Part shown: in pieces, positions 1 through 64,000 of the stretch
Layout of the letters: each line of letters starts with the position of its first letter
How positions within the stretch are numbered: position 1 is the first letter of the stretch
NCBI GenBank assembly: GCA_951812955.1
Contig: OX638340.1
Location: 3,360,001-3,424,000 of the forward strand
Direction: 5' to 3'
Length of the DNA: 64,000 nucleotides
From: an uncultured Gemmatimonadota bacterium
GTDB taxonomy: Bacteria; JAAXHH01
Made by a program: the position numbers and the translations under genes
Notes under the pieces: generated by a model
Told to the model about the DNA's origin: nothing
Database searches by the model: none
Seen by the model: the letters and a program-made list of their open reading frames with translations, nothing else

Positions 1-1202
1 CAACGCACGTCGAACTGTCCTCCCTGGCGGCCGCCCTGAACGAAATGGCCGCGCAATCAAAGGAAAGGCTTTCGCAGATCCGGGAAGAAAACGCCCAGCT
101 CGAAGCGGTGCTGTCCGGCATGGCGGAAGGCGTAATGGTGACCTCCGCGGAAGGGCGTATCCTGATGGTCAACCCGGCTTTCAAGCGCATGATGGACGTG
201 GACGCATGGTGCCTGAACAAGCGGCCCATCGAGGTAGTCCGCAACCACGACCTGCAAAGCGTTGTGGAGGCCGCGATCGATTCGGCGCCCTCCCTGCACG
301 AGGATGCCGTGATCGACCTGACGCTGGAGTGGAGCCAGCGCATCTTCCAGGTGCATCTGACCCCTATACGCATCGGCGAGCGGCTTCATGGCGTGGTTGC
401 CGTGTTTCACGACATGACCGAACTGCGCCACCTGGAGCAGGTTCGGAAAGACTTCGTGGCCAACGTGTCCCACGAACTGCGGACGCCCCTGACCTCCATC
501 AAAGGCTATGTCGAAACGTTGCTGGACGGCGCCATGGAGGATTCCGACGCGCTGCGCCGATTTATGACGTCCATCCAGCACCATGCCGACCGGCTGCAGG
601 CGCTGGTCGAGGACCTTCTGCAACTGTCCAGAATAGAGTCGGGCCGGTACGAGGTCGAATTCACGGCCTGCCACCTGGACCGGGTTTCGGAGCGGGTCGC
701 CGAGATCTTCGCGAAGCAGATCGACCGCAAGCAGCTTGTTTTCTCGTTGCGGTTCGAAACGGACAACCCGGCGCGCGGAGACCCCGAACTCATGGAACGG
801 GCCCTGTCCAACCTGGTGGACAACGCCGTGAAATACACGGAGAAAGGCGGATCGATCGCCATCCGCACCGTGGAAAGGGACGACGAAATCATCCTGTCGG
901 TCGCCGATACGGGACCGGGCATACCGTCCGATGCGCTCCCACGTATTTTCGAACGCTTTTTCCGGGTGGACCGGGCACGGTCCAGGGCGCTGGGCGGAAC
1001 AGGCCTGGGTCTCGCGATCGTCCGGCACACCATGGAATTGCTCGGTGGCAAGGCATGGGTCGAGAGCAGGCTCGGCGAAGGCGCGACCTTCTACCTTTCC
1101 CTGCCCGTGTGGGCGGAGGATGAGCAAGCCGGCGATTCGAACCGTGCGCTTCGGACGGCGCGGGAAGAAAACCCCGAAACCCCAACGGGCAGTCAGGCTT
1201 AA
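1..1202 (+). CDS. phoR: Sensor histidine kinase, PhoR-like (5' partial; reading frame is open to position 3 upstream of the listed ATG at 45)
   Basis: PAS-like segment, then HisKA H-box FVANVSHELRTPLTSIKGY, then HATPase_c G-box GGTGLGLAIVRH. No in-frame stop between nt 3 and 45 (VELSSLAAALNEMA looks like a HAMP end). pstCAB-phoU and ppk lie in the same neighbourhood. Confidence 0.6.
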   Translation, partial: THVELSSLAAALNEMAAQSKERLSQIREENAQLEAVLSGMAEGVMVTSAEGRILMVNPAFKRMMDVDAWCLNKRPIEVVRNHDLQSVVEAAIDSAPSLHEDAVIDLTLEWSQRIFQVHLTPIRIGERLHGVVAVFHDMTELRHLEQVRKDFVANVSHELRTPLTSIKGYVETLLDGAMEDSDALRRFMTSIQHHADRLQALVEDLLQLSRIESGRYEVEFTACHLDRVSERVAEIFAKQIDRKQLVFSLRFETDNPARGDPELMERALSNLVDNAVKYTEKGGSIAIRTVERDDEIILSVADTGPGIPSDALPRIFERFFRVDRARSRALGGTGLGLAIVRHTMELLGGKAWVESRLGEGATFYLSLPVWAEDEQAGDSNRALRTAREENPETPTGSQA

Positions 1203-1337
1203 AAGAACCATCCCCCCTGATCTCTGCGCCTGGTTGGACCGGGGACGGTCCAGCCGAAGCCGCAGGTACCGCGGTCTGTTCATCAGAAAAACACCATCGG
1301 ATCACGGGTGTTTTCAGGGCAAAACACACATTAGCCC

Positions 1338-1366
1338 TTGACAGTCCCAACCCTCCGGCATTTATT
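1338..1366 (+). promoter_or_regulatory. Candidate sigma70-like promoter (TTGACA-N17-TTTATT) upstream of the tandem small membrane protein genes
   Basis: TTGACA at 1338-1343 and TTTATT at 1361-1366 with a 17-nt spacer, in a lower-GC intergenic stretch. Confidence 0.25.
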
Positions 1367-1615
1367 AGGTACATAATCCAAAAAACGCAATAGAACAATC
1401 GGGAATCAGGCCCGATTTCGCAGGACTCCGACCAGGCTTCTGAAGGCAGTCATGACGCGCGGACGCGTGCGCTTGACTGAACCGGTTTGAAGGAAGTTAG
1501 CGACCGGTGCGGCTTACTGTGCGTACCCGACGCAAGTTCGTCTCGCCGTCGTTTCACGTCATCGGTGCGCGAATGCGGATGCGGTGGCATAACCATTCTC
1601 CTCCAGGAGGTAGGT

Positions 1616-1945
1616 ATGGCAACCAGAGTTATTGTGGGACTGATCGCCCTTCTGTCCATCGTGCAGGGTTTGGCAGGCGGCATGATGGCAGATGGCGGTA
1701 TCGTGATGCTCGTGATCGTGCTCCTGGGCATCATTTACGGTTTCATGGGGGTGGACGCGGAGGACGCGACGGACTATCTCGTCGTGACAATTGCGGTCGG
1801 CGCGGCGGCGAGCGCAAATGCACTGAGCGGAATACCGGGCATTGGGATGCACTTGGACAATATACTCGATCCCGCGAGCATGGCCCTCTACGCCAGCGTA
1901 GCTTCCATTCTGATCATGCGTACGGTCAACCGGATGAAGGGTTGA
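1616..1945 (+). CDS. Small integral membrane protein (109 aa, ~3-4 TM), paralog A of a tandem pair; function unknown
   Basis: Strong SD AGGAGG 6 nt before the ATG at 1616. Starts MATRVIVGL..., closely parallel to paralog B (MATRIIVGL...). Hydrophobic TM segments. The ORF-track start at 1487 is rejected. Confidence 0.6.
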   Translation: MATRVIVGLIALLSIVQGLAGGMMADGGIVMLVIVLLGIIYGFMGVDAEDATDYLVVTIAVGAAASANALSGIPGIGMHLDNILDPASMALYASVASILIMRTVNRMKG

Positions 1946-2039
1946 CGATCGCGCCCGTGGATCCCTGGAACCAGTCCGGGCGATTCACCTGGAACGGTCG
2001 CATTTAGGATTCGCAATCCCCGTTTAGGAGGTTAGGTCT

Positions 2040-2369
2040 ATGGCAACACGAATTATCGTTGGACTTTCGCTTCTGCTGGCGGTGGTAGAAACACTGGCGC
2101 CCGGCGCCCTGTTATCATCAATGATCGTGATGATGGCGCTGGCGATCCTTGGCCTGCTCTATGGGCATATGGCGATCGATGCGGAAGATGCGACGGGCTA
2201 CCTGGCGGTCACGATAGCCGTAGGTGCGGCGTCGGGCATGGACGTGCTAGGTAATATCCCGGCAGTCGGCAGCTACCTCGACGGCATCATGGACATGGTC
2301 ACCGTCGTCCTATACGCCGGCGTCGCATCCATACTCGTCAAGCGGGTGAAAGCCCGCATCGGGTGGTAG
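2040..2369 (+). CDS. Small integral membrane protein (109 aa), paralog B (~45% identity to A)
   Basis: SD AGGAGG before the ATG. Shared motifs with A: DAEDATxYLxVTIAVGAA and YA(S/G)VASIL. Confidence 0.6.
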   Translation: MATRIIVGLSLLLAVVETLAPGALLSSMIVMMALAILGLLYGHMAIDAEDATGYLAVTIAVGAASGMDVLGNIPAVGSYLDGIMDMVTVVLYAGVASILVKRVKARIGW

Positions 2370-2393
2370 TGTCGTAAAAAAGAAGCAGACGTA

Positions 2394-2455
2394 GAAAAAA
2401 ACAGGCGGATCGGGGAGTCCTTGAACTTCCCTGGTCCGCCTGTTTCGATAATACC
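2394..2455. terminator. Bidirectional rho-independent terminator between the convergent small-protein gene and ppk
   Basis: Perfect inverted repeat CAGGCGGA...TCCGCCTG (2401-2408 / 2443-2450), flanked by an A7 run on one side and TTT on the other. Confidence 0.5.
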
Positions 2456-2504
2456 AAACTTAAAAAGGGTCCTGGCCGGCCCTTATAAGGATCCTTTCTC
2501 CCCT

Positions 2505-4802
2505 TCAGGCTTCCGTCCTGCCCTTCAAAGGAGCCGTCCTCCCCTTCAGGCTTCCGGCCCCACGCGTACGAGCGCGTTTCGAGCCGTTGTTGACCCTGAC
2601 CGTTTCACAGGCCTGTTCGTATAATTCCCTCTGAGACTGTAAACGACTACCCGCCTTCTTCACGTACCGGTACGTTCCATCCGACTGCAATTCCCGCGCC
2701 TTCACGTTGTCCTTCAACTGGATTTTCAAATACGCCCACAGTTCCGCCTGGAGCGCACGGTCGACGACCGGGAAGGAAACTTCAACGCGCCGGTTGAGAT
2801 TCCGGTCCATCCAGTCCGCGCTGGAAAAGTAATACTCCGGGTCTCCGTCGTTGTAGAAATAGAAGAGGCGGACGTGTTCGAGAAACCGGTCGACGATGCT
2901 GATGACGCTGATGTTCTCGCTCAGACCCGGAACACCTGGTCTCAGGCAGCATATGCCCCGAATGATCAGCTGAATCTGCACGCCGGCCTGTGACGCCTGG
3001 TACAGCTCGACGATCATGTCCGGGTCGACGAGCGAATTGATCTTGGCGATTATGAGGGCCGGCTGGCCGTTTCGGGCCCGCTCGCTTTCCCTCCGCAGCC
3101 TTTTAACCATGTCCTCCCGCATCGACGTGGGAGAAAGGATGAGGTGGTGAAAGTGCTTGGGCAGCGCGTAACCCGTCAGCAGGTTGAACAACTGCGTTAC
3201 GTCCTCGCCGAATTCCTCCTTGTCCGTGAACAGGCCGAAATCGGCGTATATCCGTGCCGTCTTGTCGTTGTAATTCCCCGTGCCCAGGTGACAGTAGCGG
3301 TGAATTGCGTCGCCTTCGCGGCGCACCACCAGGCAGGCCTTGCAATGGACCTTTATGCCTGGTATGCCGTAGATGACGTGGGCCCCCGCTTCCTCGAGCT
3401 GCCTTGCCCACTGGATGTTCGCCGCCTCGTCGAACCGGGCCTTCAATTCCAGCAGCACCGATACTTCCTTGCCGTTTTCCGCCGCCCGGGTCAGCGCCCG
3501 TGTAATCGGCGAGTTTGCGCTCACTCGGTACAGCGTCATCTTGATGGCGAGCACGCTGGGGTCTTCCGCCGCTTCCGAAACGAAACGGACTACCGCGTTG
3601 AACTGATGGAAGGGGTGGTGCAGCAGGATGTCTTCCTTCTTGATGGCGTCCCATATGGAAGGGGCTCCCTCGAAGGACATCGCCGGCTGGGGCGGGAAGG
3701 GTTCGTCCATGAGATCCGGCCGGTCGATGGCATCGTAGAACTCGATGAGATCGGAAAAGGCGGTGAAACCCTCCGTGGGGTAAAGGTCCTCCTGCTCCAG
3801 TTCCAGTTCGTCCACCAGGATGTCCAGGACGCGGGTGGATAACTCCGGATCGTACTGCAGCCGGACGGCAGCCCCGTTTCGCCGGTTTCTTATGCCCTCC
3901 TCGATGACCGTCAGCAGGTCCTCCGCGCCTTCCTCCTCGTAGTCCACGTCGGCGTCCCGCGTCACGCGGATCGACGCGCAGTTCAGCACCTCGTAGCCGT
4001 TGTAGAACAGGTCGAGGTTCATGAGGATGACGTCCTCCAGCATGAAGAACGCCTGCCGGCCGTTCTCGGACGGTAGTTCGAGGAATCGCGGCATGACGGA
4101 TGTGGGCAGGTGGATGACTGAAAGGTTTGTGTGGGGAAAGACGGACCGCTGGATCTTCCGGATTTCAGCCACCAGGCAGAGCGTGCCGTTGGCCAGGTAG
4201 GGAAAGGGATGTCCCGGGTCTACCGCCAGCGGGGTCACCACGGGCAGTATGGTCTTCCGGAAGTACTCGTCCAGGTAGGCCTTCTGCGAAGGGCTGAGCT
4301 GTTCGGGCTTGAGTATGTCGATGCCCTGCTCGGTGAGCTGCGGGAAGATCTCGTTGATGAACAAGCCGTGCTGCTTGTTGACCAGTTCGTGCATCCTGGC
4401 CGAAAGGGCGGTCATCACCTCTCTGGGACTCAGGCCGTCCGCGGTCCGCGTGGATTGGATCTGCGCATCGATCTGTCTTTTGACGCCGGCGACGCGGATC
4501 ATGAAGAATTCGTCCAGATTGGTACTGAATATGGCCAGGAACTTCACTCGTTCCAGCAGGGGCACCGACGGATCGAGCGCTTCCTCGAGCACCCGCGCGT
4601 TGAACTCCATCCAGCTGAGTTCCCGGTTGAAGAAGTGCTCCGGGCGCCAGTAGTTCGTCACCAGCGGTGCCGTGGACGGCCGGGGCTTTCGGGTGAAGCG
4701 CCGGCCGGCTCGCTTAGAGGCGATGGTTCGAACCGTTGCGGTCCTGGCGTTGTTTCTTTTTGCAGTTGGCATTACCAGGTCACCAGAGATGATTGCGGAC
4801 AT
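2505..4802 (-). CDS. ppk: Polyphosphate kinase 1 (the true start may be an internal codon; N-terminus is ~40 aa longer than E. coli PPK)
   Basis: Canonical PPK1 N-domain NRELSWMEFNARVLEEA...VKFLAIFSTNLDEFFMIRVAG and PLD-like C-domains, along 765 aa. Confidence 0.9.
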   Translation of the reverse strand: MSAIISGDLVMPTAKRNNARTATVRTIASKRAGRRFTRKPRPSTAPLVTNYWRPEHFFNRELSWMEFNARVLEEALDPSVPLLERVKFLAIFSTNLDEFFMIRVAGVKRQIDAQIQSTRTADGLSPREVMTALSARMHELVNKQHGLFINEIFPQLTEQGIDILKPEQLSPSQKAYLDEYFRKTILPVVTPLAVDPGHPFPYLANGTLCLVAEIRKIQRSVFPHTNLSVIHLPTSVMPRFLELPSENGRQAFFMLEDVILMNLDLFYNGYEVLNCASIRVTRDADVDYEEEGAEDLLTVIEEGIRNRRNGAAVRLQYDPELSTRVLDILVDELELEQEDLYPTEGFTAFSDLIEFYDAIDRPDLMDEPFPPQPAMSFEGAPSIWDAIKKEDILLHHPFHQFNAVVRFVSEAAEDPSVLAIKMTLYRVSANSPITRALTRAAENGKEVSVLLELKARFDEAANIQWARQLEEAGAHVIYGIPGIKVHCKACLVVRREGDAIHRYCHLGTGNYNDKTARIYADFGLFTDKEEFGEDVTQLFNLLTGYALPKHFHHLILSPTSMREDMVKRLRRESERARNGQPALIIAKINSLVDPDMIVELYQASQAGVQIQLIIRGICCLRPGVPGLSENISVISIVDRFLEHVRLFYFYNDGDPEYYFSSADWMDRNLNRRVEVSFPVVDRALQAELWAYLKIQLKDNVKARELQSDGTYRYVKKAGSRLQSQRELYEQACETVRVNNGSKRARTRGAGSLKGRTAPLKGRTEA

Positions 4803-5067
4803 GCGGCGCGTGACGGTCTCGCGCGCACTACCGCATCACGAATGCTGTTCAGATGTCAGCGGACCGGACGGGACCGGATTGGGCCAGACCGGGCCGGATC
4901 AATATGAATTGCGCCCCGGTCCGAGTAACAATAAAGCGGGACGCAAGGCGATGTTGTCAAGCCGTCTTTACCCTGTCGATCGTGTCTAACAAGAAAAATG
5001 CACATTAGTCATATCGTCATTGCGCCGTCATGGTTTTGTCATTCGACATCGTTATAATAAGCCGTGA

Positions 5068-5613
5068 ATGAACGAAGAACTGACAAAGAATCGTGGAGAA
5101 GTCATGCAAAAGAGTCGTGGCGAAGTCATGAAAATGAATGAAGTGTTGGATGTACTTAAAGGAAGCCTGGCCAAGGTAGACGGCATGAAGTTCTTGCTGG
5201 ACTACGAGGATCTCATCTGGCGCATGGCGCCGAACGCCCAATCCGTACAGGCGTTGCTGGAAGATATGGTCGACGCGGAACAGCAACTCTGGTCCGCCCT
5301 GCTGCCAGGGTGCCTGGAATCCCGGCAACGCCGCATCTTTCAAGATCGTCTCCGCGAACGGAATCGATTCTGGCAAAAGAACGACAACCGCCTCGGCATT
5401 TTCAACCAGTTTCTCAGCAACCGGCGCATTACGCTGCTTCTGCTCGAAGATTTAGCGGGAAATGACTGGAACAGGAATGCCCCCGACGGAATGGATGAAG
5501 GATCCGTCGTCGACCAGGTCGATCGCCTGATCGAGCGCCAGAACCAGTGCCTTACCATGATCCAGGGGATACTGAACGAGCGGTTCGAAGCAATGAAGAA
5601 AAGCGCCGTATGA
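5068..5613 (+). CDS. Hypothetical soluble protein (181 aa) inside an AT-rich patch; N-terminus has two copies of a 24-nt repeat (KNRGEVMQ/KSRGEVMK), so several in-frame SD+ATG starts exist
   Basis: ORF with GGAG-like SDs before the ATGs at 5068, 5104 and 5128. No recognisable domain. Local GC is clearly lower than the ~65% flanks. Confidence 0.4.
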   Translation: MNEELTKNRGEVMQKSRGEVMKMNEVLDVLKGSLAKVDGMKFLLDYEDLIWRMAPNAQSVQALLEDMVDAEQQLWSALLPGCLESRQRRIFQDRLRERNRFWQKNDNRLGIFNQFLSNRRITLLLLEDLAGNDWNRNAPDGMDEGSVVDQVDRLIERQNQCLTMIQGILNERFEAMKKSAV

Positions 5614-5671
5614 GGAACCTGGTGTCTACCACCCGATCTCCGGGAATCACGCCATCAATAAACTCTGTCCT

Positions 5672-5727
5672 TGTCATGGCCTTGTATGCTGTTCGTCACA
5701 GAATCGTCAAACAACCTCTTTATAATG
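5672..5727 (+). promoter_or_regulatory. Pho-box-like direct repeats (TTGTCAT / TTGTATG / TCGTCAC at 11-bp phasing) followed by a perfect TATAAT, about 90-145 bp upstream of the TonB receptor gene
   Basis: Heptads begin at 5672, 5683 and 5694 (11-bp period, TGTCA core as in the E. coli CTGTCAT Pho box). TATAAT at 5722-5727. Confidence 0.35.
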
Positions 5728-5816
5728 CCCGTGTCAATCATGTCTATCATACCAGACTCTCGCATAAAACACGCCTGCAATCGGGTTCATAGAACACAAA
5801 CAGAGGGAGATGCCGC

Positions 5817-8759
5817 ATGACGAATGTCTACCTGTTCTGCAATAACCGGATCTCGAAAACCGGGCCGGGCCGTGTGGCCAGGTCGATGCTCGTCGCAGTG
5901 ATCGCCGTCGCGGTCCTGGTGGGCGCGGCCGCGGAGGCCGGCGCACAGCAGTCCGTGGGCCGCATATCCGGAACGATAGTCGACGCGGAGACCGGCGATT
6001 CCCTGATCGGCGCGACGGTGATGGTGGTGGGACTCGAACTTGGCGCGATGGCCGATCTTGAAGGCGCCTTTCTCATCCGAAACGTCCCCGCCGGCCGGCA
6101 CACCATCCTGGTATCCATGATCGGGTACGGGCAGAAGCGGGTCACCGAGATCCAGGTCGACCCCGGACAGGTGAGTCGAATAGACATCGCCGTCGAGCAG
6201 GAACTTCTCGTGGCGGACGTGGTTGAGGTGACGGCCCGGGCCCTGGAAAACACGGAAGCGGCGCTTCTGAAGCGCCGTCAAAACGCCCTTTCCATCAGTG
6301 ACGCCATCAGCGCGGAGGATATCTCGCGGGGCGCACAGGGCGACGTGGCCGCGGCCATGACCCGCGTCACCGGCGCGTCGGTGGTGGACGGCAAGTACGT
6401 CTACATTCGAGGTCTGGGCGAACGGTACAGCACCGCGCAGTTGAACGGCACGACCTTGCCGAGTACCGATCCCAACAGCCAGTCGGTGCAGATGGATATC
6501 TTCGCGACGAACCTGCTGGACAACATCACCACGGAGAAGTCCTTTACGCCGGACAAACCGGGCAACTTCACCGGCGGCAGCGTCAACGTCAAGACCAAGT
6601 CGCTTCCCGAGTCCTTCACCATGTCTTTCTCCACGTCCACGAAATACAACTCCCAGTCTTCCTTCAAGGACATGTTGAGTTACGACGGCGGTGAATACGA
6701 TTTCCTGGGCTTCGACGACGGCACCCGGGATATACCCCTGCCCCTTCAGAATCCCGAGTTGGATATACCCAGCATTACCAGTGCGTTCCGGGACCCGGAA
6801 GCCGCCCAGTTGCTGGATCTCTATTCCAAGTCGTTCGCAGATAAGTCGATGACGCCGACCACAATAAAAGGCGGACTCGGTCAGAGCTACTCATTTTCGA
6901 TGGGAAACCAGACGACGGTTTTCGACCGCCCGTTCGGGATGTTGGGAAGCGTGAGTTACAATCGAAACATTTCGGCGTACGAGAACGGCGTTTCCGGTAT
7001 ATGGAAACGCGTGTCCAGGGAATCCGAGGGGCTGAACAGAGAGCGGTTCGCCACGGACATGAGCGGTTCCGAGGAGGTGCTCTGGGGCGGACTGTTAAAC
7101 GCCACCTACCAACCGAGCATCACGCACGAAATCGGCGCCAACGTGCTATACAATCGCAGCGGTGAGAAGCTGTCCAGGTTTCAAACCGGCGCCTGGCCTT
7201 CCTCCCTGCCCGGCGACAACGTTCGGTACGAGACCCGCGTGCTGTCCTTCATCGAGCGTGAAATGCGTTCCCTGCAGTTCCGCGGCAAACATGTCCTTCC
7301 GTCCGTATCCAACATGGAAATCGAGTGGACCGGCGCTTTCATCAGGTCTACGCAGGACGAACCGGACCTGCGCTACTTCACCAACGAGTTCCGGACGGTC
7401 GACGCGGCCGGCGAAGGAACTCCGGAAGTGGACAGCTATACAATCGCGCTCTCGAACTACGCGGCACCGACGCGATACTTCAGGAATCTGGAAGAATCGA
7501 ACAGGGACTTCAGGCTGGACCTGACGCTGCCTTTCTCCCAGTGGTCCGGACAAACCGCCCGCCTCAAGGTAGGCGGCGCATACCTGGACAAGGACCACAC
7601 CTTCCGCGAGAGACGCTTTTCCTTCTTCCAGGACGACTTGCAGTACAGGAACGATCCATCAGTCTTCTTTTCCTCCGATCGCACCGGGATACTGCCGGCC
7701 GAGCTCCAAACCACCCCCGGCTTTACCCGGTTCGGGAATTTCGTGTCCGAGGATTCCAAACTCAGAAACAATTACGACGGTGATCAGCAAATCGGCGCCG
7801 GTTACCTGATGCTGGACCTGCCGCTCAGCAGGCAACTCAAGGTCGTTGGCGGCGTCCGCTACGAGTCCACCCTGCTGGACGTGGTCAGCCACGACGATTT
7901 GCTTTCGCCAGGCAGCATGGACGAGAAGGACTGGCTACCGTCGATGAACGTGGTGTACCAGGTCGTGGACGACATGAATGTACGAGGCGCTTTCAGCCGT
8001 ACCCTGGCCAGACCTTCGTTCCGCGAACTTGCGCCGTTCGCTTCCTTCCTCTTCGTCGGCGACTACACTTTCGTCGGCAACAGCGAGTTGAAGCGAACCC
8101 TTATCGAGAATTACGATCTCCGCTGGGAGTGGTTTTCACGGCCCGGCGAGATATACGCCCTCAGCTATTTTTACAAGAAGTTCGAAAACCCGATCGAGCG
8201 CGTGATTGTAACCACGAACGGCGAAATCCAGTTTCAGAATGTCGACAATGCATATGTTACGGGCGTGGAAATGGAATTCCGGAAGCAGCTCGACCAGGTC
8301 CATCCGTTTTTGAGCAACTTCCAGATCGGCGGAAATCTCTCCCTGGTCAGGTCCCAGGTGGATATCGCGCAGTCGGAACTCGCCATTATTCGAGCTCTCG
8401 ATCCAACCGCCGGGGACTCCCGAAAATTGCAGGGCCAGTCACCCTACGTGGTAAATATCGATGCCATGTACGACAACCTCGATACCGGGACCCTGGTCAG
8501 CGTTCATTACAACGTGTTCGGCGAAAGACTTGCCGAGGTCAGCACGGGCGGAACGCCGAACGCCTTCGAGCAGCCCGCGGGCATGCTCGATTTCACGGGC
8601 TCGCAGCGGCTCGGAGACCGGGTGACGCTGAAGTTTTCGGCCAAGAACCTCCTCGATCCCGACATCAAGAAAGTCCATCCCTTCAACAACGCGGAGTTCA
8701 TCCGCAGCCTCTACAAGCGGGGAAGAACGTTTACCCTGGGTCTCTCATACGGGATATAG
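5817..8759 (+). CDS. TonB-dependent outer-membrane receptor, SusC-like architecture (CarboxypepD_reg N-domain + plug + 22-strand barrel)
   Basis: SD GAGGGAG before the ATG at 5817. Signal peptide ...AVLVGAAAEAGAQQ. CarbopepD_reg segment ISGTIVDAETGDSLIGATVMVVG...AFLIRNVPAGRHTILVSMIGY. Plug segment VVDGKYVYIRGLGERYSTAQLNG. Barrel ends ...FTLGLSYGI. Confidence 0.8.
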   Translation: MTNVYLFCNNRISKTGPGRVARSMLVAVIAVAVLVGAAAEAGAQQSVGRISGTIVDAETGDSLIGATVMVVGLELGAMADLEGAFLIRNVPAGRHTILVSMIGYGQKRVTEIQVDPGQVSRIDIAVEQELLVADVVEVTARALENTEAALLKRRQNALSISDAISAEDISRGAQGDVAAAMTRVTGASVVDGKYVYIRGLGERYSTAQLNGTTLPSTDPNSQSVQMDIFATNLLDNITTEKSFTPDKPGNFTGGSVNVKTKSLPESFTMSFSTSTKYNSQSSFKDMLSYDGGEYDFLGFDDGTRDIPLPLQNPELDIPSITSAFRDPEAAQLLDLYSKSFADKSMTPTTIKGGLGQSYSFSMGNQTTVFDRPFGMLGSVSYNRNISAYENGVSGIWKRVSRESEGLNRERFATDMSGSEEVLWGGLLNATYQPSITHEIGANVLYNRSGEKLSRFQTGAWPSSLPGDNVRYETRVLSFIEREMRSLQFRGKHVLPSVSNMEIEWTGAFIRSTQDEPDLRYFTNEFRTVDAAGEGTPEVDSYTIALSNYAAPTRYFRNLEESNRDFRLDLTLPFSQWSGQTARLKVGGAYLDKDHTFRERRFSFFQDDLQYRNDPSVFFSSDRTGILPAELQTTPGFTRFGNFVSEDSKLRNNYDGDQQIGAGYLMLDLPLSRQLKVVGGVRYESTLLDVVSHDDLLSPGSMDEKDWLPSMNVVYQVVDDMNVRGAFSRTLARPSFRELAPFASFLFVGDYTFVGNSELKRTLIENYDLRWEWFSRPGEIYALSYFYKKFENPIERVIVTTNGEIQFQNVDNAYVTGVEMEFRKQLDQVHPFLSNFQIGGNLSLVRSQVDIAQSELAIIRALDPTAGDSRKLQGQSPYVVNIDAMYDNLDTGTLVSVHYNVFGERLAEVSTGGTPNAFEQPAGMLDFTGSQRLGDRVTLKFSAKNLLDPDIKKVHPFNNAEFIRSLYKRGRTFTLGLSYGI

Positions 8760-8831
8760 CGCAGAATGACGACTTGCGGGGACGCTCGACCTTTTCAATC
8801 TCAACTGCCAGCTCAATTAAGGAGGAGTAGT

Positions 8832-11800
8832 ATGTTTCGGCGGAATGCCATCGCTGCAATTTTGGTATCGTTGTTTTTACCAGTCCTCGCAGAAGCACAA
8901 TCCAACCCGGTCGTTTCAGTCACAGACTCGGACATCGTGGGTAACGTGACCTTCACGTCGAACAACACGTACCTGCTCTCGGGCCTGGTGTTCGTGGAGG
9001 ATGGCGAGACGCTTACGATCGAACCCGGCACGGTGATCAAGGCGCGTCCGGCGGACGCCGACGGTGTGGTCTCGGCATTGATTGTAGCGCGCGGCGGGAA
9101 GATCTTTGCTGACGGTACGGCGATGGATCCCATCATCTTCACGGCCGAGGCCGACAATGTGGACGATCCGGACGACATCCTGCTCACCTCGGAAGCGGCC
9201 TCGCGGGGGTTGTGGGGCGGCGTGATCATCCTGGGCAGGGCATCGATCAACGCGGCCACGGGCATGAACAACATAGAAGGCATAGACACGACTGAGCCGC
9301 GGGGCATCTACGGCGGCGGCTCGTTCCCCGACGATAACGACAACTCGGGCGTGTTTCGCTACGTGTCGATCCGCCACGGCGGCGCGCGGATCGGAGCGGA
9401 CAACGAGATCAATGGGCTGACGATGGGCGGCGTGGGGCGTGGCACGACGATAGAGCACGTGGAGGTGTTCTACAACCAGGACGACGGGTTCGAGTGGTTC
9501 GGGGGCACGGTGAATACGCGTTACCTGGTGGCGGCCTTTGCCGGCGACGACAGCTTCGACTACGACGAGGGCTTCCGCGGTGAGCACCAGTTCTGGTTCT
9601 CTATCCAGGATCCGGCCGTAGGCGACCACGCCGGCGAGCACGACGGCGGCACCAAGCCGGAGGATGGCAGGCCGTACGCCAGTCCCACGATCCTGAACGC
9701 CACGTACATTGGGCGGGGCGCTTCCTCGATGGGGGGCAAGGCGAATAACGCCCTGATCTTCCGCGACAACGCGGGGGGCATGTATTTCAACAGCATCTTC
9801 ACCGAGTTCCAGGGCCGGATGCTGTCGATCGAGGACCTCGAGGGCAATGCGGGCACGGACAGCCGCGCGCGTCTTGAGGCCGGCGACCTTGCGTTCCAAA
9901 ACAACATCCTGGGTGCCTTCGGCGCGGGCAACACGCCATCGCAACTCGCCGCCGAGTCCGAGGATCACACGGCCATGGTGCTTTCAGATCCCGGGAACAT
10001 GATCCGAATCGTAGATCCACAATTGCAGGGCATCAACTGGAACCGCAACCGGGGGCTGGACCCACGACCCGGTACCAACAGTCCTGCCTGGGATGCGAGC
10101 CAGCTCAAGGAAGAACCCCGGAACACCGGGTTCTTTACGGACGTCGATTACGCAGGGGCATTCGGTACGGAAAACTGGGCGGCGGACTGGTCGGCCCTCG
10201 CGGACCTGGGCTATTTCAGCACCGCACCTCCACCCGAGCCGCCGGAGCCCGGGGTTGTTACTGTCACAGACTCGGACATCGTGGGTAACGTGACCTTCAC
10301 GTCGAACAACACGTACCTGCTCTCGGGCCTGGTGTTCGTGGAGGATGGCGAGACGCTTACGATCGAACCCGGCACGGTGATCAAGGCGCGTCCGGCGGAC
10401 GCCGACGGCGTGGTCTCGGCATTGATTGTAGCGCGCGGCGGGAAGATCTTTGCCGACGGTACGGCGATGGATCCCATCATCTTCACGGCCGAGGCCGACA
10501 ATGTGGACGATCCGGACGACATCCTGCTCACCTCGGAAGCGGCCTCGCGGGGGTTGTGGGGCGGCGTGATCATCCTGGGCAGGGCATCGATCAACGCGGC
10601 CACGGGCATGAACAACATAGAAGGCATAGACACGACTGAGCCGCGGGGCATCTACGGCGGCGGCTCGTTCCCCGACGATAACGACAACTCGGGCGTGTTT
10701 CGCTACGTGTCGATCCGCCACGGCGGCGCGCGGATCGGAGCGGACAACGAGATCAATGGGCTGACGATGGGCGGCGTGGGGCGTGGCACGACGATAGAGC
10801 ACGTGGAGGTGTTCTACAACCAGGACGACGGGTTCGAGTGGTTCGGGGGCACGGTGAATACGCGTTACCTGGTGGCGGCCTTTGCCGGCGACGACAGCTT
10901 CGACTACGACGAGGGCTTCCGCGGTGAGCACCAGTTCTGGTTCTCTATCCAGGATCCGGCCGTAGGCGACCACGCCGGCGAGCACGACGGCGGCACCAAG
11001 CCGGAGGATGGCAGGCCGTACGCCAGTCCCACGATCCTGAACGCCACGTACATTGGGCGGGGCGCTTCCTCGATGGGGGGCAAGGCGAATAACGCCCTGA
11101 TCTTCCGCGACAACGCGGGGGGCATGTATTTCAACAGCATCTTCACCGAGTTCCAGGGCCGGATGCTGTCGATCGAGGACCTCGAGGGCAATGCGGGCAC
11201 GGACAGCCGCGCGCGTCTTGAGGCCGGCGACCTTGCGTTCCAAAACAACATCCTGGGTGCCTTCGGCGCGGGCAACACGCCATCGCAACTCGCCGCCGAG
11301 TCCGAGGATCACACGGCCATGGTGCTTTCAGATCCCGGGAACATGATCCGAATCGTAGATCCACAATTGCAGGGCATCAACTGGAACCGCAACCGGGGGC
11401 TGGACCCACGACCCGGTACCAACAGTCCTGCCTGGGATGCGAGCCAGCTCAAGGAAGAACCCCGGAACACCGGGTTCTTTACGGACGTCGATTACGCAGG
11501 GGCATTCGGTACGGAAAACTGGGCGGCGGACTGGTCGGCCCTCGCGGACCTGGGCTATTTCAGCACCGCACCTCCACCCGAGCCGCCGGAGCCCGGGGAA
11601 CCGGAAGAAGAAGCGCCGGACGCGTTCAGCCTGTCGCAGAACAGTCCGAACCCCTTCGGCATGACCACGAATATAGAGTACGCAGTATCTTCGACGAGCC
11701 ACATACTGATCGAGGTGTACAACATTCGGGGCCAGCGGGTAGCCATGGTCGTTAACGATATCAGGCTTCCGGGGCAGTACTCGGAGATATGGGACGCTCA

Positions 11801-11897
11801 GCACCTTTCAAGCGGCGTATATTTCTACCGCTTCGAGGCTACGGCGGATGGGCGGACCGCCCACGTTTTTAACAGGAAGATGACGCTTCTGAAGTGA
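8832..11897 (+). CDS. T9SS-secreted protein (1021 aa): signal peptide, two near-identical 448-aa modules of unknown function, and a Por-secretion C-terminal sorting domain
   Basis: Strong SD AAGGAGG before the ATG at 8832. Signal peptide MFRRNAIAAILVSLFLPVLAEA. C-terminus LSQNSPNPF...HILIEVYNIRGQRV...SGVYFYRFEA matches the TIGR04183-type T9SS CTD. The internal modules carry no recognisable catalytic motif. Confidence 0.75.
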   Translation: MFRRNAIAAILVSLFLPVLAEAQSNPVVSVTDSDIVGNVTFTSNNTYLLSGLVFVEDGETLTIEPGTVIKARPADADGVVSALIVARGGKIFADGTAMDPIIFTAEADNVDDPDDILLTSEAASRGLWGGVIILGRASINAATGMNNIEGIDTTEPRGIYGGGSFPDDNDNSGVFRYVSIRHGGARIGADNEINGLTMGGVGRGTTIEHVEVFYNQDDGFEWFGGTVNTRYLVAAFAGDDSFDYDEGFRGEHQFWFSIQDPAVGDHAGEHDGGTKPEDGRPYASPTILNATYIGRGASSMGGKANNALIFRDNAGGMYFNSIFTEFQGRMLSIEDLEGNAGTDSRARLEAGDLAFQNNILGAFGAGNTPSQLAAESEDHTAMVLSDPGNMIRIVDPQLQGINWNRNRGLDPRPGTNSPAWDASQLKEEPRNTGFFTDVDYAGAFGTENWAADWSALADLGYFSTAPPPEPPEPGVVTVTDSDIVGNVTFTSNNTYLLSGLVFVEDGETLTIEPGTVIKARPADADGVVSALIVARGGKIFADGTAMDPIIFTAEADNVDDPDDILLTSEAASRGLWGGVIILGRASINAATGMNNIEGIDTTEPRGIYGGGSFPDDNDNSGVFRYVSIRHGGARIGADNEINGLTMGGVGRGTTIEHVEVFYNQDDGFEWFGGTVNTRYLVAAFAGDDSFDYDEGFRGEHQFWFSIQDPAVGDHAGEHDGGTKPEDGRPYASPTILNATYIGRGASSMGGKANNALIFRDNAGGMYFNSIFTEFQGRMLSIEDLEGNAGTDSRARLEAGDLAFQNNILGAFGAGNTPSQLAAESEDHTAMVLSDPGNMIRIVDPQLQGINWNRNRGLDPRPGTNSPAWDASQLKEEPRNTGFFTDVDYAGAFGTENWAADWSALADLGYFSTAPPPEPPEPGEPEEEAPDAFSLSQNSPNPFGMTTNIEYAVSSTSHILIEVYNIRGQRVAMVVNDIRLPGQYSEIWDAQHLSSGVYFYRFEATADGRTAHVFNRKMTLLK
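8919..11606 (+). repeat. Direct tandem duplication, 2 x 1344 bp (copy A 8919-10262, copy B 10263-11606), >99.8% identical over 1336 bp
   Basis: Identical antisense ORFs appear at a 1344-nt offset in the ORF track (8916-9968 vs 9984-11312; 9560-9934 vs 10904-11278). Aligning the plus-strand text by eye finds two mismatches, both synonymous: GGT/GGC near 9075/10419 and GCT/GCC near 9109/10453; the alignment was not checked base by base. Confidence 0.9.
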
Positions 11898-12099
11898 TCC
11901 TGAAGCCGGCATAGTGGGCCGCAACCGGTATACTTCACCGATGCGGACCGTTCAGAGAGTCGATTGGGGCCTCGCGTATGTACTTATGCGGGGCCCTGTT
12001 GTTTTATACGGCGTTCCGCCGGGGTTGACGCGGTACGGGGCCACATCTATTTTTAACACGTTGCCCCCATTGTATCAATCCACTATCCAGGACTATCGG

Positions 12100-13230
12100 A
12101 TGACTGATCGCGCCCGGGGACGCCGGATTGACCGGCGCCGTCTGCTGGACTTACTGTTCGGTCGCCTGGCCGCACTGGGCGGTATTGCGCTGATACTGAC
12201 CATACTGGCGGTCTTTGCCGTGATACTGTGGGTCATTTACCCCTTGTTCCTGTCGCCCGCGGAATACCGCTGGGATACCCCCGGTCCCGATGGAATCGAG
12301 TCCGGATACGGCATCCTGCCCCTGATCTTCGGGACCCTGAAAGGCGCGGTGTACACCCTGCTTTTTGCGGTGCCCGTTTCGGTGCTCGCCGCGCTCTACG
12401 CGTCGCAGTTTCTGCCACGGTCGCTGAAGGAAAACCTGAAACCGCTGGTGGAAATCATGGCCGCGGTGCCGAGCGTCGTGCTCGGATTTATCGGCGGCAT
12501 ATGGCTCGCACCGTTCCTGGCGTCCCACGTTTTCGCACTCTTCCTCGCGCCGGTATTTATCGCAGGCACCGTTTTGACCGCTTTTCTGGTCAGACACCAT
12601 GCCCCGGTCCGGTTTCTGGTATTTAATCATCCGGGCAGGGAATTCTGGCTGCTCCTGGCCGCCGTGTTGGCCGGGGGATGGCTGGCCCTGGAATGCGGGG
12701 CGTTGCTTGAGGCCGCCTATCTGCATGCGGGCTACGAAACGTGGCTTGAAGAATCCCTGGGACTGACCTACGAGGAACGAAACGCGATTGTCGTGGGTAT
12801 GGTCATGGGGCTGGCGGTGACCCCGATCATATTCACCATATCCGAGGAAGCGCTTTCCGCTGTGCCCCGTTCGTTTTCTGAAGGATCCATGTCGCTGGGG
12901 GCCTCACGCTGGCAGACCGCCATACGCATCGTCCTTCCCGCCGCGGGCGCCGGGATCCTGTCCGCCGTCCTGCTGGGATTCAGCAGGGCGATCGGGGAGA
13001 CCATGATCGTGCTGTTTGTTTCGGGCAATGTCCCGGCCATGGACTGGTCCGCTTTCTCCGGGTTCAGGGCGCTGTCCGCCAACGTAGCGCTCGAATTGCC
13101 GAACGCTGCGCGGGACGACAGCCTCTACCGGGTCCTGTTTTTCGCCGCCTTTCTCCTCCTCGTTTCGACTTTTGCGATTAACATCGTGGCCGAACTGGTT
13201 CGACGACGACTGAGACGGCGGTATGCCTAA
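12100..13230 (+). CDS. pstC: Phosphate ABC transporter permease PstC (the ORF-track GTG at 11914 is an alternative start)
   Basis: Collinear with E. coli PstC: GILPLIFGTLKGAVYTLLFAVPVSVLAALYASQF...PLVEIMAAVPSVVLGFIGGIW, plus the EAA loop ...ASRWQTAIRIVLPAAGAGI. Confidence 0.85.
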   Translation: MTDRARGRRIDRRRLLDLLFGRLAALGGIALILTILAVFAVILWVIYPLFLSPAEYRWDTPGPDGIESGYGILPLIFGTLKGAVYTLLFAVPVSVLAALYASQFLPRSLKENLKPLVEIMAAVPSVVLGFIGGIWLAPFLASHVFALFLAPVFIAGTVLTAFLVRHHAPVRFLVFNHPGREFWLLLAAVLAGGWLALECGALLEAAYLHAGYETWLEESLGLTYEERNAIVVGMVMGLAVTPIIFTISEEALSAVPRSFSEGSMSLGASRWQTAIRIVLPAAGAGILSAVLLGFSRAIGETMIVLFVSGNVPAMDWSAFSGFRALSANVALELPNAARDDSLYRVLFFAAFLLLVSTFAINIVAELVRRRLRRRYA

Positions 13231-13265
13231 GCGCCGGGCGGTCCGCCCGCACGCAAGGAGATACG

Positions 13266-14693
13266 ATGGGTTCGAAGTGGTCAAAGGATGACGCCTTGAT
13301 CTGGTTGTCCGGGGGGGGTCTGGTCCTCGGCTGCCTGATGGTGGCGGGACTGTTCCTGGTGATCGTCGTACATGGACTGGACCGGTTCTGGCCCCAGGAC
13401 CTGACACGGTACACGCTGCACGACGGCGGGGTTGTCCTGGGCCACGAGGCGTCCCGTGAGGACGTACTTACAACCAACGCCAGGGGTGAGCGTTCTGTGG
13501 CATACCGTTTGAGGATCCGGACCGGTGACCGGGACCGGTATCCGGACGACTACGTCTGGCTGGAGGAAGGCCGCGTCACTTGGCGGGATGTCCCACGCGA
13601 GGCCGTGGTGGTGGAACAGGTTCGGGGCGGGGACTTATTCGGATTCCTGGATTCCTTCGTGGACGATGGCACGGTCGTCGCCCTGGGTTACGATGACGTC
13701 TGGGCACTTTACCAGGAGGGGTACCCGGAACTGGAACGGCTGCGCCGGCAGAGGTCGCTTTCTATCGTCCTGTCTTCGGCGGATGGCCGGCCGAGCACCA
13801 TTTCACTTGCTGACGTCCAGCGGATCTATACGCCAAATGCGATGACGGCGTGGACAAGGATCCGCCACTATATGGCCAGTGCGTGGTCCTACCTGTGGGC
13901 GCCCCCGCGGGACGAAAACCGCCAGGGCGGGGTCTTTCCTGCTGTCTTCGGCACGGCGGCGATGGTCATCCTCATGTCGGTCGTTGTCATGCCCTTCGGC
14001 GTGCTCGCGGCCTTCTACCTGAGAGAATACGGAAAACCGGGTCCGTTCCTGAACGCGGTACGTATCGCCGTAAACAGCCTGGCCGGAGTGCCGTCCATCG
14101 TCTTCGGGGTTTTCGGGCTCGGTTTCTTCGTGTATTTTGTGGGAGGCATCCTGGACCGTCAGTTCTTCCCGGAGGCACTTCCGGGACCGACATTCGGCCG
14201 GGGCGGCATCCTCTGGTGCTCACTGACCCTGGCCTTGCTCACATTGCCCGTGGTCATCGTGGCCGTGGAGGAAGGCCTGGCCGCCGTGCCATCGGGACTC
14301 CGCGAAGCGTCCCATGCCCTGGGTGCGACGCGGTTCGAGACGCTTTGGCGCGTCGTCGTACCCGTGGTGCTGCCATCCATTCTCACGGGTCTGATCCTGT
14401 CCGTGGCGCGGGCGGCCGGTACCGTGGCGCCGCTCATGATCGCCGGGGTCGTCGCCTTTTCTGCCGATTTGCCCGTGGACGGCGAATGGCCGTTCGTGCA
14501 CCTGGATCGCGAGTTCATGCACCTGGGATTTCATATCTTCGACACCGGTTTCAGGCCCGGCGAAGGAGATGCGGCGCTATCCATGGCCTACACTTCCACC
14601 CTGTTGCTGCTGGCCATCGTGGTCGCACTGAACGCGGCGGCGATCGGGCTCAGAAGCCGGTTGAGGAGACACTATTCGCTGGCCGCGCCATAG
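13266..14693 (+). CDS. pstA: Phosphate ABC transporter permease PstA (long form with a large periplasmic insert)
   Basis: C-terminal half matches PstA ([14 protein letters not shown]...[40 protein letters not shown]). Six TM segments. Follows pstC. Confidence 0.85.
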
Positions 14694-14766
14694 GCGTACC
14701 CGGTCCGCGTACGATCCCGATCCGCGGCATACGAGATCCCGGTCCGCTTACAAGAGGTATAATCGC

Positions 14767-15564
14767 ATGACGATGGAAAATGCGCCGTTCACGCCGAAGA
14801 TCATGCGCGAAGAAACAATCATCGATGTCGAGAACGTGTCCTTCTGGTACGGGGACAGGGCCGCGCTGAGGAACGTTTCCATGGCGATCGATCGCCATGT
14901 CATCACGGCCTTCATCGGACCGTCAGGCTGCGGCAAGACGACATTGCTGCGGCTGTTCAACCGCATGAACGACCTGGTTCCCCAGACCCGCATGACGGGA
15001 TCGATCCGGATGAACGGAGCAGACATCTACGGCCCGGATACCGACGTCACGCGTCTGCGCCGGCGCGTGGGCATGGTCTTCCAGCAACCGAATCCCTTTC
15101 CCAAGTCGATCTATGAGAACGTAGCCTATGGCCCCCGAATCCATGGGGTGAAGTCCGGGGAATTTCTCGACGAGATCGTGGAACGGTGCCTGCGAAGGAC
15201 GGTGCTGTGGGACGAGGTTCAGGATCGGCTCGAAGAAAGCGCGCTCAAACTCTCCGCCGGACAACAGCAACGGCTTTGTATCGCGCGGGCGGTCGCCGTC
15301 GAACCGGAAGTCCTGCTCATGGACGAGCCGTGCTCGTCACTGGACCCGGTCGCCACGTCCAGGATCGAGGAATTAATGCTTGATCTGAAGGATGATTACA
15401 CCATTGTTATCGTGACACACAATATGCAGCAGGCAGCGCGTGTGTCGGAATACACCGGGTTCATGCTCAAGGGCGAACTGGTGGAAATGGGTGTGACCGA
15501 CGTGATGTTCACCACGCCGGGGGACCGGCGCACGGAGGATTACATTACGGGTCGTGCGGGATAG
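14767..15564 (+). CDS. pstB: Phosphate ABC transporter ATP-binding protein PstB
   Basis: Walker [10 protein letters not shown], signature [15 protein letters not shown], Walker [12 protein letters not shown], and a PstB-type C-terminus. Confidence 0.92.
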
Positions 15565-15595
15565 CGACCCGTGATACTGACCGAATAAGGCGACC

Positions 15596-16300
15596 ATGGA
15601 GACCCACCTTCAGCAACAACTGGAAGACCTGAAATCCGCCCTGCTGAGGATGGCGGCGCTGGTCGAGGAACAGATCGCGCGGTCGATTACCGCTATGATG
15701 GAGCGGGACGTGGAATTGTGCGACCAGGTCATCCGCGGAGATCAGCCCATTGACGCCATGGAACTGGAGATCGACGATCAGTGTATCAGGTTGCTTGCTC
15801 TCCAGCATCCCATCGCGCGGGACCTTCGCTTCGTTGCGGCCAGCATGAAGATTACGATCGACCTGGAACGGTTGGGCGACATCGCAGTCAACATCGCCAA
15901 GAAAACGAAACGGCTCGTGGGGATGCCCCTCCTGAAACCGATCGTCGACATTCCGCGCATGGCCGAAATGTCCCAGTCCATGGTGAAGGACAGCCTCAAC
16001 GCCTTCGTCCGCGGAGACGAGCAACTGGCCGTGGACGTCTGCGTAAGGGACGAAGCGGTAAATCAACTGCAGGACCAGGTCTTCCAGGATCTGGTGACTG
16101 CCATGGTGGAAGATTCGGCGACGGTGCCCCAGGCGCTCCAGTTGATCTTCATATCCCGCCACGTCGAACGGCTCGCAGATCACGCCACGAACATCGCCGA
16201 AGGGGTGGTGTATTTCTCAGAAGGCCGCGTGATCAAGCATCATGGGAATGACGATCCGAATCAGCCACCCAATCGTCCAGTATCCGGTGGGCCTGCGTGA
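15596..16300 (+). CDS. phoU: Phosphate signalling complex protein PhoU
   Basis: Two PhoU repeats (...RDLRFVAASMKITIDLERLGDIAVNIAKK... and ...ISRHVERLADHATNIAEGVVY). Directly downstream of pstB. Confidence 0.88.
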   Translation: METHLQQQLEDLKSALLRMAALVEEQIARSITAMMERDVELCDQVIRGDQPIDAMELEIDDQCIRLLALQHPIARDLRFVAASMKITIDLERLGDIAVNIAKKTKRLVGMPLLKPIVDIPRMAEMSQSMVKDSLNAFVRGDEQLAVDVCVRDEAVNQLQDQVFQDLVTAMVEDSATVPQALQLIFISRHVERLADHATNIAEGVVYFSEGRVIKHHGNDDPNQPPNRPVSGGPA

Positions 16301-17279
16301 CCGTATCCACCTGGACGAGGCTGGTCCGCAGGTGAGACGCGTTGGGAAAGCCCTTGAAGTAGGAAGCGAAGAACTTGCGCATTTCCATCACGCCGACCTT
16401 TTCCCCCTTGTACTCCACCATCATGCCCAGGTGATCCCGCGCGAGACGGACCCGCTCGGAGAATGTGGGGGTCACGTCGCCGGAGAAGATGTAGGGGTTG
16501 TCCCGCGCGGCCCGGGCGATCATCACGCCGGCGCATCCGGTCTCATCCACCATGCGCACCGCGTCCTGGTAGGTGAACACGTCGCCGTTCCCGAAGATCG
16601 GCACAGGGGAGACTTCCGCGGCGCGCGCGATCCATGACCAGTCCGCGGTCCCGTTGAACTTCTGGGCTACGGTCCGGGCGTGCACCGCCACGGCGTGGGC
16701 GCCGGAATCCGCGGCGCGTTTAACCACCTCCAGAATGCTGATGTTGTCGTGGTCCCAGCCCAGCCGCGTCTTGATGATCACCGGGATCGAGACCGCGTCG
16801 GCCACGCTGCGCACCGCGTTCATCATCCGGTCGATGTCCTTGAGGAAGGCGGCGCCGGAGTCTGATCGCAGGATCTTGGGCACGGAGCATCCGAAGTTGA
16901 TGTCCATGATCTGCGCGCCTTTATCCTCCAACACCCGGGCCCCTTCCACCATGCGGCCGATGTCGTTCCCGTAGATCTGCGCCGCGAGCAGCGACATCCC
17001 GGTATCGCGGTAGATGTCGGCGTCGCAGAAGTTCATCATCTGAAGCGTCTTCGGGTTCTCGTGGAGAATGGCGTTGCAGTTGATGAATTCCACGCCGACC
17101 ATCTGTGCACCCATTTTCGCGCAGATCAGCCGGAACGGCCAATTGCTGATGCCCGCCATGGGCGCCAGCGTGAGGACCGGCATGCCCGGTCTGAGCGACT
17201 TTATGCGATGAGGGCCTATGGTTATTTCGTGAGCCATGGTTTCGTGTCGGTTTTGCGTGTTCGCCTTTGACGTTGACAA
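16233..17279 (-). CDS. dus: tRNA-dihydrouridine synthase (Dus family; an alternative start ATG at 17237 is likely)
   Basis: LAPMAGISNWPFRLICAKMGAQMVGVEF...TIM-barrel FMN motifs, ...GNGDV. The 3' end overlaps the phoU 3' end by 68 nt (convergent). Confidence 0.8.
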   Translation of the reverse strand: MSTSKANTQNRHETMAHEITIGPHRIKSLRPGMPVLTLAPMAGISNWPFRLICAKMGAQMVGVEFINCNAILHENPKTLQMMNFCDADIYRDTGMSLLAAQIYGNDIGRMVEGARVLEDKGAQIMDINFGCSVPKILRSDSGAAFLKDIDRMMNAVRSVADAVSIPVIIKTRLGWDHDNISILEVVKRAADSGAHAVAVHARTVAQKFNGTADWSWIARAAEVSPVPIFGNGDVFTYQDAVRMVDETGCAGVMIARAARDNPYIFSGDVTPTFSERVRLARDHLGMMVEYKGEKVGVMEMRKFFASYFKGFPNASHLRTSLVQVDTVTQAHRILDDWVADSDRHSHDA

Positions 17280-17446
17280 CGACTAACCGTGCAGATAGAT
17301 TGCGTCACGACTGACTGTCCGCGTTGAAGTTAAGCCGAATTCCCGTTTAGTCGCAAGCTGTTTGTCCTCTACACGGGACTTATCGATCCCGTACCCGGCG
17401 TTCCGTATCTTCGCGGGACGCCGAGACATCATGGGAGCGTGTCATT

Positions 17447-17764
17447 ATGGCAGTTGCCTACGTACCGGATCGGAAGCGTTTTTCGGAAGAGAAGTTTCAG
17501 AAGGTAAATCTCTTCGATACCGAACGCATGTTCTGCGATATCTACTGTTTCGAGCCGGGACAGGAACAGAAGGCTCACAGCCACGCCGAAAACGACAAGA
17601 TCTACTACGTGCTGGAGGGCGCCGGTGATTTCACGGTCGGTGAGGATACTGTAAAGGGCGTTCCCGGTACGGCGGTACTGTGTCCCCCGGGCGTGGACCA
17701 CGGCGTGTGCAACACGGGTGGTGAACGTCTGGTCGTGCTGGTGTTTATGGCGCCCCATCCATGA
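17447..17764 (+). CDS. Cupin-2 domain protein (105 aa)
   Basis: Cupin motifs: G(X)5HxH-like AHSHAENDKIYYVLEGAG and PPGVDHGVCNTG. Confidence 0.6.
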   Translation: MAVAYVPDRKRFSEEKFQKVNLFDTERMFCDIYCFEPGQEQKAHSHAENDKIYYVLEGAGDFTVGEDTVKGVPGTAVLCPPGVDHGVCNTGGERLVVLVFMAPHP

Positions 17765-18053
17765 ACGGATCGGTTCGGCCGATTGCGGATGTATTCGACG
17801 TTCCGACCGGCGCCGGACACGATGCGTGCAGTATCCGAGCCGTCCTTTACGATCTCCGACCCGGACACGGCCCGTTCCCAACCCGCCGCCCCGGGAACGC
17901 GCTAAGGCATCGGTCCGCGTAAGCCGGCCGCTGGCCGTCATCTGGGTGTCCCTTCAGAATTTTCTATATCTAATCATTGACACGTGTATATTATAACTAT
18001 ATATTTAGCCTAGTCTAAAAATAGAGAGGTTATTGCACCGGTTATAAACACAA

Positions 18054-19223
18054 ATGAATCGATACGACAGAATACTTCTCTCGATAGCCGTTGCGCTCCT
18101 GGCGGCCATCCGGGTGGATCCAGCCGCGGCGCAGGACGCGTCAGTTGAAGCAGAGCCGGGTCTTATTCCCGGTCACATCGAAGTCGGCGGCGTGGTGCAA
18201 CTTTCGGCATCCCACGAACAGTCGTACGGAGGCGGAAGCACCACGTCCACCGCCGCCGAGCAACTGGAACTCGGGATCGGGATCGAACTGCACGAGTGGG
18301 TTGGAACCGAGGTCATCTGGATCCACGAACATGAAGACGAGGAAGCCGGCGACGAGCATGGACACGACCTGGGATTCTTGACGGCCACGGTCATTGTCGG
18401 TCCCCACGAAGGCTCCTGGTGGCTAAAGGGCGGGGTGCAATTCCTGCCCTTCACCCTATTCGAACTCGCCAGTGTGCACGCCGTACACGACGCGACCATT
18501 GGACCCTTCGAGTCGGCCGCGATCGTCGACCCGTTGTCCTTCGAGTACGGAGAAAAGCTGGAGAAATCGTTGCAGCTGGGGGTTTCGGTGGGTCAATTCG
18601 AAGGAAGTCTCTTCGGTTTCTACGGTGACGACCCACGGTCGTCCGGCAACAGGGCTGGATACGGTGCTGCGATCGGGTACAAGGATGCCCTGGACAGTGG
18701 TCCCGAATTCGCGGTAAACGTTTCTTTCATCGATGATCTCGGCGGACTGGATCTTTTCGCGGAGGAGCTATTCGATGAATCAGGGGCGGCAGATGGAGCG
18801 CACCAACGCACCGACGCGAACGAAGATGACCGTGTTCCCGGCTGGGCGGCGGCCACGCAGCTTGCGTTTCAGTACCTGACGGTTACGGGTGAATTCATGA
18901 TTGCCCAGGACCGGTTCAGTCCCTCGGTACTAACATTCGGTGACCGGGGGGCCCGGCCTTCGGTATGGGTACTCGAGGCTGGTTTCGCCTTCGAGTTGGC
19001 GGGTAGATCGGGAGAAGTCGTAGTGGCAAGCCACGGGACCTCGGAAGCGGCCGGCCTGGCCCTGCCCGCGACGCGATTCGTGGCGGCTCTCAACGTCGAC
19101 CTGTGGAACGAGAGGCTGATCGGCACCGTCGAATGGGTACGTGACAGCGACTACGGGACGTCGCACGACGGCACCGGTGGAGTCTTGAATACATACACCG
19201 CTCAATTGGGCATGGAATTCTAA
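18054..19223 (+). CDS. Outer-membrane beta-barrel protein, porin-like (candidate phosphate/anion porin by context)
   Basis: Signal peptide MNRYDRILLSIAVALLAAIRVDPAAAQ. Alternating amphipathic strands. C-terminal ...YTAQLGMEF ends with the aromatic residue typical of OM barrels. AT-rich promoter-like region 17941-18053 upstream. Confidence 0.5.
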   Translation: MNRYDRILLSIAVALLAAIRVDPAAAQDASVEAEPGLIPGHIEVGGVVQLSASHEQSYGGGSTTSTAAEQLELGIGIELHEWVGTEVIWIHEHEDEEAGDEHGHDLGFLTATVIVGPHEGSWWLKGGVQFLPFTLFELASVHAVHDATIGPFESAAIVDPLSFEYGEKLEKSLQLGVSVGQFEGSLFGFYGDDPRSSGNRAGYGAAIGYKDALDSGPEFAVNVSFIDDLGGLDLFAEELFDESGAADGAHQRTDANEDDRVPGWAAATQLAFQYLTVTGEFMIAQDRFSPSVLTFGDRGARPSVWVLEAGFAFELAGRSGEVVVASHGTSEAAGLALPATRFVAALNVDLWNERLIGTVEWVRDSDYGTSHDGTGGVLNTYTAQLGMEF

Positions 19224-19254
19224 TGGAACCCGGATCCACCCTGTCCGGCCAGCG

Positions 19255-19509
19255 TCAACGCCCGACACCCCGGTCGCCGAAGGGCGTGGTCGGAATGTGA
19301 CGCTCGTTCAGGGCGAGTCCCAACCGGGACAGGCCTTCGGGATCTCCCCAGGCCAGGACCGATTTTCCGGCACGTGTCTGGTCGAGCACGCGGCTGATGC
19401 ACCGGTTAAAGAACGGTTTCGCCGGAAACATCACGGTAACCCGGTCCGATTTCCCCCGGCTCCACTTGAACACCTTATTGCCTTCGAATCCGCGGTAAAT
19501 GATTACCAT
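19255..19509 (-). CDS. Hypothetical small protein (84 aa)
   Basis: ORF with a plausible SD (AAGGGG, about 7 nt upstream). No recognisable motif. Confidence 0.3.
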   Translation of the reverse strand: MVIIYRGFEGNKVFKWSRGKSDRVTVMFPAKPFFNRCISRVLDQTRAGKSVLAWGDPEGLSRLGLALNERHIPTTPFGDRGVGR

Positions 19510-19787
19510 ACTCTACCCCTTTCCGAAAGCATCCCAGAATTACTAAACATAAGATAAGCATAAACTGGTAAGTTGTCAACTTTTTACCGGTTTTTTTAGT
19601 TTAGCAATCGGCCAAGCATCGCGTTCTGGCAAAGATCCGGCTTTCCACACGGAAACATCCCGCGTATGGAGTCCGGGGTACGCTGAAACGCGCTGCTTGA
19701 TGCTTATATTCAATCTTTCAGTCGGAAAAGGGCTCGAAAATCCGTGAAAAACGTAGAGATCCGGCTTCGCGCCGCGTTATTTCCTGG

Positions 19788-20312
19788 TCACCCGCCTTCC
19801 GGTTTCGGCATGACGGCGCCGCAAATCTTGCAGGTCCGGTTCTCCTCGCTGCTGAAGAACCGGTTCATGACGGGCGGCAACTGGCTGACGATGTCTTCCA
19901 GTTCGAAACGTTCCTCGTAGAGTTTTTTCCCGCAGCTTTCGCAGTACCACATGAAACCGTCGATCTCACCGCTTCTGCGCCTGGTCTCCATTACCAGGCC
20001 TACGGTATCGGCCGGCCTCTGGGGCGAGTGCGGCACGCCGGCGGGCAGCAGGAAGATCTCGCCTTCCCGGATCGGGACGTCCACCGGTTTCCCGTCCTCG
20101 ATGATCTTCAGTATGATGTCCCCCTCCACCTGATAGAAAAACTCCTCGCCCTCGTTGTAGTGGTAGTCCTTTCGGGCGTTCGGTCCGCCGACTACCATGA
20201 CGATGAAGTCTTCCGCCTCCGTGTAAACGCACTGGTTGCCGACCGGGGGTTTGAGGAGGTGCCTGTGTTCGTCTATCCAGGCCTTGAAGTTGAAAGGAGC
20301 CGTTACCGGCAT
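19788..20312 (-). CDS. nbaC: 3-hydroxyanthranilate 3,4-dioxygenase (HAAO/NbaC)
   Basis: Collinear with bacterial and eukaryotic HAAO: KPPVGNQ...DYHYNEGEEFFYQVEGD...IREGEIFLLPAGVPHSPQR. C-terminal rubredoxin-like CxxC...CxxC. Confidence 0.88.
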   Translation of the reverse strand: MPVTAPFNFKAWIDEHRHLLKPPVGNQCVYTEAEDFIVMVVGGPNARKDYHYNEGEEFFYQVEGDIILKIIEDGKPVDVPIREGEIFLLPAGVPHSPQRPADTVGLVMETRRRSGEIDGFMWYCESCGKKLYEERFELEDIVSQLPPVMNRFFSSEENRTCKICGAVMPKPEGG

Positions 20313-20328
20313 GATCGAACCTCCTTTT

Positions 20329-20742
20329 TCAGATGGTGGCGATGCACTTCAGTTCGATGGCGATTTTGGTCGGCAGGCGCGAAACGCCGACCGTGGTGCG
20401 GCAGGGCTGGTTGTTCTTGAAATACTCGCGGTAGACCCGGTTGAACACGGCGAAGTCCGCCTCCATGTCGGTGAGGTACACGGTAATGTCCACGAGGTGC
20501 TCCCAGTCACTGCCCGCGTCTTCGAGGATACTGCGGACATTGCGGAACACGGAGTGGCACTGCGCCTCGATATCGTAGGACTCGACCTCTCCGTCCGGCC
20601 CCAGCGTCACGCCCGGGATATCCTGCCGGCCCCTGGCCCGGGGCCCGATACCCGAAAGAAACAGCAGGTTCCCCACCCGGCGGGCATGGGGGTAGGGTCC
20701 GACAGGTTCGGGCGCGCGGTCGGAATCATAATGCGGATGCAA
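20329..20742 (-). CDS. RidA/YjgF-family protein, probable 2-aminomuconate deaminase
   Basis: RidA fold signature (...PVGPYPHARRVGNLLFLSG...TVYLTDM...). Sits between the AMSDH and HAAO genes, as in nbaF/amnD-type clusters. Confidence 0.7.
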   Translation of the reverse strand: MHPHYDSDRAPEPVGPYPHARRVGNLLFLSGIGPRARGRQDIPGVTLGPDGEVESYDIEAQCHSVFRNVRSILEDAGSDWEHLVDITVYLTDMEADFAVFNRVYREYFKNNQPCRTTVGVSRLPTKIAIELKCIATI

Positions 20743-20790
20743 AGATAGCCTCCAATTCGACCTGCAATGCCTGGTTCCGCATAAAATCTC

Positions 20791-22230
20791 CTACATCTTG
20801 ATACACACGTTCTTGGGTTCCGTGAAGAAACGCAGGGCCTCGATTCCTCCCTCCCGGCCGACCCCCGACTGTTTCATGCCACCGAATGGCGTACGGAGGT
20901 CCCGCAACATCCAGCAGTTGATCCAGATGATGCCGGCGTGCAGACGTTCGGCGACGCGATGGGCCCGGCCCAGGTTTTCGGTCCACAGCATGGCGGCCAG
21001 GCCGTATGGCGTACCGTTGGCCTGGGCGATCACGTCCTCCTCGGTATCGAAAGGCAGGAGCGAAACGACGGGACCGAAGATTTCCTCCTGGTTGGTCCGG
21101 CAGTCCGGTGGCAGGCCTTCGATCACCGTAGGCGCTACGAACCAACCGTCCCGACAGCGCCCGTTTACCCGAACCCGTTGGCCGCCGCAGAGGACCCGCC
21201 CGCCTTCGTCACCGGCCAGTTCGATGTAGGCGAGGATCTTGTCCATGTGGTCCGCGGAAACGACGGCGCCGAGCCGGTTGCCCGCAGACCTTGGATCGCC
21301 GACGGTCAGTTGCCGGGTCCGTTCGACGAAATCGTCCCGAAAGGTGTCGTAGAGCGGCCTTTCGATGAAGATGCGCGGACCGCACAGGCAGATCTCGCCC
21401 TGGTTGGAGAACGAGGAAAGCAGGGCGGTCTGTAATGCATCCTCATAGGGACAGTCCGCGAAGACGATATTCGGGTTTTTCCCGCCCAGTTCGAGGGAAA
21501 TCCGCTTGAATAGGGGCGCGGCCGCGGCCGCGATCTTCCTGCCCGTGTCCGTTCCTCCGGTGAAGGATACTGCGTGAACCCGGGGATGTTCCACCACGGC
21601 CGCTCCCGCCTTGTGGCCGTAGCCGTGCACGATGTTCAGCACACCCGCCGGCAATCCCGCTTCCCTGCAGATCCCGGAGAGCAGGAACGCGGTGGTGGGG
21701 GTAAGTTCGGACGGTTTGCCGATCACGCAGTTTCCGGCGGCCAGCGCCGGCGCGATCTTCCACGTCAGCAGGTAGAGGGGCAGGTTCCAGGGCGATATGC
21801 ACCCGGCGATACCGATGGGGCCGCGCAGGGTATAGTTGAGGGCGCCTTTACCCATGGCGTGGGATTCGCTGGAAAAGTGCTCGATGGCCGTGGCGTAGAA
21901 CCGGAAGTTGCTCGCGGCGCGGGGGATATCCACCGATTCCGCCAGGGCAACGGGTTTGCCCGTATCGTCCGATTCCGCGAGGGCCAATTCATCTCGCCTC
22001 TCCTCGATCAGGTCGGCAATGCGGTGGAGATACCCTGACCGATCCTGGACGGACAGGGATGACCAGTCCGGAAAGGCGTTTTCCGCCGCGTTCACCGCTT
22101 CTTCCACATCCCGGCCGTCCGAGTCGGGAATCCCGCCCAGTACGGTGGCCGTGGCGGGATCGACATTGTCCAGGTAGCCGCCGCCGACCGGTTCGCGCAA
22201 TTCGCCGCCGATGTAATTGAGTATGTGCAT
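20791..22230 (-). CDS. Aldehyde dehydrogenase, probable 2-aminomuconate-6-semialdehyde dehydrogenase (start at the ATG at 22230; the longer ORF to 22329 is rejected)
   Basis: ALDH family: N-terminus MHILNYIGGE, catalytic ELGGKNP and GEICLCGPR(I) Cys motif. Context within the kynurenine operon. Confidence 0.8.
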   Translation of the reverse strand: MHILNYIGGELREPVGGGYLDNVDPATATVLGGIPDSDGRDVEEAVNAAENAFPDWSSLSVQDRSGYLHRIADLIEERRDELALAESDDTGKPVALAESVDIPRAASNFRFYATAIEHFSSESHAMGKGALNYTLRGPIGIAGCISPWNLPLYLLTWKIAPALAAGNCVIGKPSELTPTTAFLLSGICREAGLPAGVLNIVHGYGHKAGAAVVEHPRVHAVSFTGGTDTGRKIAAAAAPLFKRISLELGGKNPNIVFADCPYEDALQTALLSSFSNQGEICLCGPRIFIERPLYDTFRDDFVERTRQLTVGDPRSAGNRLGAVVSADHMDKILAYIELAGDEGGRVLCGGQRVRVNGRCRDGWFVAPTVIEGLPPDCRTNQEEIFGPVVSLLPFDTEEDVIAQANGTPYGLAAMLWTENLGRAHRVAERLHAGIIWINCWMLRDLRTPFGGMKQSGVGREGGIEALRFFTEPKNVCIKM

Positions 22231-22339
22231 TTGCAGAGAGAACCGTCGGGAATGCTGTGTCAGAGACGTCAGGTACGAGCCGCCTCGCAGGGTAACCGGT
22301 AATGTAGACCTGGCCGGACGGCCTGTCAAGCCGGGGGCC

Positions 22340-22466
22340 GCCGCTCACCAAAGCCTCTCCGCGGCCGTTGCCATGCTGTTTCGTGGCCGCTGCTCACCAG
22401 GGCCTCTTCGCGGCCATTGCCCTGCTTCTTCGTGGTCGCCGCTCACCAGGGCCATGCTTCAAAACC
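22340..22466. repeat. 49-bp tandem repeat, ~2.3 copies, in the intergenic region between the KMO and AMSDH genes
   Basis: Units start at 22340, 22389 and 22438: GCCGCTCACCAAAGCCTCTCCGCGGCC... / GCTGCTCACCAGGGCCTCTTCGCGGCC... / GCCGCTCACCAGGGCC (truncated). Confidence 0.7.
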
Positions 22467-22497
22467 ACGCACGCCGTGTTTCACGTGCCTGCCGTCA

Positions 22498-23862
22498 TCA
22501 GGTTCCGAGCCGCTCGCTGACCAGCCGTTCCGCCAGGTCCCAGTCCACCTGCTCTTCCGCGGATATGGAATCGCAGATTTCCCGTAAAATGCCGTCCTGG
22601 ATTTCACCGCTGCGCAGCGCCTCGCTATAGGGAAACCGGTGGAATGACACCATGGAATAACGGGGGATATACAGGTCGGGAAACTTCCGTTCCAGCAGGA
22701 AACCCACCTTCTGCCTGAGTTGAAACCCCGGGTCGCTCACCTGGTCGCGCATCTCGACGTAATTGGCCAGCGCCATGTCGGCGATGGCATCCGTGTCTTC
22801 CTTCCTGCGGCGCCCGAAGGACTCGAATACCGTTTCCCAGTCCGGCCAGTATGCCTCGATACATTCGTCGAGGACGGTGCAGTCCTCGAAAGCGCAGTTC
22901 ATCCCCTGGCCGAAGAAAGGCACGATGGCGTGCGCGGCGTCGCCCAGAAGGAGGACCCGGTCACGATAGTGCCAGGGAAAACACTTGAGCGTGACCAGCG
23001 ATCCCGTGGGATTGTCGAGGTACAGCGTGGTCAGATCGGGCATCAGCGCCGCGGCATCTGGGAACTGCGACTTGAAAAAGTCCAGTATCTGCCGCGGGTC
23101 CAGGAGGCTGGCGAAACTGTAATCGCCTTCGTGGGGGAAGAAGAGGGTGCAGGTAAAGCTGCCGTCCAGATTCGGCAGCGCGATCAGCATGTACAGGCCC
23201 CGCGGCCAGATGTGGAGGGCATTGGGCTCCATCCTGTACGCACCGTTCGTCCCCGCTGGAATGGTCAGTTCCTTGTATCCGTGGGTCAGGTACTGCTGGG
23301 AGAGGTCGAACCGGCCCACGTTCATCATGGCGGTTCGTATGGCCGAAGCGGAGCCGTCCACCCCGATGATCCGCTTCGGGCGGAGCGAGTGGACGTGATT
23401 GGTCGCGTCGTCGCGGACATACAGCACACCGGTACGGAACTCCACCCCCGTGCACCGGGCGTTGAAATGCAGCCGTACGCCGTCCTGCCGTTCCGCGGCG
23501 CTGAGCAGGACCCGGTTCAGTTCGCCGCGGGATACGGAGTAGATGACCTCTTCGTCCCGCTGGCCGTAAGGCTGGAGGACCCGTTCGCCTTTCACGGGAT
23601 GAATCAGCCGTCCCGCCATGGGTATCGCCATGCCCAGGACTTCGTCTTTGAGACCGACCTGCTGTAGCGCATGGAGTCCACGGGCGGACATGGCCAGGTT
23701 GATCGACCGGCCGGCTTTACCGGCGCCAGTCGAAACCCGACGGATATCGGGCCGCTTTTCGTATACTTCGACCCTGAAACCCCGGCGGGCGAGAAAAACC
23801 GCCAGCAGGGATCCTGCGAGACCCGCGCCTACCAGGGTTATGGTCTCCCGTTTGACACCCAT
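22498..23862 (-). CDS. kmo: Kynurenine 3-monooxygenase (FAD-dependent; start at the ATG at 23862)
   Basis: FAD fingerprint ITLVGAGLAGSLLAVFLARRGFRVEVYEKRPD, DG motif IIGVDGSASAIR, GD motif LLGDAAHAIVPFFGQGMN, and a KMO C-terminal tail. Confidence 0.85.
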   Translation of the reverse strand: MGVKRETITLVGAGLAGSLLAVFLARRGFRVEVYEKRPDIRRVSTGAGKAGRSINLAMSARGLHALQQVGLKDEVLGMAIPMAGRLIHPVKGERVLQPYGQRDEEVIYSVSRGELNRVLLSAAERQDGVRLHFNARCTGVEFRTGVLYVRDDATNHVHSLRPKRIIGVDGSASAIRTAMMNVGRFDLSQQYLTHGYKELTIPAGTNGAYRMEPNALHIWPRGLYMLIALPNLDGSFTCTLFFPHEGDYSFASLLDPRQILDFFKSQFPDAAALMPDLTTLYLDNPTGSLVTLKCFPWHYRDRVLLLGDAAHAIVPFFGQGMNCAFEDCTVLDECIEAYWPDWETVFESFGRRRKEDTDAIADMALANYVEMRDQVSDPGFQLRQKVGFLLERKFPDLYIPRYSMVSFHRFPYSEALRSGEIQDGILREICDSISAEEQVDWDLAERLVSERLGT

Positions 23863-23902
23863 GGGTACCCACATTCGGTTCGAAACCGGAATGAAAACCA
23901 GG

Positions 23903-25195
23903 TCAGCCGACCGAGCCCAACTCCCCCGCCATGACCTCCACGAAACGATGGACATCCGTGTAGCGGTTGTAGAGCGGAACGGGGGCGACGCGGATCACGT
24001 CGGGTTCCCGCCAGTCGCACCGGATGCCGTGCTCCGACAGAATCCCGTGTACGCGGCGTCCTGCCGGCCCCGTCCTGATCGAAAGCTGGCATCCGCGCTG
24101 TACCGGGTCCGGCGGCGAGATGATGGACAGCTCTTCCGGCAGGCGGGTCCGGAGCAGGTGTTCCATGTACCCGGTCAACCGCATGCTCTTGTTTCGCAGC
24201 CGGTCCATGCCCGCCTCGTCGAAGAGTTCCAGCGAGGCGCGCAGGGCCGCAAGGGGCAGGATCGGCGGATTGCTCAGCTGCCAGCCTTCCGCCCCCGGGA
24301 TCGCCTCGAAAGCCGGTGGCATCCGGAACCGGGTGGACTTGTCATGTCCCCACCAACCGGCGAACCGGGGGAGATCGTCCCTTCGGCCATGCCGTTCGTG
24401 GACGAAGCACCCGCCGACGCAGCCGGGTCCCCCGTTCAGGTACTTATAGGAACACCAGGCGGCGAAGTCGACGTCCCAGTCGTGGAGCCGCAGGGCCAGG
24501 TTGCCCATGGCGTGGGCGAGGTCGAATCCCACGACGCACCCTTGCCGGTGACCCGCCCGGGTGATCCGTTCCATGTCGAAGGCCTGTCCGGTCAGGTAGT
24601 TCACCCCACCCAGGAAGACCAGGGCGATGGTCTCGCCTTCCCGTTCGATCAGGTCCTCGATGTCGGACGTGCGGATCGTGTCCTCCCCTTCCCGGGGCCG
24701 CAGCTCGATCACGCTTTCGGCAGGGTCGTATCCATGCCAGGCGGCCTGCGAAGCCACGGCGTACCGGTCCGAGGGGAATGCGGAGCCTTCGATGAGGATC
24801 CGGTTTCTCCCCGGCGTGGGGCGGTAGAAAGAGACCATCATCAGGTGCAGATTCACCGTGAGGGTGTTCATGGCCACGACCTCTCCGGGCCCGGCGCCTG
24901 CGAGACGGGCCAGCGGGTCCGTGAGCGCTTCGTGGTAGGACATCCAGGGGTTATCTCCCTCGAAATGTCCTTCGACGCCCAGCCTTCGCCAGTCTTCGAG
25001 TTCCCGGTCCACGTAGTCCCGGGCGGCTACCGGCTGGAGTCCCAGCGAATGGCCCACCAGGTAGACCGCATCCCCCCCGTTTTCAGCGCGGGGAAAATGA
25101 AAGCGGGACCGGAAGGCCGAAAGGTCATCGGCGGCGTCCAGTTCTGCGGCGTCGGTTTCTGTGGCGTTCATTGGGAAATCGATTCGATCATTCAT
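23903..25195 (-). CDS. kynU: Kynureninase (PLP-dependent)
   Basis: Collinear with KynU: ...AVYLVGHSLGLQP...MNTLTVNLHLMM...CSYKYLNGGPG (PLP-Lys region). Confidence 0.88.
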   Translation of the reverse strand: MNDRIDFPMNATETDAAELDAADDLSAFRSRFHFPRAENGGDAVYLVGHSLGLQPVAARDYVDRELEDWRRLGVEGHFEGDNPWMSYHEALTDPLARLAGAGPGEVVAMNTLTVNLHLMMVSFYRPTPGRNRILIEGSAFPSDRYAVASQAAWHGYDPAESVIELRPREGEDTIRTSDIEDLIEREGETIALVFLGGVNYLTGQAFDMERITRAGHRQGCVVGFDLAHAMGNLALRLHDWDVDFAAWCSYKYLNGGPGCVGGCFVHERHGRRDDLPRFAGWWGHDKSTRFRMPPAFEAIPGAEGWQLSNPPILPLAALRASLELFDEAGMDRLRNKSMRLTGYMEHLLRTRLPEELSIISPPDPVQRGCQLSIRTGPAGRRVHGILSEHGIRCDWREPDVIRVAPVPLYNRYTDVHRFVEVMAGELGSVG

Positions 25196-25198
25196 GGG

Positions 25199-26251
25199 CT
25201 AAACGGTTTCTCCAAAATACCGGTCGGCTTCCAGGTTCAGCCAGGCCAGGGCGGAGCGGTACAGCAGCCTGGACTTGACGTCATCGTCCAGGTGGTCCAT
25301 GGATTCGATCATCCTGCCGGGCACCGCTTCGCCGAGGGGGAACGGGTAGTCGGAGCCCAGGGCGATGTGGTCCGGGCCGATAAGGTGGATCAGGTAGTCC
25401 AGGATGCGGCTGTCATGGACGAGGGAATCCAGGTAGAATCTGCCCAGGTAGGCACTGGGAAGCACGTCGTTGTCCACCGCGCACAGATCGGGGCGTGTCT
25501 TAAAACCGGAATCGATGCGCCCGATGGTCGCGGGAAAAGAACCACCGCCGTGGGCGAATGCCACGCGCAGCTTCGGCAGGCGCTCGAATACACCGCCGAA
25601 GATCATGGAACAGATCGCCCGGGAAGTCTCGGCCGGCATGCCCACCAGCCAGGGCAGCCAGTACTTCTCCATGGTCTCCTGTCCCATGATGTCCCAGGGA
25701 TGAATGAACACTGCCGCGCCCAGTTCAGCCGCCGCTTCGAACACCGGGAACAGGTGGGGTTCGCTCAGGTTGTTCCCATTGATGTGGGTACCGATCTCAA
25801 TCCCTGAAAGCCCCAGTTCCCGGACGCAACGCTCCATTTCCCGGATGGCCATGTCGGGCGCCTGCATGGGTACGGTGCCCAGGCCGATGAACCTCCGGGG
25901 CCAGGTGTGGATCACTTCGGCAATGTGGTCGTTCAGCATGCGGGACAGGTCCAGCGCGTCCGCCGGCTGGGCCCAGTAGCTAAACATGACCGGGACAGTG
26001 GAAAGGACCTGTACGTGCACGCCCGCTGTTTCGCATTCGCCGAGCCGGGTCAGCGGGTCCCAGGAATTGGCCTGGATTTCGCGGAACCGCCTGCCGTCGA
26101 TCATCATGCGCGCGCAGCCAGGATGGTAATGTTCCAGTTCGACGAATCCGCCGTACCCGTACCGTTTGCGCAGGTCAGGCCAGTTTTCCGGCAGGATATG
26201 GGTGTGGATGTCGATCTTGGGTATGGGCCTGGGGCCGGTGTAGTCGCACAT
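25199..26251 (-). CDS. 2-amino-3-carboxymuconate-6-semialdehyde decarboxylase (ACMSD, amidohydrolase_2)
   Basis: N-terminus KIDIHTHILPENWPDLRKRYGYGGFVELEH parallels human ACMSD. Metal ligands HxH...H...D conserved. 3-nt gap to kynU implies translational coupling. Confidence 0.85.
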   Translation of the reverse strand: MCDYTGPRPIPKIDIHTHILPENWPDLRKRYGYGGFVELEHYHPGCARMMIDGRRFREIQANSWDPLTRLGECETAGVHVQVLSTVPVMFSYWAQPADALDLSRMLNDHIAEVIHTWPRRFIGLGTVPMQAPDMAIREMERCVRELGLSGIEIGTHINGNNLSEPHLFPVFEAAAELGAAVFIHPWDIMGQETMEKYWLPWLVGMPAETSRAICSMIFGGVFERLPKLRVAFAHGGGSFPATIGRIDSGFKTRPDLCAVDNDVLPSAYLGRFYLDSLVHDSRILDYLIHLIGPDHIALGSDYPFPLGEAVPGRMIESMDHLDDDVKSRLLYRSALAWLNLEADRYFGETV

Positions 26252-26492
26252 GGTTCTAGGCGGGGTTATGGGCGGCGGGACGTGGGGACCGCCTGCCGAT
26301 GAGCTCGATGACGGCGCGTTCCAATACCCGGCCGGGGACCGGTAAATGCAGAATCAGGATAACGGGTAACGCGCCCTGTTGTCAAGGGTATTGCGGGAGG
26401 TCATATCCGTGCTGCCCGGGCGGGAATTTCGGCCCCCGCGACCACTCCGGCGGCGTTATCGCCTCTTTGGACCGTGCCCCCAGAGGCCGCGC

Positions 26493-27464
26493 TCAGGGTA
26501 ACGCTTCACGATAGGGGGACAGATCGATCCCCGGGAAGGCATGCTCCAGCAGTCCGAGGGTCTGTGCCGTGTAGTAGGGATGACCGGGCTCGGGCCAGCC
26601 GAACAGCGACCGCACCCGAGGCGTCGTCCGCGTGATGAATGGCAGCATGTATTCCCGCTCTCCGTAGATGAAGGGATTCGAGAACCGGGTCCACCGGTCG
26701 GCGTCGCATCGGCACATGGACAGCGTCCACAAAGCCCGCTGTTTCTTCCGATTCTCAAAGGGTTGCGCCGAATGGAGCAGGTAGGAGGAATAGAAGAGCG
26801 CGCTTCCCCGCTTGCCCACGGCTGGGATCGGATCTTCCAGGCCGGCCTTGCGGATGTCCCGGACGTGACTTACGCCCGCCATGTTGCCGGATTCCCAACC
26901 ATCGGCGAATACCCCGGCCGCCCGCGTGTGCGAACCGGGAACGAGCAGCATGGGCGCACCGTCGTCGTCGACGTCATGGAGGTACACGCCGGAATTGACG
27001 TAAGAAAACCGTCCGGCGTCATCGGACGGCGGAAGTACGCAATTGGTGTTGTGATCGACGTGGTACCCGCTCCAAGGTTCGTCCGGATACCGCTCGTCCA
27101 CCGGCCCCGTGCGCATGAAGAGATGGGCGTTGCAGTAACTGGGCCTGTCGCCCAGGAACAATTCAAAAAGATCGAGATAACGGTCGTTCTCGATGAGCCG
27201 GTCCAGGCGCGGATCTCCCACGGGAAACTGGGACCGTCCCGCCACCTCGTCCTGCTTCGTGGTGAACCCGTCTCCCACGGATCCATGTTCGCCGCGTTCG
27301 AAGTCATCGAGCCAGGATGCGTACGACTTGCCGTAGAGATTCCCCTCCATGGCATCCAGTGCGGCGTCCATTTCCACGTCGCTGAAGACGTCCGGAACCA
27401 GGATGTAACCATCGCGTTGAAACTGTTCCAACATGGCGCTCCTCCGGGTGTCGTTGACGACCAT
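26493..27464 (-). CDS. Phytanoyl-CoA dioxygenase (PhyH)-family Fe(II)/2-oxoglutarate oxygenase
   Basis: PhyH N-terminus FQRDGYILVPDVFSDVEMDAALDAM. HxD...H facial triad context. Confidence 0.65.
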   Translation of the reverse strand: MVVNDTRRSAMLEQFQRDGYILVPDVFSDVEMDAALDAMEGNLYGKSYASWLDDFERGEHGSVGDGFTTKQDEVAGRSQFPVGDPRLDRLIENDRYLDLFELFLGDRPSYCNAHLFMRTGPVDERYPDEPWSGYHVDHNTNCVLPPSDDAGRFSYVNSGVYLHDVDDDGAPMLLVPGSHTRAAGVFADGWESGNMAGVSHVRDIRKAGLEDPIPAVGKRGSALFYSSYLLHSAQPFENRKKQRALWTLSMCRCDADRWTRFSNPFIYGEREYMLPFITRTTPRVRSLFGWPEPGHPYYTAQTLGLLEHAFPGIDLSPYREALP

Positions 27465-27469
27465 CGAGA

Positions 27470-28879
27470 TCAGTCGTTGCGTATCAGGTCATTCCACGGC
27501 GGCGAGATACCGTCCCGCCTGCGACGGGATACGTTCATTACGGGTCCGTCGGGGCGGACGCCATGACGCATGATCACGTCGAAATAGGGTTCCCGCGTGG
27601 CTTCCAGCAGTTTCAGCAGGCGCGTCCGCATGTCTCGCACTACATCAGGATGCGACTGGACCAGGCTGCGCATTTCATAGGGGTCTTCCCACAGGTCGAA
27701 GAGCAGTTCGTGCCCGGTCTCGTAGTAGGCGTACTTCCAGCGGTCCGTGGCCAGGCCGCGCCAGTCGGCATAGTCGAAATGCACCCGCGGCGCCCCCACC
27801 ATTTCGAGCAGGACCTCCCGAGGTCCGTCTAATTCCTCCCCCCTGCAGGCAGGGGAGAAATCGGTCCCCTGCATGTGTTCGGGTACGGGTACACCGGCCA
27901 GCCCCAGGGTCGTGGGTGCCATGTCGACCAGGCTGAAGAGGTCCGTTCGCCCGCCCTGGGCCTGCAGCAATCCGGGACCATGGAAGATCGCGGGAACCCG
28001 GGTGGACTCTTCATGGGGATGACCCTTGTCCTCCATCTGGTCGTGGCTTCCCATGAAGTCGCCGTGGTCGGAGAAATAAACGGTGACCGTGTTGTCCTGG
28101 AATCCGCCGATGCCCTCCACGGCGGCTAGCAGGCGGCCGATGTTCCAGTCCAGGTTCTCGACCATGGCGTAGTATGCCGCAAGCCGCTCGCGGAAATCGG
28201 GTTTGCCGCCGAAATTGGGGCGGGTCCGCAGGGACGCGGGATCGAACCGCATGTATGCATCCGGCGCTTCCAGTGGCCAGTGGGGCGGCTCCACGCTGAG
28301 GACGAGAAAGAGCGGGTGCTCCCTGTCGTATTCGGTCAGGTACCCGATGGCCATGTCGGTCAGCGCGTCGGTCTGGTAGCCCGGCATGCGCGTGGGATCG
28401 ATATCGTTTTCGCGGTAGTAGAATCCCTTGAAAGGCGCGTTGTTCATCTCGAAGCCGTACCAGTCCTGGAATCCGCCCCGGTGGAACTCCGGCGTGCGCG
28501 GCGCCGCTTCCACGCTGTAGTAGTCCGGATCGCGCCGCACTTCAGGGGGAATCTGGTCGCGGACCGTCCCGCAGTGCCACTTGCCGAAATAGGCGGTATG
28601 GTAGCCGCCCTCGCGAAGGATGGTGGCGGTACTCGGCGCAGCCGGCTTGTACACGTCGTGGAATCCCTGCACCGGTCCGGCGTGGGCGTGTCTGCCTGAG
28701 AATATGGTGCCACGGGAGGGTGTGCAGACCGGACAGTTTGCCCGGGCGCGTACAAAACTCATGCCTTCCACGGCCATGCGGTCCATGTTGGGGGTCCGCA
28801 GGTTTGGATCCCCGGCGTGACCCATGGCCTGTCCCGCGTGTTCGTCAGACAGGATGTAGAGTATATGCGGTCGGGGCAT
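27470..28879 (-). CDS. Sulfatase (formylglycine-dependent family) without a signal peptide
   Basis: Sulfatase signature CPVCTPSRGTIFSG (C-x-P-x-R). N-terminus MPRPHILYILSDEH has no hydrophobic leader. Confidence 0.8.
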   Translation of the reverse strand: MPRPHILYILSDEHAGQAMGHAGDPNLRTPNMDRMAVEGMSFVRARANCPVCTPSRGTIFSGRHAHAGPVQGFHDVYKPAAPSTATILREGGYHTAYFGKWHCGTVRDQIPPEVRRDPDYYSVEAAPRTPEFHRGGFQDWYGFEMNNAPFKGFYYRENDIDPTRMPGYQTDALTDMAIGYLTEYDREHPLFLVLSVEPPHWPLEAPDAYMRFDPASLRTRPNFGGKPDFRERLAAYYAMVENLDWNIGRLLAAVEGIGGFQDNTVTVYFSDHGDFMGSHDQMEDKGHPHEESTRVPAIFHGPGLLQAQGGRTDLFSLVDMAPTTLGLAGVPVPEHMQGTDFSPACRGEELDGPREVLLEMVGAPRVHFDYADWRGLATDRWKYAYYETGHELLFDLWEDPYEMRSLVQSHPDVVRDMRTRLLKLLEATREPYFDVIMRHGVRPDGPVMNVSRRRRDGISPPWNDLIRND

Positions 28880-28888
28880 GGTTCCGTT

Positions 28889-30277
28889 TCATTTCACGAC
28901 AGGCGAGTCGGCCGACTGGCGTTTTTTCCAGTAAAAATAGAAGGGCAGGCCCACGGCCAGGATCGCGAGTCCAAGCAGCGGCCGCGTAAAATCTGTAATG
29001 AGGGAGTTGGCCAGGACCCCGACGGCGATCAGGAGGAACAGGATCGGTGTTACCGGATACCCCCATACCCGGTATGGCCGGTGCAGGTCCGGTTCCTTCT
29101 TGCGTAAGATCATGAGACCGATCACAGCCAGTGTCAGGAACACGTAGGTGTAGAACATGGCGAAACTGACAATCTCGACGAAAGTGCCGGTCAGTGCGAA
29201 GACCGAAGCCCACAGTCCCTGCATTACAATGGATGCCACCGGGGTCCGGAACCGGGGATGGACGTACTGGCAGACCTTGAAGAAGATCTCGTGGTTGGCC
29301 ATGGCGTGGTAGACCCTGGGAGCTACCATCAACTGGGCGTTGACCGTACCGAATGTGGTCAGCATGATCGCCGCCGAAATGGCCATCGCCCCGGTGGGTC
29401 CTACCAGGGCCTGAAGCGTATCTGCGGCCGGCCGGCGGGACATTTGCAGTTCCTCGAAAGACAGGACGGTCAGGTACACGACATTGGCAAGGATATAGAC
29501 CGTGGCCACGATCGCCAGCGCGGCAAAAATCGCCCGGGGTATGCTCCGTGCCGGGTCCTTGATTTCGGTCGCGATGAACGTCACAAAAAACCACCCGTTG
29601 TAGGCGAACAGCGCCCCCAGGATCGCCAGGCTCAGACCGCCCAGGAGCGCGGTCCCGGTCTCTTCCTGAACAAGCGGGGTCCAGGAGACCTCCGTACCCG
29701 ATGCCAGGGTGAACCCGAGCAGGATGACGGCCAGGACGGCGCCGACCTTGATGAAGGCGAACACGTTTTGAACCGACCCGCCGATCTTGACGCCCAGGCA
29801 GTTGACCACCGTCAGGAAGAGGATGCATCCCACGGCCAGCAACCGTTCAGTCCAGAGGTCTTCGATGGCGAAGAGGCCGCCGGCGTACCGGGCGAAGACG
29901 GTGGCCACCGCGCCCATTGCGCCGGTAATGATGATGAAGAGAAAGGCCCACCCGAAGAGAAAGGCGATCAGGTCCGTGTTGTACGCCCGCCTGAGGAAGG
30001 CGTAGGTTCCCCCGCTCCTCGGTATGGCCGCGCCGAGTTCCGCGTAGCATAGCGCGCCTGCCAGGGCGAGCATGCCGCCGATAATCCACACGAACAGACT
30101 GAGCGAGGGCGAGCCGACCTGGGAGGCCACCGTGCTCGGTACCATGAAGATGCCCGAGCCGATAATCGCTCCGATGATCACCGCCGTACCCGTTTTCGCC
30201 GTCAACACGCGAAGCAGTCTGGGTTGACCAGCCGGCAATATCTCCTCTACGAGTTCGTCGTCATGGGTATGTGACAT
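28889..30277 (-). CDS. APC-family amino acid permease (12 TM)
   Basis: ...TGTAVIIGAIIGSGIFMVPSTVA...GGTYAFLRRAY. Typical APC fold. Confidence 0.75.
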   Translation of the reverse strand: MSHTHDDELVEEILPAGQPRLLRVLTAKTGTAVIIGAIIGSGIFMVPSTVASQVGSPSLSLFVWIIGGMLALAGALCYAELGAAIPRSGGTYAFLRRAYNTDLIAFLFGWAFLFIIITGAMGAVATVFARYAGGLFAIEDLWTERLLAVGCILFLTVVNCLGVKIGGSVQNVFAFIKVGAVLAVILLGFTLASGTEVSWTPLVQEETGTALLGGLSLAILGALFAYNGWFFVTFIATEIKDPARSIPRAIFAALAIVATVYILANVVYLTVLSFEELQMSRRPAADTLQALVGPTGAMAISAAIMLTTFGTVNAQLMVAPRVYHAMANHEIFFKVCQYVHPRFRTPVASIVMQGLWASVFALTGTFVEIVSFAMFYTYVFLTLAVIGLMILRKKEPDLHRPYRVWGYPVTPILFLLIAVGVLANSLITDFTRPLLGLAILAVGLPFYFYWKKRQSADSPVVK

Positions 30278-30340
30278 GAGGGCTCCTGTTGGTATGCAAT
30301 CTGGACGTTCTACAACCGGTCTGGATGTTCATCAACCGGT

Positions 30341-31336
30341 TCATTCCGGCGCGATGACCGGTGCGGCTTCCAGCTGTGAAGGAACGGGTTCGACTCCGTG
30401 AAAACGGGTGCCGTGCTCGAACCAGGACCGGGGGGCGGCCTGTCCCCACAGGGTCTGCCGCCGGGTGTCCTTCAGGTCCCATATCCGCGCGGGATGATCC
30501 GGGTCGACGGTGACGTAGTCTCCCGTGAACAGTTCGATCCGGTGTCCGTCCCGGTCGAAGAGGTACAGGAAGAAGGCGTTCGAGATGCCGTGGCGTCCCG
30601 GTCCCCGTTCGAAGGCGTCGCGGTGCTCCGAACTGGCCAGGCGGTCGCAGAAGTGGATGATGTCCATGGCCGTGGGCACGTAGACCCCGATGTGGTGCAG
30701 GCGGGGTCCGATGCCGTTCGTAAAGGCGATGTCGTGAACGCCGCCCCGGCGGTGCAGCCAGGTGGCCCACAGGTCCGAGTCCTCGTCCCCGATGTCCGCC
30801 ACCGTCACTTCAGTCGGCCGGAATCCCAGCGACTCAGCGTAGAAGGCCGTCATCCCGTTAACGTCATGGGAAAACAGGTTGAAATGGTCGATGCGCTGGA
30901 TGTGTGCGCCCCGGTATCGGCTGTACGCCTGCAGCAGGAGCTCCCGCCGTTCCATTTCGTGGTAGAACTCCAACGGAATGCCGTAGGGATCCTCCACGTG
31001 CAGCGTCCGGCCCTGGGCGTACCGTTCGACGAAAGCCGTCCGGCATCCGGCCGAGCCGTAGAATGCCTCCGCCCGGTCCAGGTCGGCTTCGCAGGCGACC
31101 TTGAAGGCGATGCGGTACACGACCGGTTCATCCGCCTTCGTCAGGATCAGCGAATGGTGGTTCCGTTCCTCCATGCCGCGGAGGTAGAGCGCGTCGCCCG
31201 TATCGTCCTCGCAGACATAACCCAGCAGGTCGACATAGAAGTCTCGCGCGTAGTCCAGGTCCGTTACGCCCCACTCCGCGTGGCTGGCGCGGATGATGTT
31301 GAAGGGCGGGGAATGATTCGCATTCGGAACGGCCAT
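30341..31336 (-). CDS. Two-domain VOC-superfamily extradiol ring-cleavage dioxygenase (3,4-dihydroxyphenylacetate/catechol 2,3-dioxygenase-like)
   Basis: Duplicated glyoxalase-like modules; ...HHIGVYVP...; size and order as in HPCD/MndD. Adjacent to the HpaE-like ALDH and the FAH hydratase. Confidence 0.65.
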   Translation of the reverse strand: MAVPNANHSPPFNIIRASHAEWGVTDLDYARDFYVDLLGYVCEDDTGDALYLRGMEERNHHSLILTKADEPVVYRIAFKVACEADLDRAEAFYGSAGCRTAFVERYAQGRTLHVEDPYGIPLEFYHEMERRELLLQAYSRYRGAHIQRIDHFNLFSHDVNGMTAFYAESLGFRPTEVTVADIGDEDSDLWATWLHRRGGVHDIAFTNGIGPRLHHIGVYVPTAMDIIHFCDRLASSEHRDAFERGPGRHGISNAFFLYLFDRDGHRIELFTGDYVTVDPDHPARIWDLKDTRRQTLWGQAAPRSWFEHGTRFHGVEPVPSQLEAAPVIAPE

Positions 31337-31384
31337 GGCCGACCTCTCGCTCGGATCTAACGCGGTATGGGATTCATGCGCGTG

Positions 31385-32920
31385 TCATCCCTTGCCTAGC
31401 TTCGGTACCGGGTGGCGCGCAAGGGCGATGTCGATATTCTTCGTTTCCATGTAGAAATCAAAACTGTAGTCGCCCCCGTCCCGCCCGATCCCGCTCGACT
31501 TCATGCCGCCGAAGGGCGTGGGGAGATGGCGCACGTTTTCGGAGTTCACCCAGACCATGCCGGCTTCGAGCCGCCGGGCAAAGTCATGGGCGCGGGTGAC
31601 GTCGCTCGTCCACAGGTAGGCGGCCAGGCCGTAATCGACGTCGTTGGCGATGTCCAGCGCTTCCGCTTCCGTGTCGAAGGGGATGGCGGTGAGAAAGGGC
31701 CCGAAAACCTCTTCACGGGCGATGCGCATGGACCGCTCGGCGTCACCGAAGAGCGTGGCCTCGAAATAGTTCCCGGAGCCGGCGTTCTCCGGGCATCCTC
31801 CACCGGCGATCAGCGTTGCGCCTTCTTCCTTTCCAGCGGACACGTAGCCTAGGACCTTCTCGAGGTGCAACGGGTGGATCAGGGGACCCAGTTCGGTGGC
31901 CGGGTCGAAGGGGTTTCCCAGGCGGATGCGCTTCACGCGCTCCGCGAGCCGGCCGGCGAAATCATCGTAGACCGTCCGCTCCACCAGCACGCGGCTGCCC
32001 GACGTGCACCGTTCCCCGTTCAGGCTGTAGATCATGAATACCGTGGCGTCCAGGGCCCGGTCCAGATCCGCGTCGGCGAAGACGACCACCGGGTTCTTGC
32101 CGCCCAGTTCGAAGTGCACCCGCTTGAGCGTATCCGCGCCCTGCCGCATGATGGCGCGGCCGGTCCGCGTGTCGCCCACGAATCCGACGGCCTTGATGTC
32201 CGGGTGCTCGGTGAGCGCCCGACCCGTGGTTTCGCCGATCCCGTTGACCACGTTGACCACACCCGCCGGCACGCCGGCCTCATGGACCAGTTCGGCCAGC
32301 CGCATGGCCGTGACCGGGCTCCACTCCGCAGGTTTGTGTACCACCGTGCAGCCGGCCGCCAGCGCGGGCGCCATCTTCCAGGTGCTGAGCATGAAGGGCG
32401 TGTTCCAGGGCGTGATGATGCCCACGGGCCCGATGGGCTGCCTCAGGGTGTAGTTCAGGTGCCCGGCCGTTGGAAGCGCGAGCCCGTCCGATGCGCTCTC
32501 GGCGCGGTCCGCGAAGAACCGGAAGTTCTCGGCGGCGCGCGACGCGGCCTTGGACATGAAACGGATAGGCTGGCCCGTATCATAGGTTTCCAGCAGGGCG
32601 ATCTCTTCGCCGTGTTCCTCGATCAGGTCGGCGACCCGGTGCAGCAGCCGTTTTCGTTCCGTCCCCGGGGTGTCCCGCCAGTCTTCGAAAGCCTCCGTTG
32701 CCGCACGGGCCGCGGTGTCGATCACCTCCGGTCCACCGTTCGCGACGGTGCACAGGAAGGAATTGTCGACCGGCGTGGCGTTCTCTAAGGATGCGCCTCC
32801 TGCGGCTGGGACGGAGGAACCGCCGATGAGATGGCCGATGCCCTGTTCGCGGAACCGGGCGATGTGCCGCTCCGCTTTCGCCTGGTTCGGATGATTCGCC
32901 GTGGCCTGGATTGCTATGAT
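31385..32920 (-). CDS. 5-carboxymethyl-2-hydroxymuconate-semialdehyde dehydrogenase-like ALDH (HpaE-like); start codon unresolved (no in-frame ATG/GTG/TTG near the conserved N-terminus)
   Basis: Alignable end-to-end with E. coli HpaE (ours ...ARHPVPKLGKG vs HpaE ...DHPIPKWGV; catalytic ...FELGGKNP..., ...GERCTSGSR...). Conserved N-terminus ...IGHLIGGSSV begins about 32860. Strong SD AAGGAGG lies at 32931-32925. Confidence 0.75.
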   Translation of the reverse strand: MIAIQATANHPNQAKAERHIARFREQGIGHLIGGSSVPAAGGASLENATPVDNSFLCTVANGGPEVIDTAARAATEAFEDWRDTPGTERKRLLHRVADLIEEHGEEIALLETYDTGQPIRFMSKAASRAAENFRFFADRAESASDGLALPTAGHLNYTLRQPIGPVGIITPWNTPFMLSTWKMAPALAAGCTVVHKPAEWSPVTAMRLAELVHEAGVPAGVVNVVNGIGETTGRALTEHPDIKAVGFVGDTRTGRAIMRQGADTLKRVHFELGGKNPVVVFADADLDRALDATVFMIYSLNGERCTSGSRVLVERTVYDDFAGRLAERVKRIRLGNPFDPATELGPLIHPLHLEKVLGYVSAGKEEGATLIAGGGCPENAGSGNYFEATLFGDAERSMRIAREEVFGPFLTAIPFDTEAEALDIANDVDYGLAAYLWTSDVTRAHDFARRLEAGMVWVNSENVRHLPTPFGGMKSSGIGRDGGDYSFDFYMETKNIDIALARHPVPKLGKG

Positions 32921-33669
32921 GCATCCTCCTTCAGACCGTCCACCACGTCGTTTTGCAGTGCGCCCAGGCCGTCCACCTCCAGCCGGAGCCGGTCCCCCGC
33001 GTGGATGTGGGAAATGCCCTCCGGCGTACCCGACCAGATCATGTCCCCTGGGCTCAGGGTCATGTACGCGGTGATGTACTCGATGAGTTCGGCCACGCTG
33101 TGGCGCAGGTCGCCCGACCAGCCCTCCTGGCGGAGTTCGCCGTTGACGTAAGTACGCAGGTGAACGTCCGTGGGATCGATTTCGTCCGCGGTGGTCAGGA
33201 AGGGACCCAGGGGACCGAAGGTGTCGAAACCCTTGGCCTTGATCGGCGGCCTGAAATAGTTGCTCACGAAGTCCCGTATCGTCAGGTCGTTTCCAATGGT
33301 GTAACCGCCCACGTAGTCCAGGGCGTACTCGGCCTTTACCTTGCGCGCCGGACGGCCGATCACGGCGACAAGTTCGCATTCGTAGTGCAGGTAATCGAAC
33401 TCAGGCGGGACGACGATCTTCGCACGGTGTCCGATGAAGGTCTGGGGCATCTTGTTGAACAGGATGGGCTCTTCGGGCAGGTCCAGGTTCAGTTCCTTCG
33501 CGTGCTCCGTGTATCCCAGCGCGACCCCGATGGCTTTGCTCGTATGGTCCACCGGAGGCAGGAACATGACGTCCTCCGGATCGTAAGCGACCGTGCCCAC
33601 CATGAGCTGTCCGTCTTCGTACACGGCCTCGAGTACCTGGCCGTTACAGGCGAACCGTGCAGTCTTCAT
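32914..33669 (-). CDS. Fumarylacetoacetate hydrolase (FAH)-family protein, HpaG/HpcE-like hydratase/decarboxylase
   Basis: FAH motifs ...HYECELVAVIGR...GYTIGNDLTIRD...GDMIWSGTPEG.... Confidence 0.75.
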   Translation of the reverse strand: MKTARFACNGQVLEAVYEDGQLMVGTVAYDPEDVMFLPPVDHTSKAIGVALGYTEHAKELNLDLPEEPILFNKMPQTFIGHRAKIVVPPEFDYLHYECELVAVIGRPARKVKAEYALDYVGGYTIGNDLTIRDFVSNYFRPPIKAKGFDTFGPLGPFLTTADEIDPTDVHLRTYVNGELRQEGWSGDLRHSVAELIEYITAYMTLSPGDMIWSGTPEGISHIHAGDRLRLEVDGLGALQNDVVDGLKEDAS

Positions 33670-33681
33670 TTATACCCTCCG

Positions 33682-34551
33682 TCACACGTCATACCACGTG
33701 TCCACGCTATGCTCCAGTTCACCCGGCCGGGAATACCGCGTTTCCATGTCCCGTATCGCGCGTTCCACTTCCGTCGCGGCGGGAACGAGATCCCGCTGGC
33801 CGGCCGACAGGTCATAGACCGACCGCCCTTCCGTGGCAAGGGGACTGTCCAGGTCGATCCTCCCCGAGGGCCTGTGCTTGAGCAGGACAGTATAGGTGGC
33901 GCAGTAAAGGTCGGGGTCGTAGGCGCAAGGGGCCGCTTTCCTATTTTCGTCCACCAGGCCGAACCGCGCGGCCACCTCGCACAGGTCTTCCCACAGCGCG
34001 TACATGATGCCGGGTTGGGCGTCGCCTTTCTCCCGCTCGTGCAGGGGGCTGGCGCTCCGCGCCTTGCGTTGCGCCTCGATGAGCTGCCTTACCTGCCGGG
34101 AGGGCGTGGGAATGCCGAAGAAGGTCGATGTCTCGTCCATGAGATGGGATTCGACCGGGTCCGCTTCCCGGCGGACCAGTTCCACCAGCCGGTTGCCGAT
34201 GAGCGGTGTTTCCCCGATGAGGATGTGGCGGTCCTCCCGGTGCCGTTCCGCCCAGTCTCCGACCGCGCGCCGGGCCCACATGCCGACGGCCTTGCGGACC
34301 CCGGCGTGGGTGATTCCGTCCTGTTCGTGATAATGTTCCTTCACCCGGGCGTTTGTCAAGAACGGCAGCCGGCAGACGTCCCATTGGAGCAGGTGGGGCG
34401 TCCTGCCGCGGCCGTAGGCCAGGATGGCCAGTTGCTGCAGCAGCAGGCTCTTGCCGGTGCCCGGGAGTCCGGCCAGAAAAACCATCTTGCGGGTGTCCAC
34501 CAGGCTCCGGAGGGTCTGATACAGTCCGCTGTCCTCGGGAATCAGTAGCAT
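33682..34551 (-). CDS. P-loop NTPase-domain protein (predicted kinase/ATPase), function unknown (start at the ATG at 34551; the long upstream ORF is rejected)
   Basis: Walker A FLAGLPGTGKSLL about 25 aa from the proposed start MLLIPEDSG. Confidence 0.5.
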   Translation of the reverse strand: MLLIPEDSGLYQTLRSLVDTRKMVFLAGLPGTGKSLLLQQLAILAYGRGRTPHLLQWDVCRLPFLTNARVKEHYHEQDGITHAGVRKAVGMWARRAVGDWAERHREDRHILIGETPLIGNRLVELVRREADPVESHLMDETSTFFGIPTPSRQVRQLIEAQRKARSASPLHEREKGDAQPGIMYALWEDLCEVAARFGLVDENRKAAPCAYDPDLYCATYTVLLKHRPSGRIDLDSPLATEGRSVYDLSAGQRDLVPAATEVERAIRDMETRYSRPGELEHSVDTWYDV

Positions 34552-34577
34552 TATCCAGCCGGGTCCGCAGTCTCGGC

Positions 34578-36257
34578 CTATCCCGGCCCGTCTCCTCTCA
34601 CCCTGGGGCCTCGCTTGAACCGGTCCGCGTCCGGCATCTCGCCTACCGGGATCTCCACCACGGTCGGTCCATCTTCGGCGAACCCTTCGCGTATCGCCTC
34701 GCCCATCTCGCCGGGCGTGTGCGCCCGTAACCCCCTGGCGCCGAAGGATTCGACCAGCTTGACGAAATCGGGATTCCGCAGGTCGGACGCGATAACCCGG
34801 TTGCCGTACTGTTCCTTCTGCATCCGTTTCACGTTGCCGTAGGCATTGTCGTTGAATACGAGCGTGACCAGTCCGATGCCGTGCTGCACCGCCGTGGCCA
34901 GTTCCTGCACAGCGAACATGAACCCGCCGTCGCCGGCGATCGCCAGGACCGGTTTGTCCGGATGGGCGACCTTGACACCCAGCGCCGTGGGAAATCCCCA
35001 GCCCAGGGTGCCCTGGTAACCGGTGGATATGAAAGTATAGGGTTTGTACACCGGCATAACCTGCCGGCTTGCGTAGCCGACCTGGGTCAGCTCTTCCACG
35101 AAGATGCCGTCGTCGCCCAGTTCTTCGCGGATGACCCGGAGATAGGCGGCCTGGGGTTCCAGGGCGGCTGCGAGTTTTTCGTCTGTTTCTTTTTTTAATG
35201 CCAGCATCTCGGTTTTTAATGACGGCCGTCGCCGGTTGTGCTTCTCGACCAGGGGTATCAGCTGAGGCAGGGCGTCTTCGGTACGCGCCGTGATGGGCAG
35301 GTCCGGCATGGCGATCCGGTCGTGGGCGGCGCGATCCGCATCGATGCGGACGATGGTCAGGTCCTCGTCCACGCCCCAATTGAGTTGCGGGATCTCCATT
35401 CTGGATCCCAGGGCGAGGGCGACGTCCACCTTCGGCCACAGCCGGTGTCCCGACGGGTTGGTGATACTCAGGTAGTGGCGGCTGTCCAGCACGCCCCGTC
35501 CGGTGCGGTAGCTGATGACTGGCGCCTGGAGCAGTTCGGCGAGTTGCCGGACTTCTTCGGAAACGTTCATGGCGCCGCGGCCGACGAAGATCATGGGGTT
35601 CTCTGCGCGGCCGAGGATGCGCGCGGCCTGCGCCAGCGCTTCCGTGTCAACCGGGTCGGGCGATATGGGCAGCGGACCGGGAATGCGGTCCACCCGTCCC
35701 CCGGTCGCCAGTACGTCCCAGGGGCATTCCAGTCCCACGGGGCGCGGCCTGCCCGAATTCAGTTGCCGGATGGCCTCTGCCGTCCTGGACGGCGCCCCGG
35801 CGGTGCTGTCGATCCGGGCGGACCACTTGGTCAGGGACCGCAGCACGCCGAGCTGGTCGTTGATCTCGTGCAACTGGCCGACTCCGCGGCCGATAAACCT
35901 GGAAGGGATCTCGCCGGTCAGGCACAGGACCTTCGCGTTGGTGGCGTAGGACGTGCACAGGGCGCCGGTGCTGTTGAGAAACCCCGGTCCGGGCACCACG
36001 TTGTAGACGCCGGCACGGTCTGTCGAGAGGGCATACCCCAGGGCCATGTAGCCCGCGCCCTGTTCGTGGCGGGTGTGGATTACCCGGATATGGTCGCGGT
36101 GGTCGAAGAAGGCGTTGTAGAGCGCGTCGTTCTGCACGCCCGGCAGGCCGAAGACCGTTTCGATCCCATGGGATATCAGGGTACGGACGATCGCATCGGC
36201 GGTAGTCATTTCCTGCATGGAAGTCGAGGGAGCGGTAACGGCCGCGCGGTCGGTCAC
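34578..36257 (-). CDS. Thiamine-pyrophosphate-dependent enzyme (acetolactate synthase / benzoylformate decarboxylase / sulfoacetaldehyde acetyltransferase family)
   Basis: TPP_enzyme N, M and C domains. ...GLPGVQNDALYNAF...; TPP-binding ...IAGDGGFMFAVQELATA.... Confidence 0.75.
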   Translation of the reverse strand: MTDRAAVTAPSTSMQEMTTADAIVRTLISHGIETVFGLPGVQNDALYNAFFDHRDHIRVIHTRHEQGAGYMALGYALSTDRAGVYNVVPGPGFLNSTGALCTSYATNAKVLCLTGEIPSRFIGRGVGQLHEINDQLGVLRSLTKWSARIDSTAGAPSRTAEAIRQLNSGRPRPVGLECPWDVLATGGRVDRIPGPLPISPDPVDTEALAQAARILGRAENPMIFVGRGAMNVSEEVRQLAELLQAPVISYRTGRGVLDSRHYLSITNPSGHRLWPKVDVALALGSRMEIPQLNWGVDEDLTIVRIDADRAAHDRIAMPDLPITARTEDALPQLIPLVEKHNRRRPSLKTEMLALKKETDEKLAAALEPQAAYLRVIREELGDDGIFVEELTQVGYASRQVMPVYKPYTFISTGYQGTLGWGFPTALGVKVAHPDKPVLAIAGDGGFMFAVQELATAVQHGIGLVTLVFNDNAYGNVKRMQKEQYGNRVIASDLRNPDFVKLVESFGARGLRAHTPGEMGEAIREGFAEDGPTVVEIPVGEMPDADRFKRGPRVRGDGPG

Positions 36258-37225
36258 AGGTCGATCCGGTACAGGGGCTCCTGCCCCCGCGCGATCCGGT
36301 CGGTATTCTCGGCGGCCGCGGCGGCCCGGCGGCGTGATGTACCGTCCGTCACGCCGGCGATGTGGGGCGTAGCCACCACGTTCGGCAACTGGTAGACGGG
36401 CAGCGTCGAATCCGGAGGTTCCTGCGCGAACACATCGAGGCCGGCGCCACCGATCTTTCCGGCAACAAGGGCATCGTAAAGGGCCGCCTCGTCCACCAGG
36501 GCGCCCCGCGCCACGTTGATAATGCTCGCCGTCGGTTTCATGCGGCCCAGTTGCCGCGCATCGATGATATGGCGGGTTTCGTCGTTCAGGTGCAGGTGCA
36601 GGGAGAGGAAGTCGCTTTCGGCCACGACCCGGTCGAGATCGGCCGGCGTACCCATGAAGTCGGGCTGAATGTCGTCTAGCACATCGGATTCGATCTCGCG
36701 GACGTCAATACCCATGATCCGCATGCCGAAAGGCTTTGCCCTCCGCGCCAGCGCCTGGCCGCTCGCGCCGAATCCGACGATGCCCAGCGTCTGGTTTTCG
36801 AGTTCGTAGCCGAGCGGTCCGTAGAGTTGCCCCTCGCGGAAGTACTCCACCGCTTCCCGGTACCGCCTGGACAGCATGATCACGAACATCATGGCCGTTT
36901 CGGCCAGGGCGACGTCGCTGAAGAGTCCGGGCGTATTGGCCGTCGGGATGCCCTTCGTCTTGATATAGGACAGGTCGAAATTGTCGAAGCCCGTTCCCAC
37001 GATCTGCCACAGCCTGCAGTCGGTCGCGGCGTCCATCATTTCCCGCGTGCCCCGGCTGCCGCCCTGGTCGATCACCACGTCCATGCCGGCGAATTGCGGC
37101 GCCAGGGGCAGGTCGTCGTCGAGTTCCTTCAGTTCGTGCCGATCGCCGAGTGCCGCCTTGATGTTGTCGCACCATGGGGAGTAGATACGGCGCACGGGCA
37201 GCAGGATAACGTTCAGTCGATCCAT
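36254..37225 (-). CDS. D-isomer-specific 2-hydroxyacid dehydrogenase (NAD-binding)
   Basis: GxGxxG LGIVGFGASGQALA, catalytic R/E/H triad context ...VARGALVDE...TPHIAG. 4-nt overlap with the upstream TPP gene. Confidence 0.8.
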   Translation of the reverse strand: MDRLNVILLPVRRIYSPWCDNIKAALGDRHELKELDDDLPLAPQFAGMDVVIDQGGSRGTREMMDAATDCRLWQIVGTGFDNFDLSYIKTKGIPTANTPGLFSDVALAETAMMFVIMLSRRYREAVEYFREGQLYGPLGYELENQTLGIVGFGASGQALARRAKPFGMRIMGIDVREIESDVLDDIQPDFMGTPADLDRVVAESDFLSLHLHLNDETRHIIDARQLGRMKPTASIINVARGALVDEAALYDALVAGKIGGAGLDVFAQEPPDSTLPVYQLPNVVATPHIAGVTDGTSRRRAAAAAENTDRIARGQEPLYRIDL

Positions 37226-37234
37226 GTGAATTCC

Positions 37235-38029
37235 TCAATCCCCTTCTGGCTGATTTTCGATCAGGTCATCCACCGCCGCCGTATCCTGCACGTCGGTCCG
37301 GAACACCCAGGTGCCGTTCTTCACGTAATGTACCGCGAAAGCCAGGCGGGACCGGGTACGGGAACGGTTGGCGTAGGACCCGTGCACGGTCCTGCTGGTA
37401 AAGAACACGCCGCTGCCGCGGGGGACCGTCAACCGGACGAGGTCTTTTTCTTCTATGCCCACGACGTCGAAGGAGTAGAGTTTCTCGGTCCATTCGCGGC
37501 CGTCCGGCGAGCGCATGCCGTATTCACTCTCCCAGCTTACGTGCTCCGGATTGGTGTTCAGGCTCGTTTCGCGCAGGGCGTCCTTGTGGCTCCCCGGCGC
37601 CACGCACAGTCCGCCGTTCTCCGGGTCCGTATCGCTCATGGCGATCCAGCAGGCCATGAGGGTATCGGGTTCGTTGGGCAGGTAGTGGGAGTCCTGGTGA
37701 AGGGATATGCCGGCATCGCCCAGTTCTTCGCCCGGCCCGGCCGGTTGCTTGGCCATGTACATGGACTGCACGATGCGTGGCCGTCCGCCCAGGATCTGCG
37801 CGGCGACTCCCGCGACGTTCGGATGGGTGGCGAGTCCGCGCCAGTACGGATCGGATAGATGGGTACGGAGCCCTTGCCTCAGGGATTCTGCTTCCGGATC
37901 CGCCTGGTGACGCAGGAACGCTTCCACCTCGTCCGCAGACAGCAGGTCCGGGACGACGAGATAGCCATCCGCGTGAAACTGTTCGAGCTGCGTATCCTTA
38001 AGCTGGATGGGGGTGGTTTCCTTCGGCAT
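37235..38029 (-). CDS. PhyH-family Fe(II)/2OG dioxygenase (start ATG at 38029; the ORF-track start is 38107)
   Basis: ...QFHADGYLVVPDLLSADEV...ISLHQDSHY... Confidence 0.6.
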   Translation of the reverse strand: MPKETTPIQLKDTQLEQFHADGYLVVPDLLSADEVEAFLRHQADPEAESLRQGLRTHLSDPYWRGLATHPNVAGVAAQILGGRPRIVQSMYMAKQPAGPGEELGDAGISLHQDSHYLPNEPDTLMACWIAMSDTDPENGGLCVAPGSHKDALRETSLNTNPEHVSWESEYGMRSPDGREWTEKLYSFDVVGIEEKDLVRLTVPRGSGVFFTSRTVHGSYANRSRTRSRLAFAVHYVKNGTWVFRTDVQDTAAVDDLIENQPEGD

Positions 38030-38179
38030 GTTCGGCGGGACCTCACTGGATTCGAACGAAGGGATTGGGTCCGGGGAACTACATGCGCATGAGTCTGAAA
38101 CAATCAACTAAAGAAAACGGCCCGGAGAAGGCCGGTCAAGGAGTATGTCCCGGCCAGCCACCGCCGCGAATGCCGGACG

Positions 38180-39229
38180 CTACAACTGGTTGAGCAGCAT
38201 CAGTTCGCCGGGAAAGGGATGGAGGTAGGTCTGGTCTTTCAAGTAGGCGATGTCGAATTCGCGGACGTAGTGCCGCAGCATGACGACCGGGACGATCAGC
38301 GGGAGCAATTCCTCCCGGTAATTCTGAATCATGCGGGTCAGTTCCCGCCGGGTACGGCTGTCGAGCCGGTCGGAAACGTAGCCCGCCATGTGTTGCAACA
38401 CGTTGGTGTGGTTCCGCCGTGACGGGGTTCGTTTCATGACCGAGTTGAATTCGTCCAGGTAGGCATTCGCCAGGGCCTGGGTGGTCGCAAATCGTTCCGG
38501 TTTCGCCAGCAGCCGGCCGAGGCGGCGGGTGCCCTCCTGGCTGTGGGCCATGAGCAAGTACTTGTAGGCCCGGTGATATCCCATCAGCGATTCCCTGGTC
38601 AGGCCCGTAGTGACCAGTTGCAGCCAGCGGTAATAGGCGAACACCCGGCTGATGAAGTTCTCCCGGATCCTGAGGTTGTGCAACCGCTGCTCTTCTTCCA
38701 CCGGCAGATGGGGGAGGACTTCCATCAACCGGCGGGCGAATATGCCCCGCCCTTTTTTAAGTGTGGCGCCATCGGGCTGGACGACGGGTACGCGCTCCTT
38801 GCCGCAGGAGGGGGATCGGCTTTTCAGGATGTATCCGCTGAGCCTGGCCTGCTCCAGGGTCTGAACACGCTGCCGGGCGAACCAGTCCACCACGTCCGTG
38901 TGGTCGACGCCCGCCTTGGTCAGCATCCGGATGTCGCCGTCGACCCGCGTCAGCTGCACCGTCTCCCGCGGCATGCCCATGCCCGCCTCCACTTCCGGAC
39001 ATACCGGGACCCACTCCACGTACCGGCCGACCACGTCCACCAGGTAGTCGTCCCGTTTGTGCCCGCCGTCGTAGCGGACTCTCTCGCCGAGCAGGCAGGA
39101 GGAGATACCGATGCGCACGGGCAATTCGGCCCGGTGAATATCCAGCAGGGGTATTTCGCTCGAGGAAGTCCCGCCAAATACCGATTCGCTCATGATTCGT
39201 CCATTATGCTCTTCGCATTGCGGTTTCAC
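38180..39229 (-). CDS. DUF523 (TudS-like [4Fe-4S] thiouracil desulfidase fold) fused to a DUF1722 (YbgA-like) domain
   Basis: DUF523 N-domain with conserved Cys (ISSCLLGERVRYDGG...VPVCPEVEAGMGMPRE...SPSCG). C-terminal ~190 aa has YbgA-like helical character. Confidence 0.5.
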   Translation of the reverse strand: MKPQCEEHNGRIMSESVFGGTSSSEIPLLDIHRAELPVRIGISSCLLGERVRYDGGHKRDDYLVDVVGRYVEWVPVCPEVEAGMGMPRETVQLTRVDGDIRMLTKAGVDHTDVVDWFARQRVQTLEQARLSGYILKSRSPSCGKERVPVVQPDGATLKKGRGIFARRLMEVLPHLPVEEEQRLHNLRIRENFISRVFAYYRWLQLVTTGLTRESLMGYHRAYKYLLMAHSQEGTRRLGRLLAKPERFATTQALANAYLDEFNSVMKRTPSRRNHTNVLQHMAGYVSDRLDSRTRRELTRMIQNYREELLPLIVPVVMLRHYVREFDIAYLKDQTYLHPFPGELMLLNQL

Positions 39230-39243
39230 TCATGATGCGCTCG

Positions 39244-39990
39244 CTACCATCGGTCGATGGCTCCGAGAAGCAGTTTCTGTTCCTTCGTTCCCTTTTCCCG
39301 TATGGCCGTCACCCGGGGTCCGTCGAAGGGTTCCCTGGACTTCATCCAGGCGTTCTGGTAGCACATGAGGCAGACACGGCGGTTCCGTTCCGACTGGTTG
39401 GCGGCCCCGCGGTGAAACAGCCAGCCGTCGAACAGGACGGCCTGTCCCGGCCTGGCCAGCACGTGTTTTTCATCGGGGAACCGGGCATGCGTCTCCGGCG
39501 GCTTGAAGGGCGCCCTGTGGCTGCCAGGCACGATGACGATAGGACCGTTCTCCATGGTCAGCTGGTCCAGGTAATATCCGCAGTTGACCTGTCCCGGCTC
39601 GTTGCCGTAAGGCGGCGGTTCCGGGTCTTTGGGCCAGGGAATGTCCCGGTGCCAGTTCTGGTCCGGCTCCCCGGGTTTAGTCACCCGCGCCGTCGCGCTG
39701 TGCAACTGCACGCAATTGCCCAGGATGGCCTTCATACGGTCCAGGACGGGCGGGTTGTCGAGGAGGAAGGCGAACCGGTCGTCTTCCTCAAGGAGTTGGT
39801 GCGTGAAGGACTCGCCGCGCCGCTGGTAGGTCTCGTCCAGGGCGTCCCGGAGCTGTTCGACCTGCGGGACGGTCAACGCGTCCTCCACCACGAGATAGCC
39901 CCACTTCCTGAAGAAGGCGGCTTCCCGTTCCAGTTCCGGCGTCAGGTCCGGATTCATCCGCGGACCGACGATTTCGGCGTCATATCCCAT
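39244..39990 (-). CDS. PhyH-family Fe(II)/2OG dioxygenase
   Basis: ...KWGYLVVEDALTVPQV...NWHRDIPW...VPGSHR.... Confidence 0.6.
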   Translation of the reverse strand: MGYDAEIVGPRMNPDLTPELEREAAFFRKWGYLVVEDALTVPQVEQLRDALDETYQRRGESFTHQLLEEDDRFAFLLDNPPVLDRMKAILGNCVQLHSATARVTKPGEPDQNWHRDIPWPKDPEPPPYGNEPGQVNCGYYLDQLTMENGPIVIVPGSHRAPFKPPETHARFPDEKHVLARPGQAVLFDGWLFHRGAANQSERNRRVCLMCYQNAWMKSREPFDGPRVTAIREKGTKEQKLLLGAIDRW

Positions 39991-40064
39991 AGGTATCCCT
40001 GGTCGGTCGCGCGCCTGCTGGCCGGCACGACCTCCGGCACGCTACACGCCGTCCGCTCGCGACA

Positions 40065-41189
40065 TCAGAAGAAGCCGAGGTCTTCCCGGGCCGCCCGACG
40101 GGCCGTCTCCTCGTCCAGCGTCACACCCAGGCCCGGCTTCATGGGCAGGTCGATGTGCCCGTTCCGGATCAGGTCTCTTTCCACCGTCAGCGTATTCCAA
40201 ACTTCGTTGTCCAGGTGATGGAATTCGAGCACCTGGAAGTTGGGCACCGCCGCGCACAGGTGACACACGGCCACCGTGCCGATGGGTCCACAGATGTTGT
40301 GGGGCGACAGGGGGATGTAGTACATGTCCGCCAGGTCGGCGATTTTCCGGCCCTCGAGCAGTCCACCCGCCTTGGCGTGATCGGGCGAGATGATGTCCGC
40401 CGCCTGCGCCTCGATGAGGTCCCGGAATCCGTGGCGCGTGTAGAAGTTCTCCCCGGTGCAGATGGGGACGCGGGTAGCCTGGGTCACTTTCGCCATGGCC
40501 TCGATGTTCTCCGGCGGCACGGGATCCTCCAGCCACATCAGGTCCAGGTCCTCGCAGGCGTAAGCCACCTTGAGTATGTCCACCGGGGCGTAATTCCAGT
40601 GGGCGTCGATGAGCAGGTCGGTATTGGGGTTCAGCGAATCCCGAAGTGCGGTGATGACGTCAATGAAGAAGGCCACGTCGTCGTTGCTGATGGTCCGGTT
40701 GTACCGGTCCCGCCGGTTCGGCCGCGGATCGATGTCGAACTTGATGGCGTCGAAGCCGCGTGCTTCAACGGCCCGGGCTTTCTCCACATAGGCTTCCGGC
40801 GTCTCGTCATCCCCTGCGTGGCAGTCGTTGTAAACGCGGATGCGGTCCCTGAACTTGCCGCCGAGCAGTTGCCAGATGGGCACGCCGCAGGCCTGTCCCG
40901 TGATGTCCCACAGGGCCATTTCAATCCCGCTGATGGCGCTCATGACCGCGCCCTGGTAGAAACCGGACGCCGACATGGAAGACATCATGTCGTGGAAGAG
41001 CTTGTCCACGTTCCGCGGGTCCTGGCCGATGAGCGCCCGGTCCCGCAGCCTCGGGTCGGTGACGATCTGGTGGACCCCGGCGCCGTGATAGGCTTCGCCG
41101 ATGCCGACCAGCCCCTCGTCGGTTTTGACTTTTACCAGTACCCAGGGCATGGGCTGGAGCAGCACGGCCCCCACGTGTGTGATTTTCAT
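40065..41189 (-). CDS. Enolase-superfamily enzyme, mandelate racemase/muconate lactonising (MR/MLE) family (start ATG at 41189 with a GGAG SD)
   Basis: MKITHVGAVLLQ...VKVKTDEGLVGIGEA. MR_MLE N and C domains. Metal ligands D...E...D. Confidence 0.8.
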   Translation of the reverse strand: MKITHVGAVLLQPMPWVLVKVKTDEGLVGIGEAYHGAGVHQIVTDPRLRDRALIGQDPRNVDKLFHDMMSSMSASGFYQGAVMSAISGIEMALWDITGQACGVPIWQLLGGKFRDRIRVYNDCHAGDDETPEAYVEKARAVEARGFDAIKFDIDPRPNRRDRYNRTISNDDVAFFIDVITALRDSLNPNTDLLIDAHWNYAPVDILKVAYACEDLDLMWLEDPVPPENIEAMAKVTQATRVPICTGENFYTRHGFRDLIEAQAADIISPDHAKAGGLLEGRKIADLADMYYIPLSPHNICGPIGTVAVCHLCAAVPNFQVLEFHHLDNEVWNTLTVERDLIRNGHIDLPMKPGLGVTLDEETARRAAREDLGFF

Positions 41190-41327
41190 TTGGACTCCAT
41201 GACTGCCTGACTGCCGGACAATGGGTTCCCACGCTTCGCCCGCCCGATCCTCAAAGGTGCGAACGCGGTACACTAAAGACGCAAGCGCGGTACACTACAG
41301 CACGAGCGCGGTACATTCAGTAACCGA

Positions 41328-41939
41328 TCATTGCATCCTGGTCAGCGCGTCCCGGGCATTGAGATAGGGTACGGATCGCTCCAGGAACGTTTCAACCAGG
41401 TGACCGGGCGTGAGTTCGGAAGTATCGATGTCGAACTTTCGTTTGATCCAGGACTGCGCGACTTCCTCTTCGAACCGTTCCAGGACGTGCGGCACGTCCT
41501 CCGATGGAACCAACTGGCGTGGATGGGGATCCTGCTCCATGCGCCGCCGGATCACCTCGGGACGTGCGTGAAGATGGACCAGGATCGCGTCGCCGGGCAT
41601 GTCCGGTTCGTACTCACGCACCGCGATATTGATCCCCGGATAATAGTAACAGGGACCGTACACCATCTCCTCGATATGGAACCCGCCCAGGAGGATGTGG
41701 TCGAACTTGTGCATCAGCCGGACGTGGTACACGATCTGGAACCGCTGAAACCGTTCCTTTATGGCCGGCAGCATGTCGATGAAGCCCTGCTGCTCCTCCT
41801 CGTCGAGGTGGTAGGCGTCCGGGATGGTGAAGTGGTCGTCCAGGTGGTGATGAACGCCCCGCTCGTTCCCCCAGTTGTAGAGGCCGTCGATCAGCGTCGT
41901 GACCCCCGAGTATTCGCAGCCTGCGGCGATCAACCGCAT
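41328..41939 (-). CDS. Hypothetical protein with a degenerate P-loop-like N-terminus (AAGCEYSGVTTL); possibly a sulfotransferase/kinase fold
   Basis: ORF between two MR/MLE genes. The glycine-rich loop lacks the Walker A lysine. No firm family assignment. Confidence 0.35.
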   Translation of the reverse strand: MRLIAAGCEYSGVTTLIDGLYNWGNERGVHHHLDDHFTIPDAYHLDEEEQQGFIDMLPAIKERFQRFQIVYHVRLMHKFDHILLGGFHIEEMVYGPCYYYPGINIAVREYEPDMPGDAILVHLHARPEVIRRRMEQDPHPRQLVPSEDVPHVLERFEEEVAQSWIKRKFDIDTSELTPGHLVETFLERSVPYLNARDALTRMQ

Positions 41940-41970
41940 GGACGCTCCTTTCGTCGATATCGGAATGGTT

Positions 41971-43089
41971 TCAATCCAGTTCCTCGTAAGCCTGCGTATA
42001 CCGCTGCAGCGCGTCGTAATCCAGGTCGCAACCCAGTCCCGGCTTCATTGGCGTGGGCACGTGGCCGTCGACAAAGGTAATGGGTTCGAGGATCAGGTCG
42101 TCCTCCCGGGTCCACCCGCCGACGAAATCGGACGCCATGGTGCAGTTCGGCGCCGCGGCCGCGGCATGGACGAAGGAGGTGTCCGAAATCCCCAGGTCGT
42201 TTCCCGATCCGTGCCAGCACGGGAGTCCGGCCGAGGCGGCCGTGGCGGCATTGCGCTGGAAGCCGAACATGCTGCCACCCAGGTTTACGCAATCCACCAC
42301 GCCCCGGCCCCCGTCGGCCTGCAGGGCGCGGACCACGCCCGGCCCGTCTCCCAGGTGCATGGCCAGGGGGAAAGGGATGGCCCCGTGGATCTCTTCGTAA
42401 CCCTCGATATCGGACTTGGGTATGGGGTCCTCGAACACCTCCACGTTTCCCAGCGGTTCGAGGCGCCCCGCCAGTTCGATGGTCTGCGCGGCGGTGTAGA
42501 ACCGTTCGTTGGGGTCCACGGTCACCTTGAATCCGGGCCCCGCCACGTCGCGCATGGCCTTCAGGCGCTCGTACATGGGTTCCTCGAGCCGGCACTTGAT
42601 CTTGACCCCCGTAAACCCTTGCCGCATCCCTCGTTCCACGGCCCTGGCGCCGTCCTCCGGCGTCTGGTGGCCCATCCAGTAATCGGCGCGGACACGGTCG
42701 CGGACGGCGCCTCCGAGCAACGCATGCACGGGCAGTTCGCGGACCCGTCCCACGAGGTCCAGCACGGCCATCTCGAAGGCGTCGTACGCCGGACCGGTAC
42801 CTACCGTGATGTCGTCGGCCGCCCTTTCGGCCCGCCGTCCGAAGATATCCTGCGGGGCCACGTCCTCGGGGTCGCGGCCGATCAGCAGCGCCGCGCCTTC
42901 CCTGACCTCCTCGATGGGTACGCCGCGCCAGGTCTCCCCGATGCCCGAGAACTCGGTGTCCGTATCGACACGGATGATGTGCTTCGGGACCTCGTCCCAG
43001 CCGGCCTTCGCAGCGTATTCAGGGCTGTGGACGCGGCCCGGTATGGTGGGTACGACGACGGTCCAGACTGCAACGGATGTGATCTTCAT
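41971..43089 (-). CDS. Enolase-superfamily enzyme, MR/MLE family (second copy)
   Basis: MKITSVAVWTV...IRVDTDTEFSGIGET. MR_MLE architecture. Confidence 0.8.
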   Translation of the reverse strand: MKITSVAVWTVVVPTIPGRVHSPEYAAKAGWDEVPKHIIRVDTDTEFSGIGETWRGVPIEEVREGAALLIGRDPEDVAPQDIFGRRAERAADDITVGTGPAYDAFEMAVLDLVGRVRELPVHALLGGAVRDRVRADYWMGHQTPEDGARAVERGMRQGFTGVKIKCRLEEPMYERLKAMRDVAGPGFKVTVDPNERFYTAAQTIELAGRLEPLGNVEVFEDPIPKSDIEGYEEIHGAIPFPLAMHLGDGPGVVRALQADGGRGVVDCVNLGGSMFGFQRNAATAASAGLPCWHGSGNDLGISDTSFVHAAAAAPNCTMASDFVGGWTREDDLILEPITFVDGHVPTPMKPGLGCDLDYDALQRYTQAYEELD

Positions 43090-43122
43090 CCAGGACTCCC
43101 TGTTTGGGGCGAAAACGTCGCT

Positions 43123-44316
43123 TCAGTTGTTCCGCCACCCTGCGATAAAAGTGTCCACATTCAGGCAGGACGGCATTTCCTCGAAGTAGTAGTGCATGGG
43201 GTCCGACTGAAACCCTGGCACGTACTGTACGGTTTCTGATTGCACCATGCCGTCGAGTGGGGCGAAGCGCTGCCAGAGGGTGTCCAGTTCGCCGTCGGCA
43301 AACCGGGGTTTCAGGTCCTCGTCGTGCGATATGTCGCTGCCGTAGTGCGGCCGGACGGGATGTGCGGAGAACTTCATCTTGTAGACAATCTTGGACAGGA
43401 GCACGACGCACACGATACGCCCGATCTCGCCGGGGTGCAGCGCGGCAAGGCCTTCCTGGAAAGCGTCCTCGTCCCGGCCGATGACGGCGCGGAAAATGGA
43501 CTCTATCAGGTCTGACTCCTCGTCATACCTGCGCTTGACGTCCTCGAAAACGGCCTGCAGATCGGAGGGCAGGCATTCGGTGAAGGAGAGATCCCTGAAG
43601 GTGCGGTTGACGTAGGGGAAGATCGGACCGCCGTAGGACCGGTAGCCCAGGTGGATGGTGCGCCTCATCCGGGCGCTGTAATTGCTCCCCCAGTGCAGGA
43701 TCGTATTGGTATAGACCACCCCGTCGCCCGCATTCAACTCGACCTGGACGGCGCCGGGCAGTACCTCGCGGGGATTCCGTCCCAGGCAGCGGTTCTCTTC
43801 GGCCGTGTTCCCCCGTTGATGACTCTTCGGCACGACCCAGAGCACGTTGTCATCGTAGAGCGGGATGTTCCACTGGAGATAACCGGGGGCGTTGTGCAGC
43901 AGGTCATCCTGCAGGCCCCTGAGCGGCGCCTGGTCGATGGGATGTATGTCCCGGTGCCACGCCGCCGGACCGTGGTCTTCCACCGGGTTGCACATGAAGA
44001 AGAAACCGGTGTTTCCCGCGGCTTTCGCGTTCATGATGCGCCGGCTGACCCCCATGGTATGCTCGTGCAGGCCGAAGGCCATGGTATTGGCCGTGTCCTC
44101 GTCCACGAGGGATTCGAAGTTCAGCCGGGGCTGGGAACTGACCGCCCACTGGCCTCCGGGCGGATCGTCCGGTTTCCTTTCCCTGGCCCAGATTTCCTTC
44201 TGACGATCCACCATGCGCTCGAAGCTGTCCCTTAACGGGTCTAGCCAGTCAGGGGGAACCACCCCACGAAGCACGATGAAACCGTCTTCGAACAGTTTCC
44301 GAGGATCGAAATTCAT
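43123..44316 (-). CDS. PhyH-family Fe(II)/2OG dioxygenase (long form, 397 aa)
   Basis: ...FEDGFIVLRGVVPPDWL...AWHRDIHP... Confidence 0.6.
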   Translation of the reverse strand: MNFDPRKLFEDGFIVLRGVVPPDWLDPLRDSFERMVDRQKEIWARERKPDDPPGGQWAVSSQPRLNFESLVDEDTANTMAFGLHEHTMGVSRRIMNAKAAGNTGFFFMCNPVEDHGPAAWHRDIHPIDQAPLRGLQDDLLHNAPGYLQWNIPLYDDNVLWVVPKSHQRGNTAEENRCLGRNPREVLPGAVQVELNAGDGVVYTNTILHWGSNYSARMRRTIHLGYRSYGGPIFPYVNRTFRDLSFTECLPSDLQAVFEDVKRRYDEESDLIESIFRAVIGRDEDAFQEGLAALHPGEIGRIVCVVLLSKIVYKMKFSAHPVRPHYGSDISHDEDLKPRFADGELDTLWQRFAPLDGMVQSETVQYVPGFQSDPMHYYFEEMPSCLNVDTFIAGWRNN

Positions 44317-44593
44317 GTAAGGTTTACCGCAAAAAGATGCGACGCGGGACGATGCCCGCGCCGTAGAACAGGGTTAACGTTCAATCTACATCGGCCCATG
44401 GGAATGTCAAGAGTGGGAAGACACAAATTGCGTCTTTGTTTGACTCTGAGCCGGCACCGCCCTGAGACTGCCGCGTGGACGGGTATTTCGTCTTGCAGGA
44501 AGCCCGCCGCGAAATTAGATTACGGTCCTGTAATTCAATAAACCCTGGTCCGGTTCGTTTCCACGAATACCGGTTTTCTTCCTTGTCGACGGA

Positions 44594-45205
44594 GTGCTCA
44601 TGGCGGTCCAGAAAGACTGGTGCCGGTTTGTCCTGCTGCTCATCGACGTCCAGCGGGATTTCTGGCCGGAGGAGACGGCCGAGTCTTTCCCCGATTTCCC
44701 GTCGAACGTCGAACGGCTGCTCGAATATTGCCGCGTTTCCGGTCTCGACGTCGTCCACGTGCGTGCGGATTTCGAACCGGACGGATCGGACTGGATGACG
44801 CCCTATCGGATTAAGGGGGAAACACCCTGCATACGCGGCACGCGGGGTGTGGAGGTGCTGCCCTGCGCCATGGAAATGGACGGCGAACCCGTCCTGCGCA
44901 AGCGGACCTTCGACGCCTTCCTTCAGCCGGACCTATTATCCCGTTTACATCGTGCGCGTAAATCCTATATACTGATTGCGGGACTTGAGACCTCCGTCTG
45001 CGTGCTTCTTACCGCTGCTTCCGCCGTACAGCACGGGTTCCTGGCCGCGGTCGTCGCGGACTGCTGCGCCGACGATCCCGCCAGGCACGAGGCGGTGGTA
45101 AACGGATATCCCTTCATGTTTGACCGCACTACCCTCGCCAGGCTCGAAACCGACCACGACCGCTGGATGGACATGCTGAACAAGCTGCAGCATGCCGGAG
45201 GATGA
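44594..45205 (+). CDS. Isochorismatase-family cysteine hydrolase
   Basis: ...[10 protein letters not shown]...[16 protein letters not shown]... (catalytic D-K-C arrangement). Confidence 0.7.
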
Positions 45206-46248
45206 CCGTGAACCATTTGAATGTAGGGATCGTCGGCCTCGGCTGGGTGGCCGGGGCGCACATCGACGCCTTCAAGGCCGTGACCGGGGCCGACGTTACC
45301 GCCGTATGCTCCCGGAGGAACCATGACGACGCGGAACTTTCCGCGCAGTTCGGCACGCCGCTGAAGTCCTGTGTCGATTATGGCGATCTGCTCGCCGATC
45401 CCGACGTCCACGTGGTCGACATCTGCACGCCCCACCCCTTCCACGCCGACCAGGCCGTGGCCGCCGCGGAGGCCGGCAAGCATCTCATCATCGAGAAGCC
45501 CATTGCCCTGACTCCCACGGACGCCGTGCGCATCCAGTCCGCCGTCGAGAAGGCCGGGGTGTGTGTCTGCGTCTGTTTCGAATGCCGGTACAGCGCGCAC
45601 TTCACCATGATCCGGTCCGTCATCGACCAGGGGCTGCTCGGTGATCTACACTACGCCGAAGTCGACTACTACCATGGCATTGGTCCCTGGTACGGGCAGT
45701 ACGGCTGGAACGTGAAAAAGGACATGGGCGGGTCCAGCCTGCTGACGGCGGGGTGCCACGCCCTGGACGCCCTTCTGTTCTTCATGGACGGCAAGGTGGA
45801 GGAAGTCACCAGCTACAGCACGAAGTCCTCCAGCCCCCACTTCGCGCCGTACGAGTACGATACCACGAGTGTTTCCATCCTGAGATTCGAGGGCGGCAAG
45901 CGGATCGGCAAGGTGACCTCCAGCATCGACTGTCTGCAGCCCTACTATTTCCACGTGCACCTGGTAGGTAGCGAAGGAAGCCTGCTGGACAATCGGTTCT
46001 ATTCGCATAAGCTCGATGGTCTGGACCGCAGCCGTTGGAGCACGCTCGAGACCTCCCTGATCGATTCGGGCGACGTCCAGGATCACCCTTACGAACCCCA
46101 GTTCCAGGCCTTCGTCGACAGTATCAACGGAGGCGGACCCATGCCGCTCACGGACATGCATACCGCCTACGAGTCGCACCGCGTCGTCTTCGCGGCCGAC
46201 CGTTCAGCTGCGGAGGGCCGGTCTGTGCGCCTGGACGAGGTGGACTAG
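45202..46248 (+). CDS. Gfo/Idh/MocA-family NAD(P)-dependent oxidoreductase
   Basis: Rossmann N-terminus [16 protein letters not shown]...EKPIAL. ATGA start/stop overlap with the isochorismatase gene. Confidence 0.8.
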
Positions 46249-46279
46249 ACGGACCAGTAACCGAAATGGAGTAAGGGAC

Positions 46280-49087
46280 ATGCGGCAGGGCGACGCCATC
46301 CTGCATTACCGCATCGTAAAAAGCCTTGGTAAGGGCGGCATGGGCGAGGTCTACCTGGCCGAGGACACCCGCCTGAAACGGCAAGTCGCCCTCAAGGTGC
46401 TGCCGGAGGACCTGGCCCGCGACCCGGCGCTGCTGCAGCGGTTCCGTGTGGAGGCCGAGGCGGCCGCCAAGCTGAACCACCCGAATATCGCCCAGGTCTT
46501 CGCCACCGAAGAGGCGCGCCTGGAAGACGACCGTACCGGCAAGGACGGTGAACGAGGCGACAGCGGCCGTACCATTAACTTCATTACCATGGAATACGTG
46601 TCCGGACGGCCCCTTCATGAACACCTCTCCGGGAAGCCCCTCCCCCTCGATACGTTCTTCGACTGGTTCCTGCCCATTGCGGACGCCCTGGATCACGCCC
46701 ACGAGCGGGGCGTCGTGCACCGGGATATGAAACCTGCGAACGTCATGATTTCGGACGAAGGCGTCCCCAAGATCCTGGATTTTGGCCTGGCCCGGGTCGT
46801 CGCCGGGGCTTCCAATGAAACCGATGGCGGAGGACCGACGATCAGTCTTACGCAGGCCGGGGCCGTCATGGGCACCCCGGCGTACATGTCGCCCGAACAG
46901 GCGACCGGCAGCCACGGCGATCATCGGAGCGACATATTCAGCCTGGGCGTCATGATGTACGAGGCCCTGGCGGGCGCCCGGCCCTTCACCGGCGACAACT
47001 ACGTAACCGTCATCAGCAGTACCCTGAAAGATGACCCGGAGCCGGTGAGCAGCGGCAACGGCGAAGTGCCTCCCGCGCTGAACCGGGTCGTCCGTCGATG
47101 CCTTGGCAAGGACTCGAGGTCCCGCTACCAGTCCGTGCTCGACGTGAGACACGCCTTGGCCGACAGCCGGGAAGAATACGAGGCTGGAACCACCACCGGA
47201 ACGACCAGCGACGCTTCCAGGCCGGTACGGGCGGTTTTCCTCCTGCGGCGTCCCGAGGTGCTCGGAGCCTGCGCCGCGTGCCTGGTCGCCGGGGCGTTGA
47301 TCGTTGCGGCCTTGATGGGGGCATTCGAAGAAGAATCGGCCGCGCCGCTGCGCAGATTCCAGGTGAGCCTGGACAATCTGGGCCGGGACAACGCGGCAAT
47401 CTCTCCGGACGGATCGCTGCTTGCCTATGTGCGTGAAAACCGCCTCTGGGTGCGTTCCCTTGACCAGGACGAGGGCCGGGAGATTCCAGGTACCGACGAC
47501 ATAGAACAGATATTCTGGTCATCCGACAGCCGCCAGATCGGTTACCTGGTCAGACGATCGATCTGGAAGGTCGCGGCGGACGGCGGCGGACAGGTGCATC
47601 TCTGCGATTTGCCGGAACGTGATCTGAGGGGTATTTCCTGGGGCGGCGACGGCCGGATACTGTTCGCCATGGCCAGCATGAGATCCGGTGGGGGGCTTTA
47701 TGCCGTGTCTGACCAGGGCGGCGATCCGGACCGCCTGCTGGAACCGGATCCGGCGAATGCCGAAAGGGCGTTGCAGTCCCCGTTGAACCTGTCCGAGTAC
47801 GGCCTGCTCATGTACGCGGTGGTCACAGTCTCCGACGATCCGCAGGAGATCGCCGACCTGAGCGAACGTTACCGGGGAAACGGGGATCTGAGCATGGCGA
47901 TCTCCATGGCTCGAATCACCACGTCCCGCATTGCCGTGGAGTTTCCAGGTCCGTCCGGATCGCCCGGTTCCTCCCGCCGAATTCTTCCACTGGAGGGCGA
48001 TTTCCTTGCCGTAGCGGGATATGCGTCCGGCCACCTCCTGTACTACCGGGAGACCACGACCCATTCCGAGGATGATCTGTGGGCCGTGCCCTTTTCACCT
48101 CGGGTCGGTGAACTGACGGGCGAGGCCTTCAGGGTTGCCCGGCGCGTCAATACGCTCAGCGTGTCCGACAACGGGATCATGGTCTATCGGAAGTTGTCCG
48201 AGTCCCCGCAGCAACTGACCGTGGTCGACCGCCGCGGCCGGATCGAACGGATCATTGGCCAGCCCCAGGAAAGGATCACAGAACTGGTCCTGTCCCCCAC
48301 CGAAAAGCAAGTCATGGTGGAAAGCGAAGAAGGCGTCCTGGCCGCGCTGTGGCTGTACGAGATCGAAAGCGGTATCGGCAGCCGGCTTACCTCTGCGGAC
48401 TTGAACTACAGCCGGCCGAGCTTTACGCCCGACGGCGGTTCGGTCGTGTTTTCGGTTTCTCCGGCGGTGAATCCCGGACTTGCGCGCGGGAACGCGCTCT
48501 TCATGCGGATGGATCTGGACGTCCTGGACGAAATGAAACCCTTCTCGGCTGATTCGCTGAGGGGGTGGGCGCCCACGCTCTCGAGAGACGGCCAGTTCCT
48601 GGTTTACTTCCATCAGCGTCAGGTTCAGTTTATTTCCACGGAGGAAGGCGCCAAGCCCCAGGTGCTCGTGGATGGCCAGGGGAGGGTGGTGCAGACGGCC
48701 CTGTCCCCGGATAACCGATACCTGGCCTACGTATCGAACCAGGGGCCCGGCTGGCAGGTATACGTGACCGGGTTTCCCACTGGTACGGGGCGTTGGCAGG
48801 TTTCGTCGAACAGCGGCTGGACACCCCGCTGGAGTCCCTCGGGCGAAGAGCTGTTTTACGTGGAGGACAACCGGTTGATGGCCGTTCCTGTGGTGGATGG
48901 ACCCGGTTTCCGGTTCGGCCGTCCCGAAGCGCTCTTCGAAGGCGTCCAGGCGGGCGCAGATGACCTGCGGTTTCCCGGATACGAGGTCTCCGCCGGCGGG
49001 GAGTCGTTCATCATCGCGGCCAACGCGGAAGAAACCCGTCCATCCCTCACCATCGTGCAGAACTGGACGCGGGAATTCGACCCGTGA
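46280..49087 (+). CDS. Serine/threonine protein kinase with one TM helix and a C-terminal PD40/TolB-like beta-propeller
   Basis: Hanks kinase motifs GKGGMGEVYLA, VALK, HRDMKPANVMI, DFGLAR, GTPAYMSPE. TM helix ACAACLVAGALIVAALMGAF. PD40-like repeats in the C-terminal half (...YLAYVSNQGPGWQVYV...). Confidence 0.85.
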   Translation: MRQGDAILHYRIVKSLGKGGMGEVYLAEDTRLKRQVALKVLPEDLARDPALLQRFRVEAEAAAKLNHPNIAQVFATEEARLEDDRTGKDGERGDSGRTINFITMEYVSGRPLHEHLSGKPLPLDTFFDWFLPIADALDHAHERGVVHRDMKPANVMISDEGVPKILDFGLARVVAGASNETDGGGPTISLTQAGAVMGTPAYMSPEQATGSHGDHRSDIFSLGVMMYEALAGARPFTGDNYVTVISSTLKDDPEPVSSGNGEVPPALNRVVRRCLGKDSRSRYQSVLDVRHALADSREEYEAGTTTGTTSDASRPVRAVFLLRRPEVLGACAACLVAGALIVAALMGAFEEESAAPLRRFQVSLDNLGRDNAAISPDGSLLAYVRENRLWVRSLDQDEGREIPGTDDIEQIFWSSDSRQIGYLVRRSIWKVAADGGGQVHLCDLPERDLRGISWGGDGRILFAMASMRSGGGLYAVSDQGGDPDRLLEPDPANAERALQSPLNLSEYGLLMYAVVTVSDDPQEIADLSERYRGNGDLSMAISMARITTSRIAVEFPGPSGSPGSSRRILPLEGDFLAVAGYASGHLLYYRETTTHSEDDLWAVPFSPRVGELTGEAFRVARRVNTLSVSDNGIMVYRKLSESPQQLTVVDRRGRIERIIGQPQERITELVLSPTEKQVMVESEEGVLAALWLYEIESGIGSRLTSADLNYSRPSFTPDGGSVVFSVSPAVNPGLARGNALFMRMDLDVLDEMKPFSADSLRGWAPTLSRDGQFLVYFHQRQVQFISTEEGAKPQVLVDGQGRVVQTALSPDNRYLAYVSNQGPGWQVYVTGFPTGTGRWQVSSNSGWTPRWSPSGEELFYVEDNRLMAVPVVDGPGFRFGRPEALFEGVQAGADDLRFPGYEVSAGGESFIIAANAEETRPSLTIVQNWTREFDP

Positions 49088-49136
49088 CCGGTGCGGTCCG
49101 GGCCGCACCGGGCTTCAACGGTTACAGAATCGAGGT

Positions 49137-49670
49137 GTGAATTTGGAAGCACTCAAGCAGAAGATCCGCAACGTCCCCGATTTTCCCATTCCCGGGATCA
49201 ACTTCAAGGACGTGACCACGCTCTTCAAGGATCCGTCCGCCTTTCGTATGGCGGTGGATCGTTTCGTCACGGAGTACGCGGACAAATCCATCGATCTCGT
49301 GGCCGCCATCGAGGCCCGGGGGTTCATCCTGGCGCCGGTGCTGGCCTACCATATGGGTATGGGTATCGTCCCTCTTCGCAAACCGGGAAAGCTCCCCGCG
49401 GAGACCCGTCGGATCGAATACGACCTGGAATACGGCACGGACGCCCTCGAAATGCACCTGGACGCCGTGGGACCAGGGAATCGCGTGCTCATCGTAGACG
49501 ACCTGCTGGCCACGGGGGGAACGGCGGCGGCGGCCTGCCAGCTGGTCGAGGACGCGGGCGGGATCGTGGCCGGCGTGGGATTCCTGATCGAGTTATCCTT
49601 CCTTGACGGCCGCAAGCGTCTGGACGGCCGCCCTGTATTTTCGCTCCTGGAATACGGTTCCGACGAATAA
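49137..49670 (+). CDS. apt: Adenine phosphoribosyltransferase (start GTG at 49137 or TTG at 49143)
   Basis: Collinear with E. coli Apt: ...DFPIPGINFKDVTTLF...RKPGKLP...EYGTD...VLIVDDLLATGGT. No in-frame ATG, so a non-ATG start is inferred, with GAGG upstream. Confidence 0.8.
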   Translation: MNLEALKQKIRNVPDFPIPGINFKDVTTLFKDPSAFRMAVDRFVTEYADKSIDLVAAIEARGFILAPVLAYHMGMGIVPLRKPGKLPAETRRIEYDLEYGTDALEMHLDAVGPGNRVLIVDDLLATGGTAAAACQLVEDAGGIVAGVGFLIELSFLDGRKRLDGRPVFSLLEYGSDE

Positions 49671-49710
49671 CGCCGCACATCGACCCGGCAACCTGCGTTC
49701 AATCACGCCA

Positions 49711-50772
49711 TCAATCCGACATCAGTCGTTCCGCCTCCTCGATTACACGCCGTGATTCGAGATCCTCCATGCACGCATGGGTACCGTAGCGGCATGCCCG
49801 GTCCCCATGCAGGCTGCAGGGACTGCAGGGAAGGTCGAGCGTTACGGCGGCGTCCGCCGGCCCGAGGGGGGCGAACCCCAGCCGGGGATGTGTGGCGCCG
49901 AACACGCCGACGACCGGCGTACCCACGGCTGTCGCCACGTGCATGGGACCGGAATCGTTGCTGACCAGGAGTCCGCAGCGCCGCACGGCCGCGGGCAGCA
50001 GCGAGAGATCAGTCGTTCCGGTCCAGTCCACGGCCGGGCTCTTCATGGCGCGGGCCACCTCGCCTGCGACGGTACGGTCCTCCTCGCTGCCAAGAAGCAA
50101 CACCCTCATGTCGCGGGATTCCGCCACGTGGTCGGCGACCTCGGCAAACCGCTCCGGAAGCCAGTGTTTCGGACCGTGCGAGGCGCCGGGCGCCACCCCG
50201 AGTACCGGGACCCCGGGGCCGATACCGGCATCCGCCAGCCGTTCCTCCACCCACGCCACCGCCCGGGCGTCGACATTCAGTTCCGGCAGCCGCTTCTCTT
50301 CTGCGCCTTGTGCGCCATCAAGATGGGACGCACCGACTGGATCGAGCTGATCGAGTGTCGCAAGGTAGCGGTCGACCGTATGGGGCACAACCGCGGCACC
50401 GCCGGGCTTTCGAACGATGGCCATCCGGGAGAGCCGGCGCTTATCGTACCGGACGACCCGCCCCGCGTTGCCAGCCAGCGACACCAGCCGGCTGCGCAGG
50501 TTCCCATGCAGGTCGGTCACCAGGTCGTATTTTCTTCGCCGTATGCGGGAGATAAGGCGCGTGAGCCCCTTCGCGGGTTCCAGGCGCTCCACCTCGTTTA
50601 CACCGGGCAACGCGCGAGCCAGGCCGACGTATTCCGAACGCGTAAGAAAGTCGATTTCCGCGTCGGGCCAGATTCTGCGAACCGCTCGCGTAACCGGCGA
50701 GGTCAGCACGATATCGCCCATTGAACTGAACCGGATGACCAGGATGCGGGATGGGGATTCGGACGGGGTCAT
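49711..50772 (-). CDS. Glycosyltransferase family 9 (ADP-heptose:LPS heptosyltransferase-like)
   Basis: ILVIRFSSMGDIVLTSPV...GSEED...LLVSNDSGPMHVATAVGTPVVGVFG. Confidence 0.8.
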   Translation of the reverse strand: MTPSESPSRILVIRFSSMGDIVLTSPVTRAVRRIWPDAEIDFLTRSEYVGLARALPGVNEVERLEPAKGLTRLISRIRRRKYDLVTDLHGNLRSRLVSLAGNAGRVVRYDKRRLSRMAIVRKPGGAAVVPHTVDRYLATLDQLDPVGASHLDGAQGAEEKRLPELNVDARAVAWVEERLADAGIGPGVPVLGVAPGASHGPKHWLPERFAEVADHVAESRDMRVLLLGSEEDRTVAGEVARAMKSPAVDWTGTTDLSLLPAAVRRCGLLVSNDSGPMHVATAVGTPVVGVFGATHPRLGFAPLGPADAAVTLDLPCSPCSLHGDRACRYGTHACMEDLESRRVIEEAERLMSD

Positions 50773-50827
50773 TGAATCACGCCCCCTAGGTACGCGTTCT
50801 TACGGAAGGAATGGGCCGGTTTGCGCC

Positions 50828-51850
50828 TTATCCCAGTTGTTCGCCCACCGCCTCAACGGCCATATCCACGGTAATGCCAGTAAGGTCGCAGAGGGGACCG
50901 CGTTCGCAGGTCGGACACTGCCCGTCGGGCGGCAGCAGGTTTTTGTCCCGTCCGCCCAGGGGCCGCCACCGCTGCGGAGACCTCGCAGGCAACGGGCAGA
51001 AGATGGATACCGTGGGGACGCCCAGCGCGCCCGCCAGGTGCATGGGACCCGTGCTGCTGCACACCAGGAGATCCATTTCACCGACCACCGCGATGAGTTC
51101 GTCCAGCGAAAGCCGCCCCGCAAGGGAAAGGGCGGGTCCGTCCAGCGCGGACATGATCGTCCGGGCGAGATGGTCTTCCTCCGCGCTGCCGGTGACGACG
51201 ATTTTCGCGCCATGGCGGTCCTGCAACCGTTTTGCCAGTGCGCCGTACCGCTCGGCCGTCCAGTTCGGGGCGTTCCCGCCGTTACCGGGATGAATGCCGA
51301 TGACCGGAATCCCTTCCGCCGAGCCCAGTACCGCGCGGGCTTCAAGCCGCTTCCGCTCCTGCACCTCGATCAGGGTCCCCCTACCCGGTTCCCGGGCGTC
51401 GAGGGCACGGGCAAGGTCCAGGCAGTAGTCCGATTCGTGCCGGAGGGGTTCGTAACCGTCGCGGCTGATCGACCGCGTAAAGGTCAGCGCCTGGTATATC
51501 GTCCGGCCCACGCCGACGCGGCGCGGAATGCCTGCCAGGAAGAGCATCCAGGCATGGCGCATGGTCGGCATGAGCATCAGGGCCGTGTCGAATCGATGGG
51601 ACCTGAGAAGCCGCACCTGTTCCAGGAAACCCGCCGGGCCGCGATGACCGTCATCCGGGTCGTCCGCGATCACGGCGTCGAGAACGGGGTTTCTTTCGGC
51701 CACCGCTCGGGTGTAGGGATGTACCATCATGGCGAGGTAGGCTTCCGGCCAGCGATGCCGGAGGGCGTTGATCACCGGCAGAGACAGCACCACGTCTCCG
51801 ACCCGGTCGGGTCTGATCACGAGGATCCGGGGTGAGGTTGCCTGTTCCAT
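50828..51850 (-). CDS. Glycosyltransferase family 9 (second heptosyltransferase-like paralog; start ATG at 51850)
   Basis: ILVIRPDRVGDVVLSLPV...LLVCSSTGPMHLAGALGVPTVSIF. Confidence 0.8.
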   Translation of the reverse strand: MEQATSPRILVIRPDRVGDVVLSLPVINALRHRWPEAYLAMMVHPYTRAVAERNPVLDAVIADDPDDGHRGPAGFLEQVRLLRSHRFDTALMLMPTMRHAWMLFLAGIPRRVGVGRTIYQALTFTRSISRDGYEPLRHESDYCLDLARALDAREPGRGTLIEVQERKRLEARAVLGSAEGIPVIGIHPGNGGNAPNWTAERYGALAKRLQDRHGAKIVVTGSAEEDHLARTIMSALDGPALSLAGRLSLDELIAVVGEMDLLVCSSTGPMHLAGALGVPTVSIFCPLPARSPQRWRPLGGRDKNLLPPDGQCPTCERGPLCDLTGITVDMAVEAVGEQLG

Positions 51851-51887
51851 CGGCGATCCACCGTCGCTCCCGCGGCCTGTCGTCTTT

Positions 51888-52961
51888 CTACGCCTTCCGG
51901 GATTCGGCAAGGCGCAGTTGTCCGCATGCCGCGTCGATGTCCCTGCCGCGTTCCCGCCGCATGGTCAAGTGCAGTCCGCCCGCCCGCAACGCATCCGCAA
52001 AGACCGTCCGGCGGTATTCGTCGGGGGTTTCGTAGGGCAGGCCGCGCACCGGGTTATAGGGAATCAGATTCAGCTTGCATTTGTCCTTTTTCAGCAGCCG
52101 AACAAGGTGTTCCGCGTCCTGGAACCGGTCGTTCACGCCCTTGAGCAGGACATATTCATAGGTGATGATCCGGTCGGTCACCCCGGTGTAGTGGCGACAG
52201 GCCTTCATGAGCTGCTTGAGGGGATAACGCCGGTTGATGGGGACGATCTCGGAACGGGTTCGGTCGTCGGCGGCATGGAGGGACACGGACAACTCGAACT
52301 GGATCTTCTCGTCGGCCAGCTGGTAGATCTTGGGAACGAGGCCGCTGGTGGACAGCGTGATTCTGCGGGCGCCGATGCCGAGTCCCCAGTCGGCGTTGAT
52401 GATCCGTACGGCCCTGAGCACCTGGCTGTAGTTGGCGAGCGGCTCCCCCATGCCCATTACGACGATGTTGTTTATTGGACGGTCATCACCGGCCAGCTTC
52501 CTGACCTGGACGACCTGGTCGACGATTTCGGCCGACGTCATGTTGCGCGCCAGGCCCTCCAGCCCGCTCGCGCAGAAACGGCAGCCGATGGCGCACCCCA
52601 CCTGCGTGGAGATGCAGAGCGTGTTGCGCCGCGAACCGCCGATCAACACCGTCTCCACCTTCTGGCCGTCCCCGAGTTCGAACAGGTACTTCATGGTCGG
52701 ACCGTGGCGCGACTTCGACTGTTGGACGATGGTCAACGGGTTCAGGCAGGCGCGGTCCGAAAGTTCGGCCCGGAATGACCGGGACAGGTTGGTCATTTCC
52801 TCGAATGAGCCCACGGCCTTCTTGTATACCCATGAGGCGATCTGGCCGGCCCGATAGGCCGGTTCGTTCATCTCCGCGACGATCCGCGAGATCTCCGGCA
52901 GCGTCAGGCTCCTCAGATCCGGTTTGCCGCGCGCCGCCGTTCGTGATGTCGGTGCCTGCAT
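51888..52961 (-). CDS. rlmN: 23S rRNA (adenine2503-C2)-methyltransferase RlmN (radical SAM). The reading frame stays open through three 66-bp repeats up to 53126, so the N-terminus may be extended
   Basis: ...PAYRAGQIASWVYKK...EMTNL..., CxxxCxxC TQVGCAIGCRFCASG, ...GMGEPL..., ...DIDAACGQL. The ATG at 52961 gives an N-terminus of canonical length. Confidence 0.8.
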   Translation of the reverse strand: MQAPTSRTAARGKPDLRSLTLPEISRIVAEMNEPAYRAGQIASWVYKKAVGSFEEMTNLSRSFRAELSDRACLNPLTIVQQSKSRHGPTMKYLFELGDGQKVETVLIGGSRRNTLCISTQVGCAIGCRFCASGLEGLARNMTSAEIVDQVVQVRKLAGDDRPINNIVVMGMGEPLANYSQVLRAVRIINADWGLGIGARRITLSTSGLVPKIYQLADEKIQFELSVSLHAADDRTRSEIVPINRRYPLKQLMKACRHYTGVTDRIITYEYVLLKGVNDRFQDAEHLVRLLKKDKCKLNLIPYNPVRGLPYETPDEYRRTVFADALRAGGLHLTMRRERGRDIDAACGQLRLAESRKA

Positions 52962-53111
52962 GGTCAACTCCGATTTCCTCAGATCCGGTCTGCCGCGCGC
53001 CGCCGTTCGTGATGCCGGTGCCTGCATGATCAACTCCGATTTCCTCAGGTCCGGTTTGCCGCGCGTCGCCGTCCGTGATGCCGGTGACCGCATGGTCAAC
53101 TCCGATCTCCA
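52914..53111. repeat. Imperfect tandem repeat, 3 x 66 bp, at the 5' end of rlmN. Each unit (minus-strand sense) carries GGAG-N6-ATG and a TTGACC hexamer
   Basis: Units start at 52914, 52980 and 53046. The minus strand reads AGGAAATCGGAGTTGACCATGCAGGCACCG.... Encoded peptide repeat DLRKSELxMQAPxSRTAARGxP. Confidence 0.8.
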
Positions 53112-53377
53112 CAAAACCGGTTGCAAGATACGGCGGATCGAACCCGTTGTCTATGGAAAAGCGGTGAAGGCGCGCCGGTCGCGATCGCACCTTCAGCCCG
53201 TATACTATAGGCATGACGGCCCGGCAACGCCAAGGTTGACATTTTGCTTGTTTTCGACCTCCCGCCCGCGTATATTTTCGTCGGAAGGCAAACTGGCATG
53301 AACACAGGCTTAAGGGGTCTGCGACGTAGCGCGTCGACGCGAGGAACGCAAGGACTCCGTAGCGGAGGATTGAAAAA

Positions 53378-53554
53378 ATGGCTAAGGACAGAAGCTTTGC
53401 GGCCAAGATGGCCAAGGGGACCGACAAGGATCAGGAAGAGCAGATCCAGACCGTGCTGCTGGTCAAACCCGTCAAGTCGGAAGAAGGCCACTACAAGTTC
53501 AAGCGCACGATAACCAAGTTGACCCCCGAGAACAAGAAGGCCCTCGGCGTCTGA
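53378..53554 (+). CDS. Small basic protein (58 aa), DUF4295-like; not in the ORF track (under 60 aa)
   Basis: GGAGGA SD 8 nt before the ATG at 53378. MAKDRSFAAKMAKGTDKDQEEQIQTVLLVKPVKSEEGHYKFKRTITKL... has the compositional pattern of the FCB-group DUF4295 mini-proteins (MAKK...KMVKSPKTG.Y.F.E). Confidence 0.4.
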   Translation: MAKDRSFAAKMAKGTDKDQEEQIQTVLLVKPVKSEEGHYKFKRTITKLTPENKKALGV

Positions 53555-53605
53555 GACCAGGCCGCCCCCGGAACCGACCTCCCTTCAATACCGCAACGGG
53601 CCGCG

Positions 53606-54358
53606 TCAGAACAGGCCGTTGACGAGCGTGTCCCGTTCCTCCGACAACTGCAGGATGCTAAGCAGGTTGTTGACCGCATGGATCGCGAGGGGGACGTAGA
53701 GCGAACCGGTGCGTTCCCGAGCGAAGCCGAGCAGGATGCCGATCAGCGCGATCAGCACGAGGAAATACTGGTCGTACTGGCCGACGTGCAGCAGCGTCCA
53801 CAGTAGTGTTGTGACCGCGATCGTACCCCACGCGCCAATCCTCGTCCGGCGCAGCCCTTCGAACATAAACCCCCGGAACAGCACTTCTTCGAAAACCGGC
53901 GCGGCGATCACGAGCGCGACCCAGAGCATCATCGTGTATCGCGTGGTTTCTATGATCGTTTCCATCACCGGCGGCACGGGCGAGCGTCCGAGTTCGACCG
54001 TTGCCAGGTCGGCGAGTAGCAGCAGCAAGACGGCGAAAACCAGCCAGCCAAGCAGGGTCGCGGTGCGGACCGGTACAAGAGCCAGCCAGGATTTCGGGTC
54101 GACGCCCCGCGCGAGACCGAGGGCGAGCAAAACCAGGAACGTGCAGGGTACGGCGGAGAAAATGACGCCAAGGGCGACCAGGTCACCCATGCGCGCCGCG
54201 GGGTCCAGCCCCAGCATGGCCATCGCCGCGACGGTGGCGGCGATTTGCAGAACCAGGTACGTGCCCAGGATCAGCGCGGTGGAAACAAGGGTGAACCTGA
54301 GTCGGGGCGGAGCGGACGGGCCTTGCGGTTCAATGGCGTTCAGGGGTGTTTCGTTCAT
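53606..54358 (-). CDS. CPBP-family intramembrane metalloprotease (CAAX protease / Abi)
   Basis: Motif 1 APVFEEVLFRGF, plus conserved His motifs in later TM helices. Confidence 0.75.
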   Translation of the reverse strand: MNETPLNAIEPQGPSAPPRLRFTLVSTALILGTYLVLQIAATVAAMAMLGLDPAARMGDLVALGVIFSAVPCTFLVLLALGLARGVDPKSWLALVPVRTATLLGWLVFAVLLLLLADLATVELGRSPVPPVMETIIETTRYTMMLWVALVIAAPVFEEVLFRGFMFEGLRRTRIGAWGTIAVTTLLWTLLHVGQYDQYFLVLIALIGILLGFARERTGSLYVPLAIHAVNNLLSILQLSEERDTLVNGLF

Positions 54359-54415
54359 GAAGAATTGCCGGGCGTATCGGTGTCTTTGACGGGCCGGCCA
54401 GGGCCCGACACTGGC

Positions 54416-55678
54416 TTAGAGTATGGCCCGGAAAATGTAGAAAAAGACGATTGCCAGCAGGGCGCCGACGGGTACGGTGATGATCCAGGACGCCGCGATT
54501 CTTCCGAGGATGCTCAGGTCGAGGGCCTTGACGCCTTGGGCCAAGCCTACGCCCATGACGCCGCCGACCAGGGTTTGGGTCGTCGAAATGGGCAGGCCGA
54601 GTCGGCTGGCCAGCACAATAGTAACGGCCGCCGCGAACTCGGCCGAATAGCCCCGGGTGGGCGTCAGTTCCGTGATCTTGGTCCCGATGGTCGCCATGAC
54701 GCGGTATCCCATGGTCGCCAGCCCGATGACGATGCCGACGCCACCGACCAGCAGGAGCCAGCTGGGTACCTGGGACTCGGGGTTGACCACGCCCGACTGG
54801 CTGATATTCACCACCGCCGCAAGCGGTCCGATGGCGTTCGCCACATCATTGGAACCGTGGGCGAAGGCTACGGCACAGGCGCTCATGATCTGGAGCACGC
54901 CAAACATCTTCTCGACCACGGCCATTTGCGCATCGCCAGAGGACGGATCTTCGGATTCGGCACCCGGCCGGTTACCGATCATGCCAAGCAGAAAGTGACC
55001 CGCGATCACCGCGAAGAGGCCCAGGATACTGGACCAGAGCAGGGATTCCATCAGGGAGAGATCCAGGTCTATATTCTTGAGTCCCTTGAACAGGGTGACC
55101 AGCGAAATCACGATGACGACGCAGAAAATGTAGAGCGGCGCCCATTTCCGGGTCCGCCGCACCGGGTCCGGATGGCGGAGGATCGTCCACTTGATCGCAC
55201 TGAAAATCAGGTAGGCCAGGATGCCCGACAGGAGGGGTGACACGATCCAGGAAGCCACGATCTGGATCAGTTGATCCCACTGCACGACGCTGACACCGAA
55301 GGCGACGATGCCGAAACCGGCGATGGCGCCCACGATCGAGTGGGTGGTCGACACCGGCCATCCCAGCCGTGATGCGACAATGAGCCACGTTCCGGCGGCC
55401 GTGAGCGCCGCGAGCATGCCGTAGACGATGAGTTCGGGTGCAGCTGCGGAGATCTGCGGGTCGAGGATGCCTCCCCGCACGGTCTTGGTGACCTGCCCTC
55501 CCACCAGGAAGGCGCCGAGGAATTCGAGCACCCCGGCGATGAGGATGGCCTGCTTGATGGTGAGCGCCTTGGAGCCCACGGAGGTACCCATGGCGTTCGC
55601 CACGTCGTTCGCGCCGATGGAAAAGGCCATGTAAAGGCCGAGTACCACGGCAAGAATCAGCGTAAAATCGGGCCCCAT
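54416..55678 (-). CDS. pit: Inorganic phosphate transporter, PiT family
   Basis: Duplicated GANDVANA signature (FSIGANDVANAMG ... HGSNDVANAIG). Confidence 0.88.
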   Translation of the reverse strand: MGPDFTLILAVVLGLYMAFSIGANDVANAMGTSVGSKALTIKQAILIAGVLEFLGAFLVGGQVTKTVRGGILDPQISAAAPELIVYGMLAALTAAGTWLIVASRLGWPVSTTHSIVGAIAGFGIVAFGVSVVQWDQLIQIVASWIVSPLLSGILAYLIFSAIKWTILRHPDPVRRTRKWAPLYIFCVVIVISLVTLFKGLKNIDLDLSLMESLLWSSILGLFAVIAGHFLLGMIGNRPGAESEDPSSGDAQMAVVEKMFGVLQIMSACAVAFAHGSNDVANAIGPLAAVVNISQSGVVNPESQVPSWLLLVGGVGIVIGLATMGYRVMATIGTKITELTPTRGYSAEFAAAVTIVLASRLGLPISTTQTLVGGVMGVGLAQGVKALDLSILGRIAASWIITVPVGALLAIVFFYIFRAIL

Positions 55679-55821
55679 GGTCCCTTCTTACTCCCTGTTA
55701 GCAAGGTACGATTTCAGGATGATGTTTCGGAAGGCATGGACCGGAACCTTCAGGTGAGCACAATATAAAGTGCAGTACCGGGAGCGCCACGTTTATTTTG
55801 TATCTGAACCCCAGATACAGT

Positions 55822-57513
55822 TCAGTACTTCAACCCGGTGTACAAAGACTCATCCACGTGGGCGACCAGGACACGCGCTTCGCGGTCATGCACCCACCGC
55901 GCGACGGCGTTGCGGGTTTCTTCCAGTGTGCGGACGGCCTCGGCGCCGACCCCGAATCCTTCGGCGACCCTGACCCAGTCCACCGGTGCGAAATCGACGC
56001 CGGTCTCGGGCAGCCCGCGCGCCTGCTGGGCGATCTTGATGACGGCCAGCGAAGCGTCGTACAGGACGACGAGCAGGGGCGCCATACCGGTCCGATTAAT
56101 GGTTTCGAGTTCCTGTACCATCATGGCGAAGGCGCCATCACCGGTCACGGCTGCGACGGGACGGTCGGGATGGACCGTCGCGGCGCCCATGGCCGCGCCC
56201 ACGCCGTAACCCATGGATGAAAGTCCGTTGGACATGAGCAAGGTGTCCGGTCCGGGCGCCAGCCATCGCTGACCCATGACGTTCTTGTGGGCTCCCACGT
56301 CCGACGAGACGATGGCGTCCTCCGGCAGGGCCTCTTGCAGGACGCCGACCAGGTGATAGGGCGACATGCCGCCCGGTCCCACCGTAGCCGGCGGGTGGTA
56401 CATCGCGTCGACCCGCGCGCGCAGGTATCGAATGTCGTCGTCCGTCCACGCGCTTCGCCCGGTGTACTCCGCCGCGATGCGGTCCAGCAGGTCTGAGACG
56501 TCACCCACGCAGCAAGCGGGTGGGCTGTAGGCGCCGAAGCTTACGGGGGCGTTGGCGACCACGTGCAAGGGTGCGTCGAAGTGCCAGAGCCGGGAGATCT
56601 CCACGGGATCGAAGCCGATGCCCAGGACGCAGTCGCTTTGCTCGATCTGTTCGATGATGCGATCTTCGCCCGCGGCCGGCGCGATCGTGCCCAGGAATCC
56701 CTTCCCGCGTTCGTCCGCGATCCCCTTCGCCTGCACGGTCGTAGTATAGGGTATGCCCGTGTCCCGAAGGAAACGGCGCACGGCCGGCGCGTCCCCCGGG
56801 CCGTCCATTGCGATGCCGACTACGGCAATGGGTCGTTCCGCACCGTTCAGGCTGGCGAGTATGCGGGGAAAATCGGATTCGTCCGCCTGGACCGGCGGAG
56901 GCGGACGGCCTGGTCCGGCCTGCCCGGCGGCTTCCTGAAGAAAAGGATCGGGGCCGGCATCCCGATTCGCGGATTCGTCAGAGACCGGCTTCCCCGCCAG
57001 GTCGGACGGCAGGGCCAGGTAGACCGGGCCCCGCGGCGGGCCGGCGGCGACGGACAGGGCGGTTTTAACGGTATCTTCGATCCGGGCTTCTTCCAGGTCG
57101 ACGGACCAGCGGGTGATGGGCCTGAACAGATCGACCAGGGGCAGGTTCTGCTTGTTGCTGCGGTGGTGCCGCCCGGTCGCTGTCCGCGCGGAAATGGCCA
57201 GTACCGGATCCCGGTCAAGGTAGGCGGTCCCGGCGCCAAGGACCAGGTTGCAGGCGCCAGGGCCCAGGGTCGCGACGCACACCCCGGGGATCCCGGTCAG
57301 CCGACCCGCGGCGGCGGCCATGAACGCCGCCGTGGATTCGTGGCCGGTCAGGACGAACCGAATGCCCGCGCCTTCGAGCGCGTCGATCAGTTCCAGCACT
57401 TCCCCGCCGGGATGTCCAAAGGCGAAGCGGACGCCGGCGTCATGCAGGGTGTGCGCGATGACCGCCGCACCGGTTGGGCCAGGGTTCAATCGGTCGTCCT
57501 TGGTAGTGGTCAT
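55822..57513 (-). CDS. Thiamine-pyrophosphate-dependent enzyme (acetolactate-synthase-like), second copy
   Basis: TPP N/M/C domain order; ...GHPGGEVLELIDAL...; TPP-binding ...VTGDGAFAMMVQELETI.... Confidence 0.75.
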   Translation of the reverse strand: MTTTKDDRLNPGPTGAAVIAHTLHDAGVRFAFGHPGGEVLELIDALEGAGIRFVLTGHESTAAFMAAAAGRLTGIPGVCVATLGPGACNLVLGAGTAYLDRDPVLAISARTATGRHHRSNKQNLPLVDLFRPITRWSVDLEEARIEDTVKTALSVAAGPPRGPVYLALPSDLAGKPVSDESANRDAGPDPFLQEAAGQAGPGRPPPPVQADESDFPRILASLNGAERPIAVVGIAMDGPGDAPAVRRFLRDTGIPYTTTVQAKGIADERGKGFLGTIAPAAGEDRIIEQIEQSDCVLGIGFDPVEISRLWHFDAPLHVVANAPVSFGAYSPPACCVGDVSDLLDRIAAEYTGRSAWTDDDIRYLRARVDAMYHPPATVGPGGMSPYHLVGVLQEALPEDAIVSSDVGAHKNVMGQRWLAPGPDTLLMSNGLSSMGYGVGAAMGAATVHPDRPVAAVTGDGAFAMMVQELETINRTGMAPLLVVLYDASLAVIKIAQQARGLPETGVDFAPVDWVRVAEGFGVGAEAVRTLEETRNAVARWVHDREARVLVAHVDESLYTGLKY

Positions 57514-57603
57514 TCAATCAGCATGTGACGTCTATGGAAGGTACACGCGAACCGACCAGGACATGAACGTGGAGTGATGCCGAGGCGCCGCCGTCCGATT
57601 CGC

Positions 57604-58968
57604 TCAGTCGGAAGTGACCAGGTCTCCTCGCCGGAGATGGATCCGGTCGAAGCTGTCGGAGGAGATGACGTAGTACCACTGGGCGAAACGTGCGTTCAGG
57701 TCGGCGGAGGTCCGGCGCCCCGTATCGACGTTCCGCTGCCACGCTTCGTGTTTTTCCTGCAGGTCGGCGTTAGTCCGGTCGGCGTCGGTCCAGAGCGAGT
57801 CCGGCCGATTCTGGAAAGTCAGGTCGTCCGGCCTGCGCGGTTCCGGAAACGAGGCAGCGTCGAAACCGGTCGTGATGAACAGGTACCGGTTCTCGCCCGG
57901 TCCGACCGGACCGCCGGTCCCGGCTGCGCCCGTGCCGGCCGTAAGTCCATCGCCGGCGCCGTACGCGATCTCGCCGAAGCGCAGCGTGTATAGCACGCCG
58001 TCCCTGGTGCGGACCTGGGCCTCTCCCTCGTTGGAGACCAGTTGGCCGTCCCGGGTAAAGAAGTAACCCTTTTCCTGTAGGGAGGCCATATCGCTTCGCG
58101 TGATGCCGATGCCTTCGTCGTTGTCCTCCAGGCTCCTCGAAAGGCCGGCGGGCTTGGGACGGACGCCGACGATGGTCAGTTCGTCCAGGGCCTTGAGCAG
58201 GTCTTCCATCTTTACCTCGTCGACCAGCTGCCCGCTCCGCATGCGATTGACCGTCCAGTCGGTGTCTCCGCGGGTCAGGACGATCGTGTCGCGCTGGTTC
58301 AGGACCCTGGTGCGTTCGTCGATGGAGTAGTCCTTCAGGGTCACCTGCTCGATCCGGTCCGGGTCCACCTCCAGCAGGTCCTGCTCGATCCAGTCGCCGA
58401 ACCGGGACGAGACGTCCACGTCGAAGCGCGCCGCGTAGGTCCTTTTCTGGCCTGGCACCCGGAGGTAGCGGTACCTGCCCTCCCGCCCGGGCACGTTTTT
58501 GCCGATGATCAGGTCGGCGAGCAGGTTGTCGTTCCCGTCCTTTATCGTCACGCGCTTGCCTCGTCCGGCCAGCGAGGCGACGGATTCGTCCAGCGGGTCC
58601 ACCACGCCCAGGGCCTCATGGTCCGAGGCGACCTCGGCGACCACGTCGTCCTTGCGGGCCTCGATGAGACCGGCGGCGGTACGGGCCAGACGGTCCCGGT
58701 CATCCGCGGGGTAGTTGTGGTGGGACGGGATCCGCCAGCGCGTACCCTTGAACACCACATTGAAAGCGTCCACGCGGCCGGTCACCTCGTCGAAGTCGAT
58801 GACCTCCAGCGAAGCCGCTTCGTTGGGATCGGCGAATGCTGGAAAGAAGGCCTCGCCACGGTCGGAGAAAGCTTCAGGCGTAGGGTCCGCCGGCGCAACC
58901 AGAAATGCGGCGACGGTCACCACCGCGGCGGCGGCGACAAAGGCCAGGGTCTTGCGGATTTCATTCAT
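57604..58968 (-). CDS. DUF4340-domain protein (accessory component of GldG-type ABC systems), N-terminal TM anchor
   Basis: TM MNEIRKTLAFVAAAAVVTVAAFLV. Its position last in the ABC ATPase - permease/GldG - DUF4340 operon matches the widespread arrangement. Confidence 0.55.
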   Translation of the reverse strand: MNEIRKTLAFVAAAAVVTVAAFLVAPADPTPEAFSDRGEAFFPAFADPNEAASLEVIDFDEVTGRVDAFNVVFKGTRWRIPSHHNYPADDRDRLARTAAGLIEARKDDVVAEVASDHEALGVVDPLDESVASLAGRGKRVTIKDGNDNLLADLIIGKNVPGREGRYRYLRVPGQKRTYAARFDVDVSSRFGDWIEQDLLEVDPDRIEQVTLKDYSIDERTRVLNQRDTIVLTRGDTDWTVNRMRSGQLVDEVKMEDLLKALDELTIVGVRPKPAGLSRSLEDNDEGIGITRSDMASLQEKGYFFTRDGQLVSNEGEAQVRTRDGVLYTLRFGEIAYGAGDGLTAGTGAAGTGGPVGPGENRYLFITTGFDAASFPEPRRPDDLTFQNRPDSLWTDADRTNADLQEKHEAWQRNVDTGRRTSADLNARFAQWYYVISSDSFDRIHLRRGDLVTSD

Positions 58969-58975
58969 GGTCGGC

Positions 58976-61708
58976 TCAGCTCCTCAACCGGCGCGCGGCG
59001 GCTGCGGCTTCGTTCTCCCGCCGCCTTCTCCTTACGAATATGAATACGCCCAGGAGGAATACAGGCACGGGCGGCAACAGGGCGGCCAGGTTCTTTATGG
59101 TATTCTGAATCAATCGAATCTGGCCTTCCATCATTTCCTTGCTGGCCTGGATCCGGGCTTCCTTTTCTGCCTCGATATTGGTCTTCAGGGTTTCGAACCG
59201 ACGGTTCTCCAATTCCTCCAGGTTGCGGACCATGATCATCCGGGTCTGCTCGTCCAGGTCGGTCCGCTGGCGGACCTCGTCCACACGGGCCGTGAGCCGG
59301 CGGCGGGCCTGGTCCAGGGCCGCCTGCGCCTCCTGTTCGGCCGTGTCCTCGTCCGTGACCCGCTGCTGCGTGTACGCCAGGGTCTGCCTTTCGACCGTCT
59401 CGAGCGTCCGGTACCGTACCCGCTTGCTGCGAAGTGCGATGAAGGATTCGTCCCCGGCCAGGACGTCCATAGCGTTCAGGAAGAAGGTCACGTTGTCGAA
59501 ATTCAGTCCCGCGGCGCCCATGCGACGGATATCGAAGAACTGCTGCGACGCGAAATCCACGTCGGCCACGACGACCAGGTTGACAGGCGCGGTCATCCCG
59601 GTGTCGAGCCCGTCGACCGTGCCGGAGTCTGTCTCGTCACCGCCCGCCGCGCCGCCGGCCTCCGCGAAACCTGTTACGCGGGCCGCCATCGTGTAGGCAT
59701 GCTCGCTCGCCCGCCGGGGCACGTTGGAAAGGACCAGTTGCGAGCCCCCGAAGAAGTTGCGCTGCACGAGTTGGGAATAAACTGTAAGCCCCGATGCCAC
59801 TCCGCTCTGCACGAGGGGCTCGAAGGCGTAGCCGCCGGTCCCGGCGGGTTGCAACCGGCCCGGGAAGATGAAGACGAGTTCCTGCAGCGAGGCGGTGCTG
59901 GCCGCTTCTCCATTGAACGTGTCCGGGTTCTCGTTGCCCGGAGAGGCGAAGACCACTTCCGGCGGCAGATGAGCCATGCCCGGGTGGGGATTATAGCGGT
60001 CCCACACGATCAGCCCGGCATTCCATTCCACGCCGAATCTTCGCAGTAGGCCCTGGATATCGCCCTTGGGCGTCGGCGCAGGCTGCTGGTTGCCGGCGAA
60101 GGGATTGTTGCCCGCGCCCTTCTGCTCCGAGGGAGAAAGGGTCAGGTTGAAGGACGGCAGGGGATCCACGAGGAGCAGGGTGGGATGGCCCTCTTCGATG
60201 TAATCGGAAAGCCGGTCCATTTCTTCCTGCGCCAACGTGTTGGGCAGGGCGACCATGAGCGCGTCGAGATCGTCCGGATAGTCTTCCTGCGGCTGGACCT
60301 GCACCACGTCGTATTGCTTGCGCAGCTCCTCGGTCATGGCCCAGGGCTGCCGGCTCTGCATGGTGTTGAAATCGAATCCACCGAAGAGCCGAACGTCCGT
60401 GGTTAATATGCCGATTTTTGCGCGGTCCGCGCGGGCGACCACACGCAGGCTGCGCACCAGTTCATATTCTACGGGCAGCCCGGAATCCAGGAACCCGATG
60501 ACCCGTTCCTCCGGACCGCAGGTGACGGCTATCCCGGCGAACACATTTGTAAATCCCGAACGGGCGCTTCGAAGATCCGGCAGCTCTCGGGGCGTGATGC
60601 CGAATCGTTCCCGGGCTTCGCGGGCCTCCGGGGTATACATCTCGGTTTCCTCGATCCGCACCTGGACACGGGAGCCTCCCGCGGCGTCCAGCTCCTTGAG
60701 GACGTCCACCAGGTTAGAACGGGTCTGCACGTAGGATTCCGGCACCTCGGGGCTTACGAAGGCCTGGATGTACACGGGCCGTTCCGGGTCCAGTTCTCCC
60801 AGCATCTGCACGGTCTCGTCGGAGAGCGAATGGAGGCCTTCGGCGGTTACGTCAAGGCGTAGGCCCGCCCGGCCCAGAATGACGTTCAGTCCAATGACCG
60901 CTGCGACGAGCGCCGCCGTCCGCACGCCATGATGGATTCCCATCCGGTAGCCCCCGACCTGCGCGGGCCAGTGGCGGCGGCTGATCAGCACCACGTTCAG
61001 ATACAGCATGAGTCCCGTGACCGAAACGAAATGGACCAGGCCGGAGATACTCACGACGCCGCGCGCGAAGTCATCGAAGGCGCTGAAGAGGCCTAGAGGT
61101 GAGAGCAGGTCGCGCAGCCCCTCGCTGACACCGCTCGTTATGGAGCCTATCAGCACGAAGACTGCGCAGAACAGGGCGCCGAGGATGAAGGCGATGGTCA
61201 CGTGAGCAGTCAGCAGGGACGCCAGCATGCCGACGGAGATGAGGGCGGCTCCGGCGAACCAGTAACCCAGGTAGTTGCCCGCCATGAGCCCGAGGTCGGG
61301 ACTCCCGAGAAACATCAGAACCAGCACGTGGGTCAGCGAGAGCGCGAGCGAGGCCGTATAGACGCCCAGCACCGCGAGGTATTTGCCCAGGACGATTTCC
61401 AGGTCCGTGGCGGGCAGGGTAAGCAGCAGTTCATCCGTTCCCTGCCGTGTTTCCTCGGCCCAGACGCCCATGGTCAGCGCGGGTACGAAGAAGAGAAGCA
61501 GGTAGGGGAACACGGCGTTCAACTGATCGAGATTGGCCAGGTTGTTCAGGAAGAACTGGACCTGCCAGAACGCGGCGGCCGCGCTGAGGAAGATGAACAG
61601 GGTGACGAAGACGTATCCTGTGGGATTGCTGAAGGCCAGGCGCATGTCGCGGCGGGCGATGGCCGCAATAACCCTCCCGTTGAGTCGGCCGAGCAGTCCG
61701 ATGTTCAT
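58976..61708 (-). CDS. Fusion of an ABC-2-type permease (GldF-like, N-terminal ~250 aa) with a GldG-like ABC-type uncharacterised-transport-system auxiliary domain; C-terminal TM anchor
   Basis: Six TM helices N-terminally, a large extracytoplasmic domain, a C-terminal TM LLPPVPVFLLGVFIFV. ATGA overlap with the upstream ABC ATPase gene. Confidence 0.65.
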   Translation of the reverse strand: MNIGLLGRLNGRVIAAIARRDMRLAFSNPTGYVFVTLFIFLSAAAAFWQVQFFLNNLANLDQLNAVFPYLLLFFVPALTMGVWAEETRQGTDELLLTLPATDLEIVLGKYLAVLGVYTASLALSLTHVLVLMFLGSPDLGLMAGNYLGYWFAGAALISVGMLASLLTAHVTIAFILGALFCAVFVLIGSITSGVSEGLRDLLSPLGLFSAFDDFARGVVSISGLVHFVSVTGLMLYLNVVLISRRHWPAQVGGYRMGIHHGVRTAALVAAVIGLNVILGRAGLRLDVTAEGLHSLSDETVQMLGELDPERPVYIQAFVSPEVPESYVQTRSNLVDVLKELDAAGGSRVQVRIEETEMYTPEAREARERFGITPRELPDLRSARSGFTNVFAGIAVTCGPEERVIGFLDSGLPVEYELVRSLRVVARADRAKIGILTTDVRLFGGFDFNTMQSRQPWAMTEELRKQYDVVQVQPQEDYPDDLDALMVALPNTLAQEEMDRLSDYIEEGHPTLLLVDPLPSFNLTLSPSEQKGAGNNPFAGNQQPAPTPKGDIQGLLRRFGVEWNAGLIVWDRYNPHPGMAHLPPEVVFASPGNENPDTFNGEAASTASLQELVFIFPGRLQPAGTGGYAFEPLVQSGVASGLTVYSQLVQRNFFGGSQLVLSNVPRRASEHAYTMAARVTGFAEAGGAAGGDETDSGTVDGLDTGMTAPVNLVVVADVDFASQQFFDIRRMGAAGLNFDNVTFFLNAMDVLAGDESFIALRSKRVRYRTLETVERQTLAYTQQRVTDEDTAEQEAQAALDQARRRLTARVDEVRQRTDLDEQTRMIMVRNLEELENRRFETLKTNIEAEKEARIQASKEMMEGQIRLIQNTIKNLAALLPPVPVFLLGVFIFVRRRRRENEAAAAARRLRS

Positions 61709-62583
61709 TCGTCCGCCTCCCCGTTCGTCGCCTTCGAGTTCGCTGCGCCCCCGTTTATTTTGTCCCCTTTTGCCGTGTCCCGGCTCGTCGCTTCCCCGTT
61801 CGCCGTGTCCTCACCTGCCAGCCCGGCGGCGGTTTCGTCAAAACGGGTCTCCTCGCCGCTGGCTTCGGACGATGCCGAACCATTCCCGGTCAATGCGTAA
61901 AAGGATTCTTCCAGCGTACCGTCCCGCTGCAGCGTGTCGGGCGTGCCGTCGAAGACCAGCCGGCCTTCGTGGATCAGCAGCACACGGTCGGCGATGGCGT
62001 CCACTTCCTGGAGGATATGGGTAGACAGGAGTACGGTCTTGGTCTGCCCGAGCAACCGGATGTCCTGCCGGAAATCCCGGATCTGGTTGGGGTCGAGGCC
62101 GGCAGTCGGCTCGTCCATGATGAGCACGTCGGGATCATGAAGCAGGGCCTGAGCCAGGCCGACCCGCTGTTTGTTGCCCCTGGACAGCTTGTCTATGGGT
62201 TTTTCGAGGGCTTGGTCCAGGCTGCACCGGTCGATGACGTAGTCCAAGCGCCTGGTCAAGAGCCCACGCTCGAGACCCCGGGCCTCGCCGAAGAACCGCA
62301 ACAGTTCCAGCGGCGTCATGTTCTGGTACAAAGGACCGTTTTCAGGGAGGTAGCCCAGGTGCCGCGACATGGCGAGACGGTCCCGCCGCACATCAAATCC
62401 GGCGATGGACGCGCTGCCGGCGCTGGCGCCCAGGTAACCGCTGAGGATCTTCATCGTCGTGGACTTGCCTGCGCCGTTTGGACCCAGGAACGCCACGATC
62501 TGACCGTCGGGTATTTTAAAGGAGATGTCTTGCACGGCGACAAAGGAACCGTAGTACTTGCATAGTCCCTTTGCTTCGATCAT
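61705..62583 (-). CDS. ABC transporter ATP-binding protein (start at the ATG at 62583; acidic, low-complexity C-terminal tail)
   Basis: Walker A GPNGAGKSTT, signature LSRGNKQRVGLAQAL, Walker B VLIMDEPTAGLD. Confidence 0.85.
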   Translation of the reverse strand: MIEAKGLCKYYGSFVAVQDISFKIPDGQIVAFLGPNGAGKSTTMKILSGYLGASAGSASIAGFDVRRDRLAMSRHLGYLPENGPLYQNMTPLELLRFFGEARGLERGLLTRRLDYVIDRCSLDQALEKPIDKLSRGNKQRVGLAQALLHDPDVLIMDEPTAGLDPNQIRDFRQDIRLLGQTKTVLLSTHILQEVDAIADRVLLIHEGRLVFDGTPDTLQRDGTLEESFYALTGNGSASSEASGEETRFDETAAGLAGEDTANGEATSRDTAKGDKINGGAANSKATNGEADE

Positions 62584-62863
62584 TGTTCTTTCGGACACCC
62601 CGGTTCTCGCTCCTTTGCTTGCGTCATAAGCAGATGTCCGCATGCTAATCGCGTCGTTTTTTCGCGGCGTCGAATAATAACAAAGGGTCTTACGCCGTGT
62701 CAAGTCTGTAATCGCGGAACCAGCGAAATTACTTGACATAACGGCTAAAATAGCATAGTTTTATAGACTGAAATACCTTAGAGAATTCTGCTCATGTTGC
62801 ACAATCTTTGGATTGGTTCACCTGCCTTAGGGACTGGTCCATCTACCTCGTGACGAGTCCGGT

Positions 62864-63133
62864 ATGAAACTCCTTACGTTCTCCTCCATCCTGGTATTTG
62901 CCTTTCTTCTTACCAGTCCGCCGCATCATTGCCACGGACTGGATCAGGGCGCTGCAATTGCAGACCAATGCCAGGGTTGCCTTTTCGGCGGCGCATCCTC
63001 CGCGGTGCTCGAAAAGTCGCCTTCTACGCTCTCTGGGCACGAGTTTGTCGCCACCGTGGCCGACGCGCCGGAGCCTGGGCATCCCCAGGCACGGAACGCG
63101 CAGCACCGGAACCGCGCACCGCCCCTTTCCTGA
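62864..63133 (+). CDS. Possible small secreted Cys-containing protein (89 aa)
   Basis: Signal-peptide-like N-terminus MKLLTFSSILVFAFLLTS, then CHG...CQGC. No SD. Sits in a 790-bp lower-GC intergenic region. Confidence 0.2.
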   Translation: MKLLTFSSILVFAFLLTSPPHHCHGLDQGAAIADQCQGCLFGGASSAVLEKSPSTLSGHEFVATVADAPEPGHPQARNAQHRNRAPPLS

Positions 63134-63526
63134 CCTGACACCCCGCAGGATCCGGCCGATCGCCCGACCCATAGGGCACGGCCCGCGACCACTTCAGGAC
63201 TTGCACGATTCATATCGTCCAGTCCTCTGTCCTCAACGATAGCATTAAAATAGTTCGGATGACGCCGCTGGCAAGTGGTCGAGGGTGAATTTCCTTCGAA
63301 GAAACCAGTGTTCCACCAAGCGGCTTAGACGAGTTCGGTACCAGATCCAGCGGTTCTAAATCAGGTCATCCCGGGCAGGTCACCTGTTTGAGCAGGGCGA
63401 GCCTTGACGCTCTCGTCTCCGACGGGTTGAAACCGATGTTATGAGCATGATCTTAAGAAGCAGTTCGATACACAAGGCAGATGCAGTTCAACTTACGCAA
63501 CGCAGCAAAAAGAGAGGAAGTTCGAT

Positions 63527-64000
63527 ATGTTCAGGCATCGCTGGAACGTACTGTCAATCCTTACCGCCGCGGTATTTGTCTCCGCCGCGCTGACGTTTGC
63601 ATGTGCGGACGATGAAGACACCAGTCCGACCGGTCCTTCCGAACCGAACGGACAGGATGAGGACGACCATGGACCGGGCGAAGAAGAGCTCATTACGACG
63701 CTCGAAATCACACTTACGCCCAGTGGCGGGGGAGCGCCGTACACCGTGCGGTGGCGGGACTTGGACGGCTTAGGCGGCAACCATCCGGTCGTGGACAGGA
63801 TTGAGCTAGACGCGGGTACGGTTTACAATGGCACGGTACGGGTGTTGAACGAAACCGAGAGCCCGCCGGAGAATATCACCGAGGAGGTGGAGGAGGAAGC
63901 CGAGGCCCACCAGTTCTTCTATGCCACCCTGGGCGGTTTTTCACCGGCCTCCGTTACCTACGCGGACAAGGAATCCGATTACGTAACGAACTCGGGCGCC
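63527..64000 (+). CDS. Putative lipoprotein, 3' partial (runs off the window)
   Basis: SD GAGGAAG 7 nt before the ATG at 63527. Signal peptide + lipobox-like LTFAC. Acidic, low-complexity linker (DDEDTSPTGPSEPNGQDEDDHGPGEEE). Confidence 0.55.
   Translation, partial: MFRHRWNVLSILTAAVFVSAALTFACADDEDTSPTGPSEPNGQDEDDHGPGEEELITTLEITLTPSGGGAPYTVRWRDLDGLGGNHPVVDRIELDAGTVYNGTVRVLNETESPPENITEEVEEEAEAHQFFYATLGGFSPASVTYADKESDYVTNSGA

Follow-up and report, generated by a model that had tools for sequence, protein, structure and literature searches.

Several described systems resemble parts of the locus analysed here. SMR proteins (EmrE/SugE and the paired EbrAB) combine a length of about 105-110 aa with four transmembrane helices and function as dimers; certain members are tandem paralogue pairs that form heterodimers. 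PsiE of E. coli, induced by phosphate starvation and linked to the Pho regulon, is a polytopic protein of the inner membrane, small in size and without a known function. At the RNA level, stabilising 5' UTRs of the ompA type carry two stem-loops and a single-stranded segment before the SD sequence. Families enriched in sponge symbionts include eukaryote-like repeat proteins and, in Actinobacteriota, GPP34 (PMC11706023).

The window, a stretch of 64,000 nucleotides from an uncultured Gemmatimonadota bacterium, contains two tandem paralogous genes, A and B, that share size, a predicted set of four transmembrane helices and tandem arrangement with SMR proteins. They differ from them in several respects. 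Pfam searches with A, B and 86 relatives gave no match to PF00893 at E ≤ 1, and helix 1 does not keep the membrane-embedded Glu that defines SMR proteins: position 17 is E in B and Q in A and in the consensus, varies between E, Q and H across the family, and helix 1 has no invariant acidic residue. Moreover, A and B carry the same Lys/Arg bias, so that an antiparallel A/B pair is not expected. Comparison with dual-topology channels of the Fluc/CrcB type gave no Pfam match, and A and B are both positively charged at the N and C termini. The two proteins are also comparable to PsiE, but PF06146 matched neither A, B nor their relatives, the putative A/B promoter lacks Pho-box-like repeats, and the linkage to phosphate genes is missing beyond one clade.

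Table 1. Features of the phoR-ppk1 interval, in window coordinates
Feature	Position	Strand	Description or basis
PhoR/PnpS-like histidine kinase, 3' part (PAS, HisKA, HATPase)	45..1202	+	Pfam domains; 5' end cut by window edge
Short hairpin ACACC..GGTGT with T-tract, possible phoR terminator (low confidence)	1291..1315	+	Read from sequence
Promoter-like block: TTGACA (1338-1343) and AT-rich -10-like TTTATTAG 17-19 nt on	1338..1368	+	phoR-A intergenic alignment
Lineage-specific 5' part of leader	1375..1499	+	Lineage alignment
Leader hairpin P1	1500..1552	+	Minimum-free-energy fold, RNAalifold
Leader hairpin P2, consensus GUCACGG-N16-18-CCGUGAC	1558..1588	+	Common to several phyla
A/C-rich spacer, pyrimidine anti-SD UCUCC (1597-1601), SD AGGAGG (1605-1610)	1593..1615	+	Small hairpin predicted to occlude SD
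Gene A	1616-1945	+	109-aa four-helix membrane protein (predicted); family profile E 6.6e-42
Inter-cistronic hairpin after gene A, no U-tract	1943..2002	+	Computed fold
SD AGGAGG of gene B	2026-2031	+	8 nt 5' of ATG
Gene B	2040-2369	+	109-aa paralogue of A, faster-evolving; AlphaFold2 pLDDT 89
Long GC hairpin, two-way terminator between convergent A-B and ppk1	2399..2445	both	Fold -36 kcal/mol, z -5.0
Polyphosphate kinase 1 (ppk1)	2505..4802	-	TIGR03705, 883 bits vs cut-off 466

A tandem pair of predicted four-helix membrane proteins

The two open reading frames reported by an earlier sequence-only reading were present as described (Table 1), as were their shared motifs: DAEDATDYLVVTIAVGAA and YASVASIL in A, DAEDATGYLAVTIAVGAA and YAGVASIL in B. 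The identity of about 45% given by that reading was too low, since BLASTP aligned the proteins without gaps with 56 of 107 positions identical (52%; positives 71%, E 2e-34). The SD of gene A lies 5 nt 5' of its ATG. Both SDs are among the strongest of the window but not, as that reading had stated, uniquely so: among ORFs of at least 60 aa, AGGAGG occurs 3-10 nt before a start four times in the whole window, the remaining two sites being at 8820(+) and 20325(-).

In A and B, third codon positions have changed most, first positions less and second positions least, and dN/dS in the window lineage reaches 0.16 (A) and 0.29 (B) at a dS of about 0.8. On this basis A and B are under purifying selection. 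Together with the preservation of length and motifs across phyla, these values identify A and B, at the level of sequence comparison, as genuine coding genes. Long chance ORFs are abundant in high-GC windows, and the pair could on that account be taken for spurious ORFs of GC-rich DNA; this is refuted by the family profile, which finds 108 copies (E 1e-36 to 1e-48) in six differently labelled bacterial lineages, by the codon-position bias and a dN/dS below 0.3, and by the strong SDs and confident predicted fold, which leave the idea practically no chance. Gene B evolves quickly: its identity across the lineage is 62-96% where that of Ppk1 is 88-98%, an amino-acid divergence about three times faster than that of PhoR or Ppk1.

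AlphaFold predicted a four-helix bundle (helices 2-19, 27-45, 48-66 and 77-107; pLDDT 89, pTM 0.79), and the hydropathy profile agrees with four transmembrane helices in 109 aa. In the family, Lys and Arg occur only at the two ends of the protein, on average 1.1 at the N terminus and 2.8 at the C terminus, and acidic charge is concentrated in the turn at 46-52 (2.9) and the loop at 67-85 (3.4). This charge distribution indicates that both termini are cytoplasmic. Fold prediction and charge topology thus support the description of the pair as small, paralogous polytopic membrane proteins.

The statement that no family is recognisable held in every library searched: profile scans of A, B and relatives against Pfam, NCBIfam, PHROGs and PADLOC gave nothing significant (best E in PHROGs 0.3-0.76; none in PADLOC). 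The family profile had no match at E ≤ 10 among PDB sequences. When 88 members were scanned singly, scattered chance matches appeared, all below cut-offs (Dicistro_VP4 in 11, Phage_holin_3_1 in 8 and ATPase_gene1 in 4 members). A Foldseek comparison of the predicted fold with viral structures (BFVD) returned nothing at E < 0.78, and no homologue was found in IMG/VR, among INPHARED phages or in PLSDB plasmids. Clustering at 90% identity yielded 66 clusters, none with a Pfam domain. Among representatives of 1.84 billion proteins, 107 matched at E ≤ 1e-3, 53 of them also at E ≤ 1e-10, and the family is very small among 15 billion proteins. As modelled, A and B belong to an undescribed family of four-helix membrane proteins, hereafter the DAEDAT family.

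Phosphate locus, promoter and RNA leader

The pair lies inside a genuine Pho locus, as the sequence-only reading had recognised. The first 16 kb of the window form a Pho supercluster with the gene order phoR, A, B, ppk1, TonB-dependent receptor, pstC, pstA, pstB, phoU, in which pstC, pstA, pstB and phoU score above NCBIfam cut-offs; in sister genomes a PhoB-like regulator is found upstream. A full-length orthologue of the upstream kinase, from locus L003, scored 393 of 400 bits for PnpS and 298 of 334 bits for PhoR, both just under the equivalog cut-offs. The convergent arrangement of A-B and ppk1 across a bidirectional hairpin was also confirmed. This hairpin has an A-run 5' and UUUCGAU 3' on the plus strand and is followed by U7 on the minus strand, which makes it well suited to terminate ppk1 transcripts and less so those of A-B. 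The hairpin after gene A has no U-tract, which suggests a common transcript of A and B in which this hairpin serves as an element for processing or stability. In a triplicated locus (L065), similar hairpins lie ahead of the second and third copies.

The T-run that follows the possible phoR terminator is conserved in the lineage alignment, and the TTGACA box downstream of it is invariant in 12 aligned genomes. The T-tract and this consensus-like -35 box would separate A and B from phoR. The putative A/B promoter region has no GTCAT repeat array of the kind found at the promoter of nearby orf181 (5000-5067). An alternative promoter, CTTGACTGAAC at about 1471, was dropped in favour of the invariant TTGACA, and an upstream leader peptide (ATG at 1452, 12 codons) was rejected as its frame is not conserved in the lineage alignment.

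Between the putative promoter and gene A lies a long leader. Its lineage-specific part contains a hairpin ATCGGG..CCCGAT (1398-1416), a near-invariant block CGCAGGACTCCGACCAGGCTTCTGAAGGCAGTC (1421-1452, 96% identity) and a GC hairpin at about 1453-1476; the 5' part of the leader is more conserved than the neighbouring coding sequence. The base of P1 shows compensatory changes across phyla. P2 covaries (UA/UG/CG and AU/GC/GU), and its G-U wobble variants in loci L065, L068 and L080 speak for structure in the RNA and against a palindrome in the DNA. When a covariance model was trained on the window lineage alone, its matches in other lineages lay only directly upstream of family genes: in a search of about 0.9 Mb, every match at E < 0.6 was such a site, the remainder being two matches at E > 0.8. 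Across lineages, 91.7% of cells in the leader alignment are paired as against 42-54% with slid partners, with double changes in 12 pairs, counts that are inflated by the fitting of the alignment to the covariance model. Thermodynamically, the window leader reaches no more than a modest z-score of -1.3. Rfam gave no match at gathering score in the whole window. Within region 1100-2600, Rfam 15 had nothing in the leader at E ≤ 10, its three matches at that threshold being chance microRNA-family ones on the terminator hairpin (2391-2454). Comparative sequence evidence thus describes a two-hairpin 5' leader with covariation that is new to Rfam and travels with the gene across phyla. It is absent from some clades, namely the gammaproteobacterial loci L029 and L047, Micropepsaceae and a distant group of 103-aa relatives.

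This leader presents a conserved covarying structure upstream of one gene family, as a riboswitch in the generic sense does, and the alignment of leaders across lineages shows no unpaired core that is conserved. It also resembles ompA-type stabilising leaders: it is long, its stem-loops start just downstream of the promoter in lineages where a promoter is readable, and they precede an unstructured spacer, a strong SD and a gene for a membrane protein expected to be abundant. It differs in having no sequence relationship to ompA and in an SD that is also paired with the adjacent anti-SD; by analogy, it may have a stabilising role.

Hosts and neighbourhoods of the DAEDAT family

In GTDB species genomes, 161 family loci were confirmed, and the best 80 of these, whose neighbourhoods were fetched, all come from metagenome-assembled genomes. 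The hosts are labelled Latescibacterota, Gemmatimonadota, Rhodothermales, Gammaproteobacteria, Marinacidobacterales and Micropepsaceae, that is, five or six major lineages. About half of the loci lie in bins named by identifiers alone, which we take to be of sponge origin. Wherever the origin of a host could be traced it was a sponge; this is documented for part of the loci, through APA_, SB06xx_ and PNGco_ bins and through one member on IMG 3300003254, a Petrosia ficiformis metagenome. The prefixes APA_ and SB06xx_ denote symbionts of Aplysina aerophoba and Ircinia ramosa (PMC11706023), and PNGco_ and SB06xx bins appear among the sponge-associated Entoporibacteria (PMC7883664). One locus looks coral-derived. 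Marine genomes not from sponges, for instance Maricaulis and Tara samples, contain the distant 103-aa sister group, and only the DAEDAT subfamily looks niche-restricted.

The family resembles known sponge-symbiont families in that it has members in sponge-associated genomes of several unrelated phyla of the same niche, looks rare elsewhere and has plausibly spread horizontally. It differs from them in kind: those families have soluble or secreted eukaryotic-type host-interaction domains, whereas A and B are predicted to be small integral membrane proteins, with no eukaryotic counterpart detected. Sponge microbiomes house many phyla that have arrived at one lifestyle by convergence, and the families known to be common to these phyla are mostly eukaryote-like repeat proteins and defence systems, with a few others.

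The gene occurs in one, two or three tandem copies, and Marinacidobacterales genomes have several copies at least 98% identical. In all loci examined it stood alone among unrelated neighbours. Raw six-frame ORF clustering was noisy in GC-rich DNA: one apparent neighbour cluster, 'c2' (29 loci), arose from ORFs in alternative frames that overlap the family gene, and its one real gene is that for an outer-membrane beta-barrel in locus L048. Adjacency to phoR and ppk1 was seen in 20 of the 80 loci, all from one narrow clade in which Ppk1 is 88-98% identical, so that conserved gene order would be expected there anyway. Among the same best 80 of 161, loci of other lineages (Rhodothermales, Gammaproteobacteria, Micropepsaceae, Marinacidobacterales and other Latescibacterota-labelled genomes) are lone units with no Pst, PhoU, PhoR or Ppk gene within 8 kb.

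Competing explanations and proposed role

The sequence-only reading had suggested that A and B could be accessory subunits or modulators of PhoR or of polyphosphate handling, an idea that would place them in the Pho regulon. Small membrane proteins can modulate sensor kinases, and the pair does sit between phoR and ppk1 in a phoB-phoR...pstCAB-phoU supercluster of some 20 genomes. That synteny, however, is absent at family level, which the reading itself had named as grounds for refutation. In addition, the pair has its own predicted promoter, with a consensus -35 and, unlike that of orf181, no GTCAT array, and B diverges faster than would be expected of a subunit tightly co-adapted to PhoR or Ppk1. 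The functional link is thus mostly unsupported, and we consider it very unlikely. Sponge symbionts are known polyphosphate accumulators; for this reason and because of the embedding in the 16-kb supercluster, a lineage-specific recruitment into phosphate physiology is possible. The site between phoR and ppk1 is probably incidental. Cargo of a mobile element, such as a holin-like, superinfection-exclusion or defence-associated membrane protein, would account for the patchy phylogenetic distribution, for the near-identical Marinacidobacterales copies, which lie in short dispersed repeats beside a type I restriction R subunit, and for a Micropepsaceae copy that adjoins IS21 and rve transposases. 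Against it stand the empty searches of phage, plasmid, defence and viral-structure collections, the setting of most copies, where housekeeping genes are found but neither integrases nor phage genes, and the low dN/dS of A and B over a dS of about 0.8, which points to long vertical residence in the window lineage; taken together, they make this origin highly improbable.

The leader could instead be a ligand- or temperature-sensing riboregulator controlling a small transporter or exporter, as in the fluoride/CrcB and guanidine/SugE pairs. Its maintenance with covariation across phyla, the occlusion of the SD by a neighbouring anti-SD and the recurring GUGAC, GUCAC and CCGUC, which could build alternative helices, would all fit, and a four-helix protein of about 109 aa with conserved acidic residues falls in the size class of several riboswitch-controlled exporters. 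Yet the leader has neither a multi-helix junction nor an unpaired core that is conserved, lineages differ wholesale in the apical part of P1, several clades lack the leader altogether, Rfam has no match, and an mRNA-stabilising leader explains two stem-loops and a spacer equally well. We regard the regulator as quite unlikely. That the DAEDAT family is a new symbiosis factor, exchanged among unrelated sponge symbionts with a new cis-regulatory leader that senses a ligand, an ion or temperature instead of passively stabilising, and needed in sponge tissue, seems unlikely too.

With middling confidence, we favour a self-contained gene for a membrane protein of the sponge niche, duplicated in tandem and spread with its leader, for which the phoR-ppk1 site is neutral. 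A and B would be the tandem duplicate of such an accessory gene, whose small, acidic product would span the inner membrane with four helices and keep both termini in the cytoplasm. Leader and coding sequence would have spread between bacterial phyla as one unit by horizontal transfer, bringing along their own expression signals: promoter, two stem-loops, an A/C- and pyrimidine-rich single-stranded spacer and a strong, part-occluded SD. From these signals in each unit we infer an abundant, post-transcriptionally tuned membrane protein. It would not need a dedicated partner encoded alongside and may act as a homo-oligomer or, in the window lineage, as an A/B hetero-oligomer. The conserved acidic DAEDAT turn on the cytoplasmic side and the likewise acidic IPxxGxxLDxIxD loop on the outer side may serve, at the membrane surface, as binding sites for cations or basic ligands. 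The phoR-ppk1 interval would be a neutral site of insertion that a single narrow clade has inherited. Our best guess at function is an abundant, self-sufficient, niche-specific membrane protein, with a presumed role in the sponge niche.

A and B lie in a textbook Pho locus and yet are probably not part of the Pho system, which calls for caution in annotation. If the reading of a self-contained sponge-niche gene is true, an uncharacterised RNA motif would be added to the few structured leaders that pass from phylum to phylum together with their gene. The family would then also be a new and tractable marker of sponge-symbiont convergence, duplicated or triplicated in several symbionts and, at 109 aa, easy to synthesise, express and localise.

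Genes A and B in the phosphate locus

The two tandem genes between phoR and ppk1, A and B, are real genes. A family profile search found 108 copies in the best 80 of the 161 confirmed loci together with the window (E 1e-36 to 1e-48), and within the window lineage differences by codon position rank third > first > second. Relatives compared with the window at dS 0.4–0.8 have a median dN/dS of 0.16 in A and 0.29 in B; the values in ppk1 and phoR are 0.085 and 0.16. That A and B are artefactual, spurious open reading frames is barely worth entertaining. B is the less constrained copy, with 62–96% identity where Ppk1 of the same genomes keeps 88–98%. In most syntenic genomes B protein identity is 62–67% versus 88–95% for Ppk1, a much faster evolution than that of its neighbours.

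The sequence-only reading had described paralogues of about 45% identity with the strongest ribosome-binding sites (SDs) of the window. Paralogy was confirmed, at a somewhat higher identity (52% over 107 residues, gap-free, E 2e-34), and the motifs cited were found in both A and B. AGGAGG is indeed present 5 nt (A) and 8 nt (B) from the start codon, but two further ORFs in the 64 kb, counting those of 60 aa or more, are likewise equipped. The only other well-spaced AGGAGG sites before long ORFs in the window, at 8820 and 20325, precede the 1043-aa secretion-tail protein in one case and a 174-aa minus-strand ORF in the other.

Features of the A-B locus in window coordinates
Feature	Position	Strand	Remarks
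Leader of A	1375–1615		P1, P2, spacer, anti-SD, SD
Conserved leader block	1421–1452		96% identical in window lineage
Hairpin P1	1500–1552		93% identical in window lineage
Gene A	1616–1945	+	ORF, 109 codons
Gene B	2040–2369	+	ORF, 109 codons
GC hairpin between B and ppk1	2399–2445		47 nt; fold −36 kcal/mol, z −5.0
ppk1	2505–4802	−	TIGR03705, 883 bits; secure
Small unannotated ORF	5068–5613		181 aa; Pho-box-like promoter upstream
TonB-dependent receptor	5817–8759
1043-aa protein	8766–11897		type IX secretion sorting tail
pstC	11914–13230		above NCBIfam cut-off
pstA	13266–14693		above NCBIfam cut-off
pstB	14767–15564		above NCBIfam cut-off
phoU	15596–16300		above NCBIfam cut-off

The proposed location in a Pho locus was upheld, and by more than could be seen without searches: pstC, pstA, pstB, phoU and a PhoB-like regulator, which stands ahead of phoR in sister genomes. 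The phosphate supercluster around A-B covers 16 kb (window 1–16300). The upstream kinase carries PAS, HisKA and HATPase domains, and its full-length orthologue scores just under the PnpS and PhoR equivalog cut-offs. A-B and ppk1 are indeed convergent across a hairpin, which is followed by U7 on the minus strand and by UUUCGAU on the plus strand. No periplasmic PstS was seen in the supercluster; the TonB-dependent receptor and the secreted 1043-aa protein may stand in for it. Judged from its sequence, the region upstream of the 181-aa ORF looks like a Pho-box promoter, with four GTCAT boxes (5008–5067) spaced by 8, 11 and 11 nt and directly followed by TTATAAT; it holds the sole exact GTCAT-N6-GTCAT array in the window. 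Farther away (46280–49087), a 935-aa protein combines a eukaryote-type Ser/Thr kinase domain with PD40/beta-propeller repeats.

A-B itself resembles an independent insert, placed between two genes that converge. Downstream of phoR, a T-tract is followed by a block with an invariant TTGACA (1338–1343) and an AT-rich −10-like element, and GTCAT repeats are absent from this promoter block.

Neighbourhoods, copy number and hosts

Among the best 80 of the 161 loci, the order phoR-A-B-ppk1 is found in 20 only, all from closely related genomes (Ppk1 88–98% and PhoR 81–96% identical). Outside that clade the gene always stands alone, flanked on each side by 100–670 nt of non-coding DNA, with unrelated neighbours. 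In Rhodothermales these are a TonB-dependent receptor and an FAD oxidoreductase, in one gammaproteobacterium FabV and DHFR, and in Micropepsaceae a halogenase cluster together with IS21/rve transposases; in other Latescibacterota, where the gene forms a tandem triplet, they are AAA_5 and CMD/DegT genes. Outside the window's clade, a search of the 8 kb around the gene for homologues of Pst, PhoU, PhoR and Ppk found none. The proposal that A-B modulates PhoR or polyphosphate handling thus appears improbable.

Copy number differs between loci and genomes. In another Latescibacterota-labelled clade (loci L065, L068, L080 and L081–L084) each of three tandem paralogues has its own upstream hairpin and SD, with leucine-rich-repeat genes at a distance of a few kb. 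Ca. Marinacidobacterales carry several copies per genome, at least 98% identical, as 370–530-bp units with a fixed right end. These copies (L039, L041–L044, L046 and L048–L050, around 7835–8361 in each) come from genomes of 9–10 Mb, in regions dense with other dispersed repeats of 60–350 bp; the one in L048 has a type I restriction R subunit gene on one side and a gene for an outer-membrane beta-barrel on the other. In Micropepsaceae loci L088/L089 (5534–10339) the single copy adjoins an IS21-type and rve transposase gene cluster. Cargo of a mobile element or of a defence system could be imagined from such repeated units and transposase neighbours; the gene was found in none of the plasmid, phage and viral-contig searches, and we consider this reading improbable too. 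Sequences from one host lineage group together in a neighbour-joining tree. Both the A clade and the B clade extend over the entire window lineage, indicating that the duplication is older than the radiation of that lineage.

The distribution was scanned with one genome per GTDB species. The best 80 of the 161 loci are all in metagenome-assembled genomes, labelled Latescibacterota, Gemmatimonadota, Rhodothermales, Gammaproteobacteria (several: Pseudomonadales, Ca. Azophilus and Ca. Foliamicus), Ca. Marinacidobacterales and Micropepsaceae. Prefixes in use for bins of sponge symbionts are frequent among the names. RHO, COS and IRC are prefixes that we take to stand for bins from Rhopaloeides, Coscinoderma and Ircinia, and Plut_ for one from a Porites coral; identifier-only names we assign to a symbiosis genome project. 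APA_ and SB06xx_ bins belong to symbionts of Aplysina aerophoba and Ircinia ramosa (PMC11706023), and PNGco_ and SB06xx_ bins are listed under sponge-associated Entoporibacteria (PMC7883664). One family protein is identical on a GenBank bin and in IMG 3300003254, a Petrosia ficiformis metagenome.

A structured 5' leader

When the 60 nt ahead of every start codon were aligned, a hairpin GUCACGG-N16–18-CCGUGAC common to different phyla appeared. Besides the window, leaders lie at 7925–8003 in L020, 7081–7179 in L065, 7896–8003 in L067 and 4896–5003 in L085. In the window lineage the full 240 nt from promoter to ATG are conserved, against a dS of about 0.8 at adjacent synonymous sites. Fifteen leaders, all from this lineage, served to build a covariance model, with which loci of other lineages, about 0.9 Mb in total, were searched. 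Its matches at E<0.6 all lay directly upstream of family genes: they came from Rhodothermales, from two clades labelled Latescibacterota/Gemmatimonadota and, as weak matches, from Marinacidobacterales. The two matches elsewhere had E>0.8.

In an alignment of 40 leaders, 91.7% of cells are paired, versus 42–54% with slid partners, and 12 pairs show double changes (one P2 pair is AU in 26, GC in 9, GU in 3 and CG in 1), figures that are biased towards structure as the alignment was fitted to the model. Variants of the GUUGCGG/CCGUGAC type preserve the helix through G-U pairs, which speaks for structured RNA and against a palindrome in the DNA. P2 is followed by a spacer rich in A and C, then by a pyrimidine tract and the SD; in the window fold, UCUCC (1597–1601) pairs with GGAGG of the SD. 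Rfam gave no match. The leader is absent from some gammaproteobacterial clades, Micropepsaceae and a distant sister group of ~103-aa proteins, and the alignment contains no conserved unpaired core. For these two reasons we rank a putative mRNA-stabilising, translation-tuning leader, similar in logic to that of ompA, above a riboswitch. A riboregulated transporter is unlikely, if somewhat less so than a Pho modulator.

Protein family and proposed role

As the sequence-only reading had stated, no family is recognisable: Pfam, NCBIfam, PHROGs and PADLOC gave no significant match for A, B or relatives, and a PDB profile search none at E≤10. Clustering at 90% identity divides this very small family into 66 clusters, and no cluster carries a Pfam domain. 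Among 1.84 billion representatives, searched exhaustively with a profile, 107 matched at E≤1e-3, of which 53 reached E≤1e-10. The weakest matches form the sister group, which shares the helix pattern and an IPxxGxYL motif and has a different, in most members acidic, sequence at the DAEDAT turn. Its hosts are Pseudomonadales metagenome-assembled genomes, Maricaulis and Tara samples, and it is likewise unannotated. Sister members (proteins P0127 and P0174–P0221; loci L090–L094) are also encoded by a lone gene, and carry wrong UreF or MscS labels in one source. No library searched describes the family or its leader.

AlphaFold2, run on a 36-sequence alignment, gave a confident four-helix model (pLDDT 89, pTM 0.79; helices 2–19, 27–45, 48–66 and 77–107). 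Lys/Arg residues are confined family-wide to the extreme N terminus (R4) and the C-terminal tail, so that both termini are predicted to be cytoplasmic by the positive-inside rule; A and B share this bias and are therefore not an antiparallel pair. Acidic residues cluster in the tight 46–52 turn (DAEDAT) and the 67–85 loop (IPxxGxxLDxIxD). L37, G38, A48, D50, L55, A60, G62, L70, G77, L80, D81, I83, L91 and V95 are invariant. Given that the acidic turn and loop are conserved, that the helices have faces of small residues and that partners are absent, the protein might be an oligomer which, at the surface of the membrane, binds or conducts cations or basic molecules, a specific suggestion of low probability.

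The simplest account would be a self-sufficient accessory gene with its own promoter, leader, SD and terminator, whose product would be an abundant small inner-membrane protein. This gene would have passed between unrelated symbionts sharing one host niche and been amplified in some; in the window lineage it would have landed between phoR and ppk1, then duplicated, and since been inherited vertically. Orphan small membrane proteins are in general common. What marks this family out from an ordinary hypothetical protein is its apparent restriction to sponge-associated genomes of several phyla, its changes in copy number and its cross-phylum leader, and we rate it as fitting the known class of niche-associated, horizontally shared accessory genes.

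Follow-up and report, generated by a model that had tools for sequence, protein, structure and literature searches.

A putative Pho-regulated envelope operon joining a non-SusC TonB-dependent receptor and a beta-helix surface protein to pstCAB-phoU

The 64,000-nucleotide stretch of DNA analysed here (the window) contains a gene cluster that is likely a PhoB-controlled, phosphorus-scavenging envelope operon, in which a TonB-dependent receptor outside the SusC family would be served by a beta-helix protein acting as its lid, with pstS encoded elsewhere. The receptor gene (5817-8759) is followed by a gene for a 1021-residue protein with a type IX secretion system (T9SS) tail (8832-11897) and by pstC-pstA-pstB-phoU (12100-16300), all in one orientation, with intergenic gaps of 72 nt between the receptor and beta-helix genes and 202 nt between the beta-helix gene and pstC. 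All of these genes lie where an earlier note had placed them. The note's further listing of phoR, ppk1, a porin-like barrel and a PiT transporter also stands, except that the PhoR-like kinase is represented by its C-terminal part, the remainder lying beyond the left edge of the window. The features are as follows.

45-1202, + strand: PhoR-like sensor histidine kinase, C-terminal part, running off the window's left edge; NCBIfam PnpS 387 bits, PhoR (TIGR02966) 303 bits
2505-4802, - strand: ppk1, polyphosphate kinase, with all four PP_kinase Pfam domains; transcribed away from the receptor operon
5014-5042, + strand: Pho-box array A, TCGTCAT-N4-CCGTCAT-N4-TTGTCAT, three perfect heptads; TATAAT at 5053-5058
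5068-5613, + strand: small open reading frame between the two arrays; likelier start ATG at 5104, after GGAGA
5671-5710, + strand: Pho-box array B, TTGTCAT/TTGTATG/TCGTCAC/TCGTCAA in 11-bp phase, ~90 nt before the receptor ATG; TATAAT at 5721-5726
5817-8759, + strand: TonB-dependent receptor, non-SusC, 980 aa; CarboxypepD_reg, Plug and TonB_dep_Rec domains (Pfam), 22-strand-type barrel
8832-11897, + strand: beta-helix protein, 1021 aa, predicted to be surface-displayed
8832-8897, + strand: Sec signal peptide MFRRNAIAAILVSLFLPVLAEA at the N-terminus of the beta-helix protein
8909-10252, + strand: beta-helix module 1, 448 aa
10253-11596, + strand: beta-helix module 2, 448 aa
~11646-11894, + strand: T9SS type A C-terminal domain, preceded by a Pro/Glu linker
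11965-11998, + strand: terminator-like hairpin, 14-bp stem and T-rich tail
12025-12053, + strand: sigma-70-like candidate promoter TTGACG-17-TATTTT, downstream of the hairpin
12100-13230, + strand: pstC, phosphate ABC permease, 376 aa; TIGR02138 213 bits (cut-off 196)
13266-14693, + strand: pstA, phosphate ABC permease, 475 aa; TIGR00974 213 bits (cut-off 193)
14767-15564, + strand: pstB, phosphate ABC ATPase; TIGR00972 386 bits (cut-off 343)
15596-16300, + strand: phoU, phosphate signalling complex protein; TIGR02135 216 bits (cut-off 130)
18054-19223: porin, LbtU family
54416-55678, - strand: PiT-type (PHO4) low-affinity phosphate transporter, unlinked; Pfam PHO4 408 bits

The products of pstC, pstA, pstB and phoU each score above the cut-off of the matching NCBIfam equivalog model, the genes form one co-oriented cluster in the canonical order, and the pstC ATG at 12100 is confirmed by conservation. 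The position of ppk1 is kept in the relatives L001, L002 and L005-L008, and in L002 a gene for a PhoB-like response regulator lies directly upstream of that for the PhoR-like kinase. The small open reading frame at 5068-5613 matches no Pfam or NCBIfam profile and is poorly conserved: L001 lacks it, and L002 has a shortened version of 48 aa. Neither a Pho box nor a heptad pair was detected near the PiT gene. The source is an FCB-group bacterium, and the closest database records are labelled Latescibacterota.

The receptor (dN/dS 0.11-0.14) had been described as SusC-like, but it falls outside that family: it scores 35.8 bits against the SusC/RagA model TIGR04056, for which the cut-off is 368, and the match covers residues 50-200 (the N-terminal domain) only. 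Its best NCBIfam model is TonB-Xanth-Caul, at 267 bits (cut-off 310). The adjoining protein has no SusD domain and is instead a beta-helix protein with a T9SS tail.

The start of this second protein at 8832 is supported by the N-termini of its relatives. Its C-terminal domain passes the cut-offs of both PF18962 (Por_Secre_tail; 28.1 bits, cut-off 27) and TIGR04183 (28.9 bits, cut-off 23), and together with the N-terminal Sec signal this sorting domain gives the combination that defines T9SS type A cargo; secretion is predicted, in agreement with the T9SS export proposed for it previously. The repeated unit of 448 residues is also genuine, the two copies (1344 bp each) differing at five positions (99.6% identity). 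Each has the size (~450 aa) and character of a right-handed, pectin-lyase-like beta-helix. The partner had been said to be of unknown family; a precomputed match to Beta_helix_4 (PF28492) is present in all 120 homologues among the matches listed, including P0045 with 98% identity, and by way of these matches the window protein is probably a member of that Pfam family; indirect evidence places it in the ElpS/BT4056/FI-FII lineage. In Bacteroidia the homologues are lipoproteins with an acidic stretch after the Cys, in place of the T9SS C-terminal domain. A second protein search, with the lipoprotein-type Flavobacteriales protein of L078 as query, finds at least 7995 family members; none of the matches listed is named F. 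johnsoniae or Bacteroides.

The near identity of the two modules raises the question of an assembly artefact, in which the true gene would encode a single-module protein of 573 aa like its closest database relatives P0045 (98%), P0050 (96%) and P0015 (94%). However, two internal differences between the copies, at 9065 and 9110, are synonymous and the reading frame is intact, and family members usually have two or three modules. Independent assemblies also contain proteins whose internal modules are near-identical (100% in L033 and L038, 97% in L004 and 96% in L009), and the relative L001 has three modules at 86% identity. We consider an artefact improbable, and the modules appear to have been repeatedly duplicated or homogenised.

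The module has approximately twelve invariant acidic residues on successive coils (E127, E170, E189, D195, D196, E199, D217, D218, D221, D223, E247 and D249), reminiscent of the Ca2+ and catalytic grooves of pectate and PL6 lyases, and its structural neighbours are mostly enzymes. On these grounds the protein could be an enzyme rather than a passive lid. It would then be a phosphohydrolase, phosphodiesterase or lyase at the cell surface, dependent on a metal and freeing phosphate or small phosphorylated compounds from a polymer, and the receptor would import what is freed. However, NosD and several adhesins have this fold and are not hydrolases, no solved enzyme is more than 14% identical to the protein, and comparison with the solved enzymes matched no catalytic motif. 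To our knowledge no phosphatase has a right-handed beta-helix fold. Over-production of ElpS, a Caulobacter counterpart, does raise extracellular alkaline phosphatase activity (PMC2996285), although this effect is described as accessory or indirect, and we regard the enzymatic explanation as unlikely.

The pairing of receptor and beta-helix genes is widely conserved. A homologous receptor gene adjoins the beta-helix gene in 71 of 84 loci, most of the exceptions being at contig ends, and these loci span Latescibacterota, Zixibacteria, Ignavibacteriota, Rhodothermales, Bacteroidia, Opitutaceae and Acanthopleuribacter. The same arrangement is present among Proteobacteria and gut Bacteroidales (Indioceanicola, Pseudoalteromonas and Parabacteroides), with receptors homologous to that of the window (E 1e-61 to 1e-91), and beta-helix homologues in Bacteroidales and Proteobacteria that are 30-35% identical (E 1e-43 to 1e-50). 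In the alphaproteobacterium Indioceanicola the genes are laid out as beta-helix, receptor and T2SS, as for ElpS.

Genomic linkage was counted in the 65 loci that are not from close relatives, within the sequence available for each. An OmpR-type regulator is the most frequent neighbour, at 17 loci; PhoB is its best NCBIfam model in nine of ten tested, all scoring under the equivalog cut-off. A PhoR-like kinase is near the pair in seven loci, pstC/A within 5 kb in five, and pstS in nine (L022, L026, L028, L031, L034, L036, L044, L045 and L054), with a pstS fragment in L043 and a weak pstS match in L015. Altogether 25 of the 65 have PhoB-like or Pst neighbours and 40 have no Pho or Pst gene within the available sequence, so linkage of the pair to Pho/Pst genes is frequent but not universal. 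In L028, a Bacteroidota metagenome-assembled genome, the order is receptor, beta-helix gene, Porin_O_P, pstS, pstC, pstA, pstB and phoU, all co-directional with short gaps, and homologous pairs likewise lie directly upstream of Porin_O_P-pstS-pstCAB-phoU in L045 (Pontibacter) and L026 (Opitutaceae). The porin at 18054-19223 of the window has no BLAST similarity to the OprO/P-like porins of these other operons, which are themselves dissimilar from one another. The proposal that receptor and surface protein form a capture and import pair tied genomically to Pst is supported.

The recurrent neighbours include no phosphatase and offer no clue to the substrate; apart from the Pho/Pst genes they comprise lineage-specific housekeeping genes and MORN and MFS proteins. 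Among possible substrates, this phosphatase-free linkage favours inorganic phosphate, condensed phosphate or some ligand from which Pi is obtained directly. The pair could alternatively import a metal or metal complex (for example Fe, Ca or Zn for Pho-regulon phosphatases) or a nutrient other than phosphorus, its position beside pst reflecting co-regulation or chance. Transport of metal chelates is the classical role of TonB receptors, the conserved ladder of acidic residues is of a kind suited to binding cations, the porin close to the operon falls in the LbtU family of siderophore porins, and there are the 40 loci without a nearby Pho gene. Against this, the neighbours that recur most are PhoB-like regulators and Pst genes, while Fur, siderophore and metal-transport genes do not recur. 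Pho boxes, and no other recognisable operator, lie upstream of the operon, and Pi depletion is the reported inducing condition for the Caulobacter and Flavobacterium counterparts. A role in metal or other non-phosphorus uptake is very improbable.

Pho-box-like heptads in 11-bp phase followed by TATAAT had been noted upstream of the receptor, and this array (array B) is confirmed and extended by a fourth heptad, TCGTCAA; a second array (array A) is present at 5014-5042. The two have identical geometry, the last heptad starting 17 bp and ending 10 bp before the TATAAT. Array A is the better of the two and is the only perfect triple heptad in the window; YYGTCAY-N4-YYGTCAY matches nowhere in the 64 kb other than at arrays A and B, and 20 shuffles gave no triple heptad array. 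The heptads are E. coli-like, and both arrays have the defining form of a Pho box at the sequence level, with two or more direct 7-bp repeats close to CTGTCAT, spaced at 11 bp and replacing the -35 element about 10 bp before the -10. In each of the six close relatives the receptor gene is preceded by one or more such arrays, array A being kept in L001, L002 and L008, and array B, at -134 to -204, in L001, L002, L005, L006 and L007. The locus is very probably Pho-regulated, with PhoB as the predicted ligand of these arrays. In distant phyla, phased Pho-box-like repeats upstream of the pair are enriched about six-fold, yet they occur at 9 of 61 loci and constitute weak evidence, because the motif probably differs between phyla.

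The operon may also be divided. The terminator-like hairpin and the sigma-70-like promoter lie within an insert of ~175 bp between the beta-helix gene and pstC that is common to the window and L001 only; in L005-L007 the beta-helix stop codon is ~25 nt from the pstC ATG. With a hairpin and separate promoter intervening, co-transcription of the pair with the pst genes may be only partial in the window and L001.

The earlier note had proposed that the pair replaces pstS. The absence itself is borne out, in that searches with Pfam, a PstS profile and tblastn find no PstS (PBP_like_2) among the open reading frames of the 64-kb window, and the PstS profile and tblastn find none within 10 kb of the operon in the six relatives (L001, L002 and L005-L008). 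The replacement is not supported: because L028, L045 and L026 have the pair beside Porin_O_P-pstS-pstCAB-phoU, and pstS is near it in six further loci, the pair accompanies PstS. Both pstC and pstA are under purifying selection (dN/dS 0.20-0.21 and 0.22-0.24 respectively), which points to a working transporter needing a binding protein. Since Caulobacter has its pstS at a different place from pstCAB-phoUB (PMC11208175), an unlinked pstS would be the ordinary explanation, and we infer that the source genome has one.

Replacement would mean that the pair substitutes functionally for PstS, with surface capture and TonB import feeding PstCAB directly in a genome that needs no periplasmic phosphate-binding protein. 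The lack of pstS in the window and near the operon in its relatives would fit, as would the observation that in other phyla pstS, together with a porin, occupies the slot between the pair and pstC that is empty here, and PstA has a large periplasmic loop (~195 aa after TM1 by hydropathy). However, a T9SS protein at the cell surface and a barrel in the outer membrane are both located where they could not dock on PstCA, and by the established mechanism of type I ABC importers neither can supply substrate to one from the periplasmic side. The long PstA loop was considered as a built-in PstS substitute and rejected, long PstC and PstA being found also in Opitutaceae loci that have pstS. The pair and pstS occur together in at least nine other loci, the Caulobacter precedent applies here too, and L002 and L008 keep the pair despite deletion of pstCA, which indicates that the pair is not dependent on the Pst permease. 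Functional substitution is very improbable, and the locus is no example of a novel ABC importer mechanism that dispenses with the binding protein.

For the preferred reading, a phosphorus-scavenging operon with an unlinked pstS, we propose the following scheme. Under phosphate limitation PhoR would activate PhoB, which would bind the two tandem Pho-box promoters (5014-5058 and 5671-5726) and drive expression of the receptor and the beta-helix protein and, in the ancestral layout, also of pstC-pstA-pstB-phoU. The beta-helix protein would cross the envelope in two steps, through Sec and the type IX secretion system in turn, be displayed on the cell surface, and act as the receptor's substrate-capturing partner or lid. 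The receptor would use TonB energy to import a phosphorus-containing ligand into the periplasm, from which phosphate, either direct or released there, would enter through PstCAB (with PstS encoded elsewhere) or PiT, and PstB and PhoU would report back to PhoR.

A more specific reading, which we regard as unlikely, is that the pair is the missing outer-membrane stage of the Pst pathway. It would use TonB energy to capture, with high affinity, phosphate in inorganic form, pyrophosphate or polyphosphate, perhaps complexed with a metal on the acidic ladder, and would concentrate it in the periplasm for PstS/PstCAB. This would explain both the repeated fusion to porin-pstSCAB-phoU or phoBR in unrelated phyla and the absence of phosphatases; its most extreme form could be a lineage without PstS altogether.

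Among known systems, the cassette is placed with ElpS/CC0171 of Caulobacter crescentus, the FI/FII proteins and TonB-dependent transporter (TBDT) of Flavobacterium johnsoniae and BT4055/BT4056 of Bacteroides thetaiotaomicron, by fold, size, synteny, published descriptions and the homologues with 30-35% identity in the same taxa. ElpS is a phosphate-starvation-induced lipoprotein of ~50 kDa whose gene adjoins those of a TonB receptor and the T2SS, and CC0171 is reported to be constitutively expressed (Le Blastier et al. 2010, PMC2996285). The window protein likewise has ~50 kDa per module and lies beside a TonB-dependent receptor, with its Pho regulation predicted from promoter motifs, but whereas ElpS is a lipoprotein with T2SS-aided release, the window protein has a Sec signal, a T9SS C-terminal domain and two modules, in an operon with pstCAB-phoU.

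The F. johnsoniae FI/FII/FIII lipoproteins, in the PUSIII/PUSIV clusters, are beta-helix (polygalacturonase-like) surface proteins encoded beside TBDTs and phoBR and are massively induced by Pi depletion (Lidbury et al. 2021, PMC8115612). FI is the most abundant exoprotein, and Fjoh_0545 (the TBDT) and Fjoh_0546 (FII), beside phoBR, rise 2^8-fold and 2^9.9-fold respectively upon Pi depletion (PMC8115612). The homologues of the window protein in Bacteroidia are likewise lipoproteins with PhoB/PhoR encoded nearby. The F. johnsoniae strains are without PstSCAB, whereas the window pair is fused to pstCAB-phoU, and the anchor differs, being a lipid with a single module in F. johnsoniae and a T9SS C-terminal domain with two modules in the window.

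BT4056 is a putative lid of the pectin-lyase superfamily, and its pairing with BT4055 is conserved in 621 genera; AlphaFold-Multimer gives few confident contacts between the two, and the lid role is a prediction (Price and Arkin 2023, bioRxiv 10.1101/2023.03.17.533168). Both systems combine a non-SusC TBDT with a surface protein and have equally broad adjacency, Proteobacteria included, but the BT4055/BT4056 study noted no Pst linkage, T9SS or multi-module forms, all of which the window has. No functional literature on Fjoh_0546, BT4056 or CCNA_00170 was found beyond PMC2996285, PMC8115612 and bioRxiv 10.1101/2023.03.17.533168.

The PusCD/SusCD-like systems and polysaccharide utilisation loci share with the window the logic of a surface binding protein and TonB transporter that are controlled by a particular nutrient and feed later steps in the periplasm and inner membrane, and the resemblance to Pho-induced outer-membrane systems of Bacteroidota that the earlier note mentioned is borne out (PMC8115612). 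They differ in pairing a SusC/RagA receptor with SusD; the window receptor is outside SusC/RagA, its partner is not SusD-like, and no phosphatase or glycoside hydrolase genes accompany the pair. Relative to the canonical pstSCAB-phoU operon the window retains the order of pstC-pstA-pstB-phoU but starts with the outer-membrane pair and has no pstS within 64 kb, for which the split phoR, pstCAB-phoUB and pstS loci of Caulobacter are a precedent (PMC11208175).

Set beside these systems by published descriptions and homologues, the cassette is a T9SS-anchored, multi-module version of the widespread ElpS/FI-FII/BT4056 type, and its novelty lies in this form, in its joining to pst genes within one operon and in the repeated appearance of that linkage in different phyla. 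In Caulobacter and Flavobacterium few envelope proteins are induced more strongly by phosphate starvation than pairs of this type, which are found in hundreds of genera. The surface protein appears to be displayed by three routes (lipid anchor, T9SS tail and T2SS-assisted release), and the pair has repeatedly been built into a Pst operon or beside phoBR, in Latescibacterota, Bacteroidota, Ignavibacteriota, Zixibacteria and Verrucomicrobiota.

Pfam and NCBIfam scans of the window, which has a G+C content of ~62%, bear out the gene order proposed earlier from sequence alone. The principal features, with coordinates, strand where assigned, and the basis of each assignment, are as follows.

45-1202, +, PhoR-like kinase, cut off by the window edge (Pfam/NCBIfam)
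2505-4802, -, ppk1 (Pfam/NCBIfam)
5068/5104-5613, +, ORF of 169-181 aa between Pho-box arrays A and B, no family
5817-8759, +, TonB-dependent receptor, 980 aa, with CarboxypepD_reg, plug and barrel (Pfam/NCBIfam)
8832-11897, +, protein with T9SS type A C-terminal domain (Pfam/NCBIfam)
12100-13230, +, pstC (above NCBIfam equivalog cut-off)
13266-14693, +, pstA (above NCBIfam equivalog cut-off)
14767-15564, +, pstB (above NCBIfam equivalog cut-off)
15596-16300, +, phoU (above NCBIfam equivalog cut-off)
18054-19223, porin of the LbtU siderophore-porin family, 140 bits against a cut-off of 90 (NCBIfam)
54416-55678, -, PiT transporter (Pfam)

The best NCBIfam model for the receptor is TonB-Xanth-Caul, and its description as SusC-like does not hold, TIGR04056 scoring 36 bits against a cut-off of 368 and matching only the N-terminal domain. 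The porin lies downstream of dus, an arrangement kept in all close relatives (loci L001, L002 and L005-L008), and has a near-consensus sigma-70 promoter at 17977-18005; similarity between it and the OprO/P-like porins of other pst operons was not detectable. A kynurenine/quinolinate-type cluster (19788-22329, -; 3-hydroxyanthranilate dioxygenase, a RidA-like protein and a 2-aminomuconate-semialdehyde-type aldehyde dehydrogenase) has a conserved placement beside the Pho locus, and in L002 (16972-21734) additionally includes an FAD monooxygenase and kynureninase. The window also encodes a 935-aa protein in which a Ser/Thr protein kinase is joined to PD40/WD40-like beta-propeller repeats (46280-49087) and, at 57604-62739 (-), an ABC ATPase, an ABC-2 permease carrying a fused ABC_transp_aux (GldG-like) domain, and a DUF4340 protein; these last look like a gliding-motility-type GldAFG transporter, which would fit a T9SS-bearing FCB bacterium.

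The protein encoded beside the receptor begins with a signal peptide, continues with two 448-aa modules and a Pro/Glu linker, and ends in the T9SS C-terminal sorting domain (CTD). It had been taken to belong to no known family; however, all 120 of the homologues listed carry a precomputed Pfam match to PF28492 (Beta_helix_4), and a confident AlphaFold2 model of one module (pLDDT 91.6) is a right-handed parallel beta-helix, with PL6 chondroitinase B as its best Foldseek match. A sequence search against solved structures gave no match save a non-significant one (E 0.56) to the C-terminal sorting domain. About 12 acidic residues are invariant and recur from one coil to the next (170/172, 195-199, 217-223, 247-249), and in the model this ladder suggests a metal-binding groove. 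The family is large: of 8000 candidates scored, at least 3804 matched the window protein, and with the Flavobacteriales lipoprotein-type member L078 as query there were at least 7995 matches. Members carry between one and three modules (lengths of about 573, 980 and 1430 aa respectively).

The DNA of the two window modules (8909-11596) differs at only 5 of 1344 positions, and both internal differences are synonymous. DNA identity between modules of one protein is thus 99.6% in the window, and is 100% in L033 and L038, 97% in L004, 96% in L009, 86% in L001 and 83% in L003, far above the 45-60% amino-acid identity between modules of different lineages; module number (1, 2 or 3) varies even among relatives 76-98% identical. 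The greater likeness within proteins than between lineages implies, at the level of sequence, repeated recent tandem duplication or concerted evolution (homogenisation) of the modules.

A scan of the genome collection with the beta-helix family gave 80 loci, the closest of which (81% and 78% identity) carry the label Candidatus Latescibacterota, with some same-clade protein records labelled Gemmatimonadetes. Synteny comparison shows that the pairing with a receptor recurs: in 71 of 84 loci the beta-helix gene has a homologue of the window receptor (30-52% identity) as its neighbour, and most of the other 13 are at contig ends. The mode of anchoring varies. Latescibacterota, Rhodothermales, Ignavibacteria and others combine a Sec signal with a T9SS CTD; in Bacteroidales, Cytophagales and Flavobacteriales the protein is a single-module lipoprotein whose Cys is followed by an acidic stretch; and Opitutaceae and Zixibacteria have other C-termini. 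Searches of plasmids and chromids by tblastn found further homologues (25-35% identity) in Pseudoalteromonas, Alteromonas, Marinobacter, Indioceanicola, Sphingomonas, Phocaeicola, Parabacteroides and Bacteroides, and the three loci examined (Indioceanicola, Pseudoalteromonas and Parabacteroides) all have the lipoprotein beside a homologous TonB receptor. In Bacteroidales (L080, L056, L063, L064, L070 and L087, including Parabacteroides distasonis) the gene after the pair regularly encodes a small MORN-repeat (YwqK-like) protein, which may be a third component there.

The pair is recurrently linked to phosphate genes. Among 65 loci (close relatives left out) in which genes within 5 kb of the pair were clustered, flanks often being truncated, the commonest neighbour is an OmpR-type regulator (17 loci), followed by a PhoR-like kinase (7 loci). 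PhoB is the best NCBIfam model for nine of ten of these regulators tested, each below the equivalog cut-off. Using PstS queries, tblastn located pstS near the pair in L022, L026 (Opitutaceae, with two copies), L028, L031, L034, L036, L044, L045 and L054, while L043 has a fragment and L015 a weak match; in all, a PhoB-like regulator or Pst genes are near the pair in 25 of the 65 loci. L028 has the co-directional order receptor, beta-helix gene, Porin_O_P, pstS, pstC, pstA, pstB, phoU, and Pontibacter L045 has the same gene set laid out as a divergon. No phosphatase was found among the recurrent neighbours. This linkage across phyla points towards inorganic or condensed phosphate as the ligand.

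The heptads reported upstream of the receptor are present and belong to a four-heptad array (array B, 5671-5710: TTGTCAT, TTGTATG, TCGTCAC, TCGTCAA) with a phase of 11 bp, followed by TATAAT at 5721-5726, 17 bp from the start of the last heptad. A better array (array A, 5014-5042: TCGTCAT, CCGTCAT, TTGTCAT) precedes TATAAT at 5053-5058 with the same 17-bp offset. Matches to YYGTCAY-N4-YYGTCAY (≤1 mismatch) within the 64-kb window are confined to these arrays, which also hold its sole triple heptad (0 in 20 shuffles). L001, L002, L005, L006 and L007 keep array B, 134-204 nt ahead of the receptor, and an A-type array is present in L001, L002 and L008. The geometry is that of proteobacterial PhoB promoters, and we infer that PhoB binds both arrays. 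The small ORF directly behind array A would have leaderless-like spacing at ATG 5068, and GGAGA precedes ATG 5104; since only 48 aa of the ORF are left in L002 and L001 lacks it, it may be a decaying or lineage-specific predicted Pho-regulated gene. In the Opitutaceae loci L026 (about 6850-6960) and L065, four 11-bp-phased GTCAC/GTAA repeats lie on the opposite strand upstream of the receptor, and may be a verrucomicrobial version of the PhoB site.

Only ~25 nt separate the beta-helix stop codon from the pstC ATG in L005, L006 and L007, from which the ancestral unit is taken to be receptor, beta-helix gene, pstCAB and phoU. Of the relatives, only the two multi-module ones (the window and L001) have an insert of ~175 bp (within 11898-12099), which the single-module L005-L007 lack. 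It contains a strong hairpin resembling a terminator (11965-11998) and a sigma-70-like promoter (TTGACG-17-TATTTT, 12025-12053), such that pst expression in the window may be only partly coupled to that of the genes ahead of it. L002 and L008 have lost pstC and nearly all of pstA (at 11734-12223 in L002, with a pstA remnant at 11848-12069, and about 11653-11719 in L008) and keep the receptor, beta-helix gene, pstB and phoU. This may reflect permease decay or an assembly deletion; loss in two close relatives suggests that the Pst permease is dispensable in this lineage. Where present, pstC and pstA are under purifying selection (dN/dS 0.20-0.24; receptor 0.11-0.14).

No PBP_like_2 domain was found by Pfam in the large ORFs of the window, and neither a PstS HMM nor tblastn from seven PstS of related loci found pstS in the window or its six close relatives. 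The earlier note proposed that the pair replaces pstS within a Pho-regulated relay that runs from surface capture through TonB import to Pst uptake. The relay is a reasonable description; replacement is not supported, because the pair coexists with pstS in several phyla and sits in the wrong compartment for serving an ABC importer. Nor does PstA argue for it: the periplasmic loop of ~195 aa between TM1 and TM2 (residues 36-231), which has no Pfam match, is also found where pstS is present, and PstC and PstA are likewise long in Opitutaceae loci. A pstCAB-phoU operon whose pstS lies at another site is moreover already known from Caulobacter (PMC11208175).

Systems of this kind, a receptor with a beta-helix partner, are already described. 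In F. johnsoniae, TonB-dependent transporters lie beside "hypothetical lipoproteins FI/FII/FIII" with a polygalacturonase-like fold (Lidbury et al., PMC8115612); the 45-kDa FI, adjoining receptor Fjoh_3857, is the most abundant exoprotein, and Fjoh_0545 and Fjoh_0546, beside phoB and phoR, rise 2^8- and 2^9.9-fold respectively upon Pi depletion (PMC8115612). These lipoproteins are 31-36% identical to Caulobacter ElpS (PMC8115612), a ~50-kDa phosphate starvation-induced lipoprotein whose gene lies next to that for TonB receptor CC0171 and to a T2SS cluster (PMC2996285). In Indioceanicola the homologue of the window module has exactly the ElpS layout, the lipoprotein gene being followed by a TonB receptor gene, gspN and gspD. 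BT4056, an ElpS-related member of the pectin-lyase superfamily 40% identical to Fjoh_0546, is proposed as the lid of the non-SusC transporter BT4055, and adjacency of this type is kept in 621 genera (Price and Arkin, bioRxiv 10.1101/2023.03.17.533168). Descriptions and layout strongly, if indirectly, indicate that the window protein would be a member of this ElpS/BT4056/FI-FII kind. What is new is the T9SS-anchored multi-module form of the beta-helix partner, the apparent repeated recent duplication or homogenisation of its modules, and both the fusion of the pair into one operon with pst genes and the recurrence of that linkage in several phyla.

Follow-up and report, generated by a model that had tools for sequence, protein, structure and literature searches.

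Gene organization of the locus

Analysis of the window, i.e. the whole stretch of 64,000 nucleotides under study, indicated that the open reading frame (ORF) 8832-11897 is a real gene, since its ATG is preceded by an AGGAGG ribosome-binding site at 8820-8825 and a homologue 98% identical (P0002) begins at the same Met. Its neighbours are those given in the first-pass annotation, with the gene coding for a TonB-dependent receptor ending 72 nt upstream and pstC, pstA, pstB and phoU following downstream. The features of the locus are collected in Table 1.

Table 1. Positions of the genes, protein segments and putative regulatory elements in the window.
Feature	Position (nt)	Strand	Basis or remark
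PhoR-type sensor histidine kinase (PAS, HisKA, HATPase_c)	45..1202	+	Pfam domains
ppk1, polyphosphate kinase 1	2505..4802	-	TIGR03705 883 bits and four PPK Pfam domains
Pho-box-like array 1, three YGTCAT at 11-bp spacing	5015..5042	+	upstream of ORF 5068-5613
Pho-box-like array 2, TGTCAT/TGTATG/CGTCAC/CGTCAA at 11-bp spacing, with TATAAT (5721-5726)	5671..5726	+	
TonB-dependent receptor: N-terminal CarboxypepD_reg, plug, barrel	5817..8759	+	PF13620/PF13715, PF07715, PF00593, PF14905
Sec signal peptide, aa 1-22, MFRRNAIAAILVSLFLPVLAEA/Q	8832..8897	+	read from sequence; N-terminal helix at aa 2-19 in the model
Beta-helix module 1, aa 27-474, PF28492 Beta_helix_4 family	8910..10253	+	
Beta-helix module 2, aa 475-922	10254..11597	+	DNA 99.6% identical to module 1
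Acidic Pro/Glu linker, T9SS type A CTD and stop codon	11598..11897	+	Pfam match aa 939-1004, nt 11646-11843
Intrinsic-terminator-like hairpin (11965-11998) and T-run	11965..12007	+	14 pairs, 8 G-C
pstC, start revised to ATG 12100, 376 aa	12100..13230	+	TIGR02138 213 bits
pstA	13266..14693	+	TIGR00974 213 bits
pstB	14767..15564	+	TIGR00972 386 bits
phoU	15596..16300	+	TIGR02135 216 bits

The sensor kinase, which is syntenic in three related loci (L001-L003), scored 387 bits against PnpS and 303 bits against PhoR TIGR02966 in NCBIfam, both values being just under the cut-offs. Along about 900 aa the receptor was 26% identical to its counterpart in an alphaproteobacterial locus (L083). No SusD (PF07980/PF14322) was matched by Pfam, and the window receptor reached 35.8 bits against TIGR04056, the cut-off of which is 368.

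Array 1 is followed by a TATAAT at 5053-5058, and its pair pattern gave two matches against 0.15 expected, both inside one intergenic region; the adjoining ORF 5068-5613 matched no family, and none of the fetched loci has a homologue of it. Array 2 precedes the receptor gene by about 90 nt, its block being kept in L001 and L002 while an equivalent array occurs in L003 and L009. The triple-repeat pattern was found five times in about 1.3 Mb of sequence (window and fetched loci): four of these stand immediately before the receptor gene (window, L001, L003 and L009), and the fifth is the window's own array before ORF 5068, in the same intergenic region. Pho-box-like arrays upstream of the receptor gene were seen in Gemmatimonadota and Verrucomicrobiota.

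The hairpin located between the beta-helix gene and pstC has a folding energy of -51 kcal/mol (z = -2.35). This strong hairpin after the beta-helix stop codon makes ATG 12100 the most likely start of pstC, rather than GTG 11914; the choice agrees with the way the gene is called in L085 and in L086 and with the offset between the window and L086. The presence of a terminator-like element also means that co-transcription of the beta-helix gene with pst is not assured. An overlooked pstS beside the beta-helix gene was considered and rejected, as tblastn with an E. coli PstS query found none in the window; the test is a weak one, although the same query picked up pstS in L009, L024 and L065, where Pfam confirmed the genes. 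The idea that the beta-helix protein generally replaces PstS was also rejected, since pstS adjoins the receptor/beta-helix pair in Verrucomicrobiota, Ignavibacteria and Sphingobacteriales.

Protein anatomy and internal duplication

The deduced protein of 1021 aa begins with a signal peptide, continues with two modules of 448 aa each and ends in a T9SS C-terminal domain (CTD), to which an acidic Pro/Glu linker leads. All the parts named in the first-pass annotation were recovered, and DNVDDPDD, HAGEHDGG and the third motif quoted there each occur twice. The module is rich in Gly (13.4%) and Asp (8.9%) and has a pI of 4.2.

Comparison of the sequence with itself at an offset and by blastn revealed a repeat with a period of 1344 nt and 5 mismatches per 1346 nt (99.63% identity); this period exceeds the limit of Tandem Repeats Finder, which hence missed it. 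Two of the mismatches between modules 1 and 2 are synonymous third-position changes and three fall at the junction, leaving one residue change, S to T. The gene carries a very recent internal duplication, and proteins with two modules recur and are common within the Beta_helix_4 family. A secondary curiosity is that, family-wide, the modules inside one protein are kept nearly identical.

The CTD (aa 939-1004) scored 28.1 bits against PF18962 (cut-off 27) and 29 bits against TIGR04183 (cut-off 23), and in the full-length model it forms a seven-strand beta-sandwich (aa 933-1019). The protein has the Sec signal peptide and the above-threshold CTD of a T9SS type A cargo, which supports the T9SS export proposed earlier. 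No T9SS components were detected among the approximately 45 window ORFs scanned. Anchors are interchangeable in the family, the T9SS CTD being one of several, and lipoprotein forms as well as other C-terminal domains exist.

Fold of the module and sequence searches

The AlphaFold model of the module, which is a confident one, showed a right-handed parallel beta-helix of the pectin-lyase-like type without a close solved relative; of the two folds suggested from its beta-strand-rich composition, beta-helix or beta-sandwich, it is the former that was obtained. The full-length model comprised two independent beta-helices and the CTD (pTM 0.55, the relative placement of the modules being uninformative). 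Structural comparison, proposed in the first-pass annotation, revealed that the best matches of the module were all carbohydrate-active beta-helix enzymes, namely alginate epimerase/lyase, PL6, PL9, GH28 and tailspike depolymerases, with 7-14% identity and Foldseek TM-scores <=0.33, a likeness generic to the fold. About 260 residues of the module align to solved structures while its last third (aa ~300-451) is outside the alignment.

A profile search with the module over all PDB sequences gave no match at E <= 1, and the Pfam and NCBIfam scan of the protein matched the CTD alone; matches to DHFR_2/DfrB and DUF6059 were below threshold and were discarded as noise. The module had no Pfam or NCBIfam match to PstS, PhoA/PhoD/PhoX/PafA, beta-propeller phytase or nucleases, so that the previously noted lack of phosphatase, nuclease, phytase and SusD signatures was borne out by the Pfam, NCBIfam and PDB sequence searches. 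Neither a profile match nor a transferable catalytic motif of PL1/3/6/9, GH28 or AlgE-type epimerases was found in the module, and the same low identity and lack of sequence match or catalytic motif separate it from AlgE4/AlgG, tailspikes and NosD.

Conserved residues E169, D194, D195, E198, D216, D217, D220, D222, E246 and D248 are placed at one-coil spacing, and R158 and R288 are conserved alongside this Asp/Glu ladder. The acidic ladder could bind cations, in keeping with the metal or Ca2+ binding suggested earlier for the acidic clusters.

Family membership and probable published relatives

The module had been put forward as a candidate new family, which proved incorrect: it belongs to a very large family for which the Pfam entry PF28492 (Beta_helix_4) already exists. 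In a phmmer search E-values ranged from 0 to 1e-141 among the best 120 of more than 7,000 matches, and all 120 carry a precomputed PF28492 annotation. The assignment of the window protein is made through these annotated homologues, PF28492 itself being in the newest Pfam. At 50% identity, 6,731 clusters match the module. Conservation across phyla is very high (40-60% identity); the homologues from Bacteroidales and Flavobacteriales, lipoproteins about 450 aa long, share 42-50% identity with the window module, and the proteobacterial homologues compared are 30-41% identical to it. For a genome scan this is a known but uncharacterised family and not a new one. The literature search found no paper naming PF28492.

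Members of the family appear to have been described already, as ElpS in 2010, as FI/FII/FIII in 2020 and as BT4056, a putative transporter "lid", in 2023. We infer this identity from shared properties, locus architecture and the literature rather than from alignment; homologue searches seeded with L050 (Bacteroidaceae) and L063 (Schleiferiaceae) listed unnamed metagenomic relatives only, and not BT4056 or Fjoh_0546.

ElpS (CC_0170) is phosphate-starvation induced and surface exposed, and its gene adjoins the receptor gene cc0171 and type II secretion genes (PMC2996285). Like the window protein it is extracytoplasmic, has about 45-50 kDa per module and no classical domain, and both genes adjoin a TonB-dependent receptor and are tied, the window gene presumably so, to phosphate starvation, the likeness being one of properties and not of alignment. 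The alphaproteobacterial homologue loci (L083, L088; Sphingomonas and Indioceanicola) share the arrangement reported for elpS, with a lipoprotein, the receptor and then gspN/gspD of type II secretion. ElpS differs in being lipidated and set free by a type-II-secretion-dependent protease, whereas a Sec signal peptide and a T9SS CTD are found in the window protein, which carries two modules and is encoded beside pstCAB-phoU.

FI/FII/FIII of Flavobacterium (Fjoh_3856, Fjoh_0546 and Fjoh_4889) are pectin-lyase-fold lipoproteins whose genes are among those most strongly induced by phosphate depletion, FI making up 18.7% of the exoproteome, and their adjoining receptors match that of the window in Pfam domain composition (PMC8115612). 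BT4056 is the predicted outer-face partner of the receptor BT4055, a pairing kept in 621 genera, and Price and Arkin obtained few high-confidence AlphaFold-Multimer contacts between the two (bioRxiv 10.1101/2023.03.17.533168). As a group, FI-FIII and BT4056 share with the window protein a pectin-lyase-type beta-helix, until recently without a Pfam entry, and non-SusC receptors with CarboxypepD_reg, Plug and OMP_b-brl_3; they are strongly phosphate-depletion-induced and abundant in the exoproteome. They differ in being lipid-anchored and single-module, and the Flavobacterium members lie in the phoBR operon or in "PUS" clusters of genomes that often lack pstSCAB, whereas the window gene adjoins pstCAB-phoU.

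A surface substrate-capture protein encoded beside a TonB-dependent transporter, as proposed here, is also found in the SusD lids, SusE/F and BtuG-BtuB. The tandem repeated, putative binding modules of the window protein recall SusE/F. The folds are however unrelated, a beta-helix in the window protein against TPR-like SusD, Ig-like/CBM SusE/F and the beta-propeller of BtuG, and the window receptor is not of the SusC family.

Gene neighbourhoods across phyla

Of 80 related loci, taken from about ten phyla, 66 have a homologous receptor adjoining the gene; this pairing spans Gemmatimonadota, Ignavibacteria, Bacteroidota, Rhodothermia, Verrucomicrobiota, Fibrobacterota, KSB1 and others, as well as Proteobacteria, and is present in Bacteroides finegoldii and Parabacteroides. 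In some Bacteroidales loci the receptor is replaced by a porin-like outer-membrane protein adjoining the gene. Genes of pstS/C/A/B or phoU were found within 8 kb in 10 loci of at least four phyla, while the PHO4 transporter occurred in 5, ppk1 in 5 and PhoB-like regulators in 15 of the 80 loci; strictly phosphate-specific genes within 8 kb were counted in 16. No phosphatase, phosphodiesterase or nuclease family recurred in the 80 neighbourhoods. The inner-membrane partners across the loci were always inorganic-phosphate transporters, which points to TonB-dependent uptake of phosphate or simple phosphate species.

Proposed function

With modest confidence we regard the T9SS-exported surface Beta_helix_4 protein as the capture partner for TonB-dependent phosphorus uptake feeding Pst. 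A cell-surface role in phosphorus acquisition had been suggested from the position of the gene, and it is now supported by the neighbourhoods of several phyla, the Pho-box-like elements and the literature on what is presumably the same family. The two near-identical right-handed beta-helix modules, carried on Pro/Glu linkers, would act with the receptor encoded upstream, and PhoB probably switches on both genes under phosphate limitation through the Pho-box-type promoters. At the cell surface the modules would capture a phosphorus-containing ligand in the groove of the Asp/Glu ladder, probably via bridging cations; we infer binding rather than catalysis, the most likely ligand being inorganic phosphate, or a cation-phosphate, pyrophosphate or polyphosphate species. 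The ligand would then be handed to the receptor for TonB-energised import, and periplasmic phosphate would enter the cell via PstCAB.

Several points count against a capture partner. Proteins with 2-5 modules fit a strict one-to-one receptor "lid" poorly, the acidic groove is no obvious phosphate site unless cations bridge, and beta-helices with conserved Asp/Glu/Arg ladders are usually enzymes. The few BT4055/BT4056 contacts, the porin-like Bacteroidales neighbours and the hairpin before pstC were also counted on this side.

On the proposed identity with ElpS, FI-FIII and BT4056, the family is among the most widespread and most strongly phosphate-starvation-induced surface proteins of Bacteroidota and their relatives and of many Proteobacteria, and the window locus is an unusually clean clue, having Pho-box-like repeats, receptor, beta-helix gene and pstCAB-phoU in succession and no pstS nearby. 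A bolder proposal, which we think improbable as it stands, is that the receptor/beta-helix pair is a TonB-energised high-affinity outer-membrane route for inorganic phosphate or a cation-phosphate complex, distinct from the phosphate porins and feeding PstCAB or PiT directly, in which the beta-helix would serve as an extracellular "phosphophore" with a cation-loaded acidic groove and the number of modules would be tuned fast by tandem duplication and gene conversion. If true, this would change the view of how phosphate crosses the outer membrane in oligotrophic environments.

Alternative explanations

The main alternative is that the modules form a surface or secreted beta-helix depolymerase, lyase or phosphodiesterase acting on an anionic phosphorus-containing polymer (teichoic acid, phosphoglycan, extracellular DNA or polyphosphate), whose fragments would be imported by the receptor and dephosphorylated in the periplasm; we consider it somewhat unlikely. 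The carbohydrate-active enzymes found as best structural matches argue for it, as do the invariant Asp/Glu ladder with conserved Arg, which resembles that of Ca-dependent pectate lyases, the degree of identity between phyla, which is typical of enzymes, and the tandem identical modules, which suit a multi-site enzyme or capture device more than a one-to-one lid. Overexpression of ElpS increased the phosphatase activity in the culture supernatant (PMC2996285), and Lidbury et al. proposed for FI/FII/FIII the binding or hydrolysis of plant cell-wall polymers (PMC8115612). On the contrary, purified ElpS, refolded and immunoprecipitated, was without pNPP phosphatase activity (PMC2996285), the module matches neither Pfam/NCBIfam catalytic families nor PDB chains, the structural likeness is fold-generic, and it is the inorganic-phosphate transporters that recur in the 80 neighbourhoods while a periplasmic phosphatase or phosphodiesterase does not. 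It is very improbable that the protein is a receptor accessory for a non-phosphorus nutrient such as a metal cation, with the adjacency to pst incidental or due to indirect co-regulation. This reading could appeal to the metal chelates that most characterised TonB-dependent receptors bring in, to the strong acidity of the groove and to the limitation of strictly phosphate-specific neighbours to the 16 loci given above; cc0171 was moreover reported to be constitutively expressed (PMC2996285). Against this, the linkage to phosphate is independent in at least four phyla and involves different genes (pstSCAB, PHO4, ppk1 and PhoB/PhoR-like regulators), the Pho-box-like arrays precede the receptor gene in two phyla, and FI/FII/FIII and ElpS are specifically induced by phosphate starvation (PMC8115612, PMC2996285).

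A different kind of objection, that the second module arose in the assembly and the true gene has just one, appears very unlikely. The closest homologues (77-98% identical) are indeed single-module proteins of 571-577 aa, and L086, 98% identical, lacks exactly one repeat unit; the copies are nevertheless in frame and differ at five positions, which an artefactual duplication would not yield, the independent relative L085 (84% identical) is also two-module with the same PG/VVT junction, and proteins with several modules are frequent in the family. Suspicion falls rather on the single-module relatives, because short-read assemblies like L086 tend to collapse near-identical 1.3-kb repeats.

Anatomy and family of the beta-helix protein

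The ORF is real: an AGGAGG ribosome-binding site lies ahead of its ATG, and the homologous protein P0002, 98% identical, has the same start Met. Together with the repeat comparison, these confirmed the ORF and the two-module organisation described in the first-pass annotation. The product is 1021 aa long and has five parts (see the table). The module is rich in Gly and Asp, as had been remarked from its sequence, with a pI of 4.2, and each of the motifs quoted earlier was found in both modules. The full-length AlphaFold2 model (pLDDT 82, pTM 0.55) consists of two separate beta-helices with low-confidence linkers between, followed by a seven-strand beta-sandwich, the T9SS C-terminal sorting domain (CTD).

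Features of the window and parts of the beta-helix gene product
Feature	Position	Strand	Remarks
PhoR-type histidine kinase	45-1202	+	
ppk1	2505-4802	-	
TonB-dependent receptor	5817-8759	+	CarboxypepD_reg, Plug and barrel domains
Beta-helix gene	8832-11897	+	between receptor and pstC
Sec signal peptide	aa 1-22		
Module 1	aa 27-474		
Module 2	aa 475-922		
Acidic Pro/Glu linker	between module 2 and CTD		
T9SS type A sorting domain	C-terminal		PF18962 28.1 bits, TIGR04183 29 bits, both above cut-offs
Strong terminator-like hairpin	11965-11998		T-run to 12007; just 3' of beta-helix stop codon
pstC, pstA, pstB, phoU	3' of beta-helix gene	+	
Kynurenine-pathway-like cluster	20791-27464		aldehyde dehydrogenase, FAD monooxygenase, kynureninase, amidohydrolase; unrelated to the beta-helix finding
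Metabolic and transport genes	26493-44316		three PhyH-family dioxygenases, sulfatase, amino-acid permease, two enolase-superfamily enzymes; unrelated to the beta-helix finding
Ser/Thr protein kinase	46280-49087	+	935 aa, fused with WD40-like (PD40) beta-propeller repeats
PHO4/PiT-family phosphate transporter	54416-55678	-	408 bits; ~40 kb from pst locus

Comparison of the module with the Pfam and NCBIfam libraries, in a Pfam release older than PF28492, matched no model, and the module family profile gave no match among PDB chains. A homologue search with the module returned more than 7,000 proteins, and the best 120 were all pre-annotated with PF28492, named Beta_helix_4. An exhaustive HMMER scan yielded 6,731 clusters (50% identity) at E <= 1e-3 and 2,672 at E <= 1e-30. 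Judged by sequence comparison, the protein is thus a new member of a widespread, already known family. The first-pass annotation had proposed a candidate new family of T9SS-exported protein; its beta-helix fold, surface export and phosphorus-related role are supported, while the claim of novelty was wrong in view of PF28492 and the more than 7,000 homologues. What is locally interesting is the T9SS anchor replacing a lipid anchor, the site directly 5' of pstCAB-phoU behind Pho-box-like promoters, and the almost perfect duplication of the module in tandem.

Tandem duplication of the module

The modules follow one another head to tail and in frame with a period of 1344 nt, and their nucleotide sequences differ at 5 of 1346 positions (99.63% identity). 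Two of these differences are synonymous third-position changes and the other three, at the junction, produce one residue change, S to T. Among the matches listed, the closest relatives (77-98% identity) have one module and a length of 571-577 aa. The independent related locus L085, 84% identical, carries two modules with the same PG|VVT junction, 86-92% identical in DNA, and locus L086 (98% identical, short-read assembly) is short by exactly one repeat unit and may be a collapsed assembly.

The exhaustive scan indicated that proteins with 2-5 modules are common across the family. Modules within one protein were closer to each other (67-100%) than to any module of another locus in 20 of the 22 multi-module cases, the window counted. 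Tandem copies were 100% identical in DNA at two loci (1277 and 1326 nt; L011 8013-10579 and L044 4517-7195), and near-identical modules within a protein were also recorded at L004, L078, L025 and L006. Four Melioribacteraceae (L011, L013, L018 and L019) share the same two-module architecture, with identities of 83-100% within proteins and 70-71% between species. This homogeneity suggests concerted evolution (gene conversion) or recurrent duplication, and the case in the window is extreme and very recent.

A separate copy of the module's C-terminal motif, F..V.Y.GAF...W..GWT, lies before the first module at the N-termini of the same four Melioribacteraceae proteins and in a Sphingomonas homologue (L088, aa 100-131). 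Its placement may point to a strand-swap or capping element or to a circular permutation.

Gene neighbourhood and putative regulation in the window

The longest pstC ORF (GTG 11914) crosses the terminator-like hairpin, and the real start is probably ATG 12100, because gene calls in close relatives place it there. A sigma-70-like match (TTGACG, 17 nt, TATTTT) at 12025-12053 could represent a separate pst promoter. From the hairpin and the start at 12100, the receptor gene and the beta-helix gene may be transcribed as a separate unit, with stronger expression, directly 5' of pstCAB-phoU. No pstS was detected in the window by tblastn, a weak test with an E. coli PstS query. Since the window holds a PHO4/PiT gene as well as the pst locus, the organism has both phosphate importer types.

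Analysis of the ppk1-receptor intergenic region revealed two arrays of YGTCAY-type hexamers with 11-bp spacing, at 5015-5042 and 5671-5712, each followed about 10 nt 3' by a perfect TATAAT box. We take this to be the classical Pho-box arrangement as in E. coli. The three-repeat pattern occurs only five times in ~1.3 Mb (the window and all fetched loci); in four cases (the window, L001, L003 and L009, which is verrucomicrobial) it lies directly 5' of the receptor gene, and the remaining case is the 5015 array, located in the ppk1-receptor region of the window ahead of ORF 5068.

ORF 5068-5613 (181 aa, hydrophilic) lies directly 3' of the Pho-box-like array and TATAAT at 5015-5058. It matched no Pfam or NCBIfam model, none of the fetched loci has a homologue, and in L001-L003 the ppk1-receptor interval is without the ~650-nt insertion that includes this region. 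It may be a lineage-specific phosphate-regulated gene, or no gene at all.

Gene neighbourhoods of related loci

Eighty related loci were compared, from Gemmatimonadota, Ignavibacteria/Melioribacteraceae, Bacteroidota, Rhodothermia/Balneolales, Verrucomicrobiota, Fibrobacterota, KSB1, Zixibacteria, Latescibacterota and Acidobacteriota. A homologue of the window receptor was adjacent in 66 of them, the other 14 being mostly contig-end cut-offs. Clustering of all flanking ORFs identified as recurrent neighbours OmpR/PhoB-type response regulators (15 loci), pstS, pstC, pstA, pstB or phoU (10 loci, at least four phyla), PhoR-like kinases (nine), a porin-like outer-membrane protein (seven), PHO4/PiT phosphate transporters (five) and ppk1 (five). 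The inner-membrane partners in these clustered neighbourhoods were always inorganic-phosphate transporters, and no phosphatase, nuclease or phosphodiesterase family was recurrent among the flanking ORFs. In L003 (9378-11249), a 77%-identical relative, pstB and phoU lie directly 3' of the beta-helix gene, and pstC and pstA are absent from the locus.

Probable published relatives

Three 'hypothetical lipoproteins' of Flavobacterium johnsoniae with a pectin-lyase fold (IPR011050), FI, FII and FIII (Fjoh_3856, Fjoh_0546 and Fjoh_4889), are among its strongest phosphate-depletion-induced genes, FI making up 18.7% of the exoproteome, and were reported homologous to Caulobacter ElpS (Lidbury et al. 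2020, PMC8115612). The receptors that they adjoin (PMC8115612) share their Pfam domain set with the window receptor. C. crescentus ElpS (CC_0170) is a phosphate-starvation-induced surface lipoprotein, released by proteolysis, whose gene lies beside that of receptor cc0171 and a cluster of type II secretion genes; its overexpression raised supernatant phosphatase activity, and the purified protein was without pNPP activity (Le Blastier et al. 2010, PMC2996285). Bacteroides thetaiotaomicron BT4056, 40% identical to Fjoh_0546 and a distant relative of ElpS, is the putative outer-face 'lid' of receptor BT4055, a type of pairing kept in 621 genera (Price and Arkin 2023, bioRxiv 10.1101/2023.03.17.533168).

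Among plasmid and chromid records, tblastn identified homologues (25-41% identity) of the window module in Proteobacteria and Bacteroidales. In Indioceanicola and Sphingomonas the homologue has a receptor gene on its 3' side, with gspN/gspD(/gspE) beyond it, which is the architecture reported for elpS, and in Parabacteroides and Bacteroides finegoldii it lies 3' of a receptor, as BT4056 does after BT4055. Compared by description and locus architecture, ElpS, FI/FII/FIII and BT4056 very probably belong to the family of the window protein, which the studies of them appear to describe.

Conserved residues and proposed function

Alignment of 110 modules revealed near-invariant polar residues E169, D194, D195, E198, D216, D217, D220, D222, E246 and D248, together with R158, R288, N266, T268 and N297. 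Their spacing of 20-29 residues corresponds to one beta-helix coil, so that they should line up as a ladder on a single face of the helix, spanning four to six coils. A groove so densely acidic is almost certain to carry cations.

Taken with the pairing to a receptor, the phosphate transporters nearby and the published data on induction and localisation, the conserved residues make surface capture with TonB-dependent hand-over the best-supported reading, in which we infer both the binding role and the ligand. The protein would bind a phosphate-type ligand at the surface, probably via bridging cations, and pass it to the receptor for TonB-dependent import, after which PstCAB would take up phosphate. 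The chief alternative is that the modules work as enzymes on an anionic phosphorus-containing polymer; in its favour, all structural neighbours are enzymes, sequence conservation is high, and multi-module architectures fit poorly with a one-to-one lid.

Variation in partners and surface anchors

In some Bacteroidales (L050 6851-9221, L060 6812-9197, L071 6853-9218 and L064) a 335-aa porin-like outer-membrane protein without Pfam match lies 5' of a lipoprotein form, with no TonB-dependent receptor within 8 kb; from this arrangement, the beta-helix protein may also partner a porin. A PHO4 transporter is close by in three of these four loci (L050, L060 and L064), and a PhoB-like regulator is also present in L050 and L060.

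In the verrucomicrobial members (L008, L009, L012, L065, L070 and L079) the C-terminal ~150 aa form another conserved domain instead of the T9SS CTD, ending in ...EVYE[IV][DK] and without Pfam match. A lipobox is used in other lineages; the anchor is thus swapped between phyla and the beta-helix retained.
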